NCBI GenBank assembly: GCA_001804285.1
Contig: MHFR01000042.1
Location: forward strand, 78,725-142,724
Direction of reading: 5' to 3'
DNA length: 64,000 bases
Origin: Candidatus Danuiimicrobium aquiferis
GTDB taxonomy: Bacteria > Omnitrophota > Omnitrophia > Omnitrophales > Danuiimicrobiaceae
In this document: positions 1-64,000 of the stretch, piece by piece
Layout of the letters: the number at the start of each line of letters is the position of its first letter
How positions within the stretch are numbered: the stretch's first letter is position 1
Notes under the pieces: model-generated
The model's input: the letters and a program-made list of their open reading frames with translations, nothing else
Databases searched by the model: none
Told to the model about the DNA's origin: nothing
Made by a program: the position numbers and the translations under genes

Positions 1-524
1 TCTTGGATGAGGGAAGCCCGGTATGCTCTGAATCCGGATGAGTAATCCCGGACGCTTTTCATAGGGAAAATCATTTTCATAAATAAATTAGCCGCGTAAC
101 TGACCGCGGCGCGATAAGTGTTAACACCCGCTTGTCCGCCTCCTTTTTGAAATCGGGAGGCAATGACGACATCGGCTTCGCCTTTTTTAATTTTTTCAGC
201 CATCAAATGGATAATCGCCGGGTCTTGCGTGTCATCGCAGTCCATGCGAATGATCATATCGCTCGGGAGAGCATGCGCGGCGGCGTATTCAAATAAATCG
301 CGTGCCGTTTCTCCAAGCCCGCGATTAATGGAATGTTTAAGAACCGTGATCCGCAAACGGTTTGAAAAGGAAGCAGCCAATTCGGATGTTTTATCCACAC
401 TGCCGTCATCGAGCAAAATGACGGAAATGTCGAGATCATCTTTGCAGGCAAAATCGATTAATTTATTGAACAACCCAATAATCGAGGTTTCTTCATTAAA
501 TGCCGGCAGCAATAAATGAATCAT
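1..524 (-). CDS. GT2 family glycosyltransferase (DPM1-like), 3' end truncated by window start. Manual translation of the minus strand from ATG at 524 gives MIHLLLPAFNEETSIIGLFNKLIDFA...DDGSVD...RMDCDD (DxD-type motifs). The start overlaps the upstream gene stop as ATGA.
   Basis: Manual reverse-complement translation; continuous frame to position 1; GT2 motifs. Not in the ORF track because it has no stop in the window. Confidence 0.65.
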   Translation of the reverse strand, partial: MIHLLLPAFNEETSIIGLFNKLIDFACKDDLDISVILLDDGSVDKTSELAASFSNRLRITVLKHSINRGLGETARDLFEYAAAHALPSDMIIRMDCDDTQDPAIIHLMAEKIKKGEADVVIASRFQKGGGQAGVNTYRAAVSYAANLFMKMIFPMKSVRDYSSGFRAYRASLIQ

Positions 525-2179
525 CGGTTGACCATTTCGGGTAATGGCTGTTCTTCATCAATATCCAAACATTTTAAAATACCGGATTTTGTTTCTTTAT
601 AGCGGAACCCGCTTTCCGGGCAGGTCATCGCGCCGGTTTTGTCGGGTTTTGGCAACCGGACTCCGTGACGGCTCATCCATCCGGTTTGTGCGGCCGGGAC
701 GCCCATCATTAAAGCGTATGGGGGAACATTCCGGGTAACAACGGCCCCTGCGGCGATAAAGGCGTATGACCCGATTTCTACTCCGCAAACGATGGTGGCA
801 TTGGCGCCGATCGTCACTCCGCGGCGAATGATGGTTTTTTTATAAAGTGAATGGCGGTTAATTTCAGAACGCGGATTAATGACATTTGTCAGCACGCAGG
901 AAGGGCCAAGAAATACTTCGTCTTCAATGATCGCACCCGTGTAAACTGAAACATTGTTCTGAATTTTAACGTGACTTCCGATGACGGCATCTTTTGCAAC
1001 GAATACATTTTGCCCGAAATTGCAGTTTTTTCCGATTTTTGCGCCGGATGAAATATGGGAAAAATGCCAAATTTTAGTGTCTTTTCCGATTTCACAGGGT
1101 TCGTCGATGATGGCACTTTCGTGGGCAAAATAAGGTTTTTGTTGAACATGCAGCAAGTTAATTTTAACAGCAACAGCCTCACGATCCAAATCGCAGCTGG
1201 CTTGCTCGAGAATTTGAAGAACTTCTAAAGCACTTTCCCCGCCGGCCGTTTCTACGGGTTTCCCGTCCAGCCGGCCGATGAAATATTCGAGTTCTTTCGC
1301 AAGAGGTTCTCCCGGTTCATAAGGGATGACTTCCGTCGCACCGTCTCGCTTGACGGGTTCACCTTTCTGCCAGTCGATCCCTTTTTCAAAGAAAAGAATT
1401 TGTTTTTCTTTAGAAGAATCTTCAAATTGGAACATTCCTTTTGACCCGATGACGATCAGTCGGTGTTCTTTGAACGGGTGAAGCCAGCTGACGAAAATAT
1501 GGCCCACGATGTTATCCGGGTAAGTCAGGGAAGTGATCGTGACATCATGAATATGCGGTTGCAGGAACATTCCGCCGTTTGCAACCACTTTGATCGGCAG
1601 ATGGCCGATGAAATATTGGAAAATAGAAATGTCATGAGGCGCGAAACTCCAAAGCGCATTTTCTTCCTGCCGGACGGCGCCCAGATTAAGACGGTTGCTG
1701 TAAAGGTACTGAAGCTTTCCGATTTTTCCGTTTGCAATTAACGCTCTCATTTTCCGGATGGCTGGATGAAAGAGGAGAACGTGGCCGACCATAAGATTGA
1801 CTTTGAATTGTTTTGCAAGTTGAATGAGTTCTTGAGCATCCGGAGTGTTGAGAGACAGCGGTTTTTCAACGAGAACGTGTTTTTTGTGTTGAATAATAAA
1901 TTTTGCAGTTTCGTGATGGGTTATTGCCGGTGTTGCGACGACAAAACCAGCAAACGGTTTCTGAATAGCTTTGTTTAAGTGTGAGAAAACAGGGACGTTC
2001 GGATATTGTACGGAAAAAAGTTTTAAACGGGCTGGATCGGTATCGACAATTCCGCCTAAACAGCCCAGTTGATTTAAGGTCCGGATGTGGTTTTGTCCCC
2101 AACGGCCGGCACCAACGACACAGATTAATTTTGTTGTTTTTGGCGTTATTTTAAGAGTCTTTTTTGATTTAGCAGACAT
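521..2179 (-). CDS. Bifunctional Gfo/Idh/MocA NAD-dependent oxidoreductase plus left-handed beta-helix (hexapeptide) N-acetyltransferase, WbpB/WbpD-like fusion for UDP-diacetamido-sugar biosynthesis
   Basis: N-terminal Rossmann GAGRWGQNH; C-terminal half has repeated hexapeptide [LIV]-G-x-x-x-x motifs (IGKNCNFGQNVFV...IGSHVKIQNNV...IGANATIVCGVEIGSYAFIAAGAVV). Confidence 0.75.
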   Translation of the reverse strand: MSAKSKKTLKITPKTTKLICVVGAGRWGQNHIRTLNQLGCLGGIVDTDPARLKLFSVQYPNVPVFSHLNKAIQKPFAGFVVATPAITHHETAKFIIQHKKHVLVEKPLSLNTPDAQELIQLAKQFKVNLMVGHVLLFHPAIRKMRALIANGKIGKLQYLYSNRLNLGAVRQEENALWSFAPHDISIFQYFIGHLPIKVVANGGMFLQPHIHDVTITSLTYPDNIVGHIFVSWLHPFKEHRLIVIGSKGMFQFEDSSKEKQILFFEKGIDWQKGEPVKRDGATEVIPYEPGEPLAKELEYFIGRLDGKPVETAGGESALEVLQILEQASCDLDREAVAVKINLLHVQQKPYFAHESAIIDEPCEIGKDTKIWHFSHISSGAKIGKNCNFGQNVFVAKDAVIGSHVKIQNNVSVYTGAIIEDEVFLGPSCVLTNVINPRSEINRHSLYKKTIIRRGVTIGANATIVCGVEIGSYAFIAAGAVVTRNVPPYALMMGVPAAQTGWMSRHGVRLPKPDKTGAMTCPESGFRYKETKSGILKCLDIDEEQPLPEMVNR

Positions 2180-2430
2180 AACCCATGCTTAAGTTTAAGT
2201 TAAAAAAGCGAATCTATTGTCTCATTATTATCGGCCATTTTCACGCAAATCTTTGAGAAGTTTCTCTTTAAAAAAAACTGTAAGTTTATTCATGCGGAGA
2301 TTCGCAAACCAGAGAGAAATATTCCAGTTTGTTTTACAAAGAATGGATTGGCATAGAGGAAACGGTTTATATTTATGCTTTAGCCGTTTTTATAAAGAGA
2401 CGATGAATGAATGCTTGCATGGAGAGATGA

Positions 2431-3531
2431 ATGAAAGATCAAGATTGTAAATCAAAAAACTGGTTTGAACAAAATCCTAAGAGAACAACCATGTTTCTTA
2501 TTCTGGGTTTTGTTTTATCCGTAGAAGCGATTTCTCAAGGTTGTTTTTTCATTCAGCATCGATATTTTATTTTTAATGATCCCTTTAAGGTGCGGTATAT
2601 TCAGGAGATTCATGATGAAAGGGAATATGCGCTAAAAAAGAATTACCATGATGCGCGTTACCGCATTAACCGTGAAGGGTATCGAGGAGCAATTCTTCAG
2701 GGCGATCCGGACATTCTGATGCTGGGTGATTCCGTTCCTTTTGGATCCGGCGCTAAGGAACAGGAAACCTATCCCTATATTTTATCGAATCGTTATGGTT
2801 TAAAAGTGATTAACGGCGGAGTCCCGAGCTATTCCTATCGTCAGTCTTTGCTGCGCTGGCAAAAAGATTTTAATGGGATTCATCCCAAAATTGTGACGGT
2901 TCAAGCCGCGAACGATACATCGCTTGTCATGGAATATCAGAATGAATGGAAGCCAGGCCGAACGTGGCTTCGCAAGGCATGGATACCGGAAATATCCATA
3001 TTCGATTACGTTTTTAGCAATAGTGCCATTTATCATTATATCAAAATATTTTTTGCGAAAAATAAAAGCAAAACACAGGCAGAATTCGATCAATCCAAAG
3101 AAGAAAGTTTAAATCCGGAATTAGAAAACCGTTTTCTCAATGAGACAGCTTCGGAAATTGATGAGATTATTCGCTACAGCATCGCAACGAAAGCTTATCT
3201 CATATTAATACCGGTTAACCCCTTTTATTACATGGAACCGAAAGATTGGGAAAAGAATAAGAAATTGCATCACTGGACTAAAACATATTTTCAATACTTT
3301 CATTCCCGGACAGCACTATATAAAAAACTGAACGCAATATTGGAGCGTAAAGCTTCTCAATATCCGCATGTATTTTATTTTGATATTATCAGCGAGATGG
3401 ATAAAGGGAACCGTGACTTGATGTACCGGGATTATATCCATCATACGGCATATGGGAATTCTATTTTTGCGACTCAACTCTTTGAATTTATGAAGCAAAA
3501 AGGTCTTTTGGATATTCTCAAGAAGACTTAG
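2431..3531 (+). CDS. SGNH/GDSL hydrolase-family protein with N-terminal membrane anchor (paralog 1 of 3); likely true start at 2491 (MFLILGFVLSV)
   Basis: Block I GDS motif ILMLGDSVPFGSG; C-terminal D-x-x-H block (DYIHHT). Confidence 0.55.
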   Translation: MKDQDCKSKNWFEQNPKRTTMFLILGFVLSVEAISQGCFFIQHRYFIFNDPFKVRYIQEIHDEREYALKKNYHDARYRINREGYRGAILQGDPDILMLGDSVPFGSGAKEQETYPYILSNRYGLKVINGGVPSYSYRQSLLRWQKDFNGIHPKIVTVQAANDTSLVMEYQNEWKPGRTWLRKAWIPEISIFDYVFSNSAIYHYIKIFFAKNKSKTQAEFDQSKEESLNPELENRFLNETASEIDEIIRYSIATKAYLILIPVNPFYYMEPKDWEKNKKLHHWTKTYFQYFHSRTALYKKLNAILERKASQYPHVFYFDIISEMDKGNRDLMYRDYIHHTAYGNSIFATQLFEFMKQKGLLDILKKT

Positions 3532-4615
3532 TGTAACGAGTTTTATTTTTTCGCAACCATTTAAAAATAATATCCGCGATTTTGAAAGAGGCTTTACCGC
3601 TTCCATAAAACGCTTTCCATGCTCCGGGCCGTTTTTCCGCTTTCAGTAATGTTTTTAAATTTTCGATTTTCTTGCCAACTATCCGGTTCCAGCCGTTTTT
3701 CGTTGTTTCAATCCATTCTGTTTCAGTGCGAATCGTGATGCACGGTACTTTCTGTAAATACGCTTCCTTTTGAATGCCTCCCGAATCCGTTAAGATTCTA
3801 AAGGCATGTTTTTGCAGCATGAGCATATCGAAGTAACCAACGGGCGGAATGAAGCAAATCGTTGATTTGAATTGTTTTTTGATAGGTTTTAATATTTTTT
3901 CGGTGCGCGGATGAACGGGAAATATCGTTTTGATATTTGCCGTGTCTTGAATAAGACCGAGAATCTTTTTTAACTGATGTGGATTGTCGACATTTGAAGG
4001 GCGATGCAGCGTTAAAAGTTGGTAATCCTTAGGATTTAAGCGAAGCTTTTTCATGATGTACGAACGTTTTTCTGCAATTCTTGAAAAATGAAGAAGCGAA
4101 TCATACATCACATCACCGGTTAAATGGACGTTCTTTGTGATTCCTTCCTTCTTTAAATTGAATAGAGCTGTTTGAGTTGGCACAAAGAGCAGGCTTGATA
4201 ATCGATCCGCTGCTATCCGGTTGATCTCTTCCGGCATGGCTTGATTGCATGAACGCAAACCGGCCTCTACGTGAAAGATAGGGATATTTAACTTTGCTGC
4301 TGCGAGGGCGCCTGCGAGCGTCGAATTGGTATCCCCGTAAACGATGACGGCATCCGGCGGATGTGAAAGCAGCTCCGATTCGATTTTTCGAAGCGCTTCC
4401 GCTGTCTGTGTTCCGTGACTTCCGGAGCCAACATTAAGGTTGACCGCCGGTTCCGGAAGCCCGAGTTCCTCGAAAAATATTTTCGACATTTTAAAATTAT
4501 AATGTTGGCCGGTATGAATCATCCGTTCGGGAATTTTTTTCTTTTTTAGCACAGAAGACACCATGGCTGCCTTGATGAATTGTGGCCGTGCGCCGACGAT
4601 TGATGTAATGAGCAT
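3518..4615 (-). CDS. wecB: UDP-N-acetylglucosamine 2-epimerase (non-hydrolysing)
   Basis: MLITSIVGARPQFIKAAMV...HTGQHY and other characteristic WecB/MnaA motifs, over the full length. Confidence 0.85.
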   Translation of the reverse strand: MLITSIVGARPQFIKAAMVSSVLKKKKIPERMIHTGQHYNFKMSKIFFEELGLPEPAVNLNVGSGSHGTQTAEALRKIESELLSHPPDAVIVYGDTNSTLAGALAAAKLNIPIFHVEAGLRSCNQAMPEEINRIAADRLSSLLFVPTQTALFNLKKEGITKNVHLTGDVMYDSLLHFSRIAEKRSYIMKKLRLNPKDYQLLTLHRPSNVDNPHQLKKILGLIQDTANIKTIFPVHPRTEKILKPIKKQFKSTICFIPPVGYFDMLMLQKHAFRILTDSGGIQKEAYLQKVPCITIRTETEWIETTKNGWNRIVGKKIENLKTLLKAEKRPGAWKAFYGSGKASFKIADIIFKWLRKNKTRYTKSS

Positions 4616-4848
4616 GCAATCTTTCCGCTTTATTGAGTTTGTGAAGCAAAATGGTTCCTAATAAGATTACGGCCGGATGAAGGTTTTCTATAATCGGTAT
4701 CGGATGAATTCGCTTAATAAATGTCTTCAGCTTGACGAAAATAAGTTGAAGAGGTGAGGGGCTTTCCTCCGTTAGCTGTGGCAATGTATAAATATTTGTA
4801 ATTATTTAGTGTTTTGAAGGTATTCTCTGTAGACAGTATGTTCATTTC

Positions 4849-4918
4849 TGTCATTCCCGCGAAAGCGGGAATCCAGACGAACAGCTGGATGCCCGCTTTA
4901 GGCATGCGGGCATGACAC
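4849..4918. repeat. Paired-hairpin element (GTCATTCCCGC gaaa GCGGGAATCC ... GCCCGC..GCGGGCATGAC), intergenic
   Basis: Two adjacent stem-loops with (A/G)TNCCCGC / GCGGGNAT(G/C) stems. Confidence 0.8.
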
Positions 4919-4973
4919 AACTGGATATTGCCGTTACTTCAAAACGCTATAAATATTTAGCAGAAGGGTTTTC

Positions 4974-5963
4974 TTGATGATAAAGATTCGGTTTCCTTTT
5001 AAATATCTTCTTGTTGTTGTTTTTTCTATCCTTATATTTCTACTGGTCGGAGAAGTTTTGATCCGCTTGTATTTACATTCAAGAATTATTTATGACATTG
5101 AGATGTCCCGTTATTCAATGGCTGCAAAAGCAGATTCCCCGAACTCGAAAATCGAACATGTCCATAAACCGAATGTCCGGGGAAAATTTATGGGGGTTCA
5201 CCTTCGGACGAATTCGGACGGTTTGCGGGATGATGAATACCCCGTTGGAAAAACAGGAAAATACCGGATTATTTTTTTGGGTGATTCACTGACGCTCGGA
5301 TGGGGCGTGGAAGAGAAGGATACGTTTGAGAAAATTTTGGAATCCAAATTAAATCAAATCCGTCCGACCGAGATCCTTAATTTTGGAATCGGGAATTTTA
5401 ACACGGAACAGGAGGTGAATTTATTCCTCGAAAAGGGTTTGAAATACGAACCGGACCAGGCCGTCTTATTTTATTTTATCAATGATGCAGAGCCGACGCC
5501 GAAAAAATCAAAGCTGTGGTTTCTCGGATATTCACAAATCATTACGTTTTATTGGTCGAGGATGCATGCGGTCATCAACCGGTTTGTTCCATCTACGAGT
5601 TTTGGAGGCTATTATTCAAACCTTTATCGCGAAGATCAACCGGGTTGGACTCAAACAATGGAATCGTTTAGTGCATTAAAGAAAATCTGTGCGGAGCGCA
5701 GTATTAAATTGCAAGTTGTTTTGCTGCCGGAATTACATTATTTAAAGGAGTATCCTTTCAAGAAAGAATATCAGCAAGTGAGCGCACTTCTCGCGGCGCT
5801 TGGCATTGAACATCTTGATCTAACGCCATTTTTTAAGAATATTGAAAATCCGATGGAGCTGTGGGTTGCAAAGGATGACGCTCATCCGAATGCTAAAGCG
5901 CATCGGTTGATTGCGGAAGATTCGTTTGATATGCTTTCCAAACCGCTTCAGGGGAAAGCATAA
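4974..5963 (+). CDS. SGNH/GDSL hydrolase-family protein, N-terminal TM helix (paralog 2)
   Basis: IIFLGDSLTLGWGV (block I) and DDAHPN (block V); N-terminal hydrophobic helix. Confidence 0.6.
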   Translation: MMIKIRFPFKYLLVVVFSILIFLLVGEVLIRLYLHSRIIYDIEMSRYSMAAKADSPNSKIEHVHKPNVRGKFMGVHLRTNSDGLRDDEYPVGKTGKYRIIFLGDSLTLGWGVEEKDTFEKILESKLNQIRPTEILNFGIGNFNTEQEVNLFLEKGLKYEPDQAVLFYFINDAEPTPKKSKLWFLGYSQIITFYWSRMHAVINRFVPSTSFGGYYSNLYREDQPGWTQTMESFSALKKICAERSIKLQVVLLPELHYLKEYPFKKEYQQVSALLAALGIEHLDLTPFFKNIENPMELWVAKDDAHPNAKAHRLIAEDSFDMLSKPLQGKA

Positions 5964-6103
5964 AGGATGTAAAATGAAAAATTTTTTTAGCAAATATAAA
6001 ATTTTAATTCTGGTTATGTTTTCATTGCTTATTCTTAGCACACTGATTTTAATTTTATTTTCTGCGGGACCTCAACAAGGCGCTTTTATTTATCAGATTC
6101 ATT

Positions 6104-6338
6104 AACCCGGATTTATCATTGCTAACCCGGTTTTCTCATCGTTTTTCACACTCGATGAGAAAAACCGCTTTGGACAGCACGACTATTGGACGTGCTGTCC
6201 AAAGTTTTGCGCGCATAGACAAAACAGCGCGCAAAAGACAAGCCCTTTTGCGAAAGCAATTTAAATGATTTCCGCAAAAGCTCTTCGAGCGCATTTCTCA
6301 TCTTTATGGATGAGAAATGCGGGCTAATGAGAAATTCC
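6104..6338. repeat. Multi-stem-loop MITE-like element, ~190-230 bp (copy 1, reverse orientation)
   Basis: Shares TTCTCATCGA...TCGATGAGAA, TTGGGCGCAA/TTGCGCCCAAAG and GGGCGCAAAAGA(T/C)AAGCCC blocks with copies at 7519, 17243 and 30285. Confidence 0.8.
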
Positions 6339-6340
6339 GC

Positions 6341-7402
6341 TCATAATACATTTTTATTATTTTGATTTATTTTTTCAGGTTTTAATATCTTCAGATCAGT
6401 CGCTAACTTTCCAGCCATGAGCGCGTAGCCTTTTGGAGTGGGATGGCCGTCATATTCCATGCGAAGGCCTTTTTCAGTGAGATTCCAGCTGGAATAATCG
6501 AGGTATTGAATACCGGCGGTTTTAAAATAAGGAATAATTTTAGGCCCCAGTTTTTTTTGTTCTGGTAAAATAATGACAAAAAAATTGTTGCTTTTGAATT
6601 TTTCTTTGAATAAATCACGCGAACGTTCGAGAATTTTAGCAACCAGTTTAACATCGGAAAATCTTATTCTGGGTGGAAGGTCAATTTTGAAATATTTGAG
6701 AATTTGGCTTTTTCCCAAAAAGCTGTAAAATCTTGATAACCACGGCCGTCCGGTTCGAAAATCTCTACGACGGATGAGCTGGCCGTCTCGAAGTTGATAA
6801 TAAGGCATGGTGCGTCCCCACGCGTTATAAATAACCATCGAACCGATTGCGCGCGAAACATCTCCGTCGTGGAGAAAGTAAATTGCGACCCCGTCTTTTT
6901 GAGAGATTTCTTTTTTAAATTCCGGTCTTCCAAGATGCGCTAACATTTCTTGAGGGCCATATCCGGAGCAGCTGTAGTTATAAGGATAATATTCGGAAGC
7001 AAACCGTGCCATAAACGCAGGCAATGTGACTTCATCATTCACCCCTTCGCCAAAAGGAATGGATCCGCCAAAGAACAAAATGAATTTATCACGAATTTCT
7101 GGGTTCCCCATGGGGGCAATACGGCGGCTATAAGTGTCAGTCGTATATTTAACCCGATATAAAGGTTTTGCACTTACTTCTTTAAAAGCGAAAGTTTCAG
7201 TATTCGGTTTGGGTTTATAACCGATGACAGGATCTACTGAATATAGAGATTGGGAAAAGCCGGATGATTCTTTCAGTTGATTTTTTCGTGCTTTATTCAG
7301 AATTCCGCACGCAAACTCTGCGCAGCAAATAAGAATAACATATGCCAAGAATCCAATCAGGCAGGCCCCCAAAATCTGTTTGAACTTAAAAGTTGACATC
7401 AC
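6341..7402 (-). CDS. SGNH/GDSL hydrolase-family protein, N-terminal TM helix (paralog 3)
   Basis: ILFFGGSIPFGEGV and YDGHPT blocks; same architecture as 2431 and 4974. Confidence 0.5.
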   Translation of the reverse strand: MMSTFKFKQILGACLIGFLAYVILICCAEFACGILNKARKNQLKESSGFSQSLYSVDPVIGYKPKPNTETFAFKEVSAKPLYRVKYTTDTYSRRIAPMGNPEIRDKFILFFGGSIPFGEGVNDEVTLPAFMARFASEYYPYNYSCSGYGPQEMLAHLGRPEFKKEISQKDGVAIYFLHDGDVSRAIGSMVIYNAWGRTMPYYQLRDGQLIRRRDFRTGRPWLSRFYSFLGKSQILKYFKIDLPPRIRFSDVKLVAKILERSRDLFKEKFKSNNFFVIILPEQKKLGPKIIPYFKTAGIQYLDYSSWNLTEKGLRMEYDGHPTPKGYALMAGKLATDLKILKPEKINQNNKNVL

Positions 7403-7518
7403 GAATCAAAAGTAAAAGTTTCTAAGTTGATAATCCATTTAATGCATATCGCCATATTAATCGACTTCATCGCATTTTTCATTAGTTTTTTATCTTGAGA
7501 AGCGTATAATTTCATCTA

Positions 7519-7912
7519 CTAACCCGACTTTCTCATCGATTTTATGAATCGACGAGAAAGTCGCTTTGGGCGCAATAAGTTACGCCCAAAGTTTTGCGCC
7601 CTTGTTAAATCAGGGCGCAAAAGATAAGCCCTGCGTCGCAAAGACGCAAACATCTTTGCACCGCAGCTCTTACGAGCGGAATTTCTTATTAACCCGCATT
7701 TCTCATTGCTAAAGATGAGAAATGCGCTCGAAGAGCTTTTGCGGAAATCATTTAAATTGTTTTCGCAAAAGGGTTTATCTTTTGCGCGCTGTTCTATTTG
7801 GGCGCGCAAAACTTTGGACAGCACATCCGTATTAGTCGTGCTGTCCAAAGCGGTTTTTCTCATCGAGTGAAAAAATCGATGAGAAAACCGGGTTAACGAT
7901 GAGAAATCCGGG
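7519..7912. repeat. Composite: two MITE-like units back to back (a forward unit, then a unit matching 6104-6338 in reverse complement)
   Basis: Direct sequence comparison; the 114-aa track ORF inside it is spurious. Confidence 0.8.
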
Positions 7913-7954
7913 CTAAAAACTAATTATAAATTCTGGCAGACGATTAGGAAATGA

Positions 7955-9556
7955 ATGGGCAGTCGAAATAGATTAGAAACCGGTGCTGTTTACGATATCG
8001 CGGGTTGGCTTCTTGTCGCTACGGCGTTCATTTATACGGTTTTCCGGGCGTATTACCTTCCGATTAATCACGATGAAGCTGTTACTTTTCTGACTCAAAT
8101 CTGGAAGCCGAAATCGGTTTGGCAGATTATCACCTATTCTATTCCAACGGTTAATAACCATATTTTAAACACGCTTTTCATGAAATTGCTTTATTCGTGG
8201 TTTGGTGCTTCTGAATTTGGCTTCCGCATTTCGGCTTTATTCGGACATTTGCTCTATTTGATAGGAATTTATCTGATCTTGAGGCTTTTTATGAAAGGGC
8301 CCCGATTTTTGATCGGATTGCTGTTGTGTGTTAGTCATCCGTTTTTGCTCAATCATTTTTCCATTGCCAAAGGATATCCGCTTGCGCTTGGTTGGTTCAC
8401 GCTGGGATTATACTTTTCTTTTAGAGTCGCTATGGAAAACGATTTTAAGAAAAATAAAGAGGTAGCATACATTGTTCTTTCGTGTGCGATGCTATCGATT
8501 GCGGTGCTTGCCCATCTGACATTTTTAAATGTGTTTCTCTCGATGATCGTTCTCTTTATTATTTTAGAATTTGAAACCTGGTGGAACGAATTTCGGCGAG
8601 GGTCCTTTTTATTGCCTTTGTGGAAAGTGGTTTTGAATAAAATAATTTTACCGATTTTGCCATGGTGTATTTTTTTGGCGCTTATTTATACGGGACCGAT
8701 TATTAAATTACGGAAGTATCACGAATTTTATGTCGGCGGCGATCAAGGATTTTGGGCTGATACCGTTGCGAGTATGATTCAAGTGAGTATTTATCGTAAG
8801 CTTGATTGGGCGGGGGTGCTTATTTTCGGCGGAGTTGCTTTCATTGCAATTGTTTATGCATTTGGAGCGTTTTTAATTTTGGAAAAATTATTTAAGCGAA
8901 AGCCGTTTGAGTTGATCGACCGGCTGCTATCTTGGCTGGTTCTGCTCATGCTTTTTTGCTCTCTCTCAATCGTTTTTCAGCATATTCTTTTTGCGGTGAA
9001 ATACGGCATTGACCGGACGGCAATTTATTTCATCCCCATGTTTCTTCTCTATTTATGTGTATTATGGGAAAAAATCCAGGGCATGAGACCGTATTTAAGA
9101 CGGATTTTAAATCCTCTTTTTTCCGCATTGGCTCTGATTTCCATTGGGTATTTTATTTCTTGTGCAAACGTCAAAGAACATTACGGCAAGAACGGCGCTG
9201 ATATTGATCGATTGATGAATGATGTCCTGTCTTTGCGAAAAGCCGGAATTTTGGCAAAGACGCCGGTTGAAATCGGTTCCGACTGGCCGGATTCTCCGAT
9301 GATTAATTTTTATATCATCAAGAATAAAATGGATTGGACGCGCCCTTTGCCGCGATATCAGAATTTTGATCAGATCCAAAAGCGATTTGACTGCTACTAT
9401 TTAAGAAAAAGAGATGAGCTTTTTATTAAAACACACCGATTGAAAATCATTAAACATTATGAGTTGTCAGATTCTTATTTAGCGATTCCCGTTGAATATG
9501 CGAAGCTTTATGAAGAAAAGTTAATGGCCGTTAAAAAAAATGGGCGTTCTGAGTGA
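7955..9556 (+). CDS. Polytopic membrane protein, ArnT/PMT-like (GT-C fold) glycosyltransferase candidate
   Basis: More than 10 predicted TM helices in the N-terminal two-thirds, soluble C-terminal domain; sits in a glycan gene cluster. Family assignment is by architecture only. Confidence 0.45.
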   Translation: MGSRNRLETGAVYDIAGWLLVATAFIYTVFRAYYLPINHDEAVTFLTQIWKPKSVWQIITYSIPTVNNHILNTLFMKLLYSWFGASEFGFRISALFGHLLYLIGIYLILRLFMKGPRFLIGLLLCVSHPFLLNHFSIAKGYPLALGWFTLGLYFSFRVAMENDFKKNKEVAYIVLSCAMLSIAVLAHLTFLNVFLSMIVLFIILEFETWWNEFRRGSFLLPLWKVVLNKIILPILPWCIFLALIYTGPIIKLRKYHEFYVGGDQGFWADTVASMIQVSIYRKLDWAGVLIFGGVAFIAIVYAFGAFLILEKLFKRKPFELIDRLLSWLVLLMLFCSLSIVFQHILFAVKYGIDRTAIYFIPMFLLYLCVLWEKIQGMRPYLRRILNPLFSALALISIGYFISCANVKEHYGKNGADIDRLMNDVLSLRKAGILAKTPVEIGSDWPDSPMINFYIIKNKMDWTRPLPRYQNFDQIQKRFDCYYLRKRDELFIKTHRLKIIKHYELSDSYLAIPVEYAKLYEEKLMAVKKNGRSE

Positions 9557-9604
9557 CGGACCAAAGACGATCGCCCCCAAATAGGGCTGAATGAGGAGGG
9601 CTGC

Positions 9605-9859
9605 ATGATGAATGATCAAATGTTTTTGCTTCAGGGTATGTTAATTTTAATCATGGGGACAGGAACCGGAATCGGCTTTTTGTCGCTTTTTTGGCCGCTT
9701 CAATCGATCCAACTTTATCAATGGATCATGAAAATATTCAATTGGAAAGTTGAGCCGATAGACTTGAAGCGGGAACTTTCCACCACGAGAGTTCTAGGTT
9801 TCATTGCGATGGTGCTTAGTTTGTTGATTTTTGTCGTGATGAGATATGTGAATGGGTAA
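9605..9859 (+). CDS. Small hypothetical membrane protein (2 TM)
   Basis: GAGGAGGG RBS-like sequence upstream; two hydrophobic helices; no recognised family. Confidence 0.3.
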   Translation: MMNDQMFLLQGMLILIMGTGTGIGFLSLFWPLQSIQLYQWIMKIFNWKVEPIDLKRELSTTRVLGFIAMVLSLLIFVVMRYVNG

Positions 9860-9939
9860 CCCCTTTTATTTTTAAAGAGTAGATTCCAAGGCTATCATCA
9901 TTTTTCAAGTCCGTGGAAAGGTGTTTTGCGGAGCAAAAT

Positions 9940-10209
9940 TCAAGAAATAGCTTCTGCGTCTTTGGTCAAAATAGTGACTTGATTATTTAAAACTTCAATA
10001 ATCCCGGAGCCGATTTTGAAGAACCGGTCACCCGATTGATCGGCTTCATTGATTTTTAACCGGCCGCCGTTTGAGCAGGCGATCAAGGGAGCGTGATTCG
10101 GGAGGATGCCGAAGGAACCGATGTTTCCGGGTGCGACCATGGAACTTACACGGCCGGAATAGAAGGCTTTTTCCGGAGTAACGATTTTTAGAAGAAATGG
10201 TTCAGCCAT
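9940..10209 (-). CDS. atpC: F1 ATP synthase epsilon subunit, short form (89 aa, beta-sandwich only)
   Basis: Position directly after atpD; beta-sandwich N-domain motifs; C-terminal helical hairpin absent. Confidence 0.75.
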   Translation of the reverse strand: MAEPFLLKIVTPEKAFYSGRVSSMVAPGNIGSFGILPNHAPLIACSNGGRLKINEADQSGDRFFKIGSGIIEVLNNQVTILTKDAEAIS

Positions 10210-10211
10210 AG

Positions 10212-12516
<2,305 letters not shown>

Positions 12517-12517
<1 letters not shown>

Positions 12518-14034
12518 TACGCTTTTATCCTTTCGAGAAAGCCGGCTTTGAATTTCCGAACGGCAGATTCCAACGCTTTTATCATTTCATCTGAGATCAC
12601 TTTTTTTGTTTCAATGTCATGTTCGATGGCCGGATGTTTTTCTTCGATAAATTTAAAAAATTCAGCTTCAAACTTTTTAATCCACTCAAGCTTGAGGTCG
12701 TCGAGATATCCGCGTGTTCCGGCAAACAAAATCAGGACTTGTTTCGCAAGCGGCATGGTCGAAAGAATGTCTTGTTTTAAAATTTCCACCATTCGCTCGC
12801 CGTGAGTTAATTGATCGCGCGTTGATTTGTCGAGATCTGCCGAAAGCTGAGCAAACGCCGCGAGTTCGCGGTATTGGGCTAAGTCAAGGCGGAGCATTCC
12901 GGCCACTTGTTTCATAGCTTTGGTTTGCGCATTGCCGCCGACGCGTGACACCGAAAGGCCGACATTGACGGCCGGCCGAACCCCTGAATAAAACAGATCA
13001 CCTTCCAAGTAAATTTGTCCGTCCGTAATGGAAATGACATTGGTCGGGATGTAAGCCGAGATATCGCCGGCCTGTGTTTCGATAATCGGAAGGGCGGTCA
13101 AAGAGCCAGCGCCTTTTTCATCGTTTAATTTTGCCGCGCGTTCGAGGAGTCGGGAATGAAGATAAAAAACATCTCCCGGATACGCTTCCCGTCCGGGCGG
13201 GCGCTGAAGCAGAAGGGAAAGCTGGCGGTACGCTTGAGCATGTTTCGAAAGATCGTCATAAACACAGAGTGCGTGTTTTCCGTTATACAAAAATTCCTCG
13301 GCCATCGCGCAACCGGCGTATGGCGCCAAATATTGAAGCGGAGCGGCATTTTCGGAAGAAGCGACGACAATGGTGGTATATTCCATCGCGCCTTCTTTTT
13401 CAAGCATTTGCGCGAGCTGGACGACCGTCGAAAGTTTTTGCCCGATCGCAACGTAAACGCAATAAACGTCTTTGCCTTTTTGATTCACAATGGTATCGAT
13501 TGCGATCGCCGTTTTCCCCGTTTGCCGGTCGCCGATAATAAGTTCGCGCTGTCCGCGTCCGATCGGGATCATGGAATCGATTGCTTTAATTCCGGTTTGA
13601 AGCGGTTCTTTGACCGGCTGGCGTTCGATCACGTTTGGCGGAATTTTTTCAATGGGCCGGAATGTTTGTGCCGCAATGGGGCCTTTTTCGTCAAGCGGTT
13701 CACCAAGCGCATTGACAATGCGTCCCACCAACGCTTTACCGACCGGAACGGATGCGATTTTTCCGGTTCGCCGGACCAGGCTTCCTTCTTTAATATTTTC
13801 ATCCGATCCTAAAATGACAACGCCGACATTACTGGTTTCAAGATTAAGCACAAGCCCGATGGTTTTATCTTCAAACTCCACAAGTTCGGCCGCCATCACG
13901 TCATCCAAACCGTAGACACGCGCAATTCCGTCGCCGACTTGGACGACGTAGCCGACCGATTCCATGTTGAGTTTCTTTTCATATTTTTCAATTTCAGTTT
14001 TGATGGCCGATGTCACTTCTTCTGGTTTTAGCAT
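12517..14034 (-). CDS. atpA: F1 ATP synthase alpha subunit
   Basis: Walker A GDRQTGKT; full-length alpha conservation. Confidence 0.95.
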
Positions 14035-14053
14035 AATGGGTTACCTTTTATTG

Positions 14054-14102
14054 GTAGGGGCAATTCCTGCCTCGCCGGCAGGCGGGCATGAATTGCCCCT
14101 AC
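14054..14102. repeat. REP-like palindrome GTAGGGGCAATTC[21-bp insert]ATGAATTGCCCCTAC, intergenic atpA-atpH
   Basis: Same palindrome arms as the copies at 39322 and 39606. Confidence 0.8.
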
Positions 14103-14105
14103 GTT

Positions 14106-14651
14106 CTAAGAATGCATGGTACACAACTCACGTTTCAATTCATTTAATTTTGTCCGAAGAGTCCCGTCAATCAGTAAATGGCCGAGCCTGAGTTGAATTC
14201 CGCCGATGAGATCGGGCTCGACTCGTGTTTTATAAATGACGGTTTTCCGCGTTCTGGCTTCCAAGGCTTTGCGGATTTTTTCTCGTATATTTTCCGAGAG
14301 AGATCTTGCCGCAACAATGGTGGCTTCGACGAGCCCTTTTCGTTCATTTAAAAGATTGCTGAAATGTTTTGAAATCGATGGCCACAGCTCGGTCCGGTTT
14401 TTTTCAATTAAGACAAGAAGGAATTTTTTGACAAGCGATTCCGGATTGGATTCGAATATTTTACTTGCCAGCGCACGTTTTTCGGATTTGTTAATAACGG
14501 GGCTGTCAAACAAGGCGAAGGCACGCGAATTTTTTGAAAAAAAAGCGGAAAGTGCTTCAAGCTCCACAAGTGCCGAATCACTCAAATTTTTATTTTCTGC
14601 AATCTGAAAAAGCGCTTTGGTGTATCGTTCGACTGCGAGGTTTGTTTTCAT
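14106..14651 (-). CDS. atpH: F1 ATP synthase delta (OSCP) subunit
   Basis: Operon position between atpF and atpA; helical OSCP-like protein. Confidence 0.8.
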   Translation of the reverse strand: MKTNLAVERYTKALFQIAENKNLSDSALVELEALSAFFSKNSRAFALFDSPVINKSEKRALASKIFESNPESLVKKFLLVLIEKNRTELWPSISKHFSNLLNERKGLVEATIVAARSLSENIREKIRKALEARTRKTVIYKTRVEPDLIGGIQLRLGHLLIDGTLRTKLNELKRELCTMHS

Positions 14652-15148
14652 TTCTGTTTCTCGATTTCCCGGATGATATCCAAAATAATTTCCTCGTCTT
14701 TTGCGGCGTCGATTTTCCGTTGGAGCAGCCGTTCGGTTGCTAAGATGGTTAGACCGGCAATCTCGTGTTGCAAAGATGCTTTTGCTTTGTCGATTTCGAG
14801 CTCAATATCGCTTTTTGCTTTGTCTAAAATCGACCGGGCATTTTGACGCGCTTCATCCTGAAGTTCGCGGCTGATGCGTTTCCCGTCGGCAATGACTTGT
14901 TGAAGTTTTTCTCGCGCCTGATCTTCAATTTGTGCCAGATGCATTTCATAGGTTGTCCGAAGCGATTCGACTTCTTTTTTTGCCTGCTCAATCTTTTCAA
15001 GCTCAAGACGGATTCGTTCCCGCCTCGCATCCATGGCGCCCAGGATTTTTGACCAAGCAAAGGTTTTGAGCACCCATAAGATGATGAGGAAAGCGATGAG
15101 CTGAACAAAAACTTCTTTTAGATTAATTGCGGAAGCAAAGAAATCCAT
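14648..15148 (-). CDS. atpF: Fo ATP synthase subunit b
   Basis: Single N-terminal TM helix followed by a long charged helix; operon position. Confidence 0.8.
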   Translation of the reverse strand: MDFFASAINLKEVFVQLIAFLIILWVLKTFAWSKILGAMDARRERIRLELEKIEQAKKEVESLRTTYEMHLAQIEDQAREKLQQVIADGKRISRELQDEARQNARSILDKAKSDIELEIDKAKASLQHEIAGLTILATERLLQRKIDAAKDEEIILDIIREIEKQK

Positions 15149-15159
15149 AGGTAACCGGA

Positions 15160-15390
15160 TTAAATTTTACCCATCAGCGCAAACCCGAACACGAGCGCGT
15201 AAAGCGTGAGTGCTTCGATGAGCGCGCATCCTGCCATCATATTAACGAGAATTTTCGTGCTGGCCTCGGGTTGGCGCGCCGTTGCGTCCATTGCTGCTGC
15301 GACTGCTTTACCGATTCCAAACGCGGAAGCGAATCCCGTGATCGCGAGTCCGATCGGAAGTGCAAAAGCTAAAGCCATGTGTGAATCCAT
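15160..15390 (-). CDS. atpE: Fo ATP synthase subunit c
   Basis: 76-aa two-helix proteolipid with conserved acidic residue in helix 2. Confidence 0.85.
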   Translation of the reverse strand: MDSHMALAFALPIGLAITGFASAFGIGKAVAAAMDATARQPEASTKILVNMMAGCALIEALTLYALVFGFALMGKI

Positions 15391-15411
15391 TGTAAAGTCT
15401 CCTTTCTATTT

Positions 15412-16272
15412 CTAATGGTTGATTGTTGTTGGTGAATGGGCCAATTCTTTTTCCTCATGGGCCCCATGATCCTCATGAGGAAGTACTTGTGAAATATAAA
15501 CGGTAGATAATAGCATAAAAACAAAAGCCTGAACAAAACTAAACGCAATGGCTAACAAATTAGCAAACAGCTGCAGTAAAAAGGGAATGCCCTTAAACAT
15601 GACATTTAATTCAGCAAATTTAAAGAGAAGCATATCTTCGCTCGAAATATTCGCAAACAAACGAAGGGAAAGGCTCAGGGGAACGGCGACCCATTCGATA
15701 ACAATATTGATGGCGAGCATGAGCGGAATTAACACCAGTCCGAACGCATTGCTCGGATTTCCCGCCATATGTTTGAGATAACTAAAAAAGCTCTGTTCGC
15801 GAATCCCTGTGTATTGAACATAAACCATTACGCAAAGGGCAAGAGCGATTGTGGTGCTCCACGAGGAAGTGGGCGATTTCATGAGGGGAACAAGCCCGCT
15901 CCAGTCCATGAGGAGAATATAAAGGAATAAAGTTCCGAGAAAAGGCAGATGTTTCCTTCCGTGAGACCCAAGAATGCTTGAGACAAAGCCTTCGATGGCT
16001 TCCACGATAAATTCCCAAACGTTTTGAATGCCTTTCGGGATGATACTTTTTTGCCTGGCTGCATAAAGAGCCGTTAGGCAAATCAATAAGGCAATCAGGG
16101 TACAAAAAAAGATGTTTTCCCATTGATGAATGAAATGAAAAAACAGGGAATCCGGCCAAAGCTGGCTCAATAGGGTTGTTATATTGGGAAGTTCATGACT
16201 TCCCGAATGAGCCGCGTGAGACGCTCCGGCGTGTGCCGCAATTTGATGCGCTGCTTGAAGAGTTTCTTCCAT
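15412..16272 (-). CDS. atpB: Fo ATP synthase subunit a; the track ORF extends to 16380, but the start is reassigned to ATG at 16272 (MEETLQ), one base after the stop of the upstream gene
   Basis: Conserved Arg-containing helix (LSLRLFANI) and polytopic profile. The N-terminal extension in the ORF track overlaps the upstream gene. Confidence 0.8.
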   Translation of the reverse strand: MEETLQAAHQIAAHAGASHAAHSGSHELPNITTLLSQLWPDSLFFHFIHQWENIFFCTLIALLICLTALYAARQKSIIPKGIQNVWEFIVEAIEGFVSSILGSHGRKHLPFLGTLFLYILLMDWSGLVPLMKSPTSSWSTTIALALCVMVYVQYTGIREQSFFSYLKHMAGNPSNAFGLVLIPLMLAINIVIEWVAVPLSLSLRLFANISSEDMLLFKFAELNVMFKGIPFLLQLFANLLAIAFSFVQAFVFMLLSTVYISQVLPHEDHGAHEEKELAHSPTTINH

Positions 16273-16274
16273 CG

Positions 16275-16532
16275 TTACGCCTTCGGTTGAGAATTTAAAT
16301 GTTTCTGAAGATTTCGAAGCAAATGATAAACCTGAAGGCCGGAGCCGGCCATTCCGAGAACCATTAAAACCGGAGTCCAAATTTCATTGAGGCCAAAATA
16401 CTTCAATAAAACATAATGCCCGATGAGGTATCCGCCCAGCGGCCCGCTGATCAAAATCATGGGCATGGTTAAAGCAAGTCCAAGCACCCATAACGTTCGT
16501 TCCGGTTTTTTTTCATTTAGCATCAAAGACAT
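16275..16532 (-). CDS. Small membrane protein at the head of the atp operon (AtpI/AtpZ-like)
   Basis: 85 aa, two TM helices, position immediately upstream of atpB. Confidence 0.45.
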   Translation of the reverse strand: MSLMLNEKKPERTLWVLGLALTMPMILISGPLGGYLIGHYVLLKYFGLNEIWTPVLMVLGMAGSGLQVYHLLRNLQKHLNSQPKA

Positions 16533-16771
16533 AGCAGTGAGAATATTTTATAAGTTCAACGTTATCAATTATTTGCGGCAATTTCCCCGCGGGCCATTGA
16601 ATTAACTTTAATCATTATGTTAAAACAACCACTTTAAGTCAATTGTAAAGATAGAAGAGCTTTTTTAAAGGAAAGCTACATTATTTTTGAATTTATTCGA
16701 TAATATTATTATCTTACATACTCAACCTGACCGTTTTTTTTGATTGAGCAGTTTACAACACTTTATGCTGC

Positions 16772-16838
16772 GTCATTCCCGAAAGCTTTTGTCGGGAATC
16801 TACAGCCTTAGATTCCCGCTTAAAACTTGCGGGAATGA
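16772..16838. repeat. Paired-hairpin element, same family
   Basis: GTCATTCCCGA..TCGGGAATC and GATTCCCGC..GCGGGAATGAC. Confidence 0.8.
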
Positions 16839-16885
16839 CAAAAAACCGGTCAACCTGAGTTACATAGAAAGGTTGTTCATAACAT

Positions 16886-17242
16886 ATGCGAAAAAACGAT
16901 TACGACGAATTCGAATTAAAATTTTTTGAACGACTTTTGAAGGCCAATCCCCATTTTGTGGACGCGATGCATCCTTTGGCAGAGGCGTATACGCGCAAAG
17001 GCCTTTATGAAAAGGGGCTTGAAATCGATCGACGGCTTTCTAAGTTGTGCCCGGGAGATCCGATTGTTCATTATAATTTAGCGTGCAGCTTGGCGCTCGT
17101 GGGCTCGAAAGAAGAATCCTTGAATGTGCTCAAGACATCCATTAAAATGGGTTATCGCGACTTCCATCATATGCAGCGGGATCCGGATTTGAAAAGCTTG
17201 CGAGAAGATCCCCGGTTTCAGAAGCTGACGAAGAAAAGCTAA
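16886..17242 (+). CDS. Tetratricopeptide-repeat protein
   Basis: TPR-like helical repeats (AEAYTRKGLYEKGLEIDRR...YNLACSLALVG). Confidence 0.55.
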   Translation: MRKNDYDEFELKFFERLLKANPHFVDAMHPLAEAYTRKGLYEKGLEIDRRLSKLCPGDPIVHYNLACSLALVGSKEESLNVLKTSIKMGYRDFHHMQRDPDLKSLREDPRFQKLTKKS

Positions 17243-17440
17243 CCCGACTTTCACATCGATTTTGAGAATCGGTGCGAAAGTCGCTTTGGGCGCAAGTGGT
17301 TGCGCCCAAAGTTTTGCGCCATTTTTAAATTAGGGCGCAAAAGATAAGCCCTGCGTCGCAAAGATATAAACCATCTTTGCACCGCAGCTCTTACGAGCGG
17401 AATTTCTTTATTAATGATGAGAAATCCGGGCTAATATTGA
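17243..17440. repeat. MITE-like element, single unit (forward)
   Basis: AACCCGACTTTC(A/T)CATCGATTTTGAGAATCG...GGGCGCAAAAGATAAGCCCTGCGTCGCAAAGA...CTTACGAGCGGAATTTCTT matches the first unit at 7519. Confidence 0.85.
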
Positions 17441-17466
17441 AGCCGGCAGATCGGGAGGCTTGAAAC

Positions 17467-18081
17467 ATGATTAATCTTGTTGTGGCGTTGCCCGCAGAAG
17501 CAAAACCGATTATCCAGCATTTTGATCTTGAAAAAGCAAACAACCCGGAACCTTTCCAAATTTATCAGAACGGGAATTTTTCCCTTATTATTTCAGGTGT
17601 CGGTAAAATGGCGGCTTCGTTTGCGACAGCCTACCTTTATGTTTTCCTCGGAAAAAAACCAAATCAAGCATGGCTTAATATCGGAATTGCCGGGCACAGA
17701 CGGTATTCGATCGGCGAATCATTTCTCGCGCATCAAATGATCGATCGAGAAACATCGCGAACATGGAATCTTCCTCTTGTTTCGCAGTCGCTATGTCCTT
17801 CAGAAACTGTATGTACGGTTGAGCAAGCCGAAGAGCTTTATACGGAATCTTATCTTTATGATATGGAAGGAAGCGGTTTTTATGCAACCGCCCGGCGATT
17901 TTCCATCGCGGAATGCATTCAATGTTTTAAAATCGTGTCGGATAATCCTAATTTTCCCTGTAAAAAAATCACCGCTTCGATGGTTGAAAAATTAATCCGG
18001 TCAAAACTCGACACCATCGAGGCGATTACGAATGAATTAGATGAATTCATTTCCCACCAAAGCAAGGTTGTTCTCCGGTAA
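17467..18081 (+). CDS. Nucleoside phosphorylase-family hydrolase (MTA/SAH nucleosidase or futalosine hydrolase-like)
   Basis: N-terminal MINLVVALPAEAKP and later GIAGHRR resemble the PNP_UDP_1 fold; specific enzyme not assignable. Confidence 0.45.
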   Translation: MINLVVALPAEAKPIIQHFDLEKANNPEPFQIYQNGNFSLIISGVGKMAASFATAYLYVFLGKKPNQAWLNIGIAGHRRYSIGESFLAHQMIDRETSRTWNLPLVSQSLCPSETVCTVEQAEELYTESYLYDMEGSGFYATARRFSIAECIQCFKIVSDNPNFPCKKITASMVEKLIRSKLDTIEAITNELDEFISHQSKVVLR

Positions 18082-18173
18082 CGTTTTACGTAATCACGTT
18101 TCCACGATGCCACGCAGCCACGAAAAAGAATAAAATTCCCGGCTGTTGTCCCGCACTCTTCTGACGGTGGTTT

Positions 18174-19613
18174 CTAAAAAACCGGGAACTGGGTGAGGGC
18201 TTTTTCGATGAGGTGAATGACGTGAGACGGGAAAATGCCGATGAGAAGGACGAAGACAAAGGTTGTGATCAATGTGAGTTGAAGTGATAAGGGATTCTGA
18301 ATGGGGGTAACGGTTTTATTTGTCCGCAAATACATGGCGCGGATAATCCGGAAATAATAATAGGCGGCGACGGCGGAATTAAGGGCAATTGCGATTGCAA
18401 GCACGATCGCATCGGCTTTTAGGACTGCCATGAAAATGAAAACCTTTCCGACAAATCCGGCAAGAGGAGGGATTCCCGCAAGCGAAAGAAGAAACACAGC
18501 CATTGAAAGCGCAAGGAACGGATTCCTTTGGGCCAGGCCGTCATAGGCGTCCACTTCGTTTGAATCGGTTTCACGTTCAACGGCGATGACCGTAAAAAAA
18601 GCACCCAGGTTTGTAAATAAGTACGCCAGCAAATAAATTAAAACCGCGCGTAAGCCAAGCACACCCGGAACCGCGAGGCCTGCGAGAACATATCCCGCTT
18701 GAGCAATGCTTGAATAGGCAAGCATGCGTTTAATGTCTGCTTGTGTGATTGCAATAATATTTCCGACCGTCATTGTCAAAATCGAAAGGACGGCAAGCAG
18801 ATTTCCCCAGTGGCTGGCAAGATGAGGAAAAGCGTAAAACAGGACGCGAATGATTACGGCAAATCCGAGAGCTTTCGGTGCGACCGTGAGAAGTGCCGTG
18901 ACCGGCGTCGGTGCGCCCTGATAAACATCCGGGGCCCACATGTGAAACGGAACAATTGAAATTTTAAACCCCAGTCCTACCAGCATGAAAAGGAGCCCGA
19001 CTAAACCGATCGCGTGCATCCCGGAGTTTGCCGATTGAAATGCCGAACCGATTGCCAGCAAGTCGATCGATTGCGTTGCGCCGAAAAGGAGGGACATTCC
19101 GAAAAGCATGGACGCAGATGAAACCGCGCCGAAAAGTAGATATTTGAGGGATGCTTCCGCGGATTGTTTGTTGAATTTTTGAATTCCGGTCAGAACATAG
19201 GAAGTCATTGAGACCGATTCGACAGCGAGAAAAATCATCAAAAGATTTGTTGCGGCGCCCATGACGGTCAGTAGCACACCGAAGCCGAGCAGGAGGAAAT
19301 AAAATTCACCGTGAAGCGAAACAGGGATTTTTTTAAAGGCGAAGCTTGCGAGAATCGTCAATCCGACTGCGGTCAGAGCGAGAAGTCTAAAAAATTGAGC
19401 GAAAAAATCAATCGTAAAGAAATTAAAAAAAAGACCGGTGGCCGGATATGTTTGCGTGCCGGCAAATATTAAAGCTGCGCCGACGGATAAGACGCTGATC
19501 CAGCCGAGCAGTTTTTTATTGGAGATAAAAAAGTCCATCACCAGAACCATGAAGGCGGTTCCGATCAAAATAAGTTCTGTGGTGCAAAACGGGAGGCTAT
19601 TGATTGCGTTCAC
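18174..19613 (-). CDS. nuoN: NADH-quinone oxidoreductase subunit N
   Basis: 14-TM antiporter-like subunit; last gene of the nuo cluster. Confidence 0.9.
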   Translation of the reverse strand: MNAINSLPFCTTELILIGTAFMVLVMDFFISNKKLLGWISVLSVGAALIFAGTQTYPATGLFFNFFTIDFFAQFFRLLALTAVGLTILASFAFKKIPVSLHGEFYFLLLGFGVLLTVMGAATNLLMIFLAVESVSMTSYVLTGIQKFNKQSAEASLKYLLFGAVSSASMLFGMSLLFGATQSIDLLAIGSAFQSANSGMHAIGLVGLLFMLVGLGFKISIVPFHMWAPDVYQGAPTPVTALLTVAPKALGFAVIIRVLFYAFPHLASHWGNLLAVLSILTMTVGNIIAITQADIKRMLAYSSIAQAGYVLAGLAVPGVLGLRAVLIYLLAYLFTNLGAFFTVIAVERETDSNEVDAYDGLAQRNPFLALSMAVFLLSLAGIPPLAGFVGKVFIFMAVLKADAIVLAIAIALNSAVAAYYYFRIIRAMYLRTNKTVTPIQNPLSLQLTLITTFVFVLLIGIFPSHVIHLIEKALTQFPVF

Positions 19614-21073
19614 GCCTGAACTCCCATGATATTAAGCAGGTTTGTAATGCCGGTTGTCATAAAATGGAGCGCGACTTTCGGATAAATGCCGATCAAAAGA
19701 ATCAAAATCATAAGTGGCACGAGCGTAAAAATTTCGCGTGCATTCATATCCGGCAAATTTTCCCATTTCGGATTGAGTTTTCCGAGCAGAACGCGCTGGA
19801 TCATGTAAAGAAGGTAACACGCGGCCAATAAAATACCCAAGCACGAAAACCCGGTCATCCACGGATGAACCGGAAAGCTTCCCATCAGGATCATGAATTC
19901 ACTGACGAATCCCGCAAGGCCGGGAAGTCCGAGGGATGCAAGTGAAATAAAAATCAGAAATCCGCCGTAAACGGTCATTTTAGCGAACAGGCCGCCGAAT
20001 CCGTCAAGATCGCGTATATGGGCCCGGTCATAAAGGACGCCGACGAGTAAGAAGAGCGCGCCGGTGATGAGTCCGTGCGTGACCATTTGCATCATTCCGC
20101 CTTGAAATCCGGCCAGCGTGAATGCGGAAAGGCCGAGGAGGATAAAGCCCATGTGGCTGACGCTCGAATAAGCGACCATGCTTTTAAAATCTTTCTGCGC
20201 GAAGGCGACGAATCCTCCGTAGACGATTCCGATCACAGCCAAAATGCCCATGGCCGGTCCGAACCAAACGGCTGCTTCGGGCAGGATCGGATAACTGATC
20301 CGGTAAAATCCGTACGTGCCCATTTTGAGGAGAACGCCTGCCAGAATGACGCTGATCGGTGTCGGTGCTTCGACGTGTGCGTCGGGAAGCCATGTATGGA
20401 ACGGGAATATCGGAACTTTAATCGCAAAACCGAAAAAGAGCGCGAGAAAAACAATCTGCTGAAATTGAAGAGGGAAGGATTGTTTTGCGAGATCCATGAT
20501 GTCGAAAGTGTGAGAGCTGCTTGTAAGATAAAGCGCCAAAATTCCAAGTAGCATGAATAAACTTCCGGCCAATGTGTACAGGAAAAATTTAATGGCGGCG
20601 TATTCTTTTCTCGGCCCGCCCCAAATTCCGATCAGAAAATACATCGGCACCAAAACGATTTCCCAGAAAATATAGAAAAGGAAAAGATCGATTGAAAGAA
20701 AAGTGCCCATGATGCCGGTTTGGAGCAGAAGGTAAAGCGCGAAATATTCCTTTAAGCGTTCTTTAATCCCAAAAGAAGCGATGCAGGCCAGAAAACCCAA
20801 AAGGCCGGAGACGAACACCATCGGAAGATTGATCCCGTCGATGCCAAGATGATAGAAGACATTCATCTGCGGAATCCAACTGAAATGTTCAACGAATTGG
20901 AGTCCGGTTGCTTGTGCGTCAAACCGGAACAAGAGATACACGGAAAGCACAAATTGGATTCCCGTGATCATTGTTGCGATCGTTTGAATCAACCGGCGGT
21001 TATCTTTGTGCAAGCAAAGAATGATGATCATTCCCGCGACCGGCAGAAAAATTAACGATGATAAAATAGGCAT
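19610..21073 (-). CDS. nuoM: NADH-quinone oxidoreductase subunit M; start reassigned to ATG at 21073, preceded by AAGGAG. The track ORF is extended to 21142 across a repeat element.
   Basis: Antiporter-like subunit conservation; strong RBS; upstream extension encodes repeat-derived WIPAFAGMT. Confidence 0.9.
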   Translation of the reverse strand: MPILSSLIFLPVAGMIIILCLHKDNRRLIQTIATMITGIQFVLSVYLLFRFDAQATGLQFVEHFSWIPQMNVFYHLGIDGINLPMVFVSGLLGFLACIASFGIKERLKEYFALYLLLQTGIMGTFLSIDLFLFYIFWEIVLVPMYFLIGIWGGPRKEYAAIKFFLYTLAGSLFMLLGILALYLTSSSHTFDIMDLAKQSFPLQFQQIVFLALFFGFAIKVPIFPFHTWLPDAHVEAPTPISVILAGVLLKMGTYGFYRISYPILPEAAVWFGPAMGILAVIGIVYGGFVAFAQKDFKSMVAYSSVSHMGFILLGLSAFTLAGFQGGMMQMVTHGLITGALFLLVGVLYDRAHIRDLDGFGGLFAKMTVYGGFLIFISLASLGLPGLAGFVSEFMILMGSFPVHPWMTGFSCLGILLAACYLLYMIQRVLLGKLNPKWENLPDMNAREIFTLVPLMILILLIGIYPKVALHFMTTGITNLLNIMGVQA

Positions 21074-21091
21074 ATAAAACTCCTTTTGACT

Positions 21092-21239
21092 GTTATTCCC
21101 GCCCCGTATCTGTGTCATTCCCGCGAAGGCGGGAATCCACATGCCGAGTAAATCTCAGCGAGAATTATGGATCCCCGCTAACCCCGGAAAAGCTGGGGCC
21201 GGCCCTTTCTTTCCCAAGGGAAACTTGCGGGGATGACAA
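21092..21239. repeat. Composite paired-hairpin elements between nuoL and nuoM (includes the long-loop variant GGATCCCCGC taaccccggaaaagctggggccggccctttctttcccaagggaaactt GCGGGGATGAC)
   Basis: Stems match the family; the loop has nested mini-hairpins. Confidence 0.8.
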
Positions 21240-21257
21240 CGCTTTAATAATGTCACT

Positions 21258-23171
21258 TTATTTTACTGCAACCAATAACATGACCAATAAACCAACCACC
21301 ATAAACAATAAATAATTTTGAACAAAACCTGTCTGAATCATCCTGAGAAGCCCGCTCGATACCTGTGCAGAAAAGCCGACAAAATTGACCAAACCGTCCA
21401 CAATATATTGATCGATCCACCGTTTGATGCGGCTGGTCAGCACCGTTTTCCGGCCGATTTCATTCACGGTTCGATCGATAACGTTTGAGTCAAACCGGAA
21501 TGAAATGCGCGAAATCCATTTGAAGGCGTGGATAAATGTTGAATTATAAATTTCATCAAACCAAAGTTTATTTCGCGAGGCGTCATAAAACATCCAAAAT
21601 TGTCCGGCCAAATGCTGAGGAAGATCAGTTTTAACGAAATAACAAATAAACGCAATGATGAAGCCAATCGTGGCTGACGCAACCGACATGATCATCACAA
21701 ACGTATCCATGTGAACCGCGGCATGGGGTTCAAGAAAATGCTGGAACCAGTGTCCCATGAACGGTGAACCGGGAAGGCCGATTAAAACAGAGCCGATGGC
21801 CAGGACGGCTAACGGAAGGGTCATGACTGCGGGCGATTCGTGAGCGTGGATATGTCCGCGGGTCTTGCCGGCGAAAGTCAGGAACAGCAGGCGGAACATG
21901 TAAAACGAAGTCATCATGGCGGTGATCATCAGAATCCAGAAAATCACCCTGTGATTTCCAAGATAAGCACTTGTGAGGATTTCGTCTTTGCTCCAAAATC
22001 CGGAAAGCGGGGGAACTCCGGCAATTGCAATGGTTGCGATGCAAAGCGGCCAGAATGTATTCGGCATGGCTTTTCTGAGCCCGCCCATTTCACGCATGTC
22101 CTGTGTGCCGGTCCCGTGGATGATGCTGCCTGCGCCCAAGAAGAGAAGCGCTTTAAAAAATGCGTGAGTCATCAAGTGGAAAGTTCCGGCGCCCATTCCT
22201 CCGACACCGAGCGCCGTGATCATAAACCCAAGCTGGCTGATGGTTGAGTAAGCGAGAACTTTTTTAATGTCAAATTGCGTGATGGCAAAGAAAGCACCCA
22301 GGAATGCCGTGGTTGTTCCCACGACGGCAATCGTTTGAGAGGCGTTCGGAAATGTTTCGAGGACCGGCCAAAGCCGCGCGACCATGAAAACGCCTGCCAC
22401 AACCATCGTCGCGGCGTGGATCAGCGCGCTCACGGGTGTCGGGCCTTCCATGGCATCGGGAAGCCAAACATGCAACGGAACTTGCGCTGATTTTCCGATG
22501 GCTCCGCAAAAAAGCAGAATGGTTGCAAAGGTGAGAACAGCTGTATTTGCGTAAGGGTGCATGAATTCCGGCGTGATATCAATAAAGCGGATCGTGCCGG
22601 TCGTATAAAAGAAAAGCGCGATTCCGAGGAAGAAGCCGACATCGCCGATCCGGTTTGTAATAAATGCTTTTCGCCCGGCCTGCGCGGCTTCATATTTTTC
22701 AAACCAGAAGCCGATCAGAAAATAAGAACACAGCCCGACCAGCTCCCAAAAAAAGTACATTTGAACAAGCGTTGACGATAATACCAGCCCGAGCATGGAA
22801 AATAAAAAGAGTGAAAGATAAGCAAAGAATCTGGAAAACCGCGGATCATTGTGCATATAGCCGACGGAATAAATGACAATGAGTGAACCGACAAAAGTTA
22901 CGACAAAAAGCATGACGGAGGAAAGCGGGTCAACGAGGATTCCGAATTCAATCGGTTTCCCGTTAATCATGAGCCATGTGAGTGATGCGTGAAGGGCAGT
23001 CCCGTGATTCAAAATGACCGGCAGAACGACGCTTGCCGATAACAGGCACGACCCGACACTTGCCGCAATGGCGATGAGTGCGCTTTTTGTCCCTAATTTC
23101 TTTCCGAAGAAAATAATCATCGTGAAAGAAATTAGCGGCAGTAATGGAATTAAAATCGCTTGAGTTACCAT
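21258..23171 (-). CDS. nuoL: NADH-quinone oxidoreductase subunit L
   Basis: 637 aa antiporter-like subunit with the long C-terminal lateral helix region. Confidence 0.9.
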   Translation of the reverse strand: MVTQAILIPLLPLISFTMIIFFGKKLGTKSALIAIAASVGSCLLSASVVLPVILNHGTALHASLTWLMINGKPIEFGILVDPLSSVMLFVVTFVGSLIVIYSVGYMHNDPRFSRFFAYLSLFLFSMLGLVLSSTLVQMYFFWELVGLCSYFLIGFWFEKYEAAQAGRKAFITNRIGDVGFFLGIALFFYTTGTIRFIDITPEFMHPYANTAVLTFATILLFCGAIGKSAQVPLHVWLPDAMEGPTPVSALIHAATMVVAGVFMVARLWPVLETFPNASQTIAVVGTTTAFLGAFFAITQFDIKKVLAYSTISQLGFMITALGVGGMGAGTFHLMTHAFFKALLFLGAGSIIHGTGTQDMREMGGLRKAMPNTFWPLCIATIAIAGVPPLSGFWSKDEILTSAYLGNHRVIFWILMITAMMTSFYMFRLLFLTFAGKTRGHIHAHESPAVMTLPLAVLAIGSVLIGLPGSPFMGHWFQHFLEPHAAVHMDTFVMIMSVASATIGFIIAFICYFVKTDLPQHLAGQFWMFYDASRNKLWFDEIYNSTFIHAFKWISRISFRFDSNVIDRTVNEIGRKTVLTSRIKRWIDQYIVDGLVNFVGFSAQVSSGLLRMIQTGFVQNYLLFMVVGLLVMLLVAVK

Positions 23172-23476
23172 TTTAAAAGGTGAATTTCATCCGTGTAAAT
23201 TGTTTTTTGGTTCCGGTAAATATTTAACACAATCGCCAAGCCAACCGCTGCGGTCGCTGCGGCGAGCACGATGGCAAACATGACAAAGATTTGTCCGCTT
23301 TCCGGTGATGAAGCAAAACTTCTCGAAAATGCGATGAAATTGACATTGACCGCATTCAACATAATCTCGATGGAAATTAGAATTCCGACGGCGTTCCGCC
23401 GCGAAAGCGCGCCATAAAGCCCGATCAGGAACAGGATCGATGTGAATACGAGGATATGGTCGATCGGAATGTGCAT
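23165..23476 (-). CDS. nuoK: NADH-quinone oxidoreductase subunit K; start reassigned to ATG at 23476 (MHIPIDH)
   Basis: ~100-aa 3-TM subunit; the track ORF is a 5' over-extension overlapping nuoJ. Confidence 0.85.
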   Translation of the reverse strand: MHIPIDHILVFTSILFLIGLYGALSRRNAVGILISIEIMLNAVNVNFIAFSRSFASSPESGQIFVMFAIVLAAATAAVGLAIVLNIYRNQKTIYTDEIHLLKW

Positions 23477-23478
23477 GG

Positions 23479-23979
23479 TTATTCGCTCCTTGCGATGACA
23501 ATGGCGCCGATGAGCGCGACTAAAAGAACAAGAGAAACCACTTCGAACGGGAACACGTATTGATTCATCAACGCTTTCCCAAGCGTCACGGCATTCACGG
23601 CGGTTTGCGGTTCGGAAGTTTCCCACGGCGTTTTCAAAATGGCGGAAATCAAAATGAATCCGACGAGGCCGAGCGGCAGGAAAACAATTTTTTTATTTTT
23701 AAAACTTTGAGGGACTGCCGGATTCCCCATCCGCGAAGTGAGCATCACGGCGAAAACAATCAGCGTCATAATGGCGCCGACGTATAAAAGGATTTGCATC
23801 GCGGCGATAAATTCGGCTTGAAGAAAGAAATAAAGCATCGCAATTCCGATCAACGTAAATGCGAGAAAAACCGCGGAATGGAACAGGTTCCGCACGGTGA
23901 CGCAGAGCGCGGCGGCAATGAGAATGCCGAGCATGGCGGCGTAAAAGGCGGTGGTGGCCAGAAATTGAAATAAGGTCAT
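23479..23979 (-). CDS. nuoJ: NADH-quinone oxidoreductase subunit J
   Basis: 166 aa, 5-TM profile, operon position. Confidence 0.85.
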   Translation of the reverse strand: MTLFQFLATTAFYAAMLGILIAAALCVTVRNLFHSAVFLAFTLIGIAMLYFFLQAEFIAAMQILLYVGAIMTLIVFAVMLTSRMGNPAVPQSFKNKKIVFLPLGLVGFILISAILKTPWETSEPQTAVNAVTLGKALMNQYVFPFEVVSLVLLVALIGAIVIARSE

Positions 23980-24000
23980 AAAAGATTCCTGAGTGAGAAA

Positions 24001-24112
24001 ATCCCAATGGCCAAGTACGCAATGACCAACGAGATTCCCAAAAGAAGAAATTCCAATTGGAATTTATGATTTGCCAATTTATTGGTCATTGAGATTTGGT
24101 CATTGATCATTT
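24001..24112. repeat. CAATGACC/GGTCATTG-type intergenic element between nuoJ and nuoH
   Basis: CCAATGG..AATGACCAA...TTCCAATTGGAATTT...TTGGTCATTGAGATTTGGTCATTGATCATTTT. Confidence 0.75.
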
Positions 24113-25266
24113 TATTCATATGCATACTTATAAATTCTTTTCTTCGGTGCGACTTTTCTGTTGGCGACGTAAATCATCAAAACAGAAACGGTTAAAATAC
24201 AGAAACTGAGGATGTCATTCAACGGGAAACTCAAATGCACCCAAAGTGCCGCAGCCAATAAATTAATGAATGCAAGCGGAAGGAGTCCTCGCCAGGCGAA
24301 ACCCATGAGCTGATCCACACGCATTCTCGGAAACGTGCCGCGAAACCACATCATGATTGAAATTAAAACGAATGTTTTCGCGAAAAACCAAAGCCAACTC
24401 GGAAGAATCGGCCCCTGCCAGCCGCCGAGATAAACCGTCGTGACAAGAGCAGAAACGCTGAACGCATTCATGTACTCTGCCATATAGAAAAGCGCGAATT
24501 TCATTCCGCTATATTCCGTATGAAATCCCGCGATAATTTCCGACTCGCCTTCGGGAAGATCAAACGGGCAGCGGTTGACTTCGGCCACGCCGGTTAAAAA
24601 GAAAAGAATGAATCCAACCAATCCCCACGGCGTGAAAACAAACCACTGTAAACCTTCCTGTGCGTTGACGATGGCAACCGTGGAAAAGGAGCCGACGACG
24701 AGAAGCGCCGGCACAATCGAAAGCAACATCGGGATTTCATAAGATACCATTTGCGCGACGGCGCGCATTCCGCCGAGGAGTGAAAATTTATTTCGCGAGC
24801 CCCATGCAGCCGTAAAAATCCACAAAGTCGAGGTGGATGCCACCGCGAAAAAGAAAAGAATTCCGATTGAAAGATCGGAAGGAATCATGTTCCGGCCGAA
24901 GGGGATCACCGAAAAAACAAGCAGGGAAGGGATGATCACGGTAATGGGGCCGAGGAAATGAGCAAAGGGGTCGGCTTTTTGGGGCACGATATCTTCTTTG
25001 GTGAACATTTTAATTCCGTCTGATAGGGGTTGAAGAAGGCCAAAGATTCCGCAGCGGTTTGGGCCGTAACGATTTTGCATCCGGCCGATAAATTTCCGTT
25101 CGAGGAGCGTCAGATACATCATGACAACGGGTCCGAAAACGCAAAGCGTGACGATGACGATAAAAATAGAAATCAGGATCATCATCCATTCCGGGAGGAA
25201 CGGCGACAGGATGTCGAGAATGATTTGTTTTGCTTTAATGAATATTTGGTCAATGGTATTTAGCAT
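24112..25266 (-). CDS. nuoH: NADH-quinone oxidoreductase subunit H
   Basis: LLERKFIGRMQNRYGPNRCGIFGLLQPLSDGIKMFTKED matches the NuoH/ND1 signature. Confidence 0.9.
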   Translation of the reverse strand: MLNTIDQIFIKAKQIILDILSPFLPEWMMILISIFIVIVTLCVFGPVVMMYLTLLERKFIGRMQNRYGPNRCGIFGLLQPLSDGIKMFTKEDIVPQKADPFAHFLGPITVIIPSLLVFSVIPFGRNMIPSDLSIGILFFFAVASTSTLWIFTAAWGSRNKFSLLGGMRAVAQMVSYEIPMLLSIVPALLVVGSFSTVAIVNAQEGLQWFVFTPWGLVGFILFFLTGVAEVNRCPFDLPEGESEIIAGFHTEYSGMKFALFYMAEYMNAFSVSALVTTVYLGGWQGPILPSWLWFFAKTFVLISIMMWFRGTFPRMRVDQLMGFAWRGLLPLAFINLLAAALWVHLSFPLNDILSFCILTVSVLMIYVANRKVAPKKRIYKYAYE

Positions 25267-25279
25267 AGGTTAATTTAAA

Positions 25280-25392
25280 ATCTCAATGACCAAGTGTCAA
25301 TGACGCAATGAAATCCCAAAAAGATTAATTTCCAATCGGGATTTAAAATATTGAAATTTTCTTGGTCATTGCGTGCTTGGTCATTGGTCATT
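25280..25392. repeat. CAATGACC-family element between nuoH and nuoI
   Basis: Shared AATGACCAAG / CTTGGTCATTG subunits and AAATCCCAAAAAGAT core. Confidence 0.75.
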
Positions 25393-25891
25393 TCTCTTTT
25401 GCCTTCCTTTTTTCTTCAACCTTCTTTGCTGTTTCCGGCCGGATTTTCGAAAAATATTCGGCTGATTTCGCGAGCCGGTCTTTGGTGTACAAGAATTCTT
25501 CGGATCGTTCGTACGCTGACAGCTCAAATTGACGGTCCATATAAATCGAATCAAACGGACAGACTTCTTCGCAAATTCCGCAATTCATACAAACGGAATA
25601 ATCAATATCGAAAAATTTTGGTTGCTTCAAAGGTTTTCCGGCTTCATCTTGTGCCCGGACAATGCTGATGCATTTTGGCGGACATTCCTTTGCGCAGATT
25701 TCGCACGCAACGCAGCGGAGTTTGTCCGGTGATTCATCGTAAACAAGAATCGGAAACGTTCGAGCGTGCTCGCTTAAGGTAATCCGTTCTTCGGGATATT
25801 GAACAGTGGTTAAACGCTTGCGTGTGAAATAACTGAGCGTAAAATTCTTAATCGTGACCCAAAGGCCCTTTAGAACTCCTAAACCGTACAT
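25388..25891 (-). CDS. nuoI: NADH-quinone oxidoreductase subunit I (2x[4Fe-4S] ferredoxin)
   Basis: Two CxxCxxCxxxCP motifs (CVACEICAKECP, CMNCGICEEVCP). Confidence 0.9.
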   Translation of the reverse strand: MYGLGVLKGLWVTIKNFTLSYFTRKRLTTVQYPEERITLSEHARTFPILVYDESPDKLRCVACEICAKECPPKCISIVRAQDEAGKPLKQPKFFDIDYSVCMNCGICEEVCPFDSIYMDRQFELSAYERSEEFLYTKDRLAKSAEYFSKIRPETAKKVEEKRKAKEK

Positions 25892-25914
25892 TCGATCCCT
25901 TTCTGCTTCTTAAA

Positions 25915-26052
25915 ACTCCAATGACTCAATCTCAATGCCGCAAAGAAATCCCAAAAAGATAAAGTTCCAATTGAAATTTGAAACATTGGAACTTCCTTGG
26001 CCATTGCCTGCCCGCCATGCATTTTGGCGGGGGTTTTGGTCATTGATCATTT
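25915..26052. repeat. CAATGACC-family element between nuoI and nuoD
   Basis: Shares a ~70-bp block with the 28385 copy in reverse complement. Confidence 0.8.
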
Positions 26053-26054
26053 TT

Positions 26055-27215
26055 TTATCTATCTACCTCTCCCAGCACAATATCAATACTTCCTAAAATA
26101 ATAATGACGTCCGCCACTTTTTGCCCGATACACATATCTTCGAGTACGGTCAAATTGATAAAACTTGGTGCGCGAACATGGTAACGATACGGCTTCCCTG
26201 AACCGTCGCTTACAAGATAAAACCCAAGTTCGCCTTTTGGCGCTTCCGTACGCCCATAAGCATCGCCCTTCGGTACCTTTAAGGTGCGCGGCATTTTTGC
26301 TGCTTGCGCGCCGGCCTTGCTAATCACTTCGCCGTCCGGGATTTCGTTAATGGCTTGCTCAAGAATCTGCAGGCTTTCGCGCATTTCAAGAATCCGGACA
26401 TAATAACGGTCGTATACATCGCCCGCTTCGCCCACGGGCACGCGGAATTTAAACCGGCCGTATATAGAGTACTTGTCGATTTTCCGGATATCATACGGAA
26501 TTCCGGACGCGCGAAGCACAGGGCCGGTAATTCCGGCGTTGACCGCCAAAGCTTTCGGCAAGATTCCGACATTTTGGCAGCGGGATAAAAGGATTTCGTT
26601 ATGGGTCAGCAACTCTTCGAGTTCATCCAGGAATTTTGGAAATTGATTCACAATCTCCCGGACGCGTAGAATAAAATCCGGCGGAACATCTCGCTTTACG
26701 CCGCCGAAACGGAAATAATTGCACATCATCCGGCTTCCCGTGACATCTTCAAATAAATCGAGCAATTTCTCCCGTTCGCGGAATGCGTAAAGGACCGGCG
26801 TAAAAAAAGCGCCGAGGTCGTTCAGGAGAAATCCCACGAGAACGATATGGTTTATGAGGCGGGTGAGTTCGGCCATGATGACGCGAAGATATTGCGCGCG
26901 CTCCGGGACTTCAATGCCGGCCAGTTTTTCGACGGCAAGCGCGTATGAAAAATTATTCGCGAGTGCGCAAAAGTAATCCAGACGGTCTGTGTAAGGCATG
27001 CAGGCGAGCCATGACATATTTTCCATCAACTTTTCATGATTCCGGTGGAGATAGCCCATGACTGGTTTCAACCGGATCACTTGCTCGCCGTCCAATACGA
27101 CATCCATTTGAAATACGCCGTGCGTGCTCGGATGTTGCGGGCCGAGGCTTACTTCAAGCCGCTGTGTGTCGAGGGTTGATTGTTGATCCATATTTTGTAG
27201 GTAAGGGCAATTCAT
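26055..27215 (-). CDS. nuoD: NADH-quinone oxidoreductase subunit D (49 kDa)
   Basis: Full-length NuoD conservation including [10 protein letters not shown] and the C-terminal ...GEVDR. Confidence 0.95.
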
Positions 27216-27229
27216 GAATTGCCCCTACG
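27198..27229. repeat. REP-like palindrome GTAAGGGCAATTCATGAATTGCCCCTAC, intergenic nuoD-nuoC
   Basis: Near-identical to the 39322 copy. Confidence 0.85.
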
Positions 27230-27240
27230 GGTAAGTGTGT

Positions 27241-27693
27241 TCATATTTTCCTGTCCTGATCTTCCGTTACATAATCTTTCCGCAAGGGATGTCCAACAAA
27301 ACCTTCCCACATAAAAATGCGCCGCAAATCCGGATGTCCTTCAAAATGAATCCCGAGCAAATCATAGGCTTCTCGCTCTTGGAATTCCGCGCTGCGCCAA
27401 ATTGAGACGACGGACGGAATTTGTGCCGCATTCCGGTCTGTCCGAATTTTGATCACAAGCGGGCCGCATTCTCTTCCCATCGAATACAAATGATAAACCA
27501 CTTCCAAATAGTCTTTGTAATCAGTGCCTGTGACGGAAGAAAGGTAGTCAAATGAATATTCCGGATCTGTTTTTAAAAAGGAAGCAATCTCCGGCCACTT
27601 TTCTTTTGGAATGAGCAGAGAATTATTTTCGATGGAAATTTGAACGCCGAATTTCGTTTCGATAGCTTGTTTGATTTCTTCGATTGTTTTCAT
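27241..27693 (-). CDS. nuoC: NADH-quinone oxidoreductase subunit C (30 kDa)
   Basis: 150 aa, NuoC-type motifs ([21 protein letters not shown]). Confidence 0.9.
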
Positions 27694-27705
27694 GTGATTA
27701 TTGTT

Positions 27706-27733
27706 GTAGGGGCACGGCGCGCCGTGCCCCTAC
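27706..27733. repeat. REP-like variant GTAGGGGCACGGCGCGCCGTGCCCCTAC, intergenic nuoC-nuoB
   Basis: Same GTAGGGGCA...TGCCCCTAC ends, different loop. Confidence 0.75.
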
Positions 27734-27738
27734 GTACA

Positions 27739-28365
27739 TTACACCGGTACGTTTTCCTTTATTTTAAATACTTCCGGATTATACGGCGGAATAAGTCCGT
27801 TCGGGCCGTATTCCGGAACCGGGAATTCGCGTTTGAATCCTTTTTGATACCATTCTGTTTTCTCGACTTCCTGCGATTCGATTTTCTCCTGTAATTTAAT
27901 TAAAGCTTCGAGCAATGCTTCGGGCCTTGGCGGGCATCCGGGGATATGAACGTCAACGGGAATATACCGGTCAATTCCGCGGACGACATTGTAACCGTCG
28001 CGGAATGGGCCGCCTGAAATAGCGCAAGCGCCCATTGCGATACAATATTTCGGTTCCGGCATCTGGTTGTAAAGCCGCACAACCTGTGGAGCCATTTTTT
28101 TCGTGACTGTTCCCGAGATGATCAGCAAATCCGCTTGCCGCGGCGATGGGCGGAACAGCCCGGCCCCGAAACGGTCAATGTCATATCTGGCCGCGGCAGC
28201 CGCAATCATTTCAATCGCACAGCAGGCAAGACCGGCTGTAAGCGGCCAAATCGAATATTTCCGTCCCCAATTATACAGAAAATCGACGGAGGTCAAGAAA
28301 ACCCCGCGTTTCTCCAAGTTGGCTTTAAGTTGAGGATTTATATTGTTTTGGTTCGGGTTAAGCAT
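27739..28365 (-). CDS. nuoB: NADH-quinone oxidoreductase subunit B (20 kDa, N2 cluster)
   Basis: CCAIEM...GACAISGG...PGCPP cysteine motifs. Confidence 0.95.
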
Positions 28366-28384
28366 ATTTATTCATAATTATAAA

Positions 28385-28520
28385 TTCTCAATGACCAAAT
28401 CCCCCTCCAAAATGCATGGCGGGCAGGCAATGGCCAAGGAAGTTCCAATGTTTCAAATTTCAATTGGAACTTTATCTTTTTGGAATTTCTTTGTGTCATT
28501 GAGATTTGGTCATTGGTCAT
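28385..28520. repeat. CAATGACC-family element between nuoB and nuoA
   Basis: Reverse complement of the 25915 copy's core (AATGCATGGCGGGCAGGCAATGGCCAAGGAAGTTCCAATG...). Confidence 0.8.
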
Positions 28521-28526
28521 TTTAAT

Positions 28527-28898
28527 CTATTTCCATTCCAGCACATTCTTTTTCCATGCATAAATTAAACCGAGAATTAAAATTGCGAGAAAAATAAACA
28601 TTTCTACAAGAGCAAATAAGCCCATTTGCTTATAAGCAACCGCCCATGGATAAATAAAAATCACTTCAATATCAAAAATGACAAAAATGAGTGCGTAGAT
28701 ATAATATTGCACTTTGAACTGAATCCACGATTCGCCCTTCGACTCAAGGCCGCATTCGTAAGTTGATTGTTTGACAGGGTTTGGTTTCTTAGGAGCAAGA
28801 AAATAGGCCAATACCAAAGGGATGAAGGGAAAGACAATTGCGACCAGAAAAAACAGGCCTATGAACAGGTACTGATAGCTATATGCGTCTGGGGTCAT
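28527..28898 (-). CDS. nuoA: NADH-quinone oxidoreductase subunit A
   Basis: 123-aa 3-TM protein at the head of the nuo cluster. Confidence 0.85.
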
Positions 28899-28986
28899 CC
28901 GGTTATCTTTGTTGAAGTAAAAACGCGGTTCATCCGCTTCTTAAATTTTATTCATTAAGGTTATAAGCGTATCGAAAATGAGCGTT

Positions 28987-29040
28987 TCTGTCAATTTGAA
29001 AGACAGAACATTTTTTACTTTCAGAGACGTCTTGACGATA
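28987..29040 (-). promoter_or_regulatory. Candidate nuo operon promoter (minus strand: TTGACA - 17 nt - TACGCT) overlapping a 21-bp palindrome TCTGTCAATTTGAAAGACAGA
   Basis: Sequence inspection upstream of nuoA; the palindrome is operator-like. Confidence 0.35.
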
Positions 29041-29163
29041 TATCATGAATAGAGTGATAGAGTTGCTGTTATTGGGAGGATTCCCGCGATTATTGGGCGA
29101 GACGAAAGAAGGTTATTTTAGTTCAGGCCGAATTGTTGCTTGCCCTTTGAAATGGCGAAGACA

Positions 29164-30090
29164 TCACGTTGTAGTTTCGTTTTTCCAATGCGTTAGATCC
29201 CGATTTAATAGACGAGATAACTTATTTCGATCTTCTCTAAAAAAATCAATCAATTCTTTCCGGAATAAGGGATCCAACGGCTTCCGTTTGACAAATATCC
29301 GATTATGGCGCCTAACCCACGGAGCAATTCCAAACCGTTTCAGACCGGTAAGCGTTTTTATCATACGCATTGCCCAGACAACAGCCGGCGGAAGCGCGGA
29401 AAAAAAAGTCGCAAGGCGCGGGTATCGATTTATCTTGTTCCGGTTGATGCGCGGGAACTCGGTGCGTGCATCAGCGGGAACATTCAAAAACTCCAGAACC
29501 TCCCGGTAAATGCATTCGGGTGCTGCGGAAAAATCTTCATTTAAAATTACCTTTATTTGATTGCGCGGGAAGATTGAATACACCCGTTCCAACTGTTCGC
29601 CAAATTTGGCGATGTCCGAATACAAAAGGAACTTAGGATTGTTGCGGAGAGGCGGGAGCGGCTGTTCTGTCCTTCGTTTTTCGATTGCATTCCACGCGTC
29701 TTTCAAATCGGTAATTGGTTCAACACAATTATAAACCAAACAGGCGTGCCATGAAGCCACGAAGTCGACATGATTTCGGATTAAGACAATGATCTTTGAT
29801 TCCGGATTGAATTTCCGGATTTTTTCTACCGCAACTTTCGAAGAGAGATAAAGCACCGCGCCTTCTCCTGCGGCGATATGAAATGGAGTCGCTTCTTTAA
29901 AAAAATCGACGTACTCATCCTCGGTTTTTGCCAAACGCTGTTCCATCCGGCTCGTAGAGAAATCTTCTGCGAAAAAGTGGATTTCTTTGGGGCGGCTCAC
30001 AAAAACCCGCGGATTTGTCCTGAGATAGTCACAGAGAGAAGTGGTTCCGCATCTCGGCGCGCCAAGGATAAAAAAATTAGGATATTTCAT
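29164..30090 (-). CDS. Sulfotransferase-family protein (PAPS-dependent)
   Basis: N-terminal 5'-PSB-like motif ILGAPRCGTTSL; ~300 aa. Confidence 0.6.
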   Translation of the reverse strand: MKYPNFFILGAPRCGTTSLCDYLRTNPRVFVSRPKEIHFFAEDFSTSRMEQRLAKTEDEYVDFFKEATPFHIAAGEGAVLYLSSKVAVEKIRKFNPESKIIVLIRNHVDFVASWHACLVYNCVEPITDLKDAWNAIEKRRTEQPLPPLRNNPKFLLYSDIAKFGEQLERVYSIFPRNQIKVILNEDFSAAPECIYREVLEFLNVPADARTEFPRINRNKINRYPRLATFFSALPPAVVWAMRMIKTLTGLKRFGIAPWVRRHNRIFVKRKPLDPLFRKELIDFFREDRNKLSRLLNRDLTHWKNETTT

Positions 30091-30284
30091 TTGTATTTTA
30101 TGGTTTTCAGATAACGTATCTATCGCACGGATTCTTAAAGTGAATCAATATGATGATATTCTTTTTTGCGGCATATTTCCATTAGTTGATAATAAGGGGT
30201 GCCATCAATCCAACGGATTTTACCAATTTTTCAACAGATTGTCTTTCTGAATTGAAAGAGAAACGTGCTGTTTACTTAGCCCTG

Positions 30285-30560
30285 ATTTCTCATCACTAAT
30301 GAGAGATTCCGCTCGTAAGAGCTGCGGTGCAAAGAGGGTTTACTTCTTTGCGACGCAGGTTTGACTTTCCATAGATCATTTTATAAGGGAGTCAAAACCA
30401 GTCCTTGAGCTTTCATTGAAAGTTAAATTTCGTTTGAGAGTGGCGCAAGGGCAGGGCTTATCTTTTGCGCCCTGTTTGAACAAGGGCGCAAAACTTTGGA
30501 CGCAACTGATTGCGCCCAAAGCGACTTTCTCGTCGATTCACAAAATCGATAAGAAAGTCG
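30285..30560. repeat. MITE-like element (reverse orientation) carrying a ~100-bp internal insertion
   Basis: Ends match the family in reverse complement; central segment 30360-30445 is unique. Confidence 0.75.
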
Positions 30561-30629
30561 GGTTAGTGAGATTCTACGTCGATACAATAGGAAATAAAGG
30601 CGAAATATTGTGAAAGGGGAAGATTTACC

Positions 30630-31295
30630 ATGGGAATAGAATATTATGTTAAACAATTATGGCCGGTTCTCGCCATTTCGGGTTTTTTCGGGCTTGTTTT
30701 ATATGTGAATTATTATCTTCAGAGAAAACGGACACAAACTTTGCAGCAAGCGGCAATGACGCTGGGTTTTTCATTTGAAGAAGAAGCACCGGAAATGTTC
30801 CATGAGAACTTTTCGCTCCCGATTTTTGAGCGCGGACATTCACATCATGTCCGGAATGTGATGCGGGGCGAAACGGCCGGAACGGAAAGCCTCTTTTTTG
30901 ATTTCCGGTATACCGTAGGACATGGTAAACATAGTTCGACCTCTAATCAGACGATTGCAGCATTTCATTTGGCAAACGGCAAACTTTGCGGCTTTGAATT
31001 AAGGCCCGAGTTTATTTTTCACCAGCTGACTGAGCCATTTGGTTACCATGATATTGATTTTCCGGAAAACCCTGTATTTTCCAAGAAATATTTCCTGTGC
31101 AGTGAAAGTGAAGCGGCTGTGCGAAACTTATTTAACATGGAAGTTCTTCAATTTTTCGAAAATGCATCCGGCTGGTGCGTGCAGGCAAACCAAGAATGGT
31201 TGATTGTGTATCGAAGCGCGAAGTTGGTGAAACCGGAAAACTTTCAGCAGTTTGTGTCGGAGATGTCGAATATCCTGCGGTTGTTCCATCAATAA
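30630..31295 (+). CDS. Hypothetical protein with N-terminal TM helix
   Basis: ORF with RBS-like sequence and a downstream hairpin terminator; no family recognised. Confidence 0.4.
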   Translation: MGIEYYVKQLWPVLAISGFFGLVLYVNYYLQRKRTQTLQQAAMTLGFSFEEEAPEMFHENFSLPIFERGHSHHVRNVMRGETAGTESLFFDFRYTVGHGKHSSTSNQTIAAFHLANGKLCGFELRPEFIFHQLTEPFGYHDIDFPENPVFSKKYFLCSESEAAVRNLFNMEVLQFFENASGWCVQANQEWLIVYRSAKLVKPENFQQFVSEMSNILRLFHQ

Positions 31296-31309
31296 AAGGT
31301 ACTTTATAA

Positions 31310-31350
31310 GAAAAAGGGCAACCCCTCATTTTCAGGAGTTGCCCTCACAA
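31310..31350. terminator. Hairpin terminator between convergent genes 30630-31295 and 31372-31698
   Basis: AAAAAGGGCAAC ccctcattttcaggag TTGCCCT. Confidence 0.55.
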
Positions 31351-31371
31351 GTTAAACAAATCGGTTTAATT

Positions 31372-31698
31372 CTAGTAATTTTGGTTTAAAAAATCTTGAA
31401 TTTTCTCGGCCTCATTGGCGTTGATAAACCCATCCTGGTTTGTGTCGTATTTTTTGACGAATTTTTGTTTTGTAACAGCCGATTTTCCGTCGGAATTTAC
31501 TTGGTCAACGACGCTTTGTAATGTTTTTTTGACAAATGCGTCATATTTGGTTTGATTGAAAGCGTTTGCATTTCCAATGAAAGTGCCAAATACCATGACG
31601 AGTAGCGTGATAGAAATGATCATTGTTTTCATGTTGGTTCTCCTTTGTTGGTTTGTTAAAAAGCGCGAATCATTTTTGTTCACAATTTTATTGGACAA
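31372..31698 (-). CDS. Small secreted EF-hand calcium-binding protein
   Basis: Signal-peptide-like N-terminus; canonical EF-hand loop DTNQDGFINANE. Confidence 0.5.
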   Translation of the reverse strand: MSNKIVNKNDSRFLTNQQRRTNMKTMIISITLLVMVFGTFIGNANAFNQTKYDAFVKKTLQSVVDQVNSDGKSAVTKQKFVKKYDTNQDGFINANEAEKIQDFLNQNY

Positions 31699-32200
31699 TA
31701 GGATTGTTTTCAGGGATACCTCCTTCGGCAGGTTTTTTTGTATTTTGTAAATTAGCGTAAACTTCTTGTCCTAAAACATTTTTTGCCAATACGTCTTTAT
31801 CTTCTCCGTTATCAAAATCGTATTCCATGACGGCGAGAATTTTGATAGCGGTTGGTAATCCTTGGGAAAAACCGGGGGTTTGCTTTAGGAGTTGGCTTAC
31901 CCCGTCAACGTAAAACTCTGCCGGTTTCCGGAGGATTGCTTTTTCGCGTATTTTAAATAACTCAATCGTGGTTTGAACGGCTTTCAGTTTATAAGCGGGC
32001 AAAATGTCGTTCCAGTTTTTTAATGTGCTCATTAATTCATTCATCATCAGCTGATAAATGGCAGGATTGATTTTTTCTTTGCTATTGTCTGGTTGGCGAG
32101 AAGCTTCTTTTTCAATCAGTTTGTTTGATTCGCCGGGTTTCTGTTCAGAACACGAAACCAGCGCGAAGCTTATCATGACTATCCATATGAATATTTGCAT
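31688..32200 (-). CDS. Hypothetical lipoprotein (start at MQIFIW..., lipobox LVSC)
   Basis: Signal peptide plus LVSC lipobox; the track ORF is 5'-extended to 32251. Confidence 0.4.
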   Translation of the reverse strand: MQIFIWIVMISFALVSCSEQKPGESNKLIEKEASRQPDNSKEKINPAIYQLMMNELMSTLKNWNDILPAYKLKAVQTTIELFKIREKAILRKPAEFYVDGVSQLLKQTPGFSQGLPTAIKILAVMEYDFDNGEDKDVLAKNVLGQEVYANLQNTKKPAEGGIPENNPIVQ

Positions 32201-32227
32201 ATAACCGCCTTTTTGCTTTTGGCCTAA

Positions 32228-32275
32228 CCCGACTTCCTCATCGATTCGCAAAATCGATGAGGAAGTCGGGTTAAT
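32228..32275. repeat. Mini-copy: terminal hairpin of the MITE-like family only (AACCCGACTTCCTCATCGATTCGCAAAATCGATGAGGAAGTCGGGTTA)
   Basis: Perfect 20-bp stem; same terminal sequence as the family. Confidence 0.7.
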
Positions 32276-32284
32276 TTCTTATTG

Positions 32285-32345
32285 GCTAATAATATGCCAC
32301 ATGGATCATGAAGTTAACGTGACGGAAAAATGAATTTTTCTTCAT
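32285..32345 (+). promoter_or_regulatory. Conserved ~60-nt motif (ATGCCACA...CATGAAGTT...TGACGGAAAAAT..TTTTCTTCATTTCC) upstream of the response-regulator/histidine-kinase operon; a second copy lies at 36010-36070 upstream of nfeD
   Basis: Two near-identical copies found by eye; a third partial GAAATGACGGCAAAAC at 36207-36222. Confidence 0.4.
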
Positions 32346-32498
32346 TTTCCATACGAAAAACAGAGTCGAAAGAGGGTTTTAATAGGCTTTCAAATTCACG
32401 CCGTGTTATAATAAAAACGCGTAACGAAAAACGTCATTATCCTCAGTTTCGATAGCTTTATTTTGATGGGTAATGACTATCAGGTTAAGGAAATCCAC

Positions 32499-33179
32499 AT
32501 GCGTATTTTAATTATTGAAGACGAAGAAAAAGTAGCACGGTTTGTCAAAGAGGGATTGGAAGAAAATAATTTTTCGGTTGATATTGCACATGACGGTGAA
32601 CAAGGTTTGTTTTTGGCCCAAAACGAAAAGTATGACGCTATTATTTTAGATTTAACCCTTCCTAAACGGGATGGTCTGGACATTTTGAAAACGCTCCGTA
32701 CGCAAGGCCATTCAGTTCCTGTTTTGTGTCTTACGGCAAGAGGCAAATTAGAGGAAAAACTTGCGGGATTTAATGCGGGTTCGGATGATTATCTTGTGAA
32801 ACCTTTTCGTTTTGCGGAACTTCTTGCGCGGGTTAGAGCATTGATTAAACGGGTTTATCAAATGGTGCCTAATACCCAGTTGAAAATCGAGGATTTATGC
32901 TTGGATCAGCTGACTAGGAAAGTGACGAGAGGGAGTCGTGAAATTTTTTTGACGGCAAAAGAATACGCAATTTTGGAGTACTTGATGCTGAATGCCGGAC
33001 AAATTGTTACCCGGACCATGATTTCGGAAACAGCGTGGGACTACAATTTCGGATCGATGTCAAACGTCATTGATGTTCATGTGAAGCGGCTTCGCGAAAA
33101 AATCGACGGAGATGAGAAAGAAAAATTGATACATACAGTCAGGGGTGCAGGGTATGCTCTTAAAAAAGCGGAAATTTGA
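32499..33179 (+). CDS. OmpR-family two-component response regulator (start at MRILIIEDE)
   Basis: Receiver domain with conserved Asp; C-terminal winged-helix (trans_reg_C-like). Confidence 0.85.
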   Translation: MRILIIEDEEKVARFVKEGLEENNFSVDIAHDGEQGLFLAQNEKYDAIILDLTLPKRDGLDILKTLRTQGHSVPVLCLTARGKLEEKLAGFNAGSDDYLVKPFRFAELLARVRALIKRVYQMVPNTQLKIEDLCLDQLTRKVTRGSREIFLTAKEYAILEYLMLNAGQIVTRTMISETAWDYNFGSMSNVIDVHVKRLREKIDGDEKEKLIHTVRGAGYALKKAEI

Positions 33180-34605
33180 AAAATTCACATTCAAAAGTGT
33201 TGGTTGGAAACTAACGTTTTGGCATGCTGCGGTATTCTTAGTTTCGATCGTTTTGCTGGCTTCGTATTTGTACTACCGGCTCGAAACAAAATTATACCGA
33301 GAAGGGGATTTTTATTTGGCTGACGAAACGAATGAATTTGTTCAATTTGTCACTGACCATAAAGAGGATCTTCGCGCGATTGAACATCAAATACAAAAGG
33401 AAACGGTTGCGATCCGGAAATATTATCAAATGTACTATGCCGTCGTAAGTTCCGGCGGGAAAGTTATTCTGGAATCAAGCGAATTCACGCCATTTATCCA
33501 CGGAACAAAGCCCGTTGTTTCATCGGCCGTTGCGGATGCTGTCGTCCGGGAGTATGCGTTGGGAACCGCGGCTGACATGTATCATGTCAGAGTCGTCACG
33601 CATTCTATTTATAAAGGCGAAGACCTTTTGTATTATGTTCAAGTCGGGATGAACCTTTCACAGTTGGAAGCGACCTTACTGGATTACCGGCAGATTTTGA
33701 TTTATGCGATTCCTTTGTTTTTTATGGTTTCTTTGGGGGGCGGTTATTTTTTGGCGCGGCGCACGATGAAACCGATTTCTGAAATTATGAAGACCGCGAA
33801 ATCAATCACCGCGTCCAATTTAAGCGAGAAGTTTCATATCCGCGGAACGGGAGATGAGTTTGATGAGCTATCGAGGACATTTAACGAAATGATTGAACGG
33901 CTTGAGGAGGCGTATCGTAAACTGTCACGCTTTTCGCAAGATGTTGCTCATGAGTTGCGGACGCCGATTACAGCTTTGATCGGAGAAGTCGAAATTGCGC
34001 TCGCAAAAGAAAGAACGAATCAAGATTATAAAACGGTTCTTTTGAGTAATTTAGAAGAACTGATTCGTTTGATGCGTTTGACGGAAAATTTGCTTTTATT
34101 TTCTCAGGACGGCAGTCAACTTGAAGTTAAAGAAGTAAATCTTAACGATGTTATTTTAGATGCAGTGGAATTGTTCCGGCCGGTTGCCGAAGAAAGAAAT
34201 GTCATACTTAAGATGGATACTGTTACCCAAATATTTTTTGTCCGGGGAAATAAATCGCATTTCGAACAAGTTCTTTCAAACTTGCTTGATAATGCGATTC
34301 GTTATAACCGGCCGGGAAGCGATGTGTCGGTGTCGCTCAATCAAGTTGACGAATTTGTCGAGCTCGTAGTTGCCGATCGGGGAATCGGAATCCCGGAGAA
34401 TGAACAAGGGAAAATTTTTGATCGTTTTTACCGGGGAGAATCTTCCGAGGTGCGCAGCGCCGGCGGAACAGGGCTTGGTTTAAGCATTGTCCGGTCGATT
34501 GTCGAAGGGTTCGGCGGTACGATTACGGTAGCAAGCCAGTCCGGTGTGGGAAGCGCTTTTACTGTCCGATTTCCTGTGTGTCATTCCGAGTTGGCGGCGG
34601 TTTGA
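33145..34605 (+). CDS. Sensor histidine kinase (2 TM, HAMP, HisKA, HATPase_c)
   Basis: H-box HELRTPIT; N, G1 and G2 boxes (DNAIRY, DRGIGIP, GGTGLGLSIV); overlaps the regulator gene. Confidence 0.85.
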   Translation: MQGMLLKKRKFEKFTFKSVGWKLTFWHAAVFLVSIVLLASYLYYRLETKLYREGDFYLADETNEFVQFVTDHKEDLRAIEHQIQKETVAIRKYYQMYYAVVSSGGKVILESSEFTPFIHGTKPVVSSAVADAVVREYALGTAADMYHVRVVTHSIYKGEDLLYYVQVGMNLSQLEATLLDYRQILIYAIPLFFMVSLGGGYFLARRTMKPISEIMKTAKSITASNLSEKFHIRGTGDEFDELSRTFNEMIERLEEAYRKLSRFSQDVAHELRTPITALIGEVEIALAKERTNQDYKTVLLSNLEELIRLMRLTENLLLFSQDGSQLEVKEVNLNDVILDAVELFRPVAEERNVILKMDTVTQIFFVRGNKSHFEQVLSNLLDNAIRYNRPGSDVSVSLNQVDEFVELVVADRGIGIPENEQGKIFDRFYRGESSEVRSAGGTGLGLSIVRSIVEGFGGTITVASQSGVGSAFTVRFPVCHSELAAV

Positions 34606-34781
34606 TTTCAATTTCGATACCCCTTCCAAATGTACGGTTTAACAACTCAAGGACAGCGTTAAGCTCAAAAAAGGGGACAGGTTTTGACGCCATTGAACCA
34701 GAACCTGATCCCTTTTTTCTATTCGATTCGTTTCAAAGGGATATACATCCGTACAGGGTGCTGCGGTGAGGGGACCGGGGA

Positions 34782-35945
34782 TTAATTCAAAAAGACCGGT
34801 TGTATGAATGCGATTTTTTTCTTGGAATTTGTGATTTTCCCTCTGATATAAATTTCATCACCACGCGGAATATATGTGGCTTTTTTCCCTTCAACTGATT
34901 TCAAAATGCGGCCCTTGGCACCAATGAATTCGATGAAATATAAAACCCCGGGTTCCGGTTGTACTTCAATTTTCAATTCTGCAGATTTGGAAAAATCGAG
35001 CGTTTTTAGTTGAATCCCATTAGTGGCATAGAAATTTCCATTTTCTATCGCAGCCATGATAGCTTCAGGCGTTAGTTCTTCCGTTTTCGCCCAAATCCAA
35101 CGAGTCCCCGGGACTAGAATATCTTTGTAAGTAAAATCATCATAAGGGTCGTTTAACTGAACCTGTTCCGGGTGATCATATGTTTTAAATAAGTGGGCAT
35201 CGTCAACAGCAAGGCCGTAAAGCCGACGCTTTGAGGTCAGTAATTGGTCCCACATATTTTCCGAGAGATAATCGCCGTGGGCCGGGCTCATTAATTCAAA
35301 CAGATTAAGCCCACGGATTTTTTTAACTTCGTTTGCGGAAAATGCGACAGAAGGGTGATTGAGGACTGCGACTCCACCACCGCTTCGGATTTGCTGCATC
35401 ACATTTTCGATTCGTGAACGGTTTTTAAGAAGATAAAGCATCCGTCGAATATCTTTTCTCTCAGGATATTTGATTAATAGCGCCCGCGAGAAAGCTTTCC
35501 ATTTTTCCGAATCTTCGGCATCCGGGTTGTAGATAATTGGTGCTTTTAAGTTCAGGGCATTCATATGTATGTGATGCTGTCGTTCGATGGAGATTTCAGT
35601 CCCCGGGATAACAAGCATTTGATGCTTGCCATTTTTTTTTATCATGGTTTTCAAAGGCGGTTGATCATGGTCGGTAATCGCAATAAAATCATACTGATGG
35701 TCAAAATACCATTGAATGACTTCTTCCGTGGAAGTATCTCCGCCCGGTGCGCGGTTGGAATGCGCGTGGACATTGCCCTTAAACCATTTCATTTCAGCCG
35801 ATTGGCAAGGAAGGCTCAGCATACCACTTAAAAGGTAAGTTGTAATAGCAAGCGGCAATATAAGATAGAAGCGGTGCGCGCTGAAAAATAGCAAGGTCAA
35901 AACGGCCTTTTTCTTGCGGATTGAATTAGGCGATAACGGGTACAA
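34782..35945 (-). CDS. Secreted PHP-domain / CehA-like metal-dependent phosphoesterase candidate
   Basis: N-terminal signal peptide; HAHS...DH metal-binding motifs (GNVHAHSN, ITDHDQ). Confidence 0.5.
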   Translation of the reverse strand: MYPLSPNSIRKKKAVLTLLFFSAHRFYLILPLAITTYLLSGMLSLPCQSAEMKWFKGNVHAHSNRAPGGDTSTEEVIQWYFDHQYDFIAITDHDQPPLKTMIKKNGKHQMLVIPGTEISIERQHHIHMNALNLKAPIIYNPDAEDSEKWKAFSRALLIKYPERKDIRRMLYLLKNRSRIENVMQQIRSGGGVAVLNHPSVAFSANEVKKIRGLNLFELMSPAHGDYLSENMWDQLLTSKRRLYGLAVDDAHLFKTYDHPEQVQLNDPYDDFTYKDILVPGTRWIWAKTEELTPEAIMAAIENGNFYATNGIQLKTLDFSKSAELKIEVQPEPGVLYFIEFIGAKGRILKSVEGKKATYIPRGDEIYIRGKITNSKKKIAFIQPVFLN

Positions 35946-36231
35946 TTGAATTTGTCTCCTGTTGTGAAACCGCCTTTTTGTTTTTTTAATTTCTTTTTTT
36001 ATTCATAATAATTATGCCACACTCATCATGAAGTTGAAATGACGGAAAAATTAAATTTTCTTCATTTCCGCCATAAGCGGATAACCTCCGCGCATAGATT
36101 TGCCGCAGAAGATAGGAAAAAATAAAAGTTTCACCGCGCATGATTAGGATTATAATATTTATTATGTTTTAGGATAGCAACGCGTTAAGGTAAAGAGTTA
36201 AAATAGAAATGACGGCAAAACAATTCCTTCT

Positions 36232-37704
36232 ATGAAATATCGCTACAAACCCGATTCTTTTTTCGTTGCTTTGATTGCGCATTTTTTGTTTTACGGATTC
36301 ATTTTGTTAACGTCACAACCATGCTTTTCTGCCGAAACCGGGCAGGTTAACGTCATAGCGCTGGATGATGCGACGATTAATCCCGTGACCGCCGCTTACA
36401 TTACGAAAGCGATCGATCGTGCGGCTGAAGATAGGTCAGAATGCCTGATCATTAAATTGGATACGCCAGGCGGGTTAGTTACATCGACGCGCGAAATTGT
36501 GAAGAAAATGATGTCTTCAACCATTCCCGTTGTGGTTTATGTGGCTCCGTCGGGTGCGCGAGCGGGTTCGGCTGGTGTTTTCATTACTTACGCGAGCCAT
36601 GTCGCGGCGATGGCGCCGTCGACCAATATCGGCGCGGCACATCCGGTTGAGGTGGGCGGTGGCGGAGACCGGACACGGAATGTTTGGGATGCGGTCCGCG
36701 ATTTATTGGATTTGTATTCAAAGAAACTTTCAAAAGAATTCGGCGGGAAACAAATTCCCCAAGGCGAAACGAAGGAGAGCGAGGCAAGTCCGCCTGCGGG
36801 CGAGGCAAGCAATCAGGATATTTTGAGCGGCAAAATTTTAAACGATACGCTTGCGTTTATTAAGGCGATTGCGGTCGAACGGAACCGGAATGTTGAGTGG
36901 GCGGTGAAAGCCGTTCGGGAAAGCGCATCCATTACGGAAACGGAAGCCAAACAAACCGGCGTAATTGAAATCATCGCGAAAGAAGAACAGGATCTTTTGA
37001 CGCAGCTGGATGGGCGGGTTGTGAAAGTTGCGGGGCAGGAAAAAATACTTAAAACTTTGAATGTGGTCGTGAAAGAAATTCCCATGAGTTTGAGTGAGCG
37101 GATTTTGAATGTGCTCGCCCACCCGAACATTGCTTATATTTTCATGATGCTCGGGTTTTACGGACTTCTGTTTGAAGTGACGCATCCCGGGACCGGTATC
37201 CCCGGAATTTTAGGAACGATTTTTATTGTCATTGCCTTTTTCAGTATGCAGATGCTCCCGACCAATTATGCGGGCTTGGCGTTAATTATTTTGGCAATTG
37301 TGTTATTCATTGCTGACGTGAAGGTCCCCGGTTTTGGTTTTTTTACGCTTGCCGGTTTGGTTTCGCTCGTTTTGGGGTCGCTTCTTCTGTTTCAATCTCA
37401 AGATGAAGTGATGAGGCTCTCGATGTCGATCGTGATGTCTTTTGCGATCGCAACGGCGATGATTACAACCGCGCTGGTAAGGCTTGTGTTTTTGTCTCAC
37501 CGGAGGAAAATTAAAAGTGGGAAAGAAGCAATGATCGGCGAAATGGGTGAGGCATTTTCGGATTTTAAACCAAACGGCGAAGGAAAAGTGTTCATCGTCG
37601 GCGAAATTTGGGATGCGGTTTCGAAAGATGAATTACGGAAAGGGGATAAAGTTAAGATATTGAAGGTGAAAGGGTTGATGTTGGAAGTGGAGAAAGTCAA
37701 ATGA
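36232..37704 (+). CDS. NfeD-like membrane-bound ClpP-class serine protease with C-terminal OB-fold
   Basis: ClpP-like N-domain (TPGGLV...), multi-TM middle, soluble beta-rich C-terminal domain; paired with a stomatin gene downstream. Confidence 0.8.
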   Translation: MKYRYKPDSFFVALIAHFLFYGFILLTSQPCFSAETGQVNVIALDDATINPVTAAYITKAIDRAAEDRSECLIIKLDTPGGLVTSTREIVKKMMSSTIPVVVYVAPSGARAGSAGVFITYASHVAAMAPSTNIGAAHPVEVGGGGDRTRNVWDAVRDLLDLYSKKLSKEFGGKQIPQGETKESEASPPAGEASNQDILSGKILNDTLAFIKAIAVERNRNVEWAVKAVRESASITETEAKQTGVIEIIAKEEQDLLTQLDGRVVKVAGQEKILKTLNVVVKEIPMSLSERILNVLAHPNIAYIFMMLGFYGLLFEVTHPGTGIPGILGTIFIVIAFFSMQMLPTNYAGLALIILAIVLFIADVKVPGFGFFTLAGLVSLVLGSLLLFQSQDEVMRLSMSIVMSFAIATAMITTALVRLVFLSHRRKIKSGKEAMIGEMGEAFSDFKPNGEGKVFIVGEIWDAVSKDELRKGDKVKILKVKGLMLEVEKVK

Positions 37705-37743
37705 ACGCGCGATCTTACGGAACGTAAGTCGCTGCGTGAATTT

Positions 37744-37851
37744 GATCCCCGAATGTCTTTATCGGGGAACCATGTTTATTAGATTCCCGCTAACCCCGGA
37801 AAAACTGGGGCCGGTCCTTTCTTTCCCAAGGGGAGCATGCGGGAATGACAC
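37744..37851. repeat. Paired-hairpin element with long-loop variant between nfeD and the stomatin gene
   Basis: GATCCCCGA..TCGGGGAAC then GATTCCCGC taaccccgg...ggggagcat GCGGGAATGAC; a compensatory stem change relative to the 21171 copy. Confidence 0.8.
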
Positions 37852-37912
37852 AAAAACTGTAACGAGAGTAATTAAAAGAAAACACAATAATTTTTAACAT
37901 CAGGAGGTTCAC

Positions 37913-38656
37913 ATGCCGCCAGTTTTAGTGATTGTCGGAGTGGTTGTTTTTTATCTGTTAAGTTCGATCAAGATTATCAATGAATATGAACGCGCCGTGA
38001 TTTTTCGTTTAGGGCGCGTGCTCGATCAGCCGAAAGGGCCGGGCGTTATTTTCGTATTTGCACCGATTGACCGCGCGGTGAAAGTCAATTTGCAGGTGAT
38101 GACGCTTGATATTCCGCCGCAGGATGTGATCACGAAAGATAATATTTCGGCCAAAATTAACGCCGTCACTTATTTTCGCGTGGTGGATCCGATTAAAGCA
38201 ACCGTTGCCGTTCAAAATTATCAGTATGCCATTTCACAAATGGCGCAGACGACGCTCCGAAGCGTGACCGGACAGCTCGATCTGGATGAAATATTGTCAC
38301 AACGCGAAAAAATAAATGAACAATTGCAAACGATCCTTGACCATCAAACCGATCCGTGGGGAATTAAAGTAACAAATGTCGAGCTCAAACATCTCGACCT
38401 ATCGGAAGATCTTCGCCGTGCGATGGCCCGCCAGGCAGAAGCTGAACGAGAACGCCGCGCAAAAGTGATTGCCGCGGAAGGTGAATTTCAGGCCGCTGAG
38501 AAAATTGTCGCTGCCGCAAAACTCATGGAAGCGAGTCCGATGTCGCTTCAGCTCCGGTATTTGCAAACGCTTGTCGAAATCGGAAACGATACGCAGACGA
38601 AAACATTAATTCCGATTCCGATTGATTTGATGAAAATGCTGGGCGGGAGTAAATAG
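37913..38656 (+). CDS. SPFH/band 7 (stomatin/prohibitin-like) protein
   Basis: N-terminal TM helix; SPFH core ([11 protein letters not shown]...), C-terminal coiled coil. Confidence 0.85.
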
Positions 38657-38678
38657 GCTGCCACGTTCTCTGCTAAAA

Positions 38679-38733
38679 TAAAAAAAAGGACAGTACCCTT
38701 TTTGCATAGCAAACAGGGTACTGTCCTTTTTAA
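38679..38733. terminator. Bidirectional rho-independent terminator between the convergent stomatin gene and the 38761 gene
   Basis: AAAAAAAGGACAGTACCC ttttgcatagcaaac GGGTACTGTCCTTTTT: 13-bp GC-containing stem flanked by A and T tracts. Confidence 0.8.
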
Positions 38734-38760
38734 TTATTATTTCAAAATTTTTAGAATCAG

Positions 38761-39270
38761 TTACGTTTGATCCGTCGGATTTTGTCCGAACGGGTTGTTC
38801 TGATAGGGAGGATTGGGGTTGTTGTCCGGAGAAATGGGCTGATACGGGTTGCTTGGCGGAGTGGCAGGATTTTGCGTTTGGGTTGTTTGGGTTGTTGTTG
38901 ATGGGGTAGCGGTTTTTGACTTTGTGCTTTTTTGGGTGGATTTTGATTTTAACGCTCCAGAGCCTGACCCTGAGCTTGCACCGGTATTTTTGAGGAACCA
39001 GTAATAACCTTTGGATCCCGCGTCTGATTTTGTATTCCACGTTGATTTTGAAGTGCCTGCATTTTGAAGGCCCGGAGTTGTTTGAGAAGCAGTAGTAGCT
39101 GTGGAACCGGGGGCTGTCGAATCGGGCTGCGTTGTCCCTTGCGGCTGAGGATTGCCGGTATCGGAAAGGCCGCCCAGAGGATTGTTGTTAGAGTCTCCTA
39201 AACAGAATGCCGCCGGAGTGCATACTATAATTCCGAGAAATATAAAGATAACAAACGTGAATATTTTCAT
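38761..39270 (-). CDS. Secreted low-complexity Thr/Ser/Pro/Gln-rich protein
   Basis: Signal peptide then a compositionally biased T/S/P/Q/N-rich sequence; could partly be compositional artefact. Confidence 0.4.
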   Translation of the reverse strand: MKIFTFVIFIFLGIIVCTPAAFCLGDSNNNPLGGLSDTGNPQPQGTTQPDSTAPGSTATTASQTTPGLQNAGTSKSTWNTKSDAGSKGYYWFLKNTGASSGSGSGALKSKSTQKSTKSKTATPSTTTQTTQTQNPATPPSNPYQPISPDNNPNPPYQNNPFGQNPTDQT

Positions 39271-39321
39271 AAAATGACCCCTTCAATAGATAACATGAAA
39301 AAAGGGGATTTGCAAGGGAGA

Positions 39322-39349
39322 AGTAGGGGCAATTCATGAATTGCCCCTA
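39322..39349. repeat. REP palindrome GTAGGGGCAATTCATGAATTGCCCCTAC (canonical copy) downstream of the RAYT gene
   Basis: Perfect 28-bp palindrome with 5' GTAG. Confidence 0.9.
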
Positions 39350-39375
39350 CAAAACGGCAAATAAAATGTCAAAGG

Positions 39376-39903
39376 TTAATGAAGGTATTCTGGATCCGAT
39401 TCCCATTTGAGAGGATTTTCTTGAATATATTTTCGATATTCAAATAATTCGTTTTCGTTGCGGATGATGTGTTCGTAATAATTACGTTGCCAGACAGGGG
39501 TGCCGGGGGTATCCCGAAGACGGTTGATTTGTTTGGCGGTGTTCATTTTCAAATATCCGATAATTTTTGATAATAACATATTCCGTCGTTTTGGACGGGT
39601 GGTTTGTAGGGGCAATTCATGAATTGCCCCTACGGATGCGGTATTATCGGGTGAGATGTAAATGATTCCATGGATATGGTCAGGCATCATGATGAATTCG
39701 TCGGTTTTAATATTTTGAAAACGATGTTCCAATTCATTCCATATTTTTGGGACCATAACACCAAAACAGCTCGGGACAAATTCGCTGTTTTTCATATGTC
39801 CCAATAAATATTGACGATCTCGTGTGCATATTGTAACAAAGTAATAACCTGATGATGAGTAATCCCAGTATTTTAACCGCAGAGTTTTGCGATTATTCGT
39901 CAT
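39376..39903 (-). CDS. REP-associated tyrosine transposase (RAYT, IS200/IS605 Y1 HUH family); start at 39903, overlapping the upstream stop as ATGA
   Basis: YYFVTICTRDRQ (cf. RAYT YFFTVNT), HUH motif PDHIHGII, catalytic Tyr motif WQRNYYEHIIRNE. A REP palindrome is embedded in frame at 39606-39633. Confidence 0.8.
   Translation of the reverse strand: MTNNRKTLRLKYWDYSSSGYYFVTICTRDRQYLLGHMKNSEFVPSCFGVMVPKIWNELEHRFQNIKTDEFIMMPDHIHGIIYISPDNTASVGAIHELPLQTTRPKRRNMLLSKIIGYLKMNTAKQINRLRDTPGTPVWQRNYYEHIIRNENELFEYRKYIQENPLKWESDPEYLH
39606..39633. repeat. REP palindrome identical to 39322, inside the RAYT coding sequence in frame (encodes VGAIHELPL)
   Basis: Exact 28-bp match; the reading frame is maintained. 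Confidence 0.9.
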
Positions 39904-41609
39904 TGAACCTTGGGATTTTCTACAGGTGCTTCCCACAACTGATAAAATTCAGGCTGATCACTGTAAATTGTTTCAAGTGCTTTCGTCAAAAAACCATTCG
40001 TGTAAGCATCAATATTTGCGGTGAGCTCATCAATCCGGAGGAGTGCGTTCATTCGTTCCGGAAAAGATTCTCGCGGCTCGAGGATAAATTCCAGCTGGTT
40101 TCGCCGGCGTTCGTAATAAAGCCGCGTGATTTCGCCGAGGAGATCGTTCCGGAGTTCCACCATCATTTTCTGGCGGGAATCGATGGACGTTTGTGCGGAA
40201 TTAAATAGCAAATCACCGACGTCCCATCCGAGATCAAAATCCCAACTTTCGTCAGTGTCGGCCGGGCCGAAGATAAATTTGTCGGCATCGCTGGTTCCGC
40301 CGCGGTCGAGATCGACATTGTTTGATGTCGAAAAACTTTTTCCGATTGAAAATGAAGGAATAAGAGCGCGAAGGCGCGACGTCCACTGCCAGCGTTTGAT
40401 TTTCCAGTTGCTCACATCAGCGTACAGGATCACTTCCTTCTGGACAGCCCGGACTGGCGGCTCTTCGCGCAGCAAATCATTTAATAAATTCCAGTGGCCG
40501 GGCGAAAAAATAACGGGATTTTCAGGATAAAAAACCTTCGGATCAATGGTGATGAAAAAAATACCATCGTCGGTTGCTGCGTAAAGGATTTCAGTCTGGT
40601 TTTTCCGTGCTAACATTAATTGCCGGGCGGCTGTGGCCGGCAGGCCTTCGTATAATTCTTTCCAGCCCCGGGATTTTTCATCGTAAAAGAAAACGCCTTT
40701 TTCTGTGCCTGCAATAACGGTTTTTGCTTTTGCCGAATAAACAAGATCGAGGACGTTTGTATTCAGAAGGCCTGTTTGCGGAAGGCTCTCCCAGTGATTT
40801 CCTTCGTCATCGCTTGTGAAAACTCCGCGCGTTGTACCGATGAAAATCCGGGAAAACGGATACGGTAAAATGAGAATTTTCTGAATTCGGAACGGATTTC
40901 GTGTTAGCGCTTCGTTCGATTCGCCGGAGCCGTTATTTTCCGTCTCTTCCATCGTTTCAATTTCCGTCAAATCAGAAAGAACCGATTGCGTGTAATAAAT
41001 GCGGTCTATTTGACGGCGGGAAGAAATATACCGGTAAAGTCCTTTTTCACTTGCAATAAACATTTCTTCGTTTTCAAAATCTGTTTTTAAATCCCAAACG
41101 ACTTCGCGCGAAAATTCATTTGTTTCTGCCGCCCAAGTTTTTCCGTTATCGTTACTTTTGAAAATGCCGCCGTGCGTGGCGAGATAAAAAATTTCAGGTG
41201 TTTTCGGGTCACGGCTGATGTTAATGGTGTTTTGATCGTTTGGATTCACGCCGTTAAAAATTTTTGTCCATTTTCCGCCGTTGTCTTCCGATATATAAAC
41301 GCCGTCTGAAGTGAGCAGAAAAAACCGGTTTTCCTGAATGACCAAATGATTCATTTGAAGCTCGGAAGCAAAGGCTGTCAGAGTTTTCCAGTTTTTTCCG
41401 GCGTCATCCGAGCGGTATAAATTTCCGCGCCATCCGATAAAAAGGCAATCCGGGTTTTCGGGGTGAGAAATAACAAAGTCGGTTTTTCCGTGTGCCGGCG
41501 ATTGGGATAAAATTTCCCAGCCTTGCGCGAATGCAAATTTGGTGTATACTCCGCAGATTAGGAGAAAGAGAAGAAAGCTAAAACGTGTTTTTTTGCCCAC
41601 AAATGTCAT
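39900..41609 (-). CDS. Secreted BNR/Asp-box repeat beta-propeller protein (start reassigned to 41609)
   Basis: Four S-x-D-x-G-x-x-W Asp-box repeats (SDDAGKNW, SEDNGGKW, SNDNGKTW, SDDEGNHW); signal peptide after the reassigned start; the upstream extension lies in a repeat. Confidence 0.6.
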   Translation of the reverse strand: MTFVGKKTRFSFLLFLLICGVYTKFAFAQGWEILSQSPAHGKTDFVISHPENPDCLFIGWRGNLYRSDDAGKNWKTLTAFASELQMNHLVIQENRFFLLTSDGVYISEDNGGKWTKIFNGVNPNDQNTINISRDPKTPEIFYLATHGGIFKSNDNGKTWAAETNEFSREVVWDLKTDFENEEMFIASEKGLYRYISSRRQIDRIYYTQSVLSDLTEIETMEETENNGSGESNEALTRNPFRIQKILILPYPFSRIFIGTTRGVFTSDDEGNHWESLPQTGLLNTNVLDLVYSAKAKTVIAGTEKGVFFYDEKSRGWKELYEGLPATAARQLMLARKNQTEILYAATDDGIFFITIDPKVFYPENPVIFSPGHWNLLNDLLREEPPVRAVQKEVILYADVSNWKIKRWQWTSRLRALIPSFSIGKSFSTSNNVDLDRGGTSDADKFIFGPADTDESWDFDLGWDVGDLLFNSAQTSIDSRQKMMVELRNDLLGEITRLYYERRRNQLEFILEPRESFPERMNALLRIDELTANIDAYTNGFLTKALETIYSDQPEFYQLWEAPVENPKVQ

Positions 41610-41673
41610 CCCCGAATGTTTTAGTCGGGGATCTATAGTTTGTGGATTCCCGCTTAAAGCATGCGGGAATGAC
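41605..41673. repeat. Paired-hairpin element at the 5' end of the BNR gene
   Basis: ATCCCCGA..TCGGGGAT and GATTCCCGC..GCGGGAATGAC. Confidence 0.8.
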
Positions 41674-41794
41674 AATAAAGAGGGAAAAAATCGAAATAGG
41701 TTGTTTTTTTTCATGTTGTTTAGATCTCCTTATAATTGATTTATGATCATAAAGTATATGATTTATAAGAATAATGTCAAGGGGGAAGTTTCAA

Positions 41795-41945
41795 GGATGA
41801 AATTCCAATGACCAAGCACACAATGACCAAGTACACAATGACCAAGCACACAATGACCAAGGAATTTCCAATATTTCAAAATCCAATTGGGAATTTATTT
41901 CTTTGGGATTTATTTGCGTCATTGGGTTTTGGGCATTGGTTATTC
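41795..41945. repeat. CAATGACC-family element upstream of ychF with a 4x tandem 13-bp subrepeat (CACAATGACCAAG)
   Basis: Direct subrepeats plus terminal GTCATTGGGTTTTGGGCATTGGTT. Confidence 0.75.
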
Positions 41946-41963
41946 TAATTTGAGGGAACCAAA

Positions 41964-43058
41964 ATGGGACTTAAAATCGGGATTGTCGGGCTTCCGAACG
42001 TCGGAAAATCAACCGTATTTAACGCGCTGACCAAGGCGGGCGCCGCGGTTGCGAATTATCCCTTTTGTACGATTGATCCAAACGTCGGCATTGTTCCGGT
42101 TCCGGACGCGCGGCTCAAGAAACTTGCCGACATGTATCATCCGAAAAAAGTAACGCCGACCGCGATCGAATTTGTTGATATTGCGGGGCTTGTGAAAGGC
42201 GCGTCTGAAGGGGAAGGATTGGGCAATCAGTTTCTCGGGACCATCAAAGAGGTTGATGCGGTTCTTTATGTGGTGCGGTGTTTTGAAGACGGAAATGTGA
42301 TTCACGTTTCCGGGAAAGTCGATCCGGAAAGCGATATCGGGATTATTCATACCGAACTTTGTTTGAAAGATTTGGATACGGTGACGACCCGCATTCAACG
42401 TCTTGAAAAAGTTTCGCGCACCGGAGATAAGGACGCGAAAACGCAGCTTGAGACACTCAAGAAAGCCGCCGAGCTGCTTGAAGCGGGGAACCCGATCCGG
42501 AGTGGCACGTGGACGAAAGAGGATGCGCCTGTTCTTCAGGAATTACAACTTCTGACGCAAAAGCCGGTGCTTTATTGTGCAAACGTCAAAGAATCCGAGC
42601 TGCCGAAAGGCGGGCCGTTCGTGGATGTCGTGAGAGCGATTGCTACGAAAGAAAATTCAGAAGTGGTTGTGATTTCAGGGAAAGTCGAAGCGGAAGTTGC
42701 GGAGCTTCCCGAAGACGAAGCGATTTTATATTTGAAAGAATTGGGGCTTGAAGAGCCGGGACTTAATCAATTAATTCGCGCCGGTTATAAATTGCTCGGA
42801 CTGATTACATTTCTAACGGCCGGTGAACCGGAAGTTCGCGCCTGGACGGTTAAGAAAGGGTCCACTGCGCCGCAAGCGGCTGGTGTCATTCACTCGGATT
42901 TTGAGCGTGGGTTTATCCGCGCGGAAATTATGCGCTACGACGACCTCATGGAACTCGGCAGCCAGCACGCCGTGAAGGAAAAAGGCCTCTATCGTCTCGA
43001 AGGCAAAGAATACATTATGCAGGACGGCGATGTGGTGTATTTTCGGTTTAATGTGTGA
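41964..43058 (+). CDS. ychF: Ribosome-binding ATPase YchF (Obg-family GTPase)
   Basis: G1 GLPNVGKST; TGS-like C-terminal domain; full length. Confidence 0.9.
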   Translation: MGLKIGIVGLPNVGKSTVFNALTKAGAAVANYPFCTIDPNVGIVPVPDARLKKLADMYHPKKVTPTAIEFVDIAGLVKGASEGEGLGNQFLGTIKEVDAVLYVVRCFEDGNVIHVSGKVDPESDIGIIHTELCLKDLDTVTTRIQRLEKVSRTGDKDAKTQLETLKKAAELLEAGNPIRSGTWTKEDAPVLQELQLLTQKPVLYCANVKESELPKGGPFVDVVRAIATKENSEVVVISGKVEAEVAELPEDEAILYLKELGLEEPGLNQLIRAGYKLLGLITFLTAGEPEVRAWTVKKGSTAPQAAGVIHSDFERGFIRAEIMRYDDLMELGSQHAVKEKGLYRLEGKEYIMQDGDVVYFRFNV

Positions 43059-43150
43059 TGTGTTGAGATATTGAATTCGTTGTTCCTCTTCGCTTTCTTG
43101 CGTGCGCCGATTTTAGCCCAACCGGCTAAACAAAATCGGTGTACTCAGCC

Positions 43151-43186
43151 TATACCAATAAGCTTCGAGCGGAAGCTTATTGGTAT
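43151..43186. terminator. Perfect hairpin downstream of ychF
   Basis: ATACCAATAAGCTTC gagc GGAAGCTTATTGGTAT (15-bp stem); no strong T tract, so a weaker terminator call. Confidence 0.45.
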
Positions 43187-43395
43187 AAAGGCGCTCCGAG
43201 AAACAACGAGTTCAATATTTTATATATTTTGTTAAGAGAAAATCTCTGGGAGTTGTTCGCCGCGAGTTTGGCGAGCCAAATTTTCAAATTATTTTGGCGA
43301 GACACTGTCCGAGCGCCGAGCAACTCCCAGAGATAAATCACTTTTGACTTATTATCAAACCTGCTACAATACGCCATTAACAAGGAGCAGAGCGT

Positions 43396-44037
43396 ATGTT
43401 TCGAACCATCATTGAAGATTATAAAGTCGTATTTAAACGTGATCCGGCCGCGCGTACGATTCTCGGCTGGCTTGAAGTCCTGCTGCTTTATTCCGGATTT
43501 CACGCGATTTTCTGGCACCGAATCAATCATTTTCTCCACAGCAAACTCCATATCCCATTTTTCCCGCGCTTGATCGCGCAATTAGTCCGCTGGTTTACCG
43601 GTATTGAAATTCATCCGGGCGCTGAGCTCGGTCCCGGCTTTTTCATTGATCACGGAATGGGCGTGGTGATCGGCGAGACGACGGTTACCGGAAAAAATGT
43701 GATTCTGTATCAAGGCGCCACACTCGGCGGAACGGGATCAGAACGCGGCAAACGTCATCCGACGCTCGGTGACAATGTGGTGGTCGGTGCTGGCGGGAAG
43801 GTGCTTGGGAATATTACCATCGGAAACAATGTAAAAATCGGTGCCGGATCAGTGGTGATTCATCCCGTACCGGATAACGCGACGGTGGTGGGCGTTCCCG
43901 GTGAAATTGTTCGGGTGAACGGAAAGAAAGTGAGCGACACCGGCATGCTTGATCACGGCGACCTTCCGGATCCGGTACTCGAATTGAAAGAGAAGCTGGA
44001 GAAGCTCGAGAAAGAAATCGAAAGATTAAGAAAATAA
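43396..44037 (+). CDS. cysE: Serine O-acetyltransferase with short C-terminal coiled-coil tail
   Basis: SAT N-terminal motif plus hexapeptide repeats; C-terminal [18 protein letters not shown]. Confidence 0.8.
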
Positions 44038-44160
44038 ACTGAAAATCCCAATGTCCAAATCCACAATGACCAAAAAAATCCCAAGAAAATCAAATATCCA
44101 ATTGGACTTTGGACATTGGGAGTTATTTGCGTCATTGTGTGCTTGGCCATTGGTCATTTA
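44038..44160. repeat. CAATGACC-family element between cysE and rnhA
   Basis: AATCCCAATGTCCAAATCCACAATGACCAAA ... GCGTCATTGTGTGCTTGGCCATTGGTCATTT. Confidence 0.75.
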
Positions 44161-44178
44161 ATTCACACGTTTAGCATT

Positions 44179-44595
44179 ATGCGTTTCAAACTCTACACAG
44201 ACGGCGGGGCACGGGGAAATCCGGGGCCGGCAGCGATTGGCATTTACCTTTGTCATCTCGATGGTGAGGTGGTGCTTGAGCACGGTGAAACGATCGGTGT
44301 TGCCACGAATAACGTTGCGGAATACCGCGCTTTAATTGAAGGCCTTAAACGCGCGAGAGATTTGGACGCGAAATCCCTCGAATGTTTTCTCGATAGCGAG
44401 CTTGTGGTTAAACAACTCCAGGGTGAATATCAGATCAAAAATTTTCAACTTCAAAAACTGTTTGATGAAGTGCGAAGGGCCGAAGTCAGTTTTGAATATG
44501 TTTCCTATACGCATTTACCGCGGGAAAATGAAAACATGCGCAGGGCGGACCAATTAGTTAATTACGCGCTCGACTACGAACAGGGACGGGCCTAG
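44179..44595 (+). CDS. rnhA: Ribonuclease HI (start at MRFKLYTDGG)
   Basis: YTDGGARGNPGPAA active-site motif; the track ORF 5'-extension lies in a repeat. Confidence 0.8.
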   Translation: MRFKLYTDGGARGNPGPAAIGIYLCHLDGEVVLEHGETIGVATNNVAEYRALIEGLKRARDLDAKSLECFLDSELVVKQLQGEYQIKNFQLQKLFDEVRRAEVSFEYVSYTHLPRENENMRRADQLVNYALDYEQGRA

Positions 44596-44632
44596 GCCCG
44601 TCCCCAAAATCGAACTAAATAGAGAGGTAAAC

Positions 44633-44986
44633 ATGACATTGTTTCTAACCGTACTTATTTGTCTTATTGCCGGTTTGGCGAGCTCACTTCTCGGAATCGG
44701 CGGCGGAGCGATTCTGGTGCCGCTATTTCATTATTTGCTTAAAATGGATATGCATCTTGCCATCGGTACATCCCTTGCGGTCATTATACCAACGACACTT
44801 GCCGGAACCTTTCAACACATCGTGGCAAAAAACGTGGATTGGCGCGTTTTTGCCATTGCGTCCGTCTGCGCTATTATCGGCGCGATCATCGGGGCTAATC
44901 TTTGTATGAAGATTGACGCTCAGATGTTGAAAAAGATTTTTGCGGTTTTTATCCTCCTGATAGCCATCCGGATGCTGATACAGTAG
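44633..44986 (+). CDS. TSUP (TauE/SafE, DUF81) half-size membrane transporter
   Basis: 4-TM protein with GIGGGAILVP motif. Confidence 0.55.
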   Translation: MTLFLTVLICLIAGLASSLLGIGGGAILVPLFHYLLKMDMHLAIGTSLAVIIPTTLAGTFQHIVAKNVDWRVFAIASVCAIIGAIIGANLCMKIDAQMLKKIFAVFILLIAIRMLIQ

Positions 44987-45061
44987 GGTTCTATTCCCCT
45001 TCAATCTCCTTATAAAAAGTATCTGTTTAGCGTTCTGAAGTGGCGAACACGCCAGGTTCGT

Positions 45062-45125
45062 GTCATGCCCGCATGCTTAAGGCGGGCATCCACAGTTTCT
45101 GGATTCCCGCTTTCGCGGGAATGAC
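45062..45125. repeat. Paired-hairpin element downstream of the TSUP gene
   Basis: GTCATGCCCGC..GCGGGCATCC and GATTCCCGC tttc GCGGGAATGAC. Confidence 0.8.
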
Positions 45126-45139
45126 AAAAAAACAGATGC

Positions 45140-45406
45140 TCTTTTACAGATAATCGCTTCAAAGCGCTAAACAAATACTATAAAAACGCCTAAAAATTGT
45201 ATCTTATTAAATACATTTATAATACATAAAGCACATTTCTAAACAAATGTAAGCTATTTATATATACGTATGTAATAAATATAGTATTCTTTGAAAATAC
45301 CTTTCTAAATTACTTGAAAAACTTAAACTCAGCGTGTATACTTCAAACTGATTCGAACATTCCATGGTATTCCCAAAAATCCGCAGTACTGGAATGTTAG
45401 GGGAAC
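45140..45406 (+). promoter_or_regulatory. AT-rich leader/promoter region of the giant ORF, ending in RBS AGGGGAAC before ATG 45407
   Basis: Local AT richness distinct from surrounding DNA; immediately follows a paired-hairpin element. Confidence 0.4.
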
Positions 45407-48400
45407 ATGAGGGGAAAATCCAGAATACTTAGATCGATAGCAGCGGTGACCGTATTCTTTTTTTTCTGGAATACCGCTACAGCGTACAGCTTGCCGGTTC
45501 TCGGACTTTTGCCGGCCAAGTTAGGCACCGTCCAATCCACACCTGAGCATATTCCGTCACAATCAACCGACAAAACAGTTCTGCTTTTATTAAATGCTCA
45601 TACTTCAAGTGACGCACAAAAAAACATCGCCGAAATGCTGGAGTTCTTTCAGGCTCAAGGCATTGACCTGATTGGCTTAGAAGGCGCGGATGATCGGATC
45701 GACGGTGAGATATTCCGCAGGTTCCCGCATAAAGAGTCGCTTGCGAAAGCCGCTTGGCAGATGGTAAAAGACGGAAAGCTGACCGGAGCGGAATACTTTT
45801 ACGTTACAGCGGAAAAAATACCGGCATTTTACGGGATCGAAGACAAAGCGCTTTATCACGAAAATAAAAATGCATTTGTCGCGACTACCCAATTGCGTGA
45901 AAAACTTGCCGTAACTTTAGAAAAGGTTTCAAACGCCGCCGCCGAACTCAAAAACAAAATTTACTCCAAAAAACTCAAGAATTTCGATTCCCTTGTCACA
46001 CGCCATAAAAATCAGGACACAAGCTTCCTCGATTACTTTTCACAATTAAACGAAGCCTCCGACGATGCGGATATCGCGATTCCGACTTATCCGAATGTTT
46101 ACGCCTTATCAAAAGCAGTTGAAAAGGAAAAAACCCTCAATCAGAAAAAAGTTGCCAAAGATATCGAAAAAATCAAGAAAACCCTCCCGAAAGACGCAAT
46201 CCGGGAAGATATTTTTTCAATGGCCGGTAAAAACGATCTTGAATCTCGGAATAAAGATGAAAATGAAGATGTTTTATATATATATAAGAAGCTCTACACG
46301 TATTTTTCGGGGTTGGTTAATCCAAACGTAGGGGCGGGGTCATCCCGCCCGTTTGAGAAGGGCGCGGAGACCGCGCCCCTACAATTGAATGATTTCAAAC
46401 ATTTTAAGCGTTACTACGAATGGCTTGAAGCCGTTACGGCAGTCAAGCAGGCATCTCTTTTCGAAGAATTAGATGCGCTTGTGGTGCAAATTTACAGCCG
46501 GATCGCAAAATCGGATAAAGAGAAAACGCTGCTTGAAATCAACCGTTCTTTTGAGACATTTCAACAGAAACTTGCAATTCAATTGACGCAAAAAGATTGG
46601 GCGAGGGTGAAGGCTATAAAGGTGCCTGGCACGTTTTTTGTGCCTGGCACCTTTTCCGAACTCGGCGACCGTGCTCCTCAAATTTCACCGGAAGAACTCT
46701 TATTGATCGAACAGGCGAATGCACAGGCCTCCCAATTTTATGAAGTTGCCGAAAAACGAAACGTAATTTTCACAGATAAAATTATCAACCAGATGGAGAC
46801 ATCACAGAAAAACGTTTCCGTTGTTGTGGTCGGCGGTTTCCACGAAGCCGGCCTCAGAGCAGCGCTCGAAGCAAAAGGCGTTCATACGGCCGTGATTACG
46901 CCGAAAATGAAAGATGCGATTTCTGACATTCCGTATATAGAACGAATGACGGGAAAGCCCACCCAGCTTGAAAAAATCATTACCGAAGCCATGAGCGCGC
47001 TCGAACGTGAAATCGTGATTTCCGGAAACGCACCGGACGAGATGCGGCGAAATGCTGCAGTGGAACTTGTAACGGCTTCCGTGCTTGAGCGGTTGTGGAA
47101 TACGGATCCGGCACGCCGGGAACAGGTTGCCGATGAATTGAGTCGATCGATTTCCAGAATAATTCCGGGCGTTCAACTTGGTTTGCAGAAACCGGTTATC
47201 CCGGATGATTGCGAAGGTTCGGAAAAGTGTTTGCAAATTCCCGTTGTAATCAACGGAAAACAAATCGGCTTGTCCTTAAAACAGAATGGCGCGTCGAAAA
47301 CGTTTAGCATAGAGCGGGCAAAAGCCGGGGCGCTTCATGAATCGCCCGTACAACAACCATCCGAAGGGGCAATTTATGAATTGCCCGTACCGGTGAATGA
47401 GAATCCAATATTTCCCGGCGCAAAGCGATCTTTGTTCGCTGGTCACCTTGGTGCTGCAGCGGCAGTTGTCATTTCCCGTTCGGAAGTGCGGACCGTTACA
47501 GTTACCAGAGAAGAAAATGTTACGACGATTACGTTTGATGACGGAACGACAGTTTCTGATAGCAATGCGCAAAAATTAGCGGAAAAACTCAAAGCGGTAC
47601 TTCCTGAAAATCTGAGGACAGGAGTTTTAGAGGGAACCGATAAAGCAGCACAGATTTATGTTGTCTCGGGGTCGCGTGGGCGGGATATATACATATGGAA
47701 TACGGATGAACTTCAAACTGCTTTAAATGAATTATTAACTTCCAAATCCGCAACGCCACAGTTTCCGGCAGCAGCATCTCCGGTTATTGAGGCTCGCTCA
47801 GAACACCGTGTTGCTAAAATATTGACTGTGGTGGGTGTTATGGCGGGAGCGATTGCTTCTTACATAATTCCTAATCAAGCGATTCATTTGATCCAGCAAT
47901 ATAATGCGGATATATTTAAATGGGGTTTGATCAGTGTGGCCGGAACTCTTGTTGGGGGTGCGGTCATAGGATTGCTTTGGCATGAAGAAAGAGCGTGGCG
48001 CCAGGCCGCCGCGAAAACGCGCAACATAACAGATCGTTCCAGTGCTGATCAAGAGAAAGCCCAACGCTCCGAAGTGCGGATGAACGCTGATTTTGATGAT
48101 TTGTTCGGTACAAATTTATTTTCGTCAAGGTTGTCATTGGTGTTTGGGGTAATCCTTGTTGTCGGTATCGGCATCGGTATTGCTGTGAATCGGCATGAAC
48201 GTGGGAATACTCCTTTTCCAACCACTATGCCGGCAGAAAGTGCGCCCTCAAGTAATATTCAACCAGCCACCTGGCCAGCGGCGCGCTCCGAAGTGCGGAC
48301 GCAAAGATCGCCGGAGGAACTTTTAAACTTGTATGGAAGATTTGCGCGTGAATTTGCACAAAGAGCCGCGCCGTATCCCATAGATGAAGTCGGAATTTTT

Positions 48401-51400
48401 CACGTCATTAATTGTTTGAGAAAAATCCCCCGCGATACGAGTGACCGGGAAGGAATGGCGGATCCAAGACTATCAAAACCAATCGCTTATGCTATCGTGA
48501 AGCAAGCCCAGCAAGATGATGCTGAATCGAAAGCGTTGGCCGACCGATTACATATTCCTAAGATCAACCCATTGTATCTCGCGGCATTTGAACAATACTG
48601 GAAATATTTAACTACGCGACAGCCTCCCGTCAGTGACATAAGCCAAACTCTCGGAGTCCCCGTGACCTCCTGGCGGTTTGTGAAAGCGCTTCCGAAAGAT
48701 TCCGGCGAACTCAAAATTGTTCTGGATTATTTTCTGCAAATGCTGCGGAAAACCAAAGCGCAATTAGACCGGTCCCATGAAAGCATGATGGGCGATTCAA
48801 CGATAGTGGATGACATTTTAGGCGGAAGCACAATTCCAAACGGCGAACAGGTCGAAGCGATCAGAATGAGTTATGGCGACGAAGCTGTCGAACCGACGTT
48901 GAGGGAACAAGTTAAAGAATTATTATCGAAAGTGCCCGCACCGCAAGCCCGGCCCAAAGACCTGCAAAAAATTTCATTTGAGAAAATTCGTAAAGATCCG
49001 ACAAATGTGGAGAACTGGGAAACGCTGATCGCGGAATTTAATAAAGCGTTTGTTTATTTGCAGGGTTCTATCAATAAGGAAGCCGACGAGATTCGGAAAG
49101 ATGTAAAAAAGCTACGTGCCGAACCCGGCATGCGGGCATGGCTCGTCAACGGTTTTAAAATCAAGAATTTAATTAGAAAAATTGACCAGGGATACAGAAC
49201 CATCCAGTTTTATTCGGATATTAGCGCGCAGCTAAGCCAGTTGAGAATTCTTGCCCAGGCGGTCCATGACGCCAAGGCGAGTCCGCAAAAATTGAGAGCT
49301 TCTCCCAAGACGGGAAGCGGTCGTTCGGAAGTGCGTGGGTCCTTGAGAGAACGGATGAAAGGTTTTTGGAATGAATTTTCACCGGCTCAACAGCATATTC
49401 TCCGCCGTCAAGCTGGGACCTTGCTATTTATTATCGGAGTTGTCGGAATTGCAGTGGGGTCTGCTTTATTTGAACGCAAATCATCGCCGCCGACGACAGC
49501 TCCTTCTCCTACAAGTCAAAGATCAGAAATACGGACAACGCCAAGCACAGAGGAATTACTTCGGATTTCCGAATATATGAGGTTTAAGGATTGGCAAATT
49601 ATTTACAAGGCCGGATCCGGCCATCCGGGCGGAACTCTTTCCGCGACAGAAATTCTGGCAACGCTTTATTCCGACAGGGAGTTGCTTCGTATCGACCCAG
49701 TGCGGGACAGAAATACAGACTATACAAAACGTTGGAAAAACCGTGACCGGCTTGTGCTGTCTAAAGCACACGTCGTTCCGATTCAATATGTGGCTTTGTA
49801 TCTTTCCGGACTTTTGACGCGCGAGGAGATTGAAGCTTTACGTCAAGATTCCCAAGGACTTGCTCAAGGGCACGCGACAATGACGACGTCCGGTATTGAT
49901 CTTTCGGGAGGCGTACTCGGTTACGGGGCTCCGGCAGCGATGGGAATGGCGGTAGCGGCAAAAATGGACGGCCGCGATTATCATACCTTCACGCTGATCG
50001 GCGACGGTGAAATGCAAAAAGGTCCGATGTTCGAAATGATGCAAATCGCTCCGCAGCTCGGCCTCGATAATTTTACGGCGATCGTGGATTACAACCAGTA
50101 TCAGCAGAATCGCGCCAGCACCGGTTACACGGCCTTTGATTATGACAAGATGTCGAGTGTGTGGGAACTCGCCGGATGGAATGTCATCAAAGTGGACGGA
50201 GAAGATTTCAAAGACAACGCCCGTTATATTGAAGAATTGCGGAAAGGTCTTCGCGATTCCAAGAAAATGAAAAACAGCAAACCGACGGTTGTGATGGTGA
50301 AGTCCATCAAAGGCCGCGGCATTTCGGTCGCAGAAAATTTATTCCGCGCCGGCAATACAAAATTTCATGGTAGCGCTCCGAATGCACAGCAATATGAAGA
50401 AGGCGTGCGGGAAATCGCACCCCGGCTCGGCGTGAGTGTTGAGGACAGAAATCTGGCAGATATTGAAAATGATTTAGAAACAATCGGCGACGAACTGCGG
50501 GGAAAATTCCATGACAAATGGCAGATTAGGCAAGGCGGCTTTTTTGGAATCGATCAGAGGAATGACACGTCAGCAGCCCTTGCTTACCGGGAACGGGCGG
50601 CAAAGGTTGGCCAGATTCAACCCAAAGCATACAAACCCGGAGAGGAAGTCGCGACGCGTGTCGCCGCCGGAGACAAACTTCTTTATGAGGCAAGCAGAGA
50701 TCCTTCCCTTGTGTTTGTGAGTCCTTCTGATTTACAGGATTCCGTCAATTTCAAACCGATTGCGAAAGTATTAGGCGAATTTGGTTCACCGGACAAAATA
50801 GGTGACTTTGGTCCCAAAAGTCCGCAAGGCAGATTAGTCACTATCGGAATTATGGAAGACGGCGGCGTGGCTTTGTCGGTTGGAATTTCGGCTGCAGGAT
50901 TAGGATTTAAACCTTTTGTCGGAACGTTTGATCGTTTCGTCGACATTATGCTGACCACCGTTGAAATGGCTGCGCTTAACAGAATTCCTGTTGGAATTGT
51001 CGGCACTCACGCGGGTTCCGAAACCGGGCCTGATGGCGGCGGAAATTTTTCCATTAAAACACCGGCGTTGATAGGCGCTATTGCAGATCACGGACAGGAT
51101 ATGGCGATGTTCGAGCCTGCGGATGCTCCGGGAACCGTGATGGCGGTTGATCAAATGATTACTACTTTAACATCCGGCATGCCGGCTTATTTAAGAGCCA
51201 GCCGTTCTCCGCGGCTCGTGAGAGATCGCGCAATGGCTGTTCGAGATGAAGGAGAAAATGGATTTATTGTTTGGAAATATGCCCTGAATCCCAAAATTAT
51301 TTTAGTCGCAAGCGGTGCGACAGTGACCAATACCATTAAAGCAACCGAGCTGTTGGAATCTCAAGGGATACCTGTCAGTGTTATCGAAATTACGTCGGTG

Positions 51401-54400
51401 ACGGGAATCGAAAAACCGTTTTCCGGCAATCGTCTTGCCCAAACGTGGCTTGCACCGCAAGTTCCGGTTTATACCATTCATGATGCATCAGCAAATGCTC
51501 TTCATGATCCCGTTCTTGGAGTTGCGCAGAGAACGAGAGCTTACGTTCCGGTTTATTCGCGCGGGATCACCGATGCGGGTTCCGCGTCTCCGGCTGCCAT
51601 GTTTACGGCCAATCGTTTTAATGCAGATCAAATTGCCGAAGATGCGGAGGTTATTGTAAAAGGATCAGTTCCTCCGGGTGTTTTCGTCCGGTCTGAAACC
51701 CGCAACATGACAAATAGTTCCAGTGAGGAGTTAACCGAAGCGCGCAACCGTGAAAATAATTCAGAGGGAATGTCAACGGAAAGCGCGCAAGAGTCCTCGT
51801 CTGATCAAAGTGCTAAGACAAGGGCCGAAGCCAGGGAGTTATTGTTACAAAAATTAGAAGGCCTCCTCGGACAATTAGAACAAATCAAGGACGAAGCAAA
51901 TGCCGATCGAATAAAAACATATCTCCACAGTGTGTCGGAGATGATCAAGATGGCGGGCTGGATGCCGGAAGTAGAGAAATTTATTAAAGAGCATTATGAG
52001 ACAACTTCCGGGGCTCAGGTGTTTGAGCCAACGGTGGATGAGCAAACAAACCAAGATTCTTTAGTGGCGCGACGAATCCGGGAGTTAAGGGAAATATTCT
52101 TCGCTAGTTTCAAAAATGCAGCTGAAGACAAAATCATGCAAGTGGCGGGCGGCTATCTGCCGATGCTCGAAGACTTCCAACGCAAACTTGCTTCCTTAGC
52201 CGAAATCGAAAGTTTTGTGAAAGAAAAGATACAACAACAGATACTGGCATTGGTTGAAAAAACGTTCAACGCTATTTTTGAAAATCCTGCTTTGATAGAT
52301 CCTGAAATTAGAGAGGCTTCCTATGTGTTTTCTGTGATCGGAGACGTTGGCGGGAAAGAAGCGGCGCTTAAAAACATTGCCGCTTGGCTTCGGGAAAACA
52401 AGTTGGAACTTCTTCGCACGCGCATTGAAGAAGGGTTGATACTATTAGGAAAGAATGACGCCAAGACCGACTTAAGTCATGCCTATGAGCTTTTGACGGG
52501 GCGTCCTGCGCCTTCGTATCAAGATGATCAAGTGGGATCCCTTGTCGCAAGCCCCATCCGCTCCGAAGCGCGCAACGAATTAAGTTCCGAGTTGGAAGTT
52601 CAAAGTTTGAAGTTGGGGAAAGAAGGTAAACCTGAAACTTTAAACTCAGAACTTGGAACTCAACTTAGGGCCGAAGCCCGCAACATAACAGATAGGTCCA
52701 GTGAGGAGTTAACCGAAGCGGGTGCCGGTACTTTGGCTGATCAAGAGAAAGCCAAACGTGCCGAAGTGCGCAACCTCGGAAATAGTTCAGAGGAAACATC
52801 AATAGAAAGCGCGCAAGTGTCCTTGTCTGATCAAAGCGCTAAGACAAGGGCCGAAGTGCGGGAAGTTGACTACGCCTATTTGGGGGCTTACGGTTTTGTC
52901 GGGGCCGCGATGCTTGGCGCAGCATTTTATGGGAATTATGCCGCTAACCGCAAAGTAAAAACACCAGTCCAGGAAGCCGTATCGCCGACAGCGCACAGCT
53001 TGATCCTTCCGGTTGTCGATACAACAATCTATGTGACGGAACAGGAATTTCAAGAAATCGTTCAAAAAGCGTTTCCGGCGATTGGGACAGCGCCGCTTGT
53101 GTTTGTGACTCCCGAACAGAATACTGCGTTTCTTAAAACATTTTTACCGCACAGAGAACAACATCTATTCAAAAATCTGGTTTTGGATGAACCGCAGCGA
53201 ACGCTCGGGGGGTCTATTAGTTCGGATCGGGTGCTGACGGGTGTAGGGCAGCCAATCAAAGTATTCGGATTTGTCGGAAATGATGATGCGGGTATATTTG
53301 CGCTTGAGAAACTTAAAGGATCCGGCATCGCGACAGGGATCCAGGTGCTGGATGGCGGAATGACATCTCAAACGCTTGTGATTGAAGTGGTGAAGCCCAA
53401 GACGGACGGCAGTGGCGGTTATGATTCGGCAGGAAGATACTTTTTGCATGTTAAAGGCGTGAATGAAGAACTTGGGAAATATTTAGAAAACGGACGTTTG
53501 AAAAGATGGTTTCTTCAGGAGTTCGGAGAAAACGAAAAGCCGATTCTCCATATCGGTTACGAGGCGCTTTCGTCGGAATATTATTTCCGGAATTTATACC
53601 GGCTGATTCGGGAACTTCGTGCGGAAGTGCCCGGCTTGCGTGTTGCGTTGGATACGGTTGCTGATTTCGGGAATTTATGGGGCAAATTTTCAGATGATGG
53701 GAAAAAATTACTCGCAGAACTGGATGTGCTGACCGTTAGTCTCGACGAAGCGGTAGCCATTTACGAAAAGCTGACAGAAAAAAAACTTACGGACATGAAA
53801 GAAAAAGATATGACGCTCGCTCAGGCGGAAGCGGTGTCGAGAGTCATGGTGCCTTGGTTTCTTGCGACAATGGAAAAAGGCACGGTTTTAATCAAGGCGG
53901 GCAATAAGGGAAGTTTTTATGGATCGAATCATTGGCCGAATGGCGGCTGGCGGAACCGAAAGATTCCGTTTGCATGGATGCCGATTGTTCCTAATGAATT
54001 GATACAAGCTGAATATGCGGCAGAAGTGGATGGCGAAAAAGTTGCCAATACGACCGGTGCGGGCGATGCGGCTTCTGCCGGTTTTATTCAGGCGCTGCAT
54101 GACGGCTATGATGTCCATCAGGCGGCGGCACTGGCTTCGGTCTACGGAGGTTTAAGTTACGGCCAACTCGGAGGAGGCGTCATCGGGCACCCTGCCGAAA
54201 CAGTGGGGAAACTTTATCAGGATTTTGTTGCGGCAAACCGCGGCGATTACCGGCCGGCAGCATTTAGACAATCGTCACTCGCGGAGATGACGGACAAAGA
54301 AATTGAGACCCTGATCATCCGGAGAATTGTTGCTAATAACTTTAAGACAGTAAAACCATGGAGTTTTGGGGCTAAAATTGTAAATGTGGAACCGGTCGAT

Positions 54401-57400
54401 ATTAGTGAAGCGATTGAAAAAGTAGGCGCTGATTTGATTAAACAAGTCCGCGAAATTATTTTGAAATATGGGGAGTTTCGAATTGGGATAGAACCGTCTC
54501 ATGACCTTAAAGAGGATGATACGTCTGAGCCCCAAAGCATGTGGGTTTATCCGCCGTCTTTTGCGACTCAGGGAAGAATGTTTTTCGAATGGGTATATGA
54601 TGCTGTTGCGCAGTATGGAGAAGAACTTTCCGGAAACGGCCATCGTATTTCTTCTTTACAGATGGAACAAATCAGAAAGTTTTTGGCGGCATATCCGGAT
54701 GACAACATTCTCGGCATTGTCGCGATCGACCGTTTTCATTCTCAATATAAAAGAGTAAACAAAATAAACGACGGACAACTCCATTATTTTATTGTCAGAC
54801 GGAATTCTTTTGAGGACGATAATTTTCTCGTTTTGCATCCTGCCGATCAGGACTTTGCGGTAGCGTTTGCCCGTGCAATGCCTTTCGAATTTCACCGGAT
54901 GCCCTTAGGGGCTCTGGTGTTAAATACTCCTGAAGAATTGGGCCAGATCAGCGGTACGGATGTTGTGCTCCAGATGCAGTTTATCCCCGTCTCGAAAATG
55001 GCCGGAGTGACTGCTTACAATTTTGATCCGAATCATGCCTTGATCCAGAAATGGTCTGTGCTTGCAGGAACGCCTGTGTTAGAAAATTGGATAAGAAATC
55101 AGCTTGAGATTCGGATTGCAGAACTTTCCCGCTCGGAAGTGCGAAATACGTTTACTCCGGCGGAACTCGGCGAAATCACGCAGCCGCTGATCGACATTCT
55201 CCATCTTGTCCGCGAATTAGATGCCACATCGAACGGATCTTCTCAATTGAGAGCATTCATTCCTCAAGTCCGGCGGGAAATTGAACGCCTCAACATCGAA
55301 GGATTGAATGCCGTTTTGGTCGGAAAAATTATGCCGGTTGCACAGGGGCTTAGCCATGCGGAGCGGGCTCACCACAGATTTTGGACAGAAACAATGCCTG
55401 CGCCGGTCAGTCGGATGGCTCAAGAATTAGCAACCCGGCAGCAATCGTTAACAGGTGATATTGATCAAAAACTGACAAGAGCAAAGGCTGCTGCGTTGAA
55501 GCCCGTAATTACTCATTTAGTAAAAGCGTATGATTTGGTTGCCGATGCACGCGCAATGCAAAGAAAAGTTTTGCAGGATTCAGAAATTGACGGGTTGTTT
55601 AAATCAACCATTGAGAAAATCGAAGCACTTCAAATTGAAGAAGCGATTGGGTTGATTGATCAAATTGTTGAAACGATAAATTCTCTTCTTGAACTTGATC
55701 CGAAGCAATTGCCTTCAATGGTTTCAAATTTAGAACAAACACGGACCGAACTAAACATTGTTCGCCGTCTATTAGAACCGCGTGCCAATGCCGGCGCGGA
55801 TGTAGCTGATGCGAGGGCCGAAGCCCGCGACCTTGGAAGTTCTTTTGTCATTCCCGCGTCCGCCAAACAACGCGGTCGGATCCGCCAAAGCGTTAGTGGC
55901 GGAAAAGCGGGAATCCAGCTGGATCCCCACTTGCGTGGGGATGACACCAATTTGAGAGCCGAAGTGCGGACTGATCAGGTATCGGCGGAAGATTTGGATT
56001 GGGAACGTGCGCGGCTTGAGCAAGAAGAGGAAGATTTAAGAATTAAATGGGAAGCAACGGAATCGGCATATCTTAGATTAAAACAGCTTAGATCAAAGCA
56101 GCAAGGCGGAATTAGTCATAAGGCACTTACGGATGCTCAACAAAGAGCCGCTGAGGCTAACGGGCAATATCTAAAAGCGCAGCAAGCTTTGTTAGCTTTT
56201 CAGAGACGGATTGCTTCGCGAAACGTTTCTTCGAAACCTTCCGAAACTTTAGTGCAACTTCCGGCGTGGATGTACTCTGCTGTTGGGATTGGTAAACCCA
56301 CGTTCCCGACCGTTGCGGCTCAAGTTGCGGCATTAACCGGTATCGGCGGAGCTTCGATTCCAGTACCGCGTCAGGTGCCAACGTCGTTGCTGCAAATTAT
56401 TAGGTCGGAAGCGCGCAACGATCGAAGTTCTTCTGTCATTCCCGCAAAAGCGGGAATCCAGCTGGATCCCCACTTGCGTGGGGATGACACCAATTTGAGA
56501 TCCGAAGTACGGGGCACAGAGTCCCCAGTGCAAGCGGCGCTCAAAAATATTCTGAATGCGCATTTTTATTTAGGAATCATTCCGGGCCTGATTGCATTTT
56601 CGGTTTTTCCATTATGGAGCGCATCGTTTAGTGCGGAGCGCAGACTTCTTCAGACGAAATTAAGCCGGCAGGGAATTTCTTATTGGCAAGTGGATTGGTC
56701 CGAAATTCCGGCTGACGTGTATGATCAAATCAAAGCCATCCGGGCGTCCGGCGGCGATTTTGATGTTCAGTTCAGTCCGGCCAGGGTTGATGATGAATAC
56801 TCAGACTATCATTATCCGCAAACGCTTCGCATTGTGCCGGTTTCCCTAGAAAAGGGGACAGGCAATCGTTCGCTTTTGAGTCATATGCCTGTCCCCTTTT
56901 CTGCGTTAAACGCTGATCAAGCGCGAGCCGAAGTAAGAAGTGAATTCGGAGAAGTCTTAAATCCAATTTTGGCGGATGTTTATAAGATTTTAGAAAGAGC
57001 CGGACGGAAGTTAAGTTTAAGTCCTCTCGAAATCGAAGAAATCAAAACGCCGGTTAACACCTTCTTGAAATGGGTTGAGTCAGAACACGCGTTATCGCAC
57101 GGTCAATATGAACAAGCGCTGGATATCCGCGTCCGGCATAGTAATCCCATCGGGAAAGACGGAAAACCCGAGCGCGCCCAGGGCGGAATTCGCATTTTAC
57201 TGCCGGAAAATCTCGGAAAAGGGTTCAATGACGAGAAATCCAAATTCTACCAAACGCTCAACAGAATGATTGCTGACGGAAAAATCCAGTTAAATGATAG
57301 TGACCACGAAGTTCAAGCTGCATTAAATCGATTCCTGGAGCAGTGGCTGACCGAAGAAACGACAGCGCTTGCCATTGACATGAGTCTGAAAAATAAAATT

Positions 57401-60400
57401 ATGGGGCTTCCGCACGGCGGCGGGAAAGGGATTTCCTTTTTAGGAAAATGGGAAAAAGTTAATGGTGCCTGGAAATTAGTGCCGATTGTGAAGGCCCAGA
57501 TTCAAGACGGCAAACGTGTGTTTCGAACATCGGATGTGGCGATTTTGATGAGGGATATCGGAAGAACATTTGCCGAAAACAATGTGATTCATGAATTGCT
57601 TGACGGCGGCGCGCCCGATCTAAATCCATTCGGCCCGTCGATTACCACGGAGCTATTAATTTCATGGATGATGGATGAAACTATCGCCGTTCTGATGCGG
57701 AATGAAAATGATGACATTTGGAAACAAAATCCCGGGTTGCTTGAGGAATTAAAGGATGCGGATGATAATGTCATTACCAACCCCGCATTTTTAAAGGTTT
57801 GTATGGCGTATACACAGCGGCATCCCGAAAAGATCCTTCCGTTTCTATCGCGGTACACCGGTAAACCGGTCGGATTAGGCGGGTTGCAGTATCGTAAAAA
57901 AGCAACAGGCGAAGGCGTCGTGGTGGCGGCAGAACGCATGGTCACGAAACTTCTTCCGGAGCGGGCGAAATTAGAAAAACCATTATCCGGATTAACGATT
58001 GGTGTTCAGGGACTTGGGAATGTGGGCACTTGGGTGGCAAAAGAAGCTGATCAGCGGGGTGCTTTAGTGACTGTATTAAGCGATGAGGGCGGGGCTATTC
58101 AATCCCCGCAATTTACGGGTGAGAAGTTGACGACGATTGGGACGTACCGCGATCTCACAAAAACAAGAAGCCTGTTGGGAGTTACAAAGCCAACGCTCGA
58201 TGGCCGGCCGAATCCATATTATATTGAAGGTGTTGAAGTCTTAGCGAGAGGAACGGAAGAAGGAAATATAGCGCTTTTTAAATCGAATACTCAGATTAAA
58301 GTAACGGCGGCAGTACAGGGAGCTATTGATGAAAGCAATGTTGATTTAATCGGAGAAGGAACATTATTCATTGATGATGGTGCTAACGGAGGAACGACGA
58401 GCGAAGCAGGCCGTTTGTTATATCAACGGGCTCCAAAAGTTCACGCACTTTCCGCAATCTTAGTCAGCGGCGGTGGCGTCGGACAATCTTCCCGTGAAGT
58501 GGTGGCGAATCTGACGAATCGCTATACTTCGGAAGGGGAAGACAGGGCATGGGTGTCCGAAAGAATCAACGCTGCTGTGGATGCCACTTGGACGGTTAGC
58601 CGGGCGAATGAGGTTGATATGGGGCTTGCGGCGGCGATGCTTGGAATCAAGCGTTTACGCGGGATTTCATCTTTCCGTGAAGTTCAACCCAATGTTTTGA
58701 AGAATGAAAAGCCTTCCACGATTGATGAGTCGCTTGCGATTGATGAAATCCGGTTGGCGGCTGAACGCCTTCGTCAATATGGAATTGAACAGCTAAATTT
58801 ATTGGCGGCGGCAAAGTTGTCTGAAAATGCCGGTGTCCCGGTTGAAGTTCTCGATGAAACCCTTCATTTGAGTAACTCCTTCAAAATTTTAGGATCTCTT
58901 AATTTTATTTTACGTGAACTGGAAAAGGCAAAACGGCAGGGTGTTACGATTACCACGATCGGGACGCAAACAACATTTAATCACGGATATGCGCTTGCGA
59001 TTGCTTACAATATTCTTGTTAATAAGAATGTCATTGATCCGAAACAGACAGAGCTTGTGATTTATGTCGGGAAAGAGATGCCGCCCGAAAATGTCAAACG
59101 GCTTGAAACGCTTCACGCGCGTGTTGTGCAGTTCGAGAATTACGAAAAAGCCAGATATGAAATGGACCGTACAAAGGAACAACTCCGGGATCAAATGATC
59201 CGGGTTGAGCATTTTAACGGGGTTTGGGAAGGATACGCGACTATTTTCCTCCATCTGTTCGATCAAACTAAAGCAAAAGTCGTAAGCGGCGAGTGGGAAA
59301 ACAAAACAATCGGAGTGACGGTTCCGGTCGGCACGGGCGGATTAATTGCCGGTGCGCAAGTGCTCAAGAAATTGGTTCAGGATGAAAAGCTTCCCGTGAA
59401 CATTAAAATCATCGCGGTTCAAACACCCGAAATCGACAGTTTATATCAATCGCTTCTACAAGGAAGAACCGTGCAAAGGAAGTTTCCCCCGATGGTTTAT
59501 GCCAGAGGAATTGGCGTAGAGGAACCGGAAATATCTGTTGGACTGGCGGAATCGTTTATCGATTACGTGGTGTTGGCGGATGAAAGAACACAGGGAATTC
59601 CGGCGACGAAATTACTTTATGACGATATGTCCATGCACGGTCTGGGAGCGCAGAAATATGAAGTCACCTCAGGTTTGACGGCATCTGTGGCGGTTGCCCA
59701 GAAAGAATTTTTTGCGCGCGAAGGAATTGATCTCTTTATTCCGGTGTTAAGCGGAGCAAATGAAATCGAGTCTGTTTGGGAAGAAGTTTTGAAGAGTGAT
59801 GGACAAATTGCCCGATCCGAAGCGCGCGGAATTTCTGGTGCAGGGCAGAATTCGCTGACAAATCTTACTTTTGCTGAATTTTCGGAATATGTCAAAACCG
59901 GAGAAATCGGCCGGGGAGATCGAATTCAAGTCAGAACCAAAGGCGGCCGGATTGACGAAGTTATTTTCGAGCAACTAGAACCTGAAGGAGGGATTTTTCA
60001 ACCGACCGAAATTCAGGGTATTAAAAAAGTTCGGGAGGCAGGACAGCGTTCCCAGGATGTCGAGGTTGCTTATCAGGCTAAAGATGTTCAAACGGTCAGT
60101 GTCATTGCCCGCAGCAACGGTTCACTGCCTGAATTGTTGATACAGCGTGTTGCCTTACAAGATCGCATGGAACAGATTGTGGATGAAATGGTTGTGCCGA
60201 GCGAGGAATTGCTGAGTTTCAGCGGACGAATGATAGACGAAATGAATGCCGGCCTTCGCGGCGATCCCAAGTCATTAAAAATGATTGCGAGCATGGTGCC
60301 GGAAGCAACGGGGAACGAAAAAGGAATTTATGGATCTACCGATATGGGTGGGACAAACCTCAGGAATTTATTTATTAAAATTGAAAATGGCGAAGCGTCT

Positions 60401-63400
60401 CTTGTGGCAATGACAAAGGCCACGATTCCGGTCAATTTAATGGGCAAATCGTCCAGCGCAAAGAAGTTATTTAAATTTGTTGCCGGCAAACGTAACGAAT
60501 TTCTAAAATCCAGAGTATTAAACAAAGCGCTTAAAGATCAAAAAATTAGTATTCCAGAAAAAGATTTGATCGGATTTGCGTATTCTTATCCGGCCGATAT
60601 GGGCGCGATTGATATCGCTTATTCAAGTGGAGCGACTAAATATATGTTACTGACGGATATTGAGGGAAAAGATGTCGGCGCGCTTTACAACGAGGAGCTT
60701 CAAGCCTTGGGATTAACGGCAAGTCGAGTGGGCGCCATTATCAATGATACGGTGGCAACCGGCGCGCTTGCGCAGCTTGCCAACAAAAATGTTCTCGGCG
60801 GTGGCATATTAGGAACGGGCGAAAACTGGGCTTATCTCGAAGATATTGAAAATATTCTTACTTTAACTGAGGCGCAAAGGCAGTGGCTTCGCGAACATGG
60901 CATCAAGAGGATGTGGATCAACATAGAAGCCGGCGGTTTTGATCGAGTGCGACAGACCGAATATGATAAGCAAATGGATCAAATTTCGCCGAAACCCGGT
61001 TCGCAGTTGGCGGAAAAAATGATTTCCGGCATGTATTTGGGCGAACTGGTTCGCGTGATATTGACAGATTTGGCAGGCAAAAAGCTCCTTTTTAACAGTC
61101 AAACCGGGAATCTGTTAGAGACTTCTTTCGGAAAAGATGAATACGCCTATGTTTCAATTTTCGGAATCAGGATCCCTCTTTTTAAGAAACTTGCGGAGCT
61201 TCTGAAAACTATCGGATTAGGCAGATGGATCCGGAAGAATGTTTTCACCTCTTCCGATATGGATCCTATTGCGGCGGATACAACACCCAATCTTAGCATG
61301 ACACGAAATGTTCTCCGGAAATTTGGCATTATGCAAACGACTTATGAGGAACGGAAGGCCGTCAAACGAATTGTGGATCAAGTTGCTTTGCGATCGGCTT
61401 CTCTTGCGGCTGCTCAGATCATGGCAATTATTTTAAAAGTAGATCCGAATCTGGAGCGGTTCCATGGGATGGCTATTGACGGAAGTTTGTTTGAGAAATA
61501 TCCGCGCTACGAAAAGATGATGATGGGTGCGCTCCGTAAAATTGCGGAGAGGAAGTTCGGGGACTCAAGAAAGGTTGATCAAATCACACTGACGCTCAAG
61601 AAAGACGGAACAGGCAAAGGCGGCGGAGCGGTGACTGCGATTGCCGATCAGACAAAAATTGCCGAATTGCCTCGGTTCCCTCGCGTACAAACGGGAGAAA
61701 ATTTCCGGAACCTATCGATTCAGAAAGTGGTTGAGTTGGTGAATGCGCTTGATCTGGGCTATCAGCAGGCTCAAGGGCTCAGGGCGGTGATGGTCCAATC
61801 GTCCGGCCAGAATGTCCAGGTTTTCTGGCGGGAAGGAAGACAACCCATCGGCGGTTTTAGCCGTGCGCTGAACGAAATTAGCCAGATGTTACGCGGCCTT
61901 GGAAGTCCCATATTTGATTTATATGAAGTGAGCCACAAAGGCGCGCTGGGACTTGTCATTGTTCTTTCCGGGCAAACTCCTGCACGCGGAAAAATCGGTG
62001 ACGTGTTTAACATTGCCAGGGCCGAAGCGCGAGTGGCGCAAACGGCGGAGGAATTTGGCAGACTTGCCCAGGCGGCACAAGAAAAAGGATGGATTTCAGA
62101 GGCGGCGTTAGCGAATATCATATCGTGGGGCAGTTCCGAATATAATTTGCGGCTCGGACAATTTTTGACCAAAATGTTTTCCGGTTTCGATGAAGATATC
62201 ACAGTCCACGAAGCCATTACGAAACAGTTTAATGCTGCCGGCCAAAATGAAAAAGTCTGGAAAGAAATCGGCGATGCTTGGTATGAAATCCTGAAAGTCG
62301 GAACAGCCGGTATGCGCGGCAAGATCGGATTCGGCACGAACCGGATCAATCTTTTTACGATCGGAAAGCTTGAGCTTGCTCACGCTTTGGCGGTTGCGGA
62401 TGATCAATATAATGACATTGTGAAGAAGGTGGATTCTCAATTTGATCCGATGACGGAAAGAAAAGCGGTTGTAATCGGCGGTGATTCGCGGCATGGTTCA
62501 TGGCTTCCGGATGCGAAGCAGCCGAACGGCGGAACGCCGGGCTGGCAAATTAAATTAGAAGCTTTGTTGAATGTTGTCCACGGTGTTCGCGCGTATGTTT
62601 ATCAAATTCCAACTTCAACGCCACAAATTGCATGGTCGACGCACAGCCTTGAAGTGGCCGAAGGTTACCGGATTGTGTCCGGCTCGATGAATACGGCAAG
62701 TCATAATCCCGCCACGGACAACGGAAACAAACCCTACAAACCGGACGGCTCCCAGTCGACCGGCGAGTTTGCTGATCTGCTGAAGGACCTGGTCAAGAAG
62801 GCGACACCGGACTATCTTGCGACGCTTCAATATGCCAACCGCAATATTTTAGAAAACATTGATGAGCTGTTCGAACAGGCCGTGAAGAATGGCGAGATTG
62901 TGCTGATCGGCGGCGACAACGATCCGCTTAACGTGGATGATCAATTTGTCGAGGTGGAGCTTGACGAAGCGATTCATACGATCGGAGATTTGTTTGATCA
63001 ATCGAAAATTGATTTAGAAAACGCAAAAATTGTTATTTCACCGCTTTGGGGTGTTTCAAAGCATATCTTGGCTAAAATTTTAAAACGACGGGGCCTTCGC
63101 GACGATCAGATCATTTGGGTGGAGGATGTGCCGAATCCTGATTTTCCGGGTGTGAAAGAAGGAAAGCCGAATCCTGAATCGCCGAAAGCACGGGAAGTGG
63201 CACTGCAGAAAGCGATTGATACGGGCGCGGGTCTTGTGTTGTGGACGGATCCGGATTCCGATCGTCCTGCGGTTGCGGTATTGAAAGATCCCAAAGCCAA
63301 GCCGGCCAATTTTGACGATTTTATTTCTTTGAACGGCAATATGCAGCTGGCTGTGTTGACGGATTATTTGATTCGTGAAATTAAGGAATTGGGAGATTTG

Positions 63401-64000
63401 GAAGCGGATACGGTTACGGGCGAGCAAAATTCAGCGATTGTTCAAAAAGCGGCAAAGATTGTTTATTGGATTCATCATACCTTTATGGCCAGTACTGTTG
63501 TGTCAGGTGATTTGATGAAGGTGATTGCTCGCGCGGCCGAGATTCAGGTGGTGGAAACTCTCACGGGGTTTAAATATATCGGTGATGAAGTGGAAAAGCG
63601 CGCGAAAGCAATTCAAAAACTTTCTGGATTTACGGAGCGCGAGTGGGTGAAAATGCCAAAGGCAAAGAAAATTGAATTGGCATTGCAACATTCCGAATTG
63701 TTCTTGTTTGGAGGAGAGGAATCGTTGGGTTCACTTTCGAGCGACGGTCCGCACGATAAAGATGCAATTAGCGGTGTCATGTGGTTTATCGAAATTTACG
63801 GGCGGCTCACGAAAGAGGGAACGTCGATCGGAGAAAGACTGGAAGCAATTTATAAAAAATACGGATATTTTGCGGAACGATTTCCCATGTTTGAAGTGGC
63901 CAAGAAATACGCAGGCGTTGAATTCTCGGAAGAAGAAGCGATGGGGCTGATTAAAGGAATCAAGAAGGATAAAGATGATGCCGATCGTCCCAACATTATC
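45407..64000 (+). CDS. Giant multi-domain ORF, at least 6198 aa in the window and 3' open at the window end. Signal-peptide-like N-terminus, then modules separated by TM helices and R-[S/A]-E-[V/A]-R linkers. Approximate domain positions: transketolase TPP-binding half 49550-50500 (GSGHPGG, GDGEMQKG); transketolase pyrimidine-binding/C-terminal half 50620-51700; PfkB/ribokinase kinase 53000-54200 (NTTGAGDA); Glu/Leu/Phe/Val dehydrogenase 57050-58650 (GLPHGGGKG, GVQGLGNVG); fold-type II PLP enzyme 58700-59810 (SFKILGS, GTGGLIAG); hexokinase 60200-61650 (DMGGTNLR, INDTVATG, GTGENWAY); alpha-D-phosphohexomutase 62040-64000+ (GTAGMRG, TASHNP, GGEESLG).
   Basis: Manual in-frame translation from ATG 45407, preceded by AGGGGAAC. 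Spot checks across the window found no in-frame stops. Motif codons at 49607, 60341 and 62693 are all in the same frame as the start. No competing plus-strand ORF in the track beyond 47579. Absent from the ORF track, presumably because it has no stop within the window. Confidence 0.8.
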   Translation, partial: MRGKSRILRSIAAVTVFFFFWNTATAYSLPVLGLLPAKLGTVQSTPEHIPSQSTDKTVLLLLNAHTSSDAQKNIAEMLEFFQAQGIDLIGLEGADDRIDGEIFRRFPHKESLAKAAWQMVKDGKLTGAEYFYVTAEKIPAFYGIEDKALYHENKNAFVATTQLREKLAVTLEKVSNAAAELKNKIYSKKLKNFDSLVTRHKNQDTSFLDYFSQLNEASDDADIAIPTYPNVYALSKAVEKEKTLNQKKVAKDIEKIKKTLPKDAIREDIFSMAGKNDLESRNKDENEDVLYIYKKLYTYFSGLVNPNVGAGSSRPFEKGAETAPLQLNDFKHFKRYYEWLEAVTAVKQASLFEELDALVVQIYSRIAKSDKEKTLLEINRSFETFQQKLAIQLTQKDWARVKAIKVPGTFFVPGTFSELGDRAPQISPEELLLIEQANAQASQFYEVAEKRNVIFTDKIINQMETSQKNVSVVVVGGFHEAGLRAALEAKGVHTAVITPKMKDAISDIPYIERMTGKPTQLEKIITEAMSALEREIVISGNAPDEMRRNAAVELVTASVLERLWNTDPARREQVADELSRSISRIIPGVQLGLQKPVIPDDCEGSEKCLQIPVVINGKQIGLSLKQNGASKTFSIERAKAGALHESPVQQPSEGAIYELPVPVNENPIFPGAKRSLFAGHLGAAAAVVISRSEVRTVTVTREENVTTITFDDGTTVSDSNAQKLAEKLKAVLPENLRTGVLEGTDKAAQIYVVSGSRGRDIYIWNTDELQTALNELLTSKSATPQFPAAASPVIEARSEHRVAKILTVVGVMAGAIASYIIPNQAIHLIQQYNADIFKWGLISVAGTLVGGAVIGLLWHEERAWRQAAAKTRNITDRSSADQEKAQRSEVRMNADFDDLFGTNLFSSRLSLVFGVILVVGIGIGIAVNRHERGNTPFPTTMPAESAPSSNIQPATWPAARSEVRTQRSPEELLNLYGRFAREFAQRAAPYPIDEVGIFHVINCLRKIPRDTSDREGMADPRLSKPIAYAIVKQAQQDDAESKALADRLHIPKINPLYLAAFEQYWKYLTTRQPPVSDISQTLGVPVTSWRFVKALPKDSGELKIVLDYFLQMLRKTKAQLDRSHESMMGDSTIVDDILGGSTIPNGEQVEAIRMSYGDEAVEPTLREQVKELLSKVPAPQARPKDLQKISFEKIRKDPTNVENWETLIAEFNKAFVYLQGSINKEADEIRKDVKKLRAEPGMRAWLVNGFKIKNLIRKIDQGYRTIQFYSDISAQLSQLRILAQAVHDAKASPQKLRASPKTGSGRSEVRGSLRERMKGFWNEFSPAQQHILRRQAGTLLFIIGVVGIAVGSALFERKSSPPTTAPSPTSQRSEIRTTPSTEELLRISEYMRFKDWQIIYKAGSGHPGGTLSATEILATLYSDRELLRIDPVRDRNTDYTKRWKNRDRLVLSKAHVVPIQYVALYLSGLLTREEIEALRQDSQGLAQGHATMTTSGIDLSGGVLGYGAPAAMGMAVAAKMDGRDYHTFTLIGDGEMQKGPMFEMMQIAPQLGLDNFTAIVDYNQYQQNRASTGYTAFDYDKMSSVWELAGWNVIKVDGEDFKDNARYIEELRKGLRDSKKMKNSKPTVVMVKSIKGRGISVAENLFRAGNTKFHGSAPNAQQYEEGVREIAPRLGVSVEDRNLADIENDLETIGDELRGKFHDKWQIRQGGFFGIDQRNDTSAALAYRERAAKVGQIQPKAYKPGEEVATRVAAGDKLLYEASRDPSLVFVSPSDLQDSVNFKPIAKVLGEFGSPDKIGDFGPKSPQGRLVTIGIMEDGGVALSVGISAAGLGFKPFVGTFDRFVDIMLTTVEMAALNRIPVGIVGTHAGSETGPDGGGNFSIKTPALIGAIADHGQDMAMFEPADAPGTVMAVDQMITTLTSGMPAYLRASRSPRLVRDRAMAVRDEGENGFIVWKYALNPKIILVASGATVTNTIKATELLESQGIPVSVIEITSVTGIEKPFSGNRLAQTWLAPQVPVYTIHDASANALHDPVLGVAQRTRAYVPVYSRGITDAGSASPAAMFTANRFNADQIAEDAEVIVKGSVPPGVFVRSETRNMTNSSSEELTEARNRENNSEGMSTESAQESSSDQSAKTRAEARELLLQKLEGLLGQLEQIKDEANADRIKTYLHSVSEMIKMAGWMPEVEKFIKEHYETTSGAQVFEPTVDEQTNQDSLVARRIRELREIFFASFKNAAEDKIMQVAGGYLPMLEDFQRKLASLAEIESFVKEKIQQQILALVEKTFNAIFENPALIDPEIREASYVFSVIGDVGGKEAALKNIAAWLRENKLELLRTRIEEGLILLGKNDAKTDLSHAYELLTGRPAPSYQDDQVGSLVASPIRSEARNELSSELEVQSLKLGKEGKPETLNSELGTQLRAEARNITDRSSEELTEAGAGTLADQEKAKRAEVRNLGNSSEETSIESAQVSLSDQSAKTRAEVREVDYAYLGAYGFVGAAMLGAAFYGNYAANRKVKTPVQEAVSPTAHSLILPVVDTTIYVTEQEFQEIVQKAFPAIGTAPLVFVTPEQNTAFLKTFLPHREQHLFKNLVLDEPQRTLGGSISSDRVLTGVGQPIKVFGFVGNDDAGIFALEKLKGSGIATGIQVLDGGMTSQTLVIEVVKPKTDGSGGYDSAGRYFLHVKGVNEELGKYLENGRLKRWFLQEFGENEKPILHIGYEALSSEYYFRNLYRLIRELRAEVPGLRVALDTVADFGNLWGKFSDDGKKLLAELDVLTVSLDEAVAIYEKLTEKKLTDMKEKDMTLAQAEAVSRVMVPWFLATMEKGTVLIKAGNKGSFYGSNHWPNGGWRNRKIPFAWMPIVPNELIQAEYAAEVDGEKVANTTGAGDAASAGFIQALHDGYDVHQAAALASVYGGLSYGQLGGGVIGHPAETVGKLYQDFVAANRGDYRPAAFRQSSLAEMTDKEIETLIIRRIVANNFKTVKPWSFGAKIVNVEPVDISEAIEKVGADLIKQVREIILKYGEFRIGIEPSHDLKEDDTSEPQSMWVYPPSFATQGRMFFEWVYDAVAQYGEELSGNGHRISSLQMEQIRKFLAAYPDDNILGIVAIDRFHSQYKRVNKINDGQLHYFIVRRNSFEDDNFLVLHPADQDFAVAFARAMPFEFHRMPLGALVLNTPEELGQISGTDVVLQMQFIPVSKMAGVTAYNFDPNHALIQKWSVLAGTPVLENWIRNQLEIRIAELSRSEVRNTFTPAELGEITQPLIDILHLVRELDATSNGSSQLRAFIPQVRREIERLNIEGLNAVLVGKIMPVAQGLSHAERAHHRFWTETMPAPVSRMAQELATRQQSLTGDIDQKLTRAKAAALKPVITHLVKAYDLVADARAMQRKVLQDSEIDGLFKSTIEKIEALQIEEAIGLIDQIVETINSLLELDPKQLPSMVSNLEQTRTELNIVRRLLEPRANAGADVADARAEARDLGSSFVIPASAKQRGRIRQSVSGGKAGIQLDPHLRGDDTNLRAEVRTDQVSAEDLDWERARLEQEEEDLRIKWEATESAYLRLKQLRSKQQGGISHKALTDAQQRAAEANGQYLKAQQALLAFQRRIASRNVSSKPSETLVQLPAWMYSAVGIGKPTFPTVAAQVAALTGIGGASIPVPRQVPTSLLQIIRSEARNDRSSSVIPAKAGIQLDPHLRGDDTNLRSEVRGTESPVQAALKNILNAHFYLGIIPGLIAFSVFPLWSASFSAERRLLQTKLSRQGISYWQVDWSEIPADVYDQIKAIRASGGDFDVQFSPARVDDEYSDYHYPQTLRIVPVSLEKGTGNRSLLSHMPVPFSALNADQARAEVRSEFGEVLNPILADVYKILERAGRKLSLSPLEIEEIKTPVNTFLKWVESEHALSHGQYEQALDIRVRHSNPIGKDGKPERAQGGIRILLPENLGKGFNDEKSKFYQTLNRMIADGKIQLNDSDHEVQAALNRFLEQWLTEETTALAIDMSLKNKIMGLPHGGGKGISFLGKWEKVNGAWKLVPIVKAQIQDGKRVFRTSDVAILMRDIGRTFAENNVIHELLDGGAPDLNPFGPSITTELLISWMMDETIAVLMRNENDDIWKQNPGLLEELKDADDNVITNPAFLKVCMAYTQRHPEKILPFLSRYTGKPVGLGGLQYRKKATGEGVVVAAERMVTKLLPERAKLEKPLSGLTIGVQGLGNVGTWVAKEADQRGALVTVLSDEGGAIQSPQFTGEKLTTIGTYRDLTKTRSLLGVTKPTLDGRPNPYYIEGVEVLARGTEEGNIALFKSNTQIKVTAAVQGAIDESNVDLIGEGTLFIDDGANGGTTSEAGRLLYQRAPKVHALSAILVSGGGVGQSSREVVANLTNRYTSEGEDRAWVSERINAAVDATWTVSRANEVDMGLAAAMLGIKRLRGISSFREVQPNVLKNEKPSTIDESLAIDEIRLAAERLRQYGIEQLNLLAAAKLSENAGVPVEVLDETLHLSNSFKILGSLNFILRELEKAKRQGVTITTIGTQTTFNHGYALAIAYNILVNKNVIDPKQTELVIYVGKEMPPENVKRLETLHARVVQFENYEKARYEMDRTKEQLRDQMIRVEHFNGVWEGYATIFLHLFDQTKAKVVSGEWENKTIGVTVPVGTGGLIAGAQVLKKLVQDEKLPVNIKIIAVQTPEIDSLYQSLLQGRTVQRKFPPMVYARGIGVEEPEISVGLAESFIDYVVLADERTQGIPATKLLYDDMSMHGLGAQKYEVTSGLTASVAVAQKEFFAREGIDLFIPVLSGANEIESVWEEVLKSDGQIARSEARGISGAGQNSLTNLTFAEFSEYVKTGEIGRGDRIQVRTKGGRIDEVIFEQLEPEGGIFQPTEIQGIKKVREAGQRSQDVEVAYQAKDVQTVSVIARSNGSLPELLIQRVALQDRMEQIVDEMVVPSEELLSFSGRMIDEMNAGLRGDPKSLKMIASMVPEATGNEKGIYGSTDMGGTNLRNLFIKIENGEASLVAMTKATIPVNLMGKSSSAKKLFKFVAGKRNEFLKSRVLNKALKDQKISIPEKDLIGFAYSYPADMGAIDIAYSSGATKYMLLTDIEGKDVGALYNEELQALGLTASRVGAIINDTVATGALAQLANKNVLGGGILGTGENWAYLEDIENILTLTEAQRQWLREHGIKRMWINIEAGGFDRVRQTEYDKQMDQISPKPGSQLAEKMISGMYLGELVRVILTDLAGKKLLFNSQTGNLLETSFGKDEYAYVSIFGIRIPLFKKLAELLKTIGLGRWIRKNVFTSSDMDPIAADTTPNLSMTRNVLRKFGIMQTTYEERKAVKRIVDQVALRSASLAAAQIMAIILKVDPNLERFHGMAIDGSLFEKYPRYEKMMMGALRKIAERKFGDSRKVDQITLTLKKDGTGKGGGAVTAIADQTKIAELPRFPRVQTGENFRNLSIQKVVELVNALDLGYQQAQGLRAVMVQSSGQNVQVFWREGRQPIGGFSRALNEISQMLRGLGSPIFDLYEVSHKGALGLVIVLSGQTPARGKIGDVFNIARAEARVAQTAEEFGRLAQAAQEKGWISEAALANIISWGSSEYNLRLGQFLTKMFSGFDEDITVHEAITKQFNAAGQNEKVWKEIGDAWYEILKVGTAGMRGKIGFGTNRINLFTIGKLELAHALAVADDQYNDIVKKVDSQFDPMTERKAVVIGGDSRHGSWLPDAKQPNGGTPGWQIKLEALLNVVHGVRAYVYQIPTSTPQIAWSTHSLEVAEGYRIVSGSMNTASHNPATDNGNKPYKPDGSQSTGEFADLLKDLVKKATPDYLATLQYANRNILENIDELFEQAVKNGEIVLIGGDNDPLNVDDQFVEVELDEAIHTIGDLFDQSKIDLENAKIVISPLWGVSKHILAKILKRRGLRDDQIIWVEDVPNPDFPGVKEGKPNPESPKAREVALQKAIDTGAGLVLWTDPDSDRPAVAVLKDPKAKPANFDDFISLNGNMQLAVLTDYLIREIKELGDLEADTVTGEQNSAIVQKAAKIVYWIHHTFMASTVVSGDLMKVIARAAEIQVVETLTGFKYIGDEVEKRAKAIQKLSGFTEREWVKMPKAKKIELALQHSELFLFGGEESLGSLSSDGPHDKDAISGVMWFIEIYGRLTKEGTSIGERLEAIYKKYGYFAERFPMFEVAKKYAGVEFSEEEAMGLIKGIKKDKDDADRPNII
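46328..46382. repeat. REP-like element with internal insert (GTAGGGGCGG...CGCGCCCCTAC) in frame in the giant ORF
   Basis: GTAGGGGC / GCCCCTAC ends; encodes VGAGSSRPFEKGAETAPL. Confidence 0.7.
47327..47391. repeat. Two tandem degenerate REP copies (GGGGCGCTTCATGAATCGCCCGTAC; GGGGCAATTTATGAATTGCCCGTAC) in frame in the giant ORF
   Basis: Arms and loop recognisably related to the canonical REP. Confidence 0.65.
55847..55946. repeat. Paired-hairpin element inserted in frame in the giant ORF (GTCATTCCCGCG...GCGGGAATCCAGCTGGATCCCCACTTGCGTGGGGATGACAC)
   Basis: Family stems; no stop codon introduced; flanked by CCGAAG(C/T)NCG motif copies. Confidence 0.8.
56435..56490. repeat. Second in-frame paired-hairpin element in the giant ORF (shorter)
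   Basis: GTCATTCCCGC aaaa GCGGGAATCCAGCTGGATCCCCACTTGCGTGGGGATGACAC. Confidence 0.8.

Follow-up and report, generated by a model that had tools for sequence, protein, structure and literature searches.

A recurrent pentapeptide at the module junctions of an Omnitrophota giant protein as a possible processing site

Multi-enzyme giant proteins of the 'Archaeovorin' type are described from Omnitrophota (West-Roberts et al. 2023, bioRxiv 10.1101/2023.11.21.568195; bioRxiv 10.64898/2026.06.07.730766), and their authors suspected that these are cleaved to smaller products. Neither paper names a junction motif, and the domains to which the authors point are C39 and S8 peptidases. Here we analysed a window of 64,000 nucleotides, the whole stretch of Candidatus Danuiimicrobium aquiferis DNA considered below, whose giant ORF is one of these Omnitrophota proteins: it is very long, has numerous transmembrane (TM) segments, carries divergent sugar-metabolism enzymes (PGM, hexokinase, kinases) along the chain, and its relatives come from Omnitrophota. 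It begins with a Tiki-like N-terminal domain (N-domain), to which those papers do not point, and its junctions carry a pentapeptide. The points at which this bacterial 'polyprotein' would be cut have yet to be located, and the pentapeptide is the most likely place for them.

The giant ORF and its pentapeptide

The frame is open from 45401 (ATG at 45407) to beyond the window end, some 6,200 aa, and is the sole open frame of at least 700 aa in the whole window (Table 1). The domains recognised are the Tiki-like N-domain and, using Pfam and NCBIfam, transketolase, PfkB, GDH, PALP, hexokinase and PGM. We found no SecA-like or C39 domain in the 6.2 kaa of the ORF that lie within the window, and the annotated ~12 kb directly upstream (33145-44595) contain no type II secretion locus.

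Table 1. Features of the giant ORF, in window coordinates.
Feature	Position	Strand	Remark
Giant ORF	45407-64000	+	3' end open at window border, at least 6,198 aa; multi-enzyme modular protein
Putative signal peptide or signal anchor	45407-45487	+	MRGKSRILRSIAAVTVFFFFWNTATA/YS; from translation
Tiki/ChaN/TraB/EreA-like N-domain	45506-47080	+	conserved
REP element GTAGGGGCAATTCATGAATTGCCCCTAC	47324-47392	+	two degenerate in-frame copies just 5' of copy 1
Copy 1, RSEVR	47477-47491	+	straight after N-domain; position kept in relatives; segment pLDDT ~25-30
Copy 2, RSEHR	47795-47809	+	directly ahead of TM1
TM1 and TM2	47813-47869, 47912-47968	+	Kyte-Doolittle (KD) hydropathy, window 19, mean 1.69-1.89
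Copy 3, RSEVR	48065-48079	+	
TM3	48131-48187	+	KD 2.77; between copies 3 and 4
Copy 4, RSEVR	48284-48298	+	
Copy 5, RSEVR	49322-49336	+	
TM4	49415-49471	+	KD 2.29; RRQAG ahead; between copies 5 and 6
Copy 6, RSEIR	49520-49534	+	transketolase natural N-terminus 5-10 aa later
Transketolase, full length	49535-51505	+	Pfam Transketolase_N, Transket_pyr, Transketolase_C
Copy 7, RSETR	51689-51703	+	opens linker cassette duplicated at 52667 (D11)
Copy 8, RAEAR	51821-51835	+	D9
Copy 9, RSEAR	52559-52573	+	first of four copies, spacing 30-36 aa
Copy 10, RAEAR	52667-52681	+	in duplicated linker cassette
Copy 11, RAEVR	52757-52771	+	in duplicated linker DNA
Copy 12, RAEVR	52847-52861	+	then weak hydrophobic segment 52868-52930
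PfkB-family sugar kinase	53681-54175	+	partial match
Copy 13, RSEVR	55130-55144	+	
Copy 14, RAEAR	55814-55828	+	left of pair (D19)
MITE/REP double hairpin, in frame	55846-55945	+	internal insertion; spacer of copies 14/15
Copy 15, RAEVR	55955-55969	+	right of pair (D15)
Copy 16, RSEAR	56402-56416	+	left of pair
MITE/REP double hairpin, in frame	56434-56488	+	TGTCATTCCCGCAAAAGCGGGAATCCAGCTGGATCCCCACTTGCGTGGGGATGACA; between copies 16 and 17
Copy 17, RSEVR	56498-56512	+	right of pair, then TM6 at 56549-56605
Copy 18, RAEVR	56924-56938	+	
Glu/Leu/Phe/Val dehydrogenase (GDH)	57329-58660	+	Pfam/NCBIfam
PLP-dependent, threonine/serine dehydratase-like (PALP)	58781-59584	+	Pfam/NCBIfam
Copy 19, RSEAR	59813-59827	+	
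Hexokinase	60134-61651	+	starts ~100 aa past copy 19
Copy 20, RAEAR	62018-62032	+	
Phosphoglucomutase/phosphomannomutase (PGM)	62579-63862	+	Pfam

The giant ORF contains 20 copies of R-[SA]-E-x-R. The 18 peptides listed in an earlier note on this DNA all lie in one open frame, within ~7 nt of where it had placed them, and two variants (RSEHR at 47795, RSETR at 51689) bring the R-x-E-x-R sites to 20. Composition predicts 0.06 matches to the note's own pattern against the 18 observed, and none of 2,000 shuffles gave more than two; for all 20 copies the expectation is 0.06-1.5. The region's remaining five frames contain no copy, nor do the 18,787 aa of other window ORFs of at least 100 aa. All 20 copies fall outside domains delimited by Pfam or PDB matches. 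Because recognised domains cover ~48% of the ORF (an envelope estimate), the probability of this by chance is about 0.52^20 = 2e-6.

Conservation of the peptide in relatives

We compared 80 loci, mostly from Omnitrophota and taken from genome bins. The density of R[SAT]E.R is 1.37 per 1000 aa in ORFs of 1000 aa or more versus 0.16 in smaller ones, where matches are mostly in pieces of giants. In most large ORFs of the relatives, which share homology in the N-domain only, the pentapeptide ranks first among enriched words. It is sharply bounded, with flanks below 0.45 bit (266 sites). In a sister clade [GA]-A-R-[LM]-[AS] takes the same places, and the two motif types are mutually exclusive per ORF. 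That the motif delimits modules, as the earlier note proposed, is borne out: it sits between recognised enzymes, although GDH and PALP are fused without a motif at their junction (57329-59584), and between the orthologues L035 and L043 module indels of 244 and 802 columns, the only two that are well anchored, have both ends exactly at motif copies. Our literature search found no published description of the motif.

The earlier note also took nearly all copies to share a ten-nucleotide word and saw conservation at the DNA level, which does not hold. Exact CCGAAG[TC]GCG is present in only nine copies, and window sites use six Arg codons, four Ser codons and several at position 4. Ala is GCC in 8/8 copies and Glu is GAA in 20/20. 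About half of the copies lie within recently duplicated linker cassettes (D9, D11, D15, D19; 82-96% DNA identity), which explains why copies share a word and favour GCC for Ala. The orthologues L035 and L043 encode the same RSELR sites with different synonymous codons, AGT Ser and AGR Arg among them; codons also vary in L001, and no nucleotide covariation was detected at the motif. Since the peptide is constant in relatives while synonymous codons are free, selection is on the protein.

Processing and competing explanations

A processing or cleavage site, one of the functions suggested earlier, stays the best reading, although cleavage, the cut position inside the pentapeptide and the enzyme's identity are all things that we infer from sequence. 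On this reading, to which we give about an even chance, a protease would recognise the pentapeptide and so process the polyprotein, and the cutting enzyme may be the cis-encoded Tiki/TraB-like N-domain. The giant ORF would then be a bacterial polyprotein with a signal-anchored N-domain at its head and, behind it, a series of complete units that fold independently (enzymes and short TM segments, and in relatives also exported proteins, each bearing its own signal peptide), separated by R-[S/A]-E-(V/A/L/M)-R. A site-specific endopeptidase would recognise this separator and cut the chain at every junction. Where the motif stands alone, the cut would part two modules; where two copies lie 15-50 aa apart, a disposable spacer or TM 'stuffer' would be removed from between them. 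Signal peptides downstream would thereby gain the free N-termini that they require.

Besides the features described above (enrichment, placement outside domains, sharp borders, selection on the protein, spread among relatives, the sister-clade counterpart and the indel ends), several observations are consistent with such processing. The transketolase starts 5-10 aa past RSEIR, and PDB transketolases align from their own residues 10-20 onward to query residues 15-26. There is a tendency for Tat- and Sec-type signal peptides to come after the motif: 5 of 11 internal Tat-like signals lie within 30 aa past a copy (5.6% expected), in one relative (L019, aa 1351) the sequence RSEMR-RRDFLGMMLK...LTGC joins the motif to a Tat signal with a lipobox, and Sec-type signals occur in another (L018). 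TM centres, too, lie mostly past the motif (counts below). Spacers between paired copies are dispensable and accept in-frame MITEs. The double hairpin at 56434-56488, which reads VIPAKAGIQLDPHLRGDD in translation, is 97% identical to an intergenic copy at 4846; the REP element ahead of copy 1 (repeat family D7) likewise has intergenic copies, at 27201, 39323 and 39606.

The N-domain is the most economical candidate protease, since N-domain subfamily and motif type go together: Asp four residues after the His goes with motif class 1 (1.86 per 1000 aa), Ser with class 2 (1.38) and Glu with neither (0.05). Its sequence matches are under Pfam thresholds, and its fold is that of a superfamily containing the endopeptidase RRSP. 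Invariant residues (numbered from the ATG) are H65, Q71, E92, E145, R451 and GGxH479, and the H65-E92 spacing of 27 residues compares with a His-Glu spacing of 28 in RRSP and Bcr135 (PMC6254334). The link between subfamily and motif class may reflect shared ancestry only, as many alignment columns separate the two clades. In the window's clade the superfamily's 2His/2Glu set has Asn (NAH) in place of its first acidic residue, and the AF2 model does not dock the first motif into the N-domain. In the N-domain family, 74 of 77 long representatives have no iterated pentapeptide (R.E.R observed/expected 1.04), so the N-domain can do without the motif. Prediction places the N-domain outside the cytoplasm, and many modules are classic cytoplasmic enzymes, a topology in which enzyme and sites would not obviously meet.

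Alternatively, the pentapeptide could be a short linear motif that is not cleaved and instead serves docking or assembly, or acts as a charged topogenic signal where modules meet, on a giant protein that stays intact as a membrane-tethered multi-enzyme scaffold. The alternation of R, small, E, hydrophobic and R fits beta-strand docking, TM segments lie mostly downstream of the motif (27 centres at +15 to +59 versus 6 at -45 to -1), and a scaffold agrees with the published view of these proteins as a membrane-associated coat (PMC10066038). Conceivable partners are the N-domain, a chaperone or a SecA/Tat-related factor. We nonetheless think this explanation unlikely. Textbook Tat plus lipobox and Sec AxA signals occur directly past the motif and far into the ORFs, where they could hardly be used unless a new N-terminus were made; paired copies enclose junk spacers that take MITEs; and whole modules are gained or lost exactly at motif borders. 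A TM segment is near only ~7% of 270 copies in the family (3.3% at random positions), and only 5-6 of the 20 window copies are next to a TM helix, so the membrane-anchored context that the earlier note called typical applies to a minority.

We consider it improbable that the motif is a passive scar without protein function, left by a spread linker cassette or by 10-15 nt of (micro)homology used in module shuffling. The duplicated linkers, the uniform Ala and Glu codons, the indel borders and mild third-position biases throughout the family would suit it. The peptide, however, is strictly conserved against variation at every synonymous position, orthologous sites included, and low dN/dS with saturated dS at motif codons is the trend here. 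In addition, the flanks hold no information, the motif recurs among proteins with unrelated modules, fifteen degenerate nucleotides are too short for homologous recombination, and the Ser TCN bias follows from S/A/T interchange at the first codon base.

A signal in RNA or translation (internal start at position 4 with GTG/TTG/ATG, ribosome skipping, RNase site or mRNA hairpin) seems very improbable. V, L or M occupies position 4 in 64% of sites, with GTG and TTG over-used, RSEMR followed by RRDFLG resembles a normal Met-initiated Tat signal, and Arg CGN codons 9 nt apart are able to pair; yet position 4 is Ala/Thr/Ser in 30% of sites (Ala 7/20 in the window) and may be GTT/GTC/GTA or CTT/TTA, no Shine-Dalgarno sequence is present at the sites, candidate pairs are no commoner than in shuffles, and amino acids stay constant while nucleotides change. 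Seymour et al. also report no catalytic RNA domains in giant ORFs. Two MITEs sit exactly inside motif pairs (55814-55969 and 56402-56512), but the notion of a MITE/REP target-site duplication or attachment site is refuted and almost certainly wrong, since the word is absent from the flanks of the element's six intergenic copies, pairs in other genomes mostly enclose unrelated spacers, and motif copies are mostly single. The bare flanks of the intergenic copies also leave the insertion/recombination reading of the earlier note unsupported.

Comparison with known systems

Flavivirus-type polyproteins are built of soluble modules in alternation with segments that are TM or internal signals. Their recognition sites, which are short and basic, stand just ahead of internal signal sequences, and a TM 'stuffer' is freed between the protease site and a signal-peptidase site. 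If cut as we propose, the giant ORF would share the alternation of modules and TM segments, the recognition site ahead of a signal and the TM 'stuffer'; it differs from those systems, which are viral and use a chymotrypsin-like protease and dibasic sites. We know of no described equivalent for metabolic enzymes of a cellular organism.

In MARTX toxins, processing falls to a cysteine protease domain that is activated by inositol hexakisphosphate and cleaves loose linkers after Leu residues. Like the giant ORF, they are giant bacterial polypeptides with several independent effector or enzyme modules, one of which, RRSP, shares its fold with the N-domain, and their cis-encoded protease frees modules at short inter-module sites, as we propose for the giant ORF (context in PMC6254334). 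The giant ORF differs in its strict pentapeptide, its other candidate enzyme, its housekeeping-type modules and its many more junctions. Within the TIKI/TraB/PrgY/ChaN/EreA superfamily (Sanchez-Pulido and Ponting 2013, as cited in PMC6254334), the N-domain stands apart in its size of ~525 aa with a large helical insertion (residues ~150-440), and in always heading a long modular tail.

The pentapeptide in the giant ORF and its relatives

The giant ORF is a single open frame on the + strand that runs from 45401 (first ATG 45407) past the window end and comprises at least 6,198 codons. All 18 peptides reported in the earlier note are present in it, a few bases at most from where they had been placed, and the looser R-x-E-x-R also covers RSEHR (47795) and RSETR (51689), giving 20 copies. 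From composition, 0.06 copies of R[SA]E[VAI]R are expected in the giant protein, the maximum in 2,000 protein shuffles was two, and there are none in the other five frames of the region or in the 18,787 aa of other window ORFs (at least 100 aa). Because these numbers are so small, we consider the iteration of the peptide real and far beyond chance. An NCBIfam search found no motif or repeat family for it. As proposed earlier, the copies keep to module boundaries: all lie outside the six enzyme domains and the N-terminal domain (N-domain). Like polyprotein cleavage sites, the motif is a short conserved sequence between independently folding units.

The enzyme domains, identified with Pfam and NCBIfam (see table), must be highly divergent, since all matches fall far below the family cut-offs. 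In PDB transketolases, residues 10-20 align to residues 15-26 after RSEIR, so the transketolase module begins at the enzyme's natural N-terminus; the hexokinase begins about 100 aa past RSEAR. Hydropathy indicates five clear transmembrane (TM) segments and one weak one, two of which lie between motif copies (889-TM-962 and 1308-TM-1374). About 40 aa without a junction motif connect the glutamate-dehydrogenase-like domain to the PLP-dependent dehydratase-like one (57329-59584), and the two form the only two-enzyme unit in the 6.2 kaa of the ORF within the window.

The proteins homologous to the first 1,378 aa are all large, and every one named to phylum belongs to Omnitrophota except P0010 (Endomicrobium). 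A genome scan yielded 80 loci. Where these carry a phylum name, they are almost without exception MAGs of Omnitrophota, and a few loci are labelled Planctomycetia/Planctomycetales or Bdellovibrionaceae. Homology among relatives is limited to the N-terminal 550-650 aa. The downstream modules of the closest relatives (the protein P0015 and the loci L003, L004 and L001) are unrelated to those of the window, and a metagenome scan with the hexokinase module found no close orthologues of the window modules. With the window these four have only the N-domain in common, so positional conservation could be tested solely in the pair L035/L043.

R[SAT]E.R reaches a density of 1.37 per 1000 aa in those ORFs of the 80 loci that are 1000 aa or longer, versus 0.16 in smaller ORFs, where the hits are mostly fragments of broken giant ORFs. 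In most large ORFs, R[SAT]E.R came out top in an unsupervised word enrichment. When 266 sites are combined in a logo, the information is confined to the five positions, with all flanks at or below 0.41 bit. The fourth residue is lineage-specific: RSELR in L004, L035, L043 and L046, RAELR in L003, RSEVR in L042, L051 and P0015, RAEVR in L018, L068 and L075, RSEMR in L062 and RTEMR in L024. The first copy always follows the N-domain, at aa 693 in the window, 636 in L001b, 766 in L003, 754 in L004 and 686 in P0015.

A second set of lineages has no R-x-E-x-R (class 1) and carries [GA]-A-R-[LM]-[AS] (class 2) in the same places: after the N-domain, paired around low-complexity spacers of 40-50 aa, and ahead of TM or Tat-like segments. 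An ORF has one motif or the other, never both (26 ORFs versus 12). The top enriched word in the L078 ORF from 999, (F)SPD[GS]R, looks like a beta-propeller-type repeat and not a junction motif, and the 'class 2' score that a simple rule gave this ORF is to be disregarded.

Two further observations concern the layout of these genes. In L001, large motif-bearing ORFs lie head to tail (1-9771 and 10001-14347), as they do in L003, L027, L048, L062 and L068/L069, with the next N-domain ORF starting within a few hundred bases of the preceding ORF's C-terminal end. P0012 (715 aa) is identical to the window ORF (45407-47550) until 22 aa beyond the first motif, then diverges (…ENVTMITFEIGRA) and stops. 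This protein, which has no recorded contig, may represent a truncated allele or a variant produced by assembly.

Peptide, DNA word and mobile elements

Readings at the level of DNA, RNA or mobile elements are disfavoured. The claim that nearly all copies are encoded by one 10-nt word did not hold, as CCGAAG[TC]GCG occurs only 9 times, not about 18. The 20 copies encode the first Arg with six different codons, Ser with four and position 4 with seven; Ala is invariably GCC and Glu invariably GAA. Duplicated linker cassettes hold about half of the motif copies, including 6 of the 8 Ala-containing ones, and much of the codon uniformity (GCC, GAA) is the recent duplication history of the linkers. 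Motif codons vary freely in relatives (GCT/GCA/GCC, GTT/GTG), and synonymous codons differ even at orthologous RSELR sites of L035 and L043 (CGC-TCC-GAA-TTG-CGC versus CGT-TCC-GAA-TTA-AGG), which also use AGT for Ser and AGR for Arg; the proposed conservation at the DNA level is not supported. The 250 sites outside the window show mild third-position biases (CGY at position 1, NCC at position 2, NNG at position 4). With so few exact copies and such codon variation, we rejected the DNA word as the primary signal; on the codon evidence, selection acts on the peptide. An RNA or DNA hairpin in the 15-nt word was likewise rejected, as candidate base pairs are as frequent as in shuffles. An internal start codon at position 4 is no general explanation, given the frequent Ala/Thr/Ser and the presence of non-NTG codons.

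The mobile-element reading takes the motif for an insertion or recombination site, for instance the target-site duplication of a MITE. Two pair spacers in the window do consist of an in-frame MITE/REP double hairpin with TGTCAT...ATGACA ends, inserted without stops and translated as VIPAKAGIQLDPHLRGDD. The same element lies in six intergenic gaps, and there no copy is flanked by the motif word; the target-site duplication was rejected on this ground.

The window contains other repeats. A second REP, again palindromic (GTAGGGGCAATTCATGAATTGCCCCTAC), is found both next to and inside an IS200/Y1-transposase-like ORF, an arrangement that looks like a REP-associated tyrosine transposase (RAYT), and two decayed copies of this REP are translated as part of the giant ORF. 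Further short repeats, CAATGACCAAG(C/T)ACA tandem 15-mers and their inverse, TTGGTCATTG, are found at several gene ends.

Features of the window and signal-like segments in relatives (nucleotides of the window unless marked aa; enzyme domains in aa numbered from 45401; L-numbers are relatives' loci)
Feature	Position	Strand	Remarks
Transketolase	aa 1390-2031		Pfam/NCBIfam
PfkB kinase	aa 2761-2925		Pfam/NCBIfam
Glu/Leu dehydrogenase	aa 3977-4420		Pfam/NCBIfam
PLP-dependent dehydratase-like	aa 4461-4728		Pfam/NCBIfam
Hexokinase	aa 4923-5413		Pfam/NCBIfam
Phosphoglucomutase	aa 5727-6154		Pfam/NCBIfam
Duplicated linker cassette	51735-51837 and 52761-52863		84% identical
Duplicated linker cassette	51690, 52668 and 48009
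Duplicated linker cassette	55900 and 56443		96% identical
Duplicated linker cassette	55814 and 56402		82% identical
In-frame MITE/REP copies	55846-55945 and 56434-56488		linkers of giant ORF
Intergenic MITE/REP copies	4846-4922, 16771-16845, 21110-21243, 37741-37855, 41604-41679, 45061-45134
Second palindromic REP	27201-27230, 39323-39352, 39606-39635
Decayed copies of second REP	47324-47392		two copies
IS200/Y1-transposase-like ORF	39376-39936	-	Pfam Y1_Tnp, E 1.2e-6
Further short repeat families	23997-24117, 25276-25330, 28480-28527, 41806-41950, 44041-44163
L019 signal	aa 1351		RSEMR-RRDFLGMMLKTSAAVVAAAVVPGLTGC; Tat signal + lipobox
L018 signal	aa 1299		RSEAR-KFLGLKGFVLAAALFLSSMTYA/QS; signal-like segment after motif
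L057 signal	aa 2940		GARLA-GETRRAFLGKSLSLLGVAAGVNLQAEA; signal-like segment after class 2 motif

Unit borders and the N-terminal domain

L035 and L043 share 66% identity over 2,941 aa and differ by only two well-anchored large indels, of 244 and 802 columns, each of which starts and ends exactly at RSELR copies. Distances between copies peak at 20-40 aa (27 of 231 gaps are below 40 aa), beyond which they range widely from 80 to 600 aa, so copies are often paired around short spacers. These spacers are repeated within a genome and unrelated between genomes, and since the in-frame MITE/REP element makes up two of them, their sequence must be dispensable.

TM centres are found 27 times at +15 to +59 aa from the motif versus 6 times at -45 to -1, and 5 of 11 internal Tat-like signals lie within 30 aa after a motif (5.6% expected). 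Tat- and Sec-type signals normally need a free N-terminus. The description of the motif as typically next to a TM helix survives in part: TM or signal-like segments tend to come after it, but 'typically' is too strong because only about 7% of copies precede a TM. A C-terminal sorting signal of the LPXTG or PEP-CTERM kind (motif, TM and basic tail) was rejected on two grounds: the copies are internal and iterated, and a TM lies within 50 aa in only about 7% of them, at variable distance.

The N-domain has the alpha/beta fold with parallel beta-sheet core of the TIKI/TraB/ChaN/EreA superfamily. Fold comparison matched HopBA1 (10.1), EreA-like Bcr135/136 (9.9 and 8.9), a TraB family protein (9.3), ChaN (9.2), EreC (9.1) and the Ras/Rap1-specific endopeptidase RRSP (8.3), which make up the TIKI superfamily as listed in PMC6254334. 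PF04187 ('Tiki superfamily, ChaN') matched 7 of 62 N-domains (best E 3.3e-5) and PF01963 (TraB_PrgY_gumN) 2 of 62; these matches stay below the curated thresholds, the window's N-domain matched neither family, and a sequence-profile search of the PDB found no link to solved structures. H65, Q71, E92, E145, R451, G476, G477 and H479 (numbered from ATG 45407) are invariant among the 62 sequences. The superfamily's His-Glu pair about 28 residues apart, together with a second catalytic His, is present, with 27 residues from H65 to E92; the spacing is 28 in RRSP and Bcr135 (PMC6254334). At the first acidic residue of the 2His/2Glu set (E-x-H), most members have D-A-H and the window clade N-A-H.

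The N-domain family comprises 7,041 cluster representatives at E ≤1e-3. In nearly all of the best 150 of these the domain is at or near the N-terminus, most are long modular proteins, and there are several paralogues per genome. An A3 profile search of a set of 5.8 billion proteins returned four proteins only. We had expected every N-domain protein to carry the motif, but 74 of 77 long representatives have no iterated pentapeptide, and R.E.R is at 1.04 times its expected frequency. Iteration of the pentapeptide is confined to subfamilies in which the fourth residue past the invariant His (His+4) is Asp or Ser: per 1000 aa, class 1 and class 2 motifs reach 1.86 and 0.09 with Asp (n=45), 0.53 and 1.38 with Ser (n=21), and 0.05 and 0.04 with Glu (n=61). 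A co-evolving enzyme/site pair would produce this pattern, and common descent produces it too. Each motif class forms a clade of its own and many N-domain columns discriminate the clades in a mutual-information ranking, so that the tracking of motif class by N-domain subfamily is confounded with phylogeny. Given so many discriminating columns, the candidate specificity residues (D69/D99/F478 versus S/S/Y), striking at first sight, are suggestive only. In an AF2 model of the N-domain with the first motif, the motif was in a tail of pLDDT 25-30 and not docked.

A probable junction signal in Omnitrophota giant proteins

The motif would belong with the junction or cleavage signals of multi-module polyproteins. 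A polyprotein junction signal is the best-supported reading of the sequences, and this signal is most probably a protease recognition site. The earlier suggestion of a processing site is partly supported, as far as unit borders go, with indels that start and end at copies, while cleavage itself is inferred from sequence. The main rival is a docking or topogenic motif that stays uncleaved. If the motif is a protease site, the Tiki-like domain encoded in cis would be the leading, though unproven, candidate protease.

It is tempting to speculate further, in a scenario that we regard as possible but rather doubtful, that in some Omnitrophota a large part of metabolism is expressed in the form of true polyproteins. 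The Tiki-like domain at the N-terminus would be a membrane-tethered endopeptidase, co-evolving with lineage-specific R-S/A-E-x-R or G-A-R-L-A, and would cut a single translation product into dozens of parts: enzymes, TM peptides and proteins for export by Sec or Tat. Viral polyprotein expression would then have its counterpart in cells, with junction peptides instead of stop codons, ribosome-binding sites and start codons.

Omnitrophota are marked by giant ORFs of 10-150 kaa, for which it is explicitly left open whether the product works as one chain or is cut up. A strict, iterated, lineage-specific junction pentapeptide yields a concrete prediction, testable on existing proteomes, supplies a rule by which structure prediction and annotation can split giant proteins into units, and names a candidate enzyme with three residues to mutate. 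If the prediction holds, cells would have a new mode of organising gene expression, and biotechnology a new specific pair of protease and site. The searchable, openly readable literature holds no description of the motif or of the Tiki-like head domain, and searches for the peptide strings gave noise only.

Giant Omnitrophota ORFs that combine numerous TM helices with divergent domains of glycolysis or sugar metabolism have been described as 'Archaeovorins' (West-Roberts et al. 2023) and as 'multi-enzyme metabolic clusters' (bioRxiv 10.64898/2026.06.07.730766). The latter preprint covers 916 proteins of 10 kaa or more. Whether and where these proteins are cleaved is left open in the literature, with unknown protease motifs named as an obstacle (PMC11573180). 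The window ORF resembles them in that its named close relatives are nearly all Omnitrophota MAG proteins and in that it tiles six enzyme families with 5-6 hydropathy-called TM segments. They reach 10,000-30,000 aa or more, and the window ORF has run for 6,198 aa without a stop when the window ends. The SecA DEAD-like and C39/S8 peptidase domains of such proteins have no match in its 6.2 kaa, though they may be encoded past the window end, and the 12 kb upstream contain no type II/IV secretion-like locus; that stretch encodes a histidine kinase, NfeD/SPFH, an IS200-like transposase, a BNR protein, YchF, a hexapeptide transferase and RNase H.

What the first reader, a model, noticed from the sequence alone, without database searches (positions are those of the whole stretch)
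48030..52870. Linker modules within the giant gene are duplicated (ARN-ITDRSS...ADQEKA-[QK]R-[SA]EVR and SSEE..ESAQ.S.SDQSAKTRAE[AV]RE)
Nucleotide strings recur at several places. CGCAACATAACAGAT(C/A)G(T/G)TCCAGTG...GATCAAGAGAAAGCC(C/A)AACG(C/T)(T/G)CCGAAGTGCG occurs at 48040-48085 and again at 52690-52770. AGCGCGCAAG(A/T)GTCC(T/C)(C/T)GTCTGATCAAAG(T/C)GCTAAGACAAGGGCCGAAG occurs at 51785-51840 and 52808-52860. The linkers therefore spread by duplication or recombination as units, like cassette joints. That fits modular assembly of the gene from enzyme cassettes.
Basis: seen in the sequence. Interest (0 to 1): 0.55.

Follow-up and report, generated by a model that had tools for sequence, protein, structure and literature searches.

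The report
Junction motif in giant multi-enzyme gene
The duplicated linkers are real, and they point to a strictly conserved five-residue motif (Arg-Ser/Ala-Glu-Val/Ala-Arg) at almost every boundary between the enzymes fused in giant genes of Omnitrophota bacteria, most likely the site where this "polyprotein" is cut into separate proteins.

Summary
A self-comparison of the giant reading frame (window 45407 to the window end; called as 11,856 aa on its ENA contig) gives exactly five off-diagonal DNA matches, all in linkers.

The larger signal is a pentapeptide, R-[SA]-E-[VALMIT]-R. It occurs 19 times in the 6,200 aa visible here (0.07 expected) and nowhere else in the window. It occurs 142 times in 52,255 aa of related giant frames from Omnitrophota MAGs and metagenomes, and essentially never in ordinary genes of the same loci.

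- Selection is on the peptide: all six Arg codons are used, Glu is GAA or GAG depending on the genome, and Lys or Asp never substitute.
- The sites lie between domains, in hydrophobic-poor sequence.
- A full transketolase fits exactly between two sites.
- In relatives, CsrA (profile position 1) and a Tat signal peptide start on the residue right after a site.
- Module homology begins just after the site, while the upstream sequence is unrelated.

Best explanation (about 0.55): processing sites of a bacterial polyprotein, cut after the second Arg. Cleavage and the protease are not shown.

The parts
45407..64000 (+). Giant open reading frame (first about 6,200 aa of a gene called as 11,856 aa on ENA contig ERZ27254845 k141_2858407); it runs off the window end
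45407..47476 (+). Signal-peptide-like N-terminus plus a conserved N-terminal domain of about 650 aa (no Pfam family). It opens the motif-bearing giant genes whose start was visible here and belongs to a family of 9,616 cluster representatives
47477..47491 (+). Junction motif RSEVR (aa 693), directly after the N-terminal domain; positionally conserved in P0001 (RAEMR) and P0002 (RAEAR), with the first site at a similar position in L013-L017
47795..47809 (+). Variant motif RSEHR (aa 799), before two transmembrane-like helices
48065..48079 (+). Junction motif RSEVR (aa 889), followed directly by Met and a transmembrane-like helix
48284..48298 (+). Junction motif RSEVR (aa 962)
49322..49336 (+). 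Junction motif RSEVR (aa 1308)
49520..49534 (+). Junction motif RSEIR (aa 1374), at the N-terminal edge of the transketolase module
49523..51661 (+). Transketolase module (NCBIfam NF004559 profile 7-625 of 627 = aa 1375-2087)
51689..51703 (+). Junction motif RSETR (aa 2097), at the C-terminal edge of the transketolase module
51690..51837 (+). Duplicated linker unit, copy A (RSETR-NMTNSSSEELTEA...SDQSAKT-RAEAR), including motif RAEAR at 51821-51835 (aa 2141)
52559..52573 (+). Junction motif RSEAR (aa 2387)
52668..52863 (+). Duplicated linker unit, copy B: an array of three motifs (RAEAR 52667, RAEVR 52757, RAEVR 52847) separated by 25-aa spacers; a mosaic of copy A and the 48009-48078 unit
48009..48078 (+). 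Duplicated linker unit, copy C (TRNITDRSSADQEKAQ-RSEVR)
53681..54175 (+). PfkB-family sugar kinase module (best-matching stretch)
55130..55144 (+). Junction motif RSEVR (aa 3244)
55814..55969 (+). Linker with motifs RAEAR (55814) and RAEVR (55955) bracketing an in-frame palindromic MITE/REP-like core (55847-55945, interrupted by an insertion of about 57 nt)
56402..56512 (+). Duplicate of the previous linker: motifs RSEAR (56402) and RSEVR (56498) bracketing the intact double-hairpin core (56435-56488, read as SVIPAKAGIQLDPHLRGDD)
56924..56938 (+). Junction motif RAEVR (aa 3842), before the dehydrogenase module
57329..59584 (+). Glu/Leu/Phe/Val dehydrogenase plus a PLP-dependent (threonine-dehydratase-like) module; there is no motif between the two
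59813..59827 (+). Junction motif RSEAR (aa 4805)
60167..61639 (+). Hexokinase module
62018..62032 (+). Junction motif RAEAR (aa 5540); homology of the phosphoglucomutase module to L015/L016 starts about 8 aa after it
62579..63862 (+). Phosphoglucomutase/phosphomannomutase module (domains I-III)

Best explanation
The giant gene encodes a polyprotein: a single chain of independent units (metabolic enzymes, small membrane segments, helical modules). The units are separated by flexible linkers that each carry one or more copies of a short recognition peptide, R-[SA]-E-[V/A/L/M]-R.

The motif most likely is the recognition and cleavage site of an Arg-specific endopeptidase that cuts after the second Arg. 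In protease subsite terms (P1 is the residue just before the cut, P1' the one just after) this means P5 Arg, P4 Ser/Ala, P3 Glu, P2 Val/Ala, P1 Arg and a small P1'. Cutting there would release the modules with their native N-termini. Short spacers of 25-45 aa flanked by two sites would be released as small peptides, or would simply give redundant sites.

Shown here:
- The motif exists, with extreme enrichment restricted to giant genes.
- It is conserved at the peptide level across genomes.
- It lies at module edges.
- Native N-termini directly follow it.

Inferred: that it is cleaved, and where. Unknown: the protease.
For: 1. Enrichment: 19 sites against 0.07 expected in the window's giant frame, and none in any other real ORF of the window. 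Overall there are 142 sites in 52,255 aa of giant-type frames from 12 loci, against 3 in 21,777 aa of other frames, and those 3 lie in pieces of giant-type genes.
2. Peptide-level selection: both Arg positions use all six codons. Glu is GAA in some genomes and GAG in others. Ala and Ser use all codon families. The unbiased count of R.E.R is 86 against 11 expected, almost all R[SA]E[VALM]R. K.E.R, R.E.K and R.D.R are at background.
3. Position: no site lies inside any Pfam or NCBIfam domain match (about 36% of the visible chain is covered, so 0.64^19 is about 2e-4). Flanks are hydrophobic-poor (0.271 against 0.316, p = 4e-14). The 54 residues before the first site are low-confidence in the AlphaFold model.
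4. Complete units between sites: the transketolase profile 7-625/627 spans aa 1375-2087, exactly between RSEIR (1374) and RSETR (2097).
5. Native N-termini at +1: CsrA profile position 1 is the Met right after the site, at four places in L015/L016. A Tat signal peptide (MTRREFLR..., TIGR01409 at 17.1 bits against a cutoff of 16.7) starts right after a site about 3,750 aa into L015. Met at +1 is 5.6% against a 1.6% background. N/S/A/T/G make up 61% of +1 residues.
6. Module edge: the phosphoglucomutase module is homologous in three genomes from about 8 aa after the site, and unrelated upstream.
7. Topology argument (inference): several transmembrane-like helices separate modules. Uncleaved, an odd number of helices would place ATP- and sugar-phosphate-dependent enzymes outside the cell.
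8. The literature raises cleavage as an open question and states that no cleavage points are known.
Against: - No cleavage product has been observed, and no proteomic data were available here.
- No peptidase domain was found in the visible 6,200 aa, in the complete 5,908-aa relative L016, in L015, or among neighbouring genes.
- The universal N-terminal domain is only weakly similar to the TraB/PrgY family (E about 0.1 in 2 of 6 members; no significant Foldseek hit). It is also far more widespread than the motif: 142 of its 150 best family members have essentially no sites. So it is not convincingly the cognate protease.
- Not all domain boundaries carry a site (the dehydrogenase/PLP-enzyme boundary does not).
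- Pro occurs at +1 in 6 of 142 sites.
- Within-genome codon homogeneity shows a DNA-level component that a pure cleavage-site model does not require.
Confidence: 0.55

Rival explanations
1. The motif is an uncleaved short linear binding motif. Repeated copies in the linkers would be bound by a partner (scaffold, chaperone, membrane-insertion or secretion factor, or HEAT/TPR-type modules of the same proteins) to organise or target the giant chain without cutting it.
For: - Strict five-residue conservation with free flanks in disordered, hydrophobic-poor linkers is also what binding motifs look like.
- Tandem arrays of sites (e.g. aa 2387-2487) would give avidity.
- No protease was found.
- HEAT repeats occur in relatives.
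Against: - It does not explain why native start Mets of CsrA and a Tat signal peptide sit exactly at +1. By general knowledge, a Tat signal buried about 3,750 aa inside a chain should not work.
- It does not resolve the topology conflict for cytoplasmic enzymes separated by transmembrane helices.
Confidence: 0.2
2. One reading: the motif is a DNA-level joint (microhomology or recombination site) that lets enzyme cassettes be shuffled and linkers be copied. On this view the peptide is incidental.
For: - Five recent linker duplications.
- Motif 15-mers are more alike within each genome than synonymous choice predicts, with genome-specific codons.
- Modules occur in different contexts with the motif at the edge.
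- A palindromic mobile-element core sits between two motif copies, and one terminal repeat of the intergenic element resembles the motif DNA.
Against: - Between genomes the peptide is preserved through synonymous and codon-family changes (CGN/AGR Arg, TCN/AGY Ser, GAA/GAG).
- Lys and Asp never substitute.
- The motif is always in the coding frame and on the coding strand.
- A 15-nt degenerate sequence (MGN KCN GAR NYN MGN) is a poor recombination target.
- The resemblance to the mobile-element end is within chance expectation (my estimate; not significant).
Confidence: 0.1
3. The motif is a translational or RNA signal: an internal Shine-Dalgarno-like sequence (GAGGUG) that causes pausing at module ends or internal initiation at the following Met.
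For: - In L013-L015 the core often reads GAG GTG, which matches the anti-Shine-Dalgarno complement.
- Where a Met follows, the spacing would suit initiation.
Against: - In the window Glu is always GAA (GAAGTG), and 7 of 19 sites read GAAGCN.
- Only 5.6% of sites are followed by Met.
- The flanking Arg residues are conserved as amino acids through different codons, which an RNA signal would not need.
- Real ribosome-binding sites in the window are weak and unlike the motif.
- Rfam finds nothing in the window.
Confidence: 0.05

Closest known systems
Giant multi-enzyme ORFs of Omnitrophota ('multi-enzyme metabolic cluster' class, bioRxiv 10.64898/2026.06.07.730766; giant genes of West-Roberts et al., bioRxiv 10.1101/2023.11.21.568195; Seymour et al. 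2023, PMC10066038)
   Same: - A gene of more than 10,000 aa.
- Many distinct enzyme families tiled along one chain, including phosphoglucomutase, hexokinase and sugar kinases.
- Interspersed transmembrane helices.
- An N-terminal signal-like region without a known domain.
- Very divergent domains.
- All named close relatives are Omnitrophota MAGs.
   Different: None of these papers reports a junction motif. West-Roberts et al. state that cleavage points are unknown. The C39/S8 peptidase and SecA domains they describe were not seen in the part of the gene visible here, nor in the L015/L016 relatives.
Viral polyproteins with conserved protease sites (e.g. flavivirus NS2B-NS3 cutting after dibasic sites before Gly/Ser/Ala; picornavirus 3C) - from general knowledge
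   Same: - One reading frame encodes many independent proteins.
- A short conserved site lies at each junction, with a basic P1 and a small P1' residue.
- Membrane-spanning segments lie between the soluble units.
   Different: This is a cellular, bacterial system. The units are central-metabolism enzymes and regulators. The chain is 10-100 times longer. No protease domain has been identified and cleavage has not been demonstrated.
Subtilisin-type leader peptidases of class I lantibiotics (EpiP cutting after ...A-E-P-R, NisP after ...A-S-P-R) and coagulation factor Xa (I-E-G-R) - recalled from memory, not tested
   Same: Recognition of small-Glu-x-Arg immediately before the cut resembles [SA]-E-[VA]-R.
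   Different: The motif here also requires an Arg five residues before the presumed cut. No S8 or S1 domain was found in the sequences examined.
Linker/docking regions of modular megasynthases (PKS/NRPS) and eukaryotic multi-enzyme fusions (AROM)
   Same: Enzymes are concatenated by flexible linkers, and modules can be shuffled in evolution.
   Different: There are no carrier, ketosynthase or condensation domains. The enzymes do not form one pathway assembly line. Megasynthase linkers do not carry one universal five-residue motif.

Membership tests
Omnitrophota giant multi-enzyme ORF | Single ORF longer than 10,000 aa | tested here: met
   The gene call on the source contig gives 11,856 aa. 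The frame is open for 6,200 aa within the window.
Omnitrophota giant multi-enzyme ORF | Many distinct enzyme Pfam families tile the chain, with none dominating | tested here: met
   Transketolase, PfkB, ELFV dehydrogenase, PALP, hexokinase and PGM/PMM.
Omnitrophota giant multi-enzyme ORF | Organism belongs to phylum Omnitrophota | tested here: inconclusive
   The window itself carries no marker that I tested. Six of the eight genome loci encoding the same N-terminal domain are titled Omnitrophica/Omnitrophota MAGs, and the closest named protein is from an Omnitrophica MAG.
Omnitrophota giant multi-enzyme ORF | C39 or S8 peptidase and SecA-like domains (West-Roberts description) | tested here: not met
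   No such Pfam hits in the visible 6,200 aa, in L015 or in L016. The unseen 5,656 aa of this gene could not be examined.
Protease-processed polyprotein | One ORF encodes several units that are complete proteins on their own | tested here: met
   A full-length transketolase lies between two sites. CsrA starts at profile position 1 and a Tat signal peptide starts directly after sites.
Protease-processed polyprotein | A conserved short sequence at the junctions | tested here: met
   R[SA]E[VALM]R: 142 sites, never within domain matches, peptide-level conservation.
Protease-processed polyprotein | A cognate protease | tested here: not met
   No peptidase domain in the genes or their neighbours. 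The N-terminal domain is only weakly TraB/PrgY-like and is much broader in distribution than the motif.
Protease-processed polyprotein | Observed cleavage products | not testable with these tools
   This needs proteomics or biochemistry.
TIKI/TraB/PrgY/ChaN/erythromycin-esterase superfamily (for the N-terminal domain) | Sequence or fold similarity and paired GxxH/Glu/Arg signature | tested here: inconclusive
   Invariant H67, E94, E131, E147, N155, R453 and GGFH481. Pfam TraB_PrgY_gumN at E about 0.1 in 2 of 6 members. Foldseek PDB: no hit below E = 0.06, EreC at E = 2.3. The profile against PDB sequences found nothing.
Modular megasynthase (PKS/NRPS) linkers | Carrier-protein, ketosynthase or condensation domains | tested here: not met
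   None among the Pfam hits.
MITE/REP-like palindromic element (for the insert in two linkers) | Multi-copy hairpin core, also present in intergenic DNA, with terminal inverted repeats | tested here: met
   The core pattern occurs 4 times against 0.01 expected. The intergenic copies at about 4795-4945 and 45030-45180 have inverted ends TTTAGCGYTYTGAAG. Target-site duplications were not determined.

The most novel reading that the evidence does not exclude
Giant ORFs of this Omnitrophota lineage are operon equivalents. Dozens of enzymes, regulators (CsrA), membrane peptides and even Tat-exported proteins would be translated as one chain and released by a dedicated Arg-specific protease at R-[SA]-E-[VALM]-R sites. 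That would be a cellular, virus-like polyprotein strategy for gene expression in ultra-small bacteria. New sites would be seeded by duplication of linker cassettes.
Probability: 0.45. Interest if true: 0.9.

Novelty: new variant of a known kind. Interest (0 to 1): 0.72.

Why it matters
Giant genes of 10,000 to over 100,000 aa are a hallmark of Omnitrophota. Whether their products act as one molecule or are cut up is an explicitly open question. West-Roberts et al. could not split them for structure prediction because no cleavage points were known.

A sharply defined junction motif gives three things:
- A concrete, testable prediction of cut sites, with neo-N-termini at +1.
- A rational way to segment these proteins for annotation and structure prediction.
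- A handle for finding the protease by phylogenetic co-occurrence.

If cleavage is confirmed, it would show that free-living or episymbiotic bacteria use polyprotein expression for central metabolism. That would change how gene number, regulation and stoichiometry are read in these reduced genomes.

Tried and rejected
- Homologue search with the whole fragment (too long) and with 5,000 aa (timed out).
- Homologue search with the hexokinase module. It was swamped by eukaryotic hexokinases and returned no giant relatives.
- Genome scan with the six-sequence alignment.
- Metagenome scan to reach the unseen half of this gene. It found only 53-55% relatives, which were useful, but the rest of this gene stayed unseen.
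- N-terminal domain as a TIKI/TraB-like protease. The AlphaFold model is moderate (pLDDT 65), Foldseek has no significant hit, the profile against PDB finds nothing, and Pfam gives only E about 0.1. Its family is far broader than the motif. I am not claiming this.
- Conserved neighbouring protease gene: none.
- Internal Shine-Dalgarno or RNA signal: rejected on codon evidence and on real ribosome-binding sites. Rfam is empty.
- Motif as part of the mobile palindromic element. The resemblance of one terminal repeat (it would read RSEVAN) is within chance by my estimate, so it is left as unexplained.
- Literature strings RSEVR/RAEVR/RSEAR/RAEAR and 'polyprotein' + Omnitrophota: nothing relevant.
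- Taxonomy of the motif-free family members: no names available.

Full report
**The observation**

The repeat finder and a self-blastn of the whole gene fragment give exactly five off-diagonal matches in 18.6 kb:
- 51735-51830 vs 52761-52856 (86%, 96 nt)
- 51695-51742 vs 52673-52720 (92%)
- 48044-48078 vs 52736-52770 (91%)
- 55814-55857 vs 56402-56445 (82%), part of the same missed pair

All five are in linkers. The enzyme modules have no DNA or protein paralogy.

**The gene**

The + strand is open from 45401 to the window end (6,200 codons). An exact look-up of a neighbouring protein places the region on ENA metagenome contig ERZ27254845 k141_2858407, where the gene is called at 11,856 aa.

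Pfam and NCBIfam find these modules:

| Module | Residues (aa) |
|---|---|
| Transketolase | 1375-2087 |
| PfkB kinase | 2761-2925 |
| Glu/Leu dehydrogenase | 3977-4420 |
| PLP-dependent, threonine-dehydratase-like enzyme | 4461-4728 |
| Hexokinase | 4923-5413 |
| Phosphoglucomutase | 5727-6154 |

All score far below NCBIfam's curated cut-offs, so they are very divergent. Between them lie helical segments without a family and several transmembrane-like helices.

**The real signal**

All the duplicated linkers end in R-[SA]-E-[VA]-R. That pentapeptide occurs 19 times in the 6,200 aa (plus one RSEHR), against 0.07 expected from shuffles. In a six-frame scan of the window it occurs nowhere else in a real ORF.

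No site falls inside a domain match. The full-length transketolase profile (positions 7-625 of 627) fits exactly between RSEIR at aa 1374 and RSETR at aa 2097. Some linkers carry arrays, for example four sites within aa 2387-2487 with 25-31 aa spacers.

**Relatives**

The N-terminal 1,400 aa found only five relatives. The closest named one is from an Omnitrophica MAG.
- A genome scan with the N-terminal domain found eight loci, six of them titled Omnitrophica/Omnitrophota MAGs.
- A metagenome scan with the phosphoglucomutase module found three giant genes at 53-55% identity.
- Two further giant genes lie next to P0002 and P0128.

The motif is present in all giant-type frames of useful length:

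| Locus | Sites |
|---|---|
| L013 | 10 (9 before Leu was admitted at position 4) |
| L014 | 9 |
| L015 | 21 |
| L016 | 16 |
| L017 | 11 |
| L018 | 8 + 9 |
| L005 | 3 + 3 |
| L011 | 7 |
| L012 | 4 |

The total is 142 sites in 52,255 aa, against 3 in 21,777 aa of other open frames, and those three lie in fragments of giant-type genes.

**Peptide or DNA?**

In the window both Arg positions use all six codons. In relatives Glu is GAA or GAG, Ala and Ser use all codon families, and Ser once uses AGT. An unbiased count of R.E.R gives 86 against 11 expected, almost all R[SA]E[VALM]R. K.E.R, R.E.K and R.D.R stay at background. Only the five core positions carry information. The flanks show just a weak preference for small residues at -1 and +1. 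The motif is therefore selected as a peptide.

There is also a DNA-level component. Within each of six genomes the 15-mers are more alike than random synonymous choice predicts (0.69-0.79 against 0.62-0.64, with no simulation reaching the observed value). The preferences are genome-specific: GAA 19/19 in the window, but GAG 15/21 in L015 against a GAA-rich background. Opposite preferences at equal GC content argue against a universal nucleotide signal.

**Where the boundary lies**

In L015 and L016, CsrA domains begin at profile position 1 with their Met directly after the motif, at four places, each a tandem CsrA pair or a single CsrA.

In L015 the residue after a site, about 3,750 aa into the frame, opens MTRREFLRTAGQKTLGVLGASAGLGLSQALS. 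This passes NCBIfam's twin-arginine signal model (17.1 bits against a cutoff of 16.7).

Met is enriched at +1 (5.6% against 1.6%), and N/S/A/T/G make up 61% of +1 residues.

The phosphoglucomutase module of the window, L015 and L016 is alignable from about 8 residues after the site, and unrelated before it. Its C-terminal site (AEKRFP-RSEVR) is conserved between L015 and L016.

The site is thus the exact edge of evolutionarily mobile modules, and the downstream unit keeps its native N-terminus.

**Mechanism**

The most economical reading is a polyprotein whose junction motif is a protease site cut after the second Arg.

Three points are inference, not demonstration. A Tat signal peptide needs a free N-terminus (general knowledge). 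Cytoplasmic ATP- and sugar-phosphate-dependent enzymes separated by odd numbers of membrane helices cannot all be on the right side unless the chain is cut. West-Roberts et al. made a related remark that some predicted localisations are implausible.

No protease was identified. There is no peptidase domain in the visible part of the gene, in the complete 5,908-aa L016 gene, in L015, or in neighbouring genes.

The conserved N-terminal domain opens the motif-bearing giant genes whose start was visible here and is followed by the first site. It has an invariant His/Glu/Arg/GGFH signature and weak TraB/PrgY similarity. However, it has no significant structural match. Its family (9,616 representatives) is mostly motif-free among the best 150 members. 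I therefore do not assign it the protease role.

**Rivals**

- An uncleaved binding motif cannot be excluded (0.2).
- A DNA recombination joint as the primary cause is contradicted by the synonymous variation (0.1 as primary cause), though duplication clearly contributes.
- A Shine-Dalgarno-like or RNA signal is contradicted by the window's GAA/GCN codons, by the conserved Arg residues and by the real ribosome-binding sites.

**Comparison with the literature**

Giant ORFs in Omnitrophota, including a 'multi-enzyme metabolic cluster' class rich in phosphoglucomutase, sugar kinases and hexokinase, are described. So the gene itself is a member of a known kind.

None of the papers mentions a junction motif. 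[quoted passage not shown] Full-text searches for the motif strings and for 'polyprotein' with Omnitrophota found nothing relevant.

The motif, as a candidate processing site, is a new feature of a known kind of gene.

**Side finding**

Two of the duplicated linkers contain, in frame, the double-hairpin core of a palindromic MITE/REP-like element that also occurs in intergenic DNA of the window. The same kind of insert sits in a variable loop of the N-terminal domain of P0002. This shows that the linkers tolerate arbitrary insertions, as expected for unstructured spacers.

**Verdict**

- The underlying feature is a conserved junction peptide, most likely a polyprotein processing site.
- Confidence that the motif is real, peptide-level and junction-specific is above 0.9.
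- Confidence that it is a cleavage site is about 0.55.

Noticed in passing
window 55847-55945 and 56435-56488; intergenic copies about 4795-4945, 21100-21240, 45030-45180; L005 nt 11142: A palindromic double-hairpin (MITE/REP-like) element, GTCATTCCCGC-GAAA-GCGGGAATCCAG...GGATGCCCGC..GCGGGCATGAC, is read through in frame in two linkers of the giant gene (SVIPAKAGIQLDPHLRGDD) and in a loop of P0002's N-terminal domain (SVIPAEAGIH). It also occurs in or near intergenic DNA of the window (4 core matches against 0.01 expected).
   Followed up: partly
window about 45044-45061: One terminal inverted repeat of the intergenic element (CGTTCTGAAGTGGCGAAC) would translate as R-S-E-V-A-N and matches motif DNA at about 14 of 18 positions. 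By my estimate this is within chance for a 64-kb window, but it lies just upstream of the giant gene.
   Followed up: partly
window 45407-47476 and proteins P0126-P0270: The N-terminal domain (no Pfam family) defines a very large family: 9,616 cluster representatives at E <= 0.001. In the 150 best hits it starts within about the first 120 residues of proteins 600-7,165 aa long. Many members end in ...RSL/TSL/RAL. Most of the best 150 lack the R-x-E-x-R motif.
   Followed up: partly
proteins P0003, P0129, P0130, P0133, P0145: In the motif-free clade of that family, a different recurrent element is visible by eye between modules: [PA]-G-S-W-[FL]...W-x-E-T followed by transmembrane helices. It may be that clade's junction module.
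   Followed up: no
L015 aa 1910, 4111-4221, 4828-4940; L016 aa 3945-4056: CsrA regulator domains, mostly as tandem (single-chain dimer-like) pairs, are embedded in the giant ORFs: five domains in L015 and two in L016.
   Followed up: partly
L015 aa 3759-3790: A twin-arginine (Tat) signal peptide lies about 3,750 residues inside a giant reading frame, starting right after a junction motif.
   Followed up: yes
L005 nt 1-9771 and 10001-14347; L018 nt 1-9840 and 10001-20056: Giant genes occur in tandem. P0002 follows a gene of at least 5,223 aa, and P0128 (3,351 aa) follows an 18,117-aa gene. Each downstream gene starts afresh with the signal peptide and N-terminal domain.
   Followed up: partly
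L011 (= L006) nt 5068-5070: P0001 and the next ORF, which also carries motifs, are in the same frame and separated by a single stop codon. This could be a sequencing error, a real gene boundary or read-through.
   Followed up: no
window 57329-59584: The Glu/Leu dehydrogenase and the PLP-dependent threonine-dehydratase-like enzyme are fused without a junction motif between them, unlike the other enzyme boundaries.
   Followed up: no
window 49523-63862: All enzyme modules score far below the curated NCBIfam cut-offs (e.g. transketolase 276 bits against 488). They are very divergent from ordinary cellular enzymes.
   Followed up: no

Follow-up and report, generated by a model that had tools for sequence, protein, structure and literature searches.

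Genomic context and the host gene

The window, by which we mean the whole 64-kb stretch of DNA analysed here, contains the 5′ part of a giant open reading frame (ORF) from an Omnitrophota genome, which on the longer contig encodes a protein of 11,856 aa. Its N-terminus comprised a signal or transmembrane segment and an uncharacterised module, followed by transketolase, PfkB kinase, Glu/Leu/Phe/Val dehydrogenase, PLP enzyme, hexokinase and phosphoglucomutase modules, with the motif R[SA]E[VA]R recurring in the linkers that separate the modules. Membrane-anchored giant proteins in which many metabolic Pfam domains, hexokinase and phosphoglucomutase among them, follow one another have been described (West-Roberts et al., 2023; bioRxiv 10.64898/2026.06.07.730766), and the composition of this gene matches that class. 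According to West-Roberts et al. (2023; bioRxiv 10.1101/2023.11.21.568195), the cleavage points of giant proteins are unknown; the R[SA]E[VA]R motif that recurs where modules meet offers concrete candidates for such processing sites. The word stem "palindrom" occurs in neither preprint. A look-up of P0001, a 715-aa fragment with 100% identity, returned no record.

Seven palindromic segments from at least four families were counted inside the giant ORF, in agreement with the first-pass annotation, which had proposed that the gene absorbed at least five; they cluster in the linkers beside R[SA]E[VA]R. A gene for a REP-associated tyrosine transposase (RAYT) was located 5.5 kb upstream of the giant ORF. 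Its product matched Pfam PF01797 with 29.1 bits (cut-off 23), and its best NCBIfam match, REP_Tyr_transpos, scored 63 bits, under the cut-off of 80. It had 1,650 homologues, many of them named RayT. A PDB sequence search matched E. coli TnpA-REP (structure 4ER8) only marginally (E = 0.29); compared with that protein, the HUH and Tyr motifs of the RAYT stand approximately 27 residues further apart, at the place where a palindrome sits. The coordinates of all features are given in Table 1.

Table 1. Positions in the window of the giant ORF, the RAYT gene and the REP elements.
Feature	Position	Strand	Description
REP inner-stem variant	14054–14102		Intergenic; loop holds an inserted 21-nt nested hairpin
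REP copy, 1 mismatch	27201–27228		Intergenic, flanked by two minus-strand genes
REP inner-stem variant	27706–27733		Intergenic; arms GTAGGGGCA unchanged, inner stem CGGCGCGCCG differs
REP, exact 28-nt	39323–39350		25 nt 3′ of the RAYT stop codon
RAYT (Y1_Tnp)	39376–39936	−	HUH motif PDHIHGII; Tyr motif WQRNYYEHIIRN
REP, exact 28-nt	39606–39633		Within the RAYT ORF, between the HUH and Tyr motifs; peptide VGAIHELPL
Giant ORF, 5′ part	45407–64000	+	ATG at 45407, stop-free to the last base of the window (64000); >6,197 aa
Inverted REP doublet, REPIN-like	46328–46382	+	G+C-rich GTAG-headed family; peptide VGAGSSRPFEKGAETAPL, aa 308–325 of the giant protein
Decayed 28-nt REP	47324–47351	+	6 mismatches, 5-bp stem left; giant-ORF peptide AGALHESPV
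28-nt REP	47363–47390	+	3 mismatches, 8-bp stem intact; giant-ORF peptide EGAIYELPV

REP families in the window

Eight REP copies were found in the 64 kb, four of them intergenic, one in the RAYT gene and three in the giant ORF. The consensus of the 28-nt family in the window, GTAGGGGCAATTCATGAATTGCCCCTAC, is a perfect 28-nt palindrome with GTAG on both strands, unlike the REPs of Di Nocera et al. (2013; PMC3733652). The units are short, G+C-rich stem-loop palindromes, dispersed and repeated within the window, and the RAYT gene is associated with exact copies of the same REP, inside its ORF and past its stop codon. A canonical copy folded at −11.9 kcal/mol (z −6.4, DNA fold against shuffles). 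Outside the giant ORF, GTAG was kept by each of the five copies, the one at 27201 having GTAA on one side; this copy also overlaps the predicted ATG of ORF 26055–27215.

When the window was shuffled 60 times under a first-order Markov model, no match to the 28-nt REP with up to 7 mismatches arose, and chance resemblance of the segments to the REP was rejected on these statistics. The elements were also considered as MITEs, a candidate that was rejected: none of the eight copies has a flanking direct repeat, and all are simple hairpins of 28–55 nt. Rfam (at gathering thresholds) and ARAGORN gave no match over the window.

Palindromes inside the giant gene

The first-pass annotation had described three REP-like palindromes read through in the frame of the giant ORF, and both their number and the peptides quoted for them proved correct. 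Their relation to REPs also survived realignment, the tandem pair at 47.3 kb being matched to the 28-nt consensus and the element at 46328–46382 to a second GTAG-headed family. In the latter element, two 23-nt REPs in inverted orientation stand on either side of a 9-nt spacer; the left one reads GTAG-GGGCGGG-GTCAT-CCCGCCC, and the right one is GTAG-GGGCGCGG-TCT-CCGCGCCC in reverse complement. Its ends, GTAGGGGCG and CGCCCCTAC, are perfect, with GTAG on both arms, and at minimum energy the arms pair with each other in a single long hairpin (−24.1 kcal/mol, z −6.1). This is the doublet architecture of the REPINs known from REPIN/RAYT systems (Nunvar, 2010; Bertels and Rainey, 2011; Messing, 2012; Ton-Hoang, 2012). 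It is the one doublet of its family in the window, where each exact GTAGGGGC or GCCCCTAC is part of such an inverted pair. The arms were 21/24 and 22/23 identical to those of a doublet with the same architecture and a 20-nt spacer inside a RAYT gene on an unrelated soil contig (L030); relatives of the element sit in another RAYT subfamily, absent from the window. The doublet belongs to a family distinct from the 28-nt REPs, and the CATGAA loop at first attributed to it is not present.

The tandem pair spans 47324–47390, rather than 47327–47391 as first annotated. Both copies have lost their tags: GCCG and GTAC stand in place of GTAG and CTAC at 47324–47351, and GAAG and GTAC at 47363–47390. 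A CCCGTAC change is common to both units. The copy at 47363–47390 still folds well (z −5.5); the one at 47324–47351 folds no better than shuffles (z −0.8), and one pair of its mismatches is compensatory (A9>G with T20>C). Tandem duplication as the source of the pair was rejected because the 11-nt flanks of the units are unrelated. The pair lies in an unconserved linker, 30 aa ahead of a hydrophobic stretch and RSEVR. An AlphaFold2 prediction for the N-terminal 800 aa, made from a 3-sequence alignment, placed the doublet (site 1) and the tandem pair (site 2) both in coil, in a model too weak (mean pLDDT 42.9) to bear on whether the sites are surface loops.

Orthologues and strains

Orthologues of the giant gene covering either site were 37–51% identical to it, and the REP elements were present in none of them. 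At site 1, the doublet was missing from all ten orthologues that aligned cleanly; these read YFSxLI-[EQ]EKKxDPKx-LKxFSxY, with protein homology resuming on both sides. The insertion at site 1 is thus lineage-specific. The site is 22 aa long in the window and about 9 aa in the orthologues, which is not a clean 55-nt gain. The REP peptides of site 2 were found in no orthologue, and the 28-nt REP was absent from L001–L016 at up to 6 mismatches. The orthologues instead bear other palindrome-derived peptides at other permissive loops; those of L012 and L013 contain a different, related GTAG doublet, read in another frame that is also stop-free.

A strain search with the two genes just 5′ of the giant gene yielded six loci, representing five distinct assemblies. 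All five assemblies of the same organism that were tested were 100% identical over positions 43001–50000 and therefore offered no empty-site allele at high identity. With the nearest orthologues at no more than 51%, the boundaries and timing of the insertions could thus not be fixed.

Reading frame and origin of the intragenic elements

All three segments lie in frame 0 of the giant ORF. RAYT genes, which hold both palindromes at a place flanked by the HUH and Tyr motifs, read them in that same frame; these frame statistics comprise three giant-gene copies and one RAYT copy from 64–72 kb of genome. On the coding strand, each element has a single stop-free frame, since frame 2 opens with TAG and frame 3 contains TGA. 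Survivorship, with selection keeping the frame open, is therefore enough to explain in-frame REPs: an insertion in another frame would truncate the 11,856-aa protein and hence be lost. The single stop-free frame is a simple and checkable reason for the survival of the reading frame. The first-pass annotation had left the choice between strong selection and systematic in-frame insertion. Selection suffices and systematic insertion is not needed; the related doublet in the orthologues, which uses a different stop-free frame, argues against the latter, which on a sample of three copies is judged improbable.

We consider it likely, with a probability of about 0.8, that the three segments are copies of two resident GTAG-headed REP families that entered poorly constrained loops or linkers and were kept by their stop-free frame. 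For both families, the place of entry would have been the N-terminal module of the giant gene. The 28-nt family was presumably mobilised by the RAYT at 39376–39936, because copies of it lie both beside and within that gene. RAYT genes routinely carry both palindromes as translated sequence, so that these would already have been tolerable as a short loop peptide. Elements entering in either remaining frame would bring a TAG or TGA with them, truncate the protein and be purged, with purifying selection acting as the presumed filter. The copies at 47.3 kb would later have lost both GTAG tags, and one of them most of its stem, leaving immobilised relics that drift as linker codons.

The hairpins or their peptides might alternatively now serve the giant gene, by making transcription or translation pause where modules meet, by helping to process or stabilise the mRNA, or as binding sites for the RAYT. 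Strong hairpin potential was retained by 46328–46382 and 47363–47390, the clustering of the palindromes in linkers by R[SA]E[VA]R would fit such a role, and REPs affect mRNA stability and translation (background in PMC3733652). We nevertheless regard such exaptation as unlikely, given that no orthologue keeps the elements, that the stem is gone from 47324–47351, that none of the three elements is followed by a T-run, and that both tandem copies lack GTAG, the tetranucleotide on which binding and cleavage by E. coli TnpA-REP depend (PMC3333891). Less probable still is capture at gene fusion, in which intergenic REPs turned coding when stops vanished and genes fused. REPs are usually found between co-directional genes (PMC3733652), and the 47.3-kb pair and several other palindromes do lie in inter-module linkers, but most sufficiently long orthologues are already fused (ORFs of >1,000 to >3,000 aa) without these REPs, so that fusion would be older than the insertions. 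Moreover, 46328–46382 is internal to a conserved module, with homology extending to either side of the element, and is not at a module junction.

The lengths of the elements were 1 mod 3 in 8/8 cases, with AA after or TT before the element in 5/8 (post hoc P about 0.01), which is a weak hint at a frame-neutral unit. If that unit comprised two bases beyond the REP (30 nt in all, and 57 nt with the doublet), the downstream frame would be preserved by construction; CTACAA is also the commonest palindrome junction inside RAYT genes, although CAA may there simply encode Gln. The sample is small, however, the pattern was spotted post hoc, and the dinucleotide is missing from three of the eight copies, including 47363. 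Since two of the three entry frames would still be closed by stops, selection would be needed anyway, and systematic insertion of this kind appears highly improbable as the explanation.

Relation to known systems

In-frame intragenic GTAG REPs have already been described (Di Nocera, De Gregorio and Rocco, 2013, BMC Genomics 14:522), as have the Rickettsia RPEs, and the giant gene is a new example, by which Omnitrophota giant genes join the hosts of such elements. In the former paper (PMC3733652), which also covers intragenic CGTC REPs, GTAG REPs are short, RAYT-associated and chiefly intergenic; a minority lies in real genes, singly or as dimers encoding 20–30 residues. These are read as tolerated in flexible loops or linkers, disruptive ones being removed by selection, and most cases come from Opitutus terrae, of the PVC superphylum, which Omnitrophota share. 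Our loop and linker reasoning is the same, the host in this case being an Omnitrophota giant multi-enzyme ORF. In the text searched, the REPs of that study flank RAYT genes or overlap their 5′ or 3′ ends, whereas here one lies between the catalytic motifs.

Rickettsia RPEs are in-frame palindromic repeats at tolerant positions of ORFs that are still functional (Ogata et al., 2000, cited in PMC3733652), and RPE-4 and RPE-6 have been grouped with CGTC-tagged, not GTAG-tagged, repeats (PMC3733652, in part). Their likeness to the giant-gene elements is functional only and consists in the in-frame insertion of a palindrome. RPE-1 elements are about 100–150 bp in length, much longer than the giant-gene REPs. 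As in REPIN/RAYT systems, a single RAYT with HUH and Tyr motifs stands among host genes with REPs adjoining; in the canonical arrangement, however, REPs occur on both sides of the RAYT, while here one is inside the ORF and one downstream. The REP sites mark dispensable linker stretches and are useful for parsing giant proteins into modules.

A translated REP inside RAYT genes

The REP inside the RAYT ORF is a more interesting lead than those of the giant gene. VGAIHELPL or a degenerate form of it was found at the same position in all 120 RAYT homologues among the matches listed. Its codons were identical in six RAYT genes whose proteins are approximately 50% identical, and third-codon-position identity in these six was 1.00 in the palindrome vs. 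0.40–0.50 in the HUH and MLLPKIIGYFK blocks. Across phyla, the RAYT-internal palindromes show conservation down to single nucleotides. To look for non-RAYT carriers, VGAIHELPL was concatenated four times for a protein search, which was uninformative (one match at E ≤0.001). The string GAIHELPL was not found in the literature searched, and a word search covering part of the REP/RAYT literature did not turn up a REP located within a RAYT ORF.

Tentatively, and with more doubt than confidence, we suggest that in a large multi-phylum clade of RAYTs the cognate REP may be a built-in translated module between the HUH strand and the Tyr helix, conserved at the nucleotide level against drift in the remainder of the gene, and with palindromes that differ by subfamily. 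These REPs would then be translation-ready, possibly as a 3n unit (REP plus AA). If so, they would be unusually apt to spread into linkers where ORFs are long, as in the giant genes of Omnitrophota, and the copy within the RAYT might act as a master copy or else as a site of self-recognition or autoregulation. The synonymous-site constancy of these palindromes points to an unstudied relation of a domesticated transposase to the hairpin that it recognises.

The first-pass annotation had passed over the upstream RAYT gene, the membership of the 46328 doublet in another family, and the translation of both palindromes within RAYT genes. The intergenic inner-stem variant at 27706–27733 would encode VGARRAVPL, and related peptides of the VGARHAVPL type are present inside other RAYTs.

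REP elements within the giant ORF

The giant ORF follows a stop at 45398, starts with an ATG at 45407 and a signal/TM-like N-terminus, and stays stop-free through base 64000 (more than 6,197 codons in the window); a longer public contig carries it as a called gene of 11,856 aa. Pfam assigned six enzyme modules to this single polypeptide: transketolase (about aa 1388–2030), PfkB kinase, Glu/Leu/Phe/Val dehydrogenase, PLP-dependent enzyme, hexokinase, and phosphoglucomutase. Its nearest relatives were Omnitrophota MAGs, and multi-enzyme giant proteins are a known Omnitrophota trait (bioRxiv 10.1101/2023.11.21.568195; bioRxiv 10.64898/2026.06.07.730766). Reading of 46200–47520 confirmed, subject to the corrections below, the three in-frame REP-like segments reported by the first-pass annotation.

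The REP of the window is a 28-nt perfect palindrome, GTAGGGGCAATTCATGAATTGCCCCTAC. Both tandem segments at 47.3 kb were true relatives of it, as had been claimed, since 60 Markov shuffles of the window gave no match at ≤7 mismatches. Their terminal tags were gone (GCCG...GTAC at 47324, GAAG...GTAC at 47363); the stem was down to 5 bp in the 47324 copy (z −0.8), and an 8-bp stem was retained in the 47363 copy (z −5.5). Because E. coli TnpA-REP requires GTAG for binding and cleavage (PMC3333891), these copies should, by analogy, be immobile.

The 46328 element carried the GTAGGGGC head at both ends, as in the 28-nt REP, and folded into a single long hairpin (−24.1 kcal/mol, z −6.1). Its arms were 21/24 and 22/23 identical to those of a RAYT-internal doublet from an unrelated contig of farmland soil (L030), the translations being VGAGSSRPFEKGAETAPL(Q) in the window and VGAGFPRPQFSSNLTGAETAPLQ in L030. 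Its earlier placement among REPs was right; the CATGAA loop also ascribed to it was not found, the interior consisting of two inverted G+C-rich hairpins flanking a 9-nt spacer. This layout sets the element apart from the 28-nt palindrome and makes it a REP doublet of REPIN architecture.

Coordinates of palindromic elements, RAYT genes, and boundary motifs (window unless a contig is named)
Feature	Position	Remarks
28-nt REP	39323–39350	exact; intergenic
28-nt REP	39606–39633	exact; within RAYT ORF
28-nt REP	27201–27228	1 mismatch; intergenic
REP variant	27706–27733	arms unchanged, inner stem CGGCGCGCCG
REP variant	14054–14102	arms unchanged, 21-nt hairpin nested in loop
28-nt REP	47363–47390	3 mismatches; giant ORF
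28-nt REP	47324–47351	6 mismatches; giant ORF
REP doublet	46328–46382	giant ORF
RAYT ORF	39376–39936	minus strand; HUH PDHIHGII, Tyr motif WQRNYYEHIIRN
RAYT-internal 28-nt palindrome	L017 10259–10286	
RAYT-internal 28-nt palindrome	L018 10283–10310	
RAYT-internal 28-nt palindrome	L019 10292–10319	
RAYT-internal 28-nt palindrome	L020 10292–10319	
RAYT-internal 28-nt palindrome	L021 10286–10313	
RAYT-internal doublet	L030	within gene 331–921
Further palindromic elements	46620–46655, 55850–55945, 56434–56489, 56848–56902	giant ORF
Intergenic relatives of these	16772–16839, 34667–34718, 38683–38731	
MITE-like element, about 110 nt	25280–25395, 44040–44155	palindromic, two copies
R[SA]E[VAIT]R examples	47477, 48065, 51689, 55130, 56924, 59813, 62018	giant ORF

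Probable colonisation of tolerant loops and frame retention

The comparison with orthologous giant genes that the first-pass annotation had suggested was run on 16 fetched N-termini, of which 15 aligned with the window at 37–51% identity and one (L004, 23%) was left out. At the 46328 site, ten orthologues read YFSxLI-[EQ]EKKxDPKx-LKxFSxY and lacked the element, with about 9 residues vs. 22 in the window (18 of them REP-encoded) and protein homology extending to either side; L002 had an unrelated insert at this position. The linker with the tandem copies was not conserved, and a hydrophobic stretch plus an RSEVR motif followed them after about 30 residues. Their REP peptides were absent from all orthologues aligned, as was the 28-nt REP, at ≤6 mismatches, from the 16 sequences. 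Orthologues bore other palindrome-type peptides at other permissive positions. With the compared orthologues 37–51% identical, the alignments point to lineage-specific colonisation of tolerant loops. This reading is limited by the collections: the five assemblies tested were 100% identical, and an empty site was not found in any close relative.

A loop after the conserved LTQKEWE (around window aa 400–417) was a hot spot, holding a different palindrome-derived peptide in most lineages covering it (e.g., SVILSPEGTKD...RFFAPEGAQNDN, VIPAKAGIQ...FGDD, SLRGNDRRGVPLWAP...GPAPT; seen in L001, L003, L008, L010, L011, and L012).

The first-pass annotation had proposed either strong selection for the open frame or systematic in-frame insertion. 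When each element was translated in all frames, frame 2 always started with TAG, and TGA closed frame 3 in both the 28-nt family and the 46328 doublet (coding strand); the sole open frame began GTA GGG GC., on both strands for the perfect palindrome. Because an element entering either other frame would truncate the 11,856-aa protein, survivorship is sufficient to account for the open frame, which makes selection an adequate explanation and targeted insertion an unnecessary one; the earlier interpretation is supported in part. A fixed in-frame mechanism is also argued against by the LTQKEWE loop of L012 and L013, where a distinct GTAG-headed doublet is translated in a different frame (RRGVPLWAP...GPAPT) that is stop-free in the L012 variant. 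As a weak lead in the other direction, the mobile unit could be REP+AA, a multiple of three, since all eight elements were 1 mod 3 in length and AA followed or TT preceded five of the eight (post hoc P about 0.01).

Among in-frame palindromes, the classical example is the Rickettsia RPEs. In Di Nocera et al. (2013; PMC3733652), GTAG-tagged REPs were defined and tied to RAYTs, several species had intragenic REPs, with Opitutus terrae accounting for most, and more than half of the intragenic inserts were dimers or groups, encoding 20–30 residues; those authors argued that tolerated REPs occupy flexible linkers and disruptive ones are purged. In-frame intragenic REPs are already described, and what is new here is the striking giant host gene.

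Palindromes translated inside RAYT genes

The RAYT of the window passed Pfam Y1_Tnp (29.1 vs. a threshold of 23 bits), and its top NCBIfam match, REP-associated tyrosine transposase, scored 63 bits, under the curated cut-off of 80. It had 1,650 homologues, many called RayT by their sources, and, in a marginal match to E. coli TnpA-REP (4ER8), a stretch from the HUH to the Tyr motif that was ~27 residues longer. One exact REP lay 25 nt beyond its stop codon, and a second lay in frame within the ORF, translated as VGAIHELPL.

This peptide or a degenerate form, often as several tandem copies, was present after the HUH motif and ahead of the next conserved helix in 120/120 homologues listed of the 1,650 (41–59% identity to the window RAYT, plus one 99%-identical copy); named homologues came from KSB1, Brocadiales, Planctomycetota, Chloroflexota, Calditrichota, Geotalea, Thermoflavifilum, and Omnitrophota. 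Because that search picked candidates by shared words, it was repeated with HMMER, index-free, over 1.84 billion representatives, and among the best 150 matches (38–57% identity) the same interval held peptides typical of several GTAG palindrome types (VGAIHELPL-like, VGA[RTQ]HA.PL, VGAG..PAPT, VGAG.RP...GAETAPL).

In nucleotide sequence, six RAYT genes (window, a second Omnitrophota, Thermoflavifilum thermophilum, a KSB1-type contig, and two others) held the 28-nt palindrome at 0–1 mismatch. Across these genes, from different phyla and with only about 50% protein identity, third-position identity was 1.00 over the palindrome's nine codons vs. 0.40 for the HUH and 0.50 for the MLLPKIIGYFK block, which argues that the palindrome is kept as nucleic acid within a coding sequence. 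A neighbouring Thermoflavifilum RAYT paralogue had another palindrome at the equivalent place (GTAAGGGCGGGTTCTGAACCCGCCCCAAC, translated VRAGSEPAPT), and different palindromes likewise occupied this position in other RAYT subfamilies. No mention of a REP in frame inside a RAYT ORF was found in the searchable REP/RAYT papers, and such translated REPs merit their own follow-up.

In T. thermophilum (L018 9448–11153), two intact RAYT paralogues with differing internal palindromes and a third degraded copy formed a tandem cluster within a type I restriction-modification operon, flanked by hsdM and hsdS. RAYT genes overlapped the start or stop of host-operon neighbours by 4 nt (window 39900–39936; L017 10001–10004 and 10540–10543); the upstream neighbour in the window was a BNR/sortilin-repeat gene, and the L017 RAYT was flanked by ornithine carbamoyltransferase and argininosuccinate synthase genes. 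Such operon embedding is more in keeping with domestication than with an autonomous insertion sequence.

Boundary motif and other palindromic elements

At least three additional palindromic families were translated in the giant ORF (KVPGTFFVPGTF, VIPAKAGIQLDPHLRGDD, EKGTGN...MPVPFS); the VIPAKAGIQLDPHLRGDD peptide was present twice, one copy with a nested insert. Most of these further palindromes were in linkers adjoining R[SA]E[VA]R motifs. In the giant protein, R[SA]E[VAIT]R occurred 19 times (window 47477–62032) vs. 0.1 expected from residue shuffles, and its codons differed among copies, indicating preservation at the protein level. It flanked enzyme modules on both sides, occurred in orthologues too, and is a candidate processing/cleavage site or sorting signal. 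The cleavage points of giant proteins were stated as unknown by West-Roberts et al. (2023; bioRxiv 10.1101/2023.11.21.568195), and this boundary motif merits its own follow-up.

The loop of the 27201–27228 REP (minus-strand CATGAA) contained the predicted ATG of ORF 26055–27215, whose real start is probably further downstream. The MITE-like pair had CCAATGACCAAG...CAATGACGCAA-type terminal inverted repeats (mean column identity 72%), and its second copy overlapped the predicted TTG start of an RNase H gene (44116–44595).

Follow-up and report, generated by a model that had tools for sequence, protein, structure and literature searches.

The DNA analysed here, a stretch of 64,000 nt that we call the window, comes from 'Candidatus Danuiimicrobium aquiferis' (Omnitrophota), a groundwater bacterium, and contains the first 6,197 codons of a giant multi-enzyme gene (45407..64000, + strand; open frame, Pfam, ENA gene call) that extends beyond the window end. 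A stop-free frame spans positions 45401-64000 (the window end), and the gene call of an independent ENA assembly puts the start at window position 45407 and the length at 11,856 aa. One frame holds all Pfam matches of the giant ORF, whose modules comprise a transketolase, a PfkB kinase, a Glu/Leu/Phe/Val-type dehydrogenase, a PLP-dependent enzyme, a hexokinase and a phosphoglucomutase, and the hydropathy profile has five peaks. The gene is a member of the multi-enzyme giant-gene class described for Omnitrophota, combining the taxon, a length of >10,000 aa, unrelated enzyme domains in one frame and transmembrane segments. It shares its phylum with the published Omnitrophota giants ('Archaeovorins', bioRxiv 10.1101/2023.11.21.568195; 'multi-enzyme metabolic clusters', bioRxiv 10.64898/2026.06.07.730766) and resembles them in its length beyond 10,000 aa, in its tiling of enzymes of sugar metabolism (PGM, hexokinase, kinases) and in the transmembrane helices interspersed along it. 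An assembly artefact was rejected for the upstream half of the ORF, since the window agrees at 99.98-100% identity with assemblies from no fewer than five separate samples, an identity that covers only the shared parts, which reach 54,037 at most. Inside the element region described next, independent confirmation exists only for copy 2 and its surroundings (contig L033).

Two elements built of hairpins of the Ssn-related motif (SRM) type lie within this ORF. Copy 1 (55847..55945, + strand) is an inverted pair of SRM hairpins of 99 nt, or 33 codons, with the predicted peptide VIPASAKQRGRIRQSVSGGKAGIQLDPHLRGDD, and copy 2 (56435..56488, + strand) is a compact SRM hairpin pair of 54 nt, or 18 codons, with the predicted peptide VIPAKAGIQLDPHLRGDD. 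Both had been recognised in an earlier, sequence-only reading of this DNA; they are present where it placed them, with their ends now corrected to 55945 and 56488. Comparison with copy 2 identifies copy 1 as the 54-nt form plus a hairpin-forming insert of 45 nt (15 codons; 55858..55902, + strand; comparison and fold) in the loop of hairpin 1, and from 55903 onward the two copies are identical. The insert has no second copy in the 64-kb window (pattern search, single match). As that reading had also held, the copies keep the frame open: at 54 and 99 nt they are free of stops, they share one frame, VIPA...KAGIQLDPHLRGDD, and this is the frame of the giant ORF. The compact form is a multiple of 3 in length and is stop-free in four of its six frames. 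The predicted RNA folds are stable (-50.4 kcal/mol, z -5.2, for copy 1 and -31.3 kcal/mol, z -5.2, for copy 2), and Rfam gave nothing at gathering thresholds, the hairpin matches at E 0.26 being at chance level.

In a structure model built from a single sequence (mean pLDDT 45, low confidence overall), both element peptides fall in predicted coil (pLDDT ~30) between helices. No Pfam domain or family covers them, either in the scan of the giant ORF or when the peptides themselves were queried, and a string search of the literature gave no match to them. The predicted coil and the missing Pfam domain are consistent with a position in linkers, which the sequence-only reading had put forward as a check. 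Between the copies lies a segment of 144 aa, helical then hydrophobic (segment B; 55970..56401, + strand), with no detectable homologue or family; together with one element it forms a 543-nt unit (181 codons).

Each copy is bracketed by two short words in the host peptide, all on the + strand: RAEAR (55814..55828) six codons upstream of copy 1 and RAEVR (55955..55969) three codons (TNL) downstream of it, RSEAR (56402..56416) six codons upstream of copy 2 and RSEVR (56498..56512) three codons (TNL) downstream, so that the geometry of word and element is the same for both. The bracketing had first been described as a DNA motif, CCGAAG(C/T)NCG, on both sides of each element. What holds at all four flanks is the peptide word; the DNA pattern CCGAAGYNCG occurs at three of the four, with TCG-GAA used at 56402, and as a DNA-level motif of the element it was rejected, on this ground and because the codons vary. 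Six different Arg codons are used at each of the two Arg positions of the word, and four Ser codons, so that its conservation is at the peptide level. The word R-[SA]-E-[VAI]-R occurs 18 times in the giant ORF against 0.055 expected, is missing from the 13,762 ORF residues of the window outside the giant gene, and as R-[SA]-E-[VA]-R marks module boundaries throughout the ORF. This excess and these boundary positions assign R-[SA]-E-[VA]-R to the linkers of the host protein and not to the element. One SRM pair sits in a non-enzymatic linker, and this linker is a generic cassette of the host with such a word at either end; other double-word cassettes enclose single transmembrane helices or acidic, Ser-rich spacers. 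A homologue search with the 43-aa cassette gave no word matches, and string searches of the literature for RSEVR and RAEVR gave irrelevant matches only.

On sequence grounds, the repeat matches the hairpin family of the Neisseria Transformation Sequence (NTS) and the SRM, and each element can be read as an inverted pair of such hairpins. Ssn proteins are small GIY-YIG nucleases that bind NTS/SRM hairpins and cut the adjoining single-stranded DNA strand-specifically (PMC11893778, Nat Commun 2025). The SRM encompass the dRS3 repeat, and the GTC ahead of the palindrome and the C behind it are reported to matter for cutting and binding (PMC11893778). Against the NTS consensus CGTCATTCCCGCGMAVGCGGGAATCYRG, for which that paper allows 1 mismatch, four window hairpins show 1-2 mismatches where 0 are expected, namely those at 4849(+) and 45099(-) with one and those at 21113(+) and, within the ORF, 56434(+) with two. 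The SRM pattern of the same paper (HGTCWY N0-2 YYVSBRH N0-5 WNVSBRG N0-2 RNCYNB) has seven matches in the window, including hairpin 1 of copy 2 (56434-56461), versus 0.16 in Markov-chain controls. Hairpin 2 of the in-ORF copies, with its CCCCAC/GTGGGG stem, lies outside the strict SRM pattern on inspection of the sequence. The GTC before and the C after the palindrome, GTCATTCCCGC...GCGGGAATC, are invariant in nine aligned copies from three phyla. Consensus or pattern, a hairpin with oriented flanks and an above-chance copy number in the 64-kb window are thereby all found. The hairpin itself, (C/T)GTCATTCCCGC-4 nt-GCGGGAATCCAG, is nearly identical to the published one, including the GTC and C positions, and as in the available description of NTS/SRM the repeats are multi-copy, mostly intergenic and present across phyla. 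Unlike NTS/SRM, the unit here is an inverted hairpin pair (54-69 nt) with terminal inverted repeats of its own, the host belongs to Omnitrophota and two copies lie within a gene. In the available text of PMC11893778 the term 'coding' occurs only twice, and the one occurrence checked is unrelated to repeats inside genes. Genomes that bear SRM are described there as carrying a single-domain GIY-YIG (cd10448) Ssn nuclease, usually with flanking SRMs. No Pfam match to a GIY-YIG gene was found among the called genes of window 1-54 kb, in the 10 kb upstream or in the giant ORF; a regex screen for GIY-YIG was negative in the window and also in all other loci, and its sensitivity is not demonstrated.

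The 11-mer GTCATTCCCGC, with at most one mismatch, occurs 15 times against 1.4 expected, a number that shuffles never reached and that, like the family copy count, covers the 64-kb window. All six further loci named by the sequence-only reading carry the repeat, and its view that in-ORF and intergenic copies form one family is borne out by the shared termini TGTCAT...ATGACA, the hairpin-1 stem and the centre GGAATCCA/TGGAT. The copy at 4850..4916 (+ strand) is an intergenic SRM hairpin pair of 67 nt nested in a larger inverted-repeat element of ~150 nt, and that at 16772..16839 (no strand assigned; repeat search, gene calls) is an intergenic pair of 68 nt with a variant stem. In the intergenic pair at 21114..21237 (+ strand; repeat search, family D15), which is adjoined by degenerate partial copies (21027-21102, strand not given), the loop of hairpin 2 encloses a nested insert; the second half of this pair, insert included, is common over 69 nt to the intergenic pair at 37744..37849 (no strand assigned; repeat search), which has the same hairpin 2 insert. 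A BNR/Sortilin-type secreted protein has a further pair (41605..41673, - strand) at the head of its gene, either in the 5' leader or within the N-terminus as annotated. The intergenic pair at 45062..45125 (- strand), 280 nt upstream of the giant-gene start, has ~160 nt in common with the 4850 copy, flanks included, in inverted orientation. The intergenic copies measure 64-124 nt, a length divisible by 3 in one of the six, and none of these six in the 64-kb window has the compact 54-nt form.

The giant ORF also contains, in frame, palindromes that belong to four or more additional families. At 47324..47392 (+ strand) stand two degenerate copies of another palindrome, GTAGGGGCAATTCATGAATTGCCCCTAC, of the REP type (family D7), which encode GALHESPV...GAIYELPV. 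Three more in-frame palindromes, all on the + strand, are found at 46320..46390 (GTAG...CTAC ends, predicted peptide VGAGSSRPFEKGAETAPLQ, fold -44.7 kcal/mol, z -7.2), at 46618..46654 (pair I5, fold; predicted peptide KVPGTFFVPGTFS) and at 56848..56902 (pair I3, perfect 17-nt arms, fold -31.4 kcal/mol, z -7.1), the last ending 22 nt before a RAEVR word at 56924. The palindromic repeats of this genome nest into each other's loops.

Is in-frame residence peculiar to this gene? A scan of a genome collection with the compact core found the compact architecture in 28 loci of Sulfuricurvum/Campylobacterales and Alphaproteobacteria, and a scan of viral contigs gave 0 matches. In Sulfuricurvum B12-binding radical-SAM orthologues (75-79% nt identity) the element lies in frame at two sites, and at each site some of the orthologues have it and one does not. 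Of the four filled Sulfuricurvum sites, three are read in the window frame, VIPAKAGIQLDP...DD, and the fourth in another. That such in-frame colonisation is rare outside Rickettsia and some REPs, as first supposed, is therefore an overstatement, given these Sulfuricurvum genes and a 2024 review whose available text calls in-frame MITE fusions 'not unusual' (PMC10969869). The comparison with Rickettsia palindromic elements (RPEs) as regards behaviour held up, since window copies and Sulfuricurvum radical-SAM genes alike show in-frame residence without stops. Like RPEs (Ogata et al. 2000/2002 via PMC10969869), the element is palindromic selfish DNA that adds a short peptide in frame and does not destroy the gene, and its presence or absence differs among related genomes, shown for this element in Sulfuricurvum. 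RPEs are described in Rickettsia at ~150 bp (PMC10969869) and the in-ORF elements here measure 54 and 99 nt, outside that size. Rickettsia is among the SRM-rich genera (PMC11893778), and a link between SRM elements and RPEs is possible.

With REPINs the element shares a repeated unit that is an inverted doublet of short hairpins, and a non-autonomous nature, the presumed mobiliser being, as for REPINs and RAYT, a single-copy enzyme that recognises single-stranded hairpins. Unlike REP/REPIN, the doublet here starts with TGTCAT and has no GTAG head, nor does it flank a RAYT; the RAYT gene of the window (39376-39903, strand not given; Pfam Y1_Tnp, E 1.2e-6) is flanked by the palindrome GTAGGGGCAATTCATGAATTGCCCCTAC and not by an SRM pair. 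SRM hairpins elsewhere go with a GIY-YIG nuclease, whereas REPINs go with a HUH/Y1 transposase (RAYT). Of the two marks of a MITE (miniature inverted-repeat transposable element), terminal inverted repeats are present, TGTCAT(T/C)CC...GG(A/G)ATGACA. The other, a target-site duplication, is visible at no window copy, and in Sulfuricurvum the divergence between filled and empty sites is too great for one to be delimited.

How did two such elements come to lie in one gene? Judged by what they share, the two copies within the ORF cannot be treated as independent. Beyond the element, they have flanks in common at 82% over 44 nt on the 5' side and at 96% over 70 nt on the 3' side (families D18, D14). 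In the alignment of nine copies, the hairpin-2 stem CCCCAC/GTGGGG and an AGCT centre are private to them, and TNL codons stand at none of the other R-x-E-x-R words and after none of the intergenic copies. Shared flanks, a private hairpin-2 stem and TNL at just these two words argue for duplication of a cassette, and the most likely course, as read from these sequences, is one insertion followed by duplication of the linker cassette, rather than two targeted insertions. The sequence-only reading had offered two options, site-specific insertion or joint movement of element and linker, and the latter fits best. Under the former, the element or its mobilising enzyme would have recognised linkers bracketed by R-x-E-x-R on two separate occasions. 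The identical geometry, with six codons after the first word and three before the second, would agree with this, and the loop-into-loop nesting of the palindromes in this genome suggests some target preference. Against it, the six intergenic window copies and 30 copies examined from other phyla all lack both the word and CCGAAG at their sides, conservation of the word is at the level of peptide and not of DNA, and both the sequence shared outside the element on either side and the private stem are what duplication predicts, so that we regard two independent insertions as unlikely.

A metagenome scan for the element region returned one 2.8-kb contig, and the metagenome contig L033 aligns exactly to window 55935-56500 and, after that, to 55903-58200. 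This amounts to a tandem duplication of 543 nt that leaves the frame open and that could alternatively be due to an assembler looping through the 55-nt exact repeat. For this part of the giant gene, the databases searched gave neither an allele with an empty site nor a homologue, so that an insertion at this locus is proposed by analogy. A word-indexed search with 55130-56938 gave only the self-like fragment P0001, and a full HMMER search with 54200-56938 against 1.84 billion representatives gave only P0001, P0002 and P0003, of which P0002 is a remote match to an upstream domain, without the R-x-E-x-R word, and P0003 a spurious repeat ORF of 100 aa. P0001, for which no contig is recorded, hints at an allele in which DLG is joined straight to RSEVR and the block between them is missing. 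A query with the hexokinase module brought up no giant proteins, most matches being ordinary hexokinases of eukaryotes, and the neighbouring segments gave nothing meaningful against NCBIfam and PDB, the NCBIfam matches lying far below cut-off.

The hairpins might instead be kept because they serve the very long mRNA, where they could, for instance, act on its processing or stability or make ribosomes pause at module boundaries. The very stable predicted folds (-31 to -50 kcal/mol, z ~-5) would suit such a role, as would the unrelated palindromes near module boundaries, for example 56848-56902 before RAEVR 56924 and 47324-47392 before RSEVR 47477. We find it quite improbable, as the fold is intrinsic to the element anywhere, intergenic copies on either strand included, neither a T-run nor an Rfam match is present, the searches yielded no homologues and hence no support from covariation or conservation, and the published partner nuclease showed no interaction with RNA (PMC11893778). 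Slightly less probable still is that the linkers are former intergenic spacers and that gene fusion carried their resident repeats into the coding frame. Every in-ORF palindrome does lie outside the Pfam-recognised enzyme domains, and the same repeat families occupy intergenic DNA of this genome. However, what the copies flank is a non-enzyme segment of 144 aa and not a pair of enzymes, the linker sequence around them repeats a host-specific cassette (R-x-E-x-R-N...SS...) that also occurs without a palindrome, and fusion would need the loss of stop, start and promoter at every junction. Co-option of the encoded peptide as a functional part, such as a spacer excised between two R-x-E-x-R sites or a binding loop, would accord with the frame shared with three of the four filled Sulfuricurvum sites and is very improbable in view of the other frame at the fourth, the nucleotide identity of the window copies, which points to recency and not to selection, the predicted disorder and the lack of a Pfam family.

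Taken as a whole, these features are probably best explained as copies of a small non-coding, self-complementary repeat of the SRM family, inserted and then cassette-duplicated in a host linker. The hairpin pair would have entered by insertion and would have survived in an intact gene only in a version that preserves the frame and has no stops, its 18-33 encoded residues being presumably tolerated filler in a disordered linker rather than a functional domain. The second copy may have arisen by duplication or conversion, within the gene, of the whole cassette (word, six codons, element, TNL, word), and one copy would later have gained the 45-nt insert in a hairpin loop. The near-identical copies could then serve as substrates for unequal homologous recombination, duplicating the 181-codon unit in frame. 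By analogy, the elements would owe their spread in this genome to a putative nuclease of the Ssn type with a transposase-like action.

These observations extend NTS/SRM, a recently characterised hairpin-repeat family, to Omnitrophota, and they show RPE-like behaviour of inverted SRM hairpin pairs in two or more unrelated phyla, where the pairs reside in frame within real genes, with Sulfuricurvum orthologues that differ in the presence or absence of the element. Annotators should expect peptides like VIPAKAGIQ...LDP.LRGDD in genuine proteins and not just in spurious ORFs. For the giant proteins, West-Roberts et al. state that the cleavage points are unknown (bioRxiv 10.1101/2023.11.21.568195); in term searches of the available text, 'palindromic', 'linker' and 'polyprotein' are absent from both Omnitrophota papers (bioRxiv 10.1101/2023.11.21.568195, 10.64898/2026.06.07.730766), as is 'motif' from the 2026 one (bioRxiv 10.64898/2026.06.07.730766). 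The R-x-E-x-R word is a concrete candidate for module or cleavage boundaries. It is tempting, if rather speculative and with the chances clearly against it, to propose that R-[SA]-E-[VA]-R words are processing or module boundaries, that the stretches between them are excised or functionless spacers and hence safe landing sites, and that repeats and cassettes together lead to in-frame duplication and shuffling of modules. In giant Omnitrophota genes, the repeated linker cassettes and the repeats embedded there are candidates for the DNA on which in-frame duplication of modules acts and, if the proposal were true, the homology provided by repeats and repeated linker cassettes would be one mechanism of giant-gene growth.

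The sequence-only reading had reported two hairpin-pair elements inside the giant gene; they are real, and its description of them was largely correct. Read as an ORF, a single frame is stop-free from 45401 to the end of the window, and the gene call in an independent ENA assembly places the start at window position 45407, with a product of 11,856 residues. Pfam recognises transketolase, PfkB kinase, Glu/Leu/Phe/Val-type dehydrogenase, PLP-dependent enzyme, hexokinase and phosphoglucomutase domains, all in this one frame. Candidatus Danuiimicrobium aquiferis, known from Omnitrophica MAGs of the Rifle aquifer, belongs to the phylum Omnitrophota, which places the host gene among the multi-enzyme giant genes reported from that phylum. 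In assemblies of at least five different samples, the parts in common with the window, which extend only to 54,037, are 99.98-100% identical to it. The top database matches of the hexokinase module (59813-62032) are eukaryotic-type hexokinases (vertebrate HKDC1/HK2, plants, fungi) at ~25-34% identity, and giant bacterial proteins were absent from its matches in the database searched.

Copy 2 (56435-56488) is the compact form, 54 nt or 18 codons, and copy 1 (55847-55945; 99 nt, 33 codons) has these 54 nt and, nested within the first loop, a hairpin of 45 nt (55858-55902). As had been proposed, both keep the frame open, being stop-free in the same reading frame. The geometry is identical in the two: the peptide word R-[SA]-E-[VA]-R, six codons, the element, and then the three codons TNL before the next word. 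With at most one mismatch allowed, GTCATTCCCGC has 15 matches in the window against 1.4 expected, and all the family loci listed earlier were found.

To which family do these elements belong? Through the literature on the Neisseria dRS3 repeat we reached a study (PMC11893778, Nat Commun 2025) that gives the Neisseria Transformation Sequence (NTS) as CGTCATTCCCGCGMAVGCGGGAATCYRG, defines a degenerate 'Ssn-related motif' (SRM), associates both hairpins with single-domain GIY-YIG nucleases (Ssn) in an array of phyla, and describes Ssn as binding the hairpin and cutting the adjoining single-stranded DNA. Four window hairpins fit the NTS consensus at 1-2 mismatches (0 expected), and seven, including the first hairpin of copy 2, match the SRM pattern, where controls give 0.16. 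Each element comprises two SRM/NTS hairpins in inverted orientation with the junction GGAATCCAG/CTGGAT; the whole is itself a palindrome with a very stable predicted fold. A scan for the compact core, with one genome per species, identified 28 loci in Sulfuricurvum/Campylobacterales and Alphaproteobacteria and none in Omnitrophota. All except three Pseudolabrys loci have the 54-57-nt architecture, and the compact in-ORF form is therefore a canonical, trans-phylum one; its spacing and loop length are nearer to these foreign copies than to the 64-69-nt intergenic copies of the window. An Ssn-type enzyme may be involved at the Danuiimicrobium elements; Pfam searches of the giant ORF and the called genes found no GIY-YIG gene in the window or 10 kb upstream.

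The word bracketing both copies had been read as a DNA motif, CCGAAG(C/T)NCG. This does not hold, since CCGAAGYNCG misses the word at 56402 and the codons vary: six different Arg codons occur at each of two positions and four for Ser, with Glu always GAA. The word is therefore selected or conserved as a peptide. The 6,197 giant-ORF residues contain R-[SA]-E-[VAI]-R 18 times against 0.055 expected (19 times if T is allowed, at sites spanning 47477-62032), and the 13,762 ORF residues of the window outside this gene contain none. Words lie at module boundaries, such as those 12 residues ahead of the transketolase domain and on both sides of the hexokinase module. Many are paired, 30-73 residues apart, and between the members of a pair lies one transmembrane helix, a spacer that is acidic and Ser-rich or, in two cases, an element. 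No word stands beside any intergenic copy of the window or any of 30 copies in other phyla. The bracketing word is thus shown to belong to the linkers of the host gene and not to the element. No description of it was found in two papers on Omnitrophota giant genes or by string search of the literature; it is a candidate for marking module boundaries or processing sites of giant proteins.

The two cassettes are paralogous. Copies 1 and 2 are 82% identical over 44 nt upstream and 96% identical over 70 nt that cover the 3′ half and extend past it; among the copies compared, they alone carry the hairpin-2 stem CCCCAC/GTGGGG, and TNL precedes none of the other words and follows none of the intergenic copies. 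We infer a single insertion of the element into a linker followed by duplication of the cassette, the encoded peptide being presumably neutral. Nucleotide-level relatedness extends to other linkers of the giant gene (repeat families D9, D11 and D20), so the copying of linker cassettes within the gene has been more general. Just one related metagenome contig was found (L033, Ga0156133_121, 2,809 nt); by exact 25-mers it follows window positions 55935-56500 and then 55903-58200, a tandem duplication, with the frame open, of a 543-nt (181-codon) unit made of the element and the 144-residue segment between the copies (55970-56401). Its junction is a hybrid of the copy 2 5′ flank, a 54-nt element and the copy 1 3′ flank, an arrangement that would be the expected product of unequal crossing-over between copies 1 and 2. 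Either such recombination took place, or the duplication is an assembler loop through the 55-nt exact repeat. A database protein of 413 aa (P0001), 99-100% identical to the giant ORF over window ~54740-55837, reads RAEARDLG and then RSEER, where it ends; it departs from the ORF at the start of the element block. Loss of 660 nt (55838-56497), which would keep the frame, would yield DLG/RSEVR. P0001, known from the protein alone, may represent an allele that lacks the two-element block or, because its N-terminus too is out of frame, a chimeric protein-level assembly. Two targeted insertions are disfavoured by the common flanks, geometry, hairpin-2 stem and TNL of the two copies.

AlphaFold, run on 55130-56938 as a single sequence, gave a model of poor overall quality (mean pLDDT 45) that places both element peptides in coil (pLDDT ~30) between predicted helices. 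Nothing in Pfam, NCBIfam or PDB covers the surrounding segments. Homologues of the element region were undetected in protein sets of 5.8 billion and 1.84 billion sequences, and there is therefore no empty-site comparison for the giant gene at present. The gene appears unusually tolerant of palindromic inserts, with at least four more of other families in frame, none overlapping a Pfam-recognised enzyme domain: 46320-46390 (GTAG...CTAC ends), 46618-46654 (short), 47324-47392 (two degenerate copies of GTAGGGGCAATTCATGAATTGCCCCTAC) and 56848-56902 (perfect 17-nt arms). Intact intergenic copies of the GTAGGGGCAATTCATGAATTGCCCCTAC family flank a RAYT-type Y1 transposase gene (39376-39903, minus strand; Pfam Y1_Tnp, E 1.2e-6; HUH motif 'HIHGII', 'YYEH'), which has one perfect copy directly downstream and another inside, in frame, between its two catalytic motifs; palindromes of this family are at 39323-39350, 39606-39633 and 27201-27228.

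The six other window copies are 64-124 nt long, only one with a length divisible by 3. Gene calls put five in intergenic DNA; the sixth falls in a secreted BNR protein, either in its leader or in its annotated N-terminus. This pair (within 41605-41714, minus strand) occupies codons 15-37 of the annotated N-terminus of the 604-aa BNR/Sortilin-type protein; because an ATG within its terminal GGGGATGAC is the first codon of a canonical signal peptide (MTFVGKKTRFSFLLFLLICGVYTKFAFA/QG), it may provide the real start codon or form part of the 5′ leader. The pairs at 4850 and 45062 have ~160 nt in common (4798-4949, minus, and 45028-45178, plus), including an outer inverted repeat TTTAGCG.TTTGAAG...CTTCAAA.C.CTAAA, and a stretch of 69 nt (21170-21238 and 37782-37850; 90% identity), hairpin-2 loop insert included, is common to the copies at 21114 and 37744. 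Palindromic elements nest within each other, hairpin loops being apparently the preferred targets. Short structured repeats are scattered densely over the Danuiimicrobium genome. An intergenic TAACCCG...CGGGTTA palindrome has five copies (6118-6172, 7515-7569, 7842-7896, 30512-30566, 32220-32274); a CAATGACCAAG-type intergenic family lies at 23997-24117, 25276-25330, 28480-28527, 41806-41950 and 44041-44163, with overlapping copies at a spacing of 15 nt in 41806-41861; and a ~170-nt composite repeat is present twice (7519-7687 and 17239-17408, 88-98% identity).

In-frame fusions by small palindromic elements have already been described in reviews, the extreme being Rickettsia RPEs (PMC10969869); SRM/NTS hairpin pairs show RPE-like behaviour, here within an Omnitrophota giant gene. 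In three Sulfuricurvum MAGs (L012, L013 and L022), orthologous B12-binding radical-SAM/DUF4080 genes (Pfam; 75-79% nucleotide identity) carry the element in frame at two sites (L012, 5325-5400; L013, about 5002; L022, about 4156). Site 1, between the B12-binding and radical-SAM domains, is filled in L012 and L022 and empty in L013; site 2, in the C-terminal DUF4080, is filled in L013 and L022 and empty in L012. The frame used in the window (VIPAKAGIQLDP..DD) recurs at three of the four filled sites. In L022, site 1 holds a long-spacer form with an additional half copy read in a different frame, and at site 2 a further insert of 30 nt is nested in the end of the element. If the in-frame state were chance, in-gene copies elsewhere had been expected out of frame or with stops; those of Sulfuricurvum are in frame and stop-free. 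We show that the family has been gained and lost in genes of another phylum and, given these Sulfuricurvum genes, in-frame residence is not peculiar to the giant gene.
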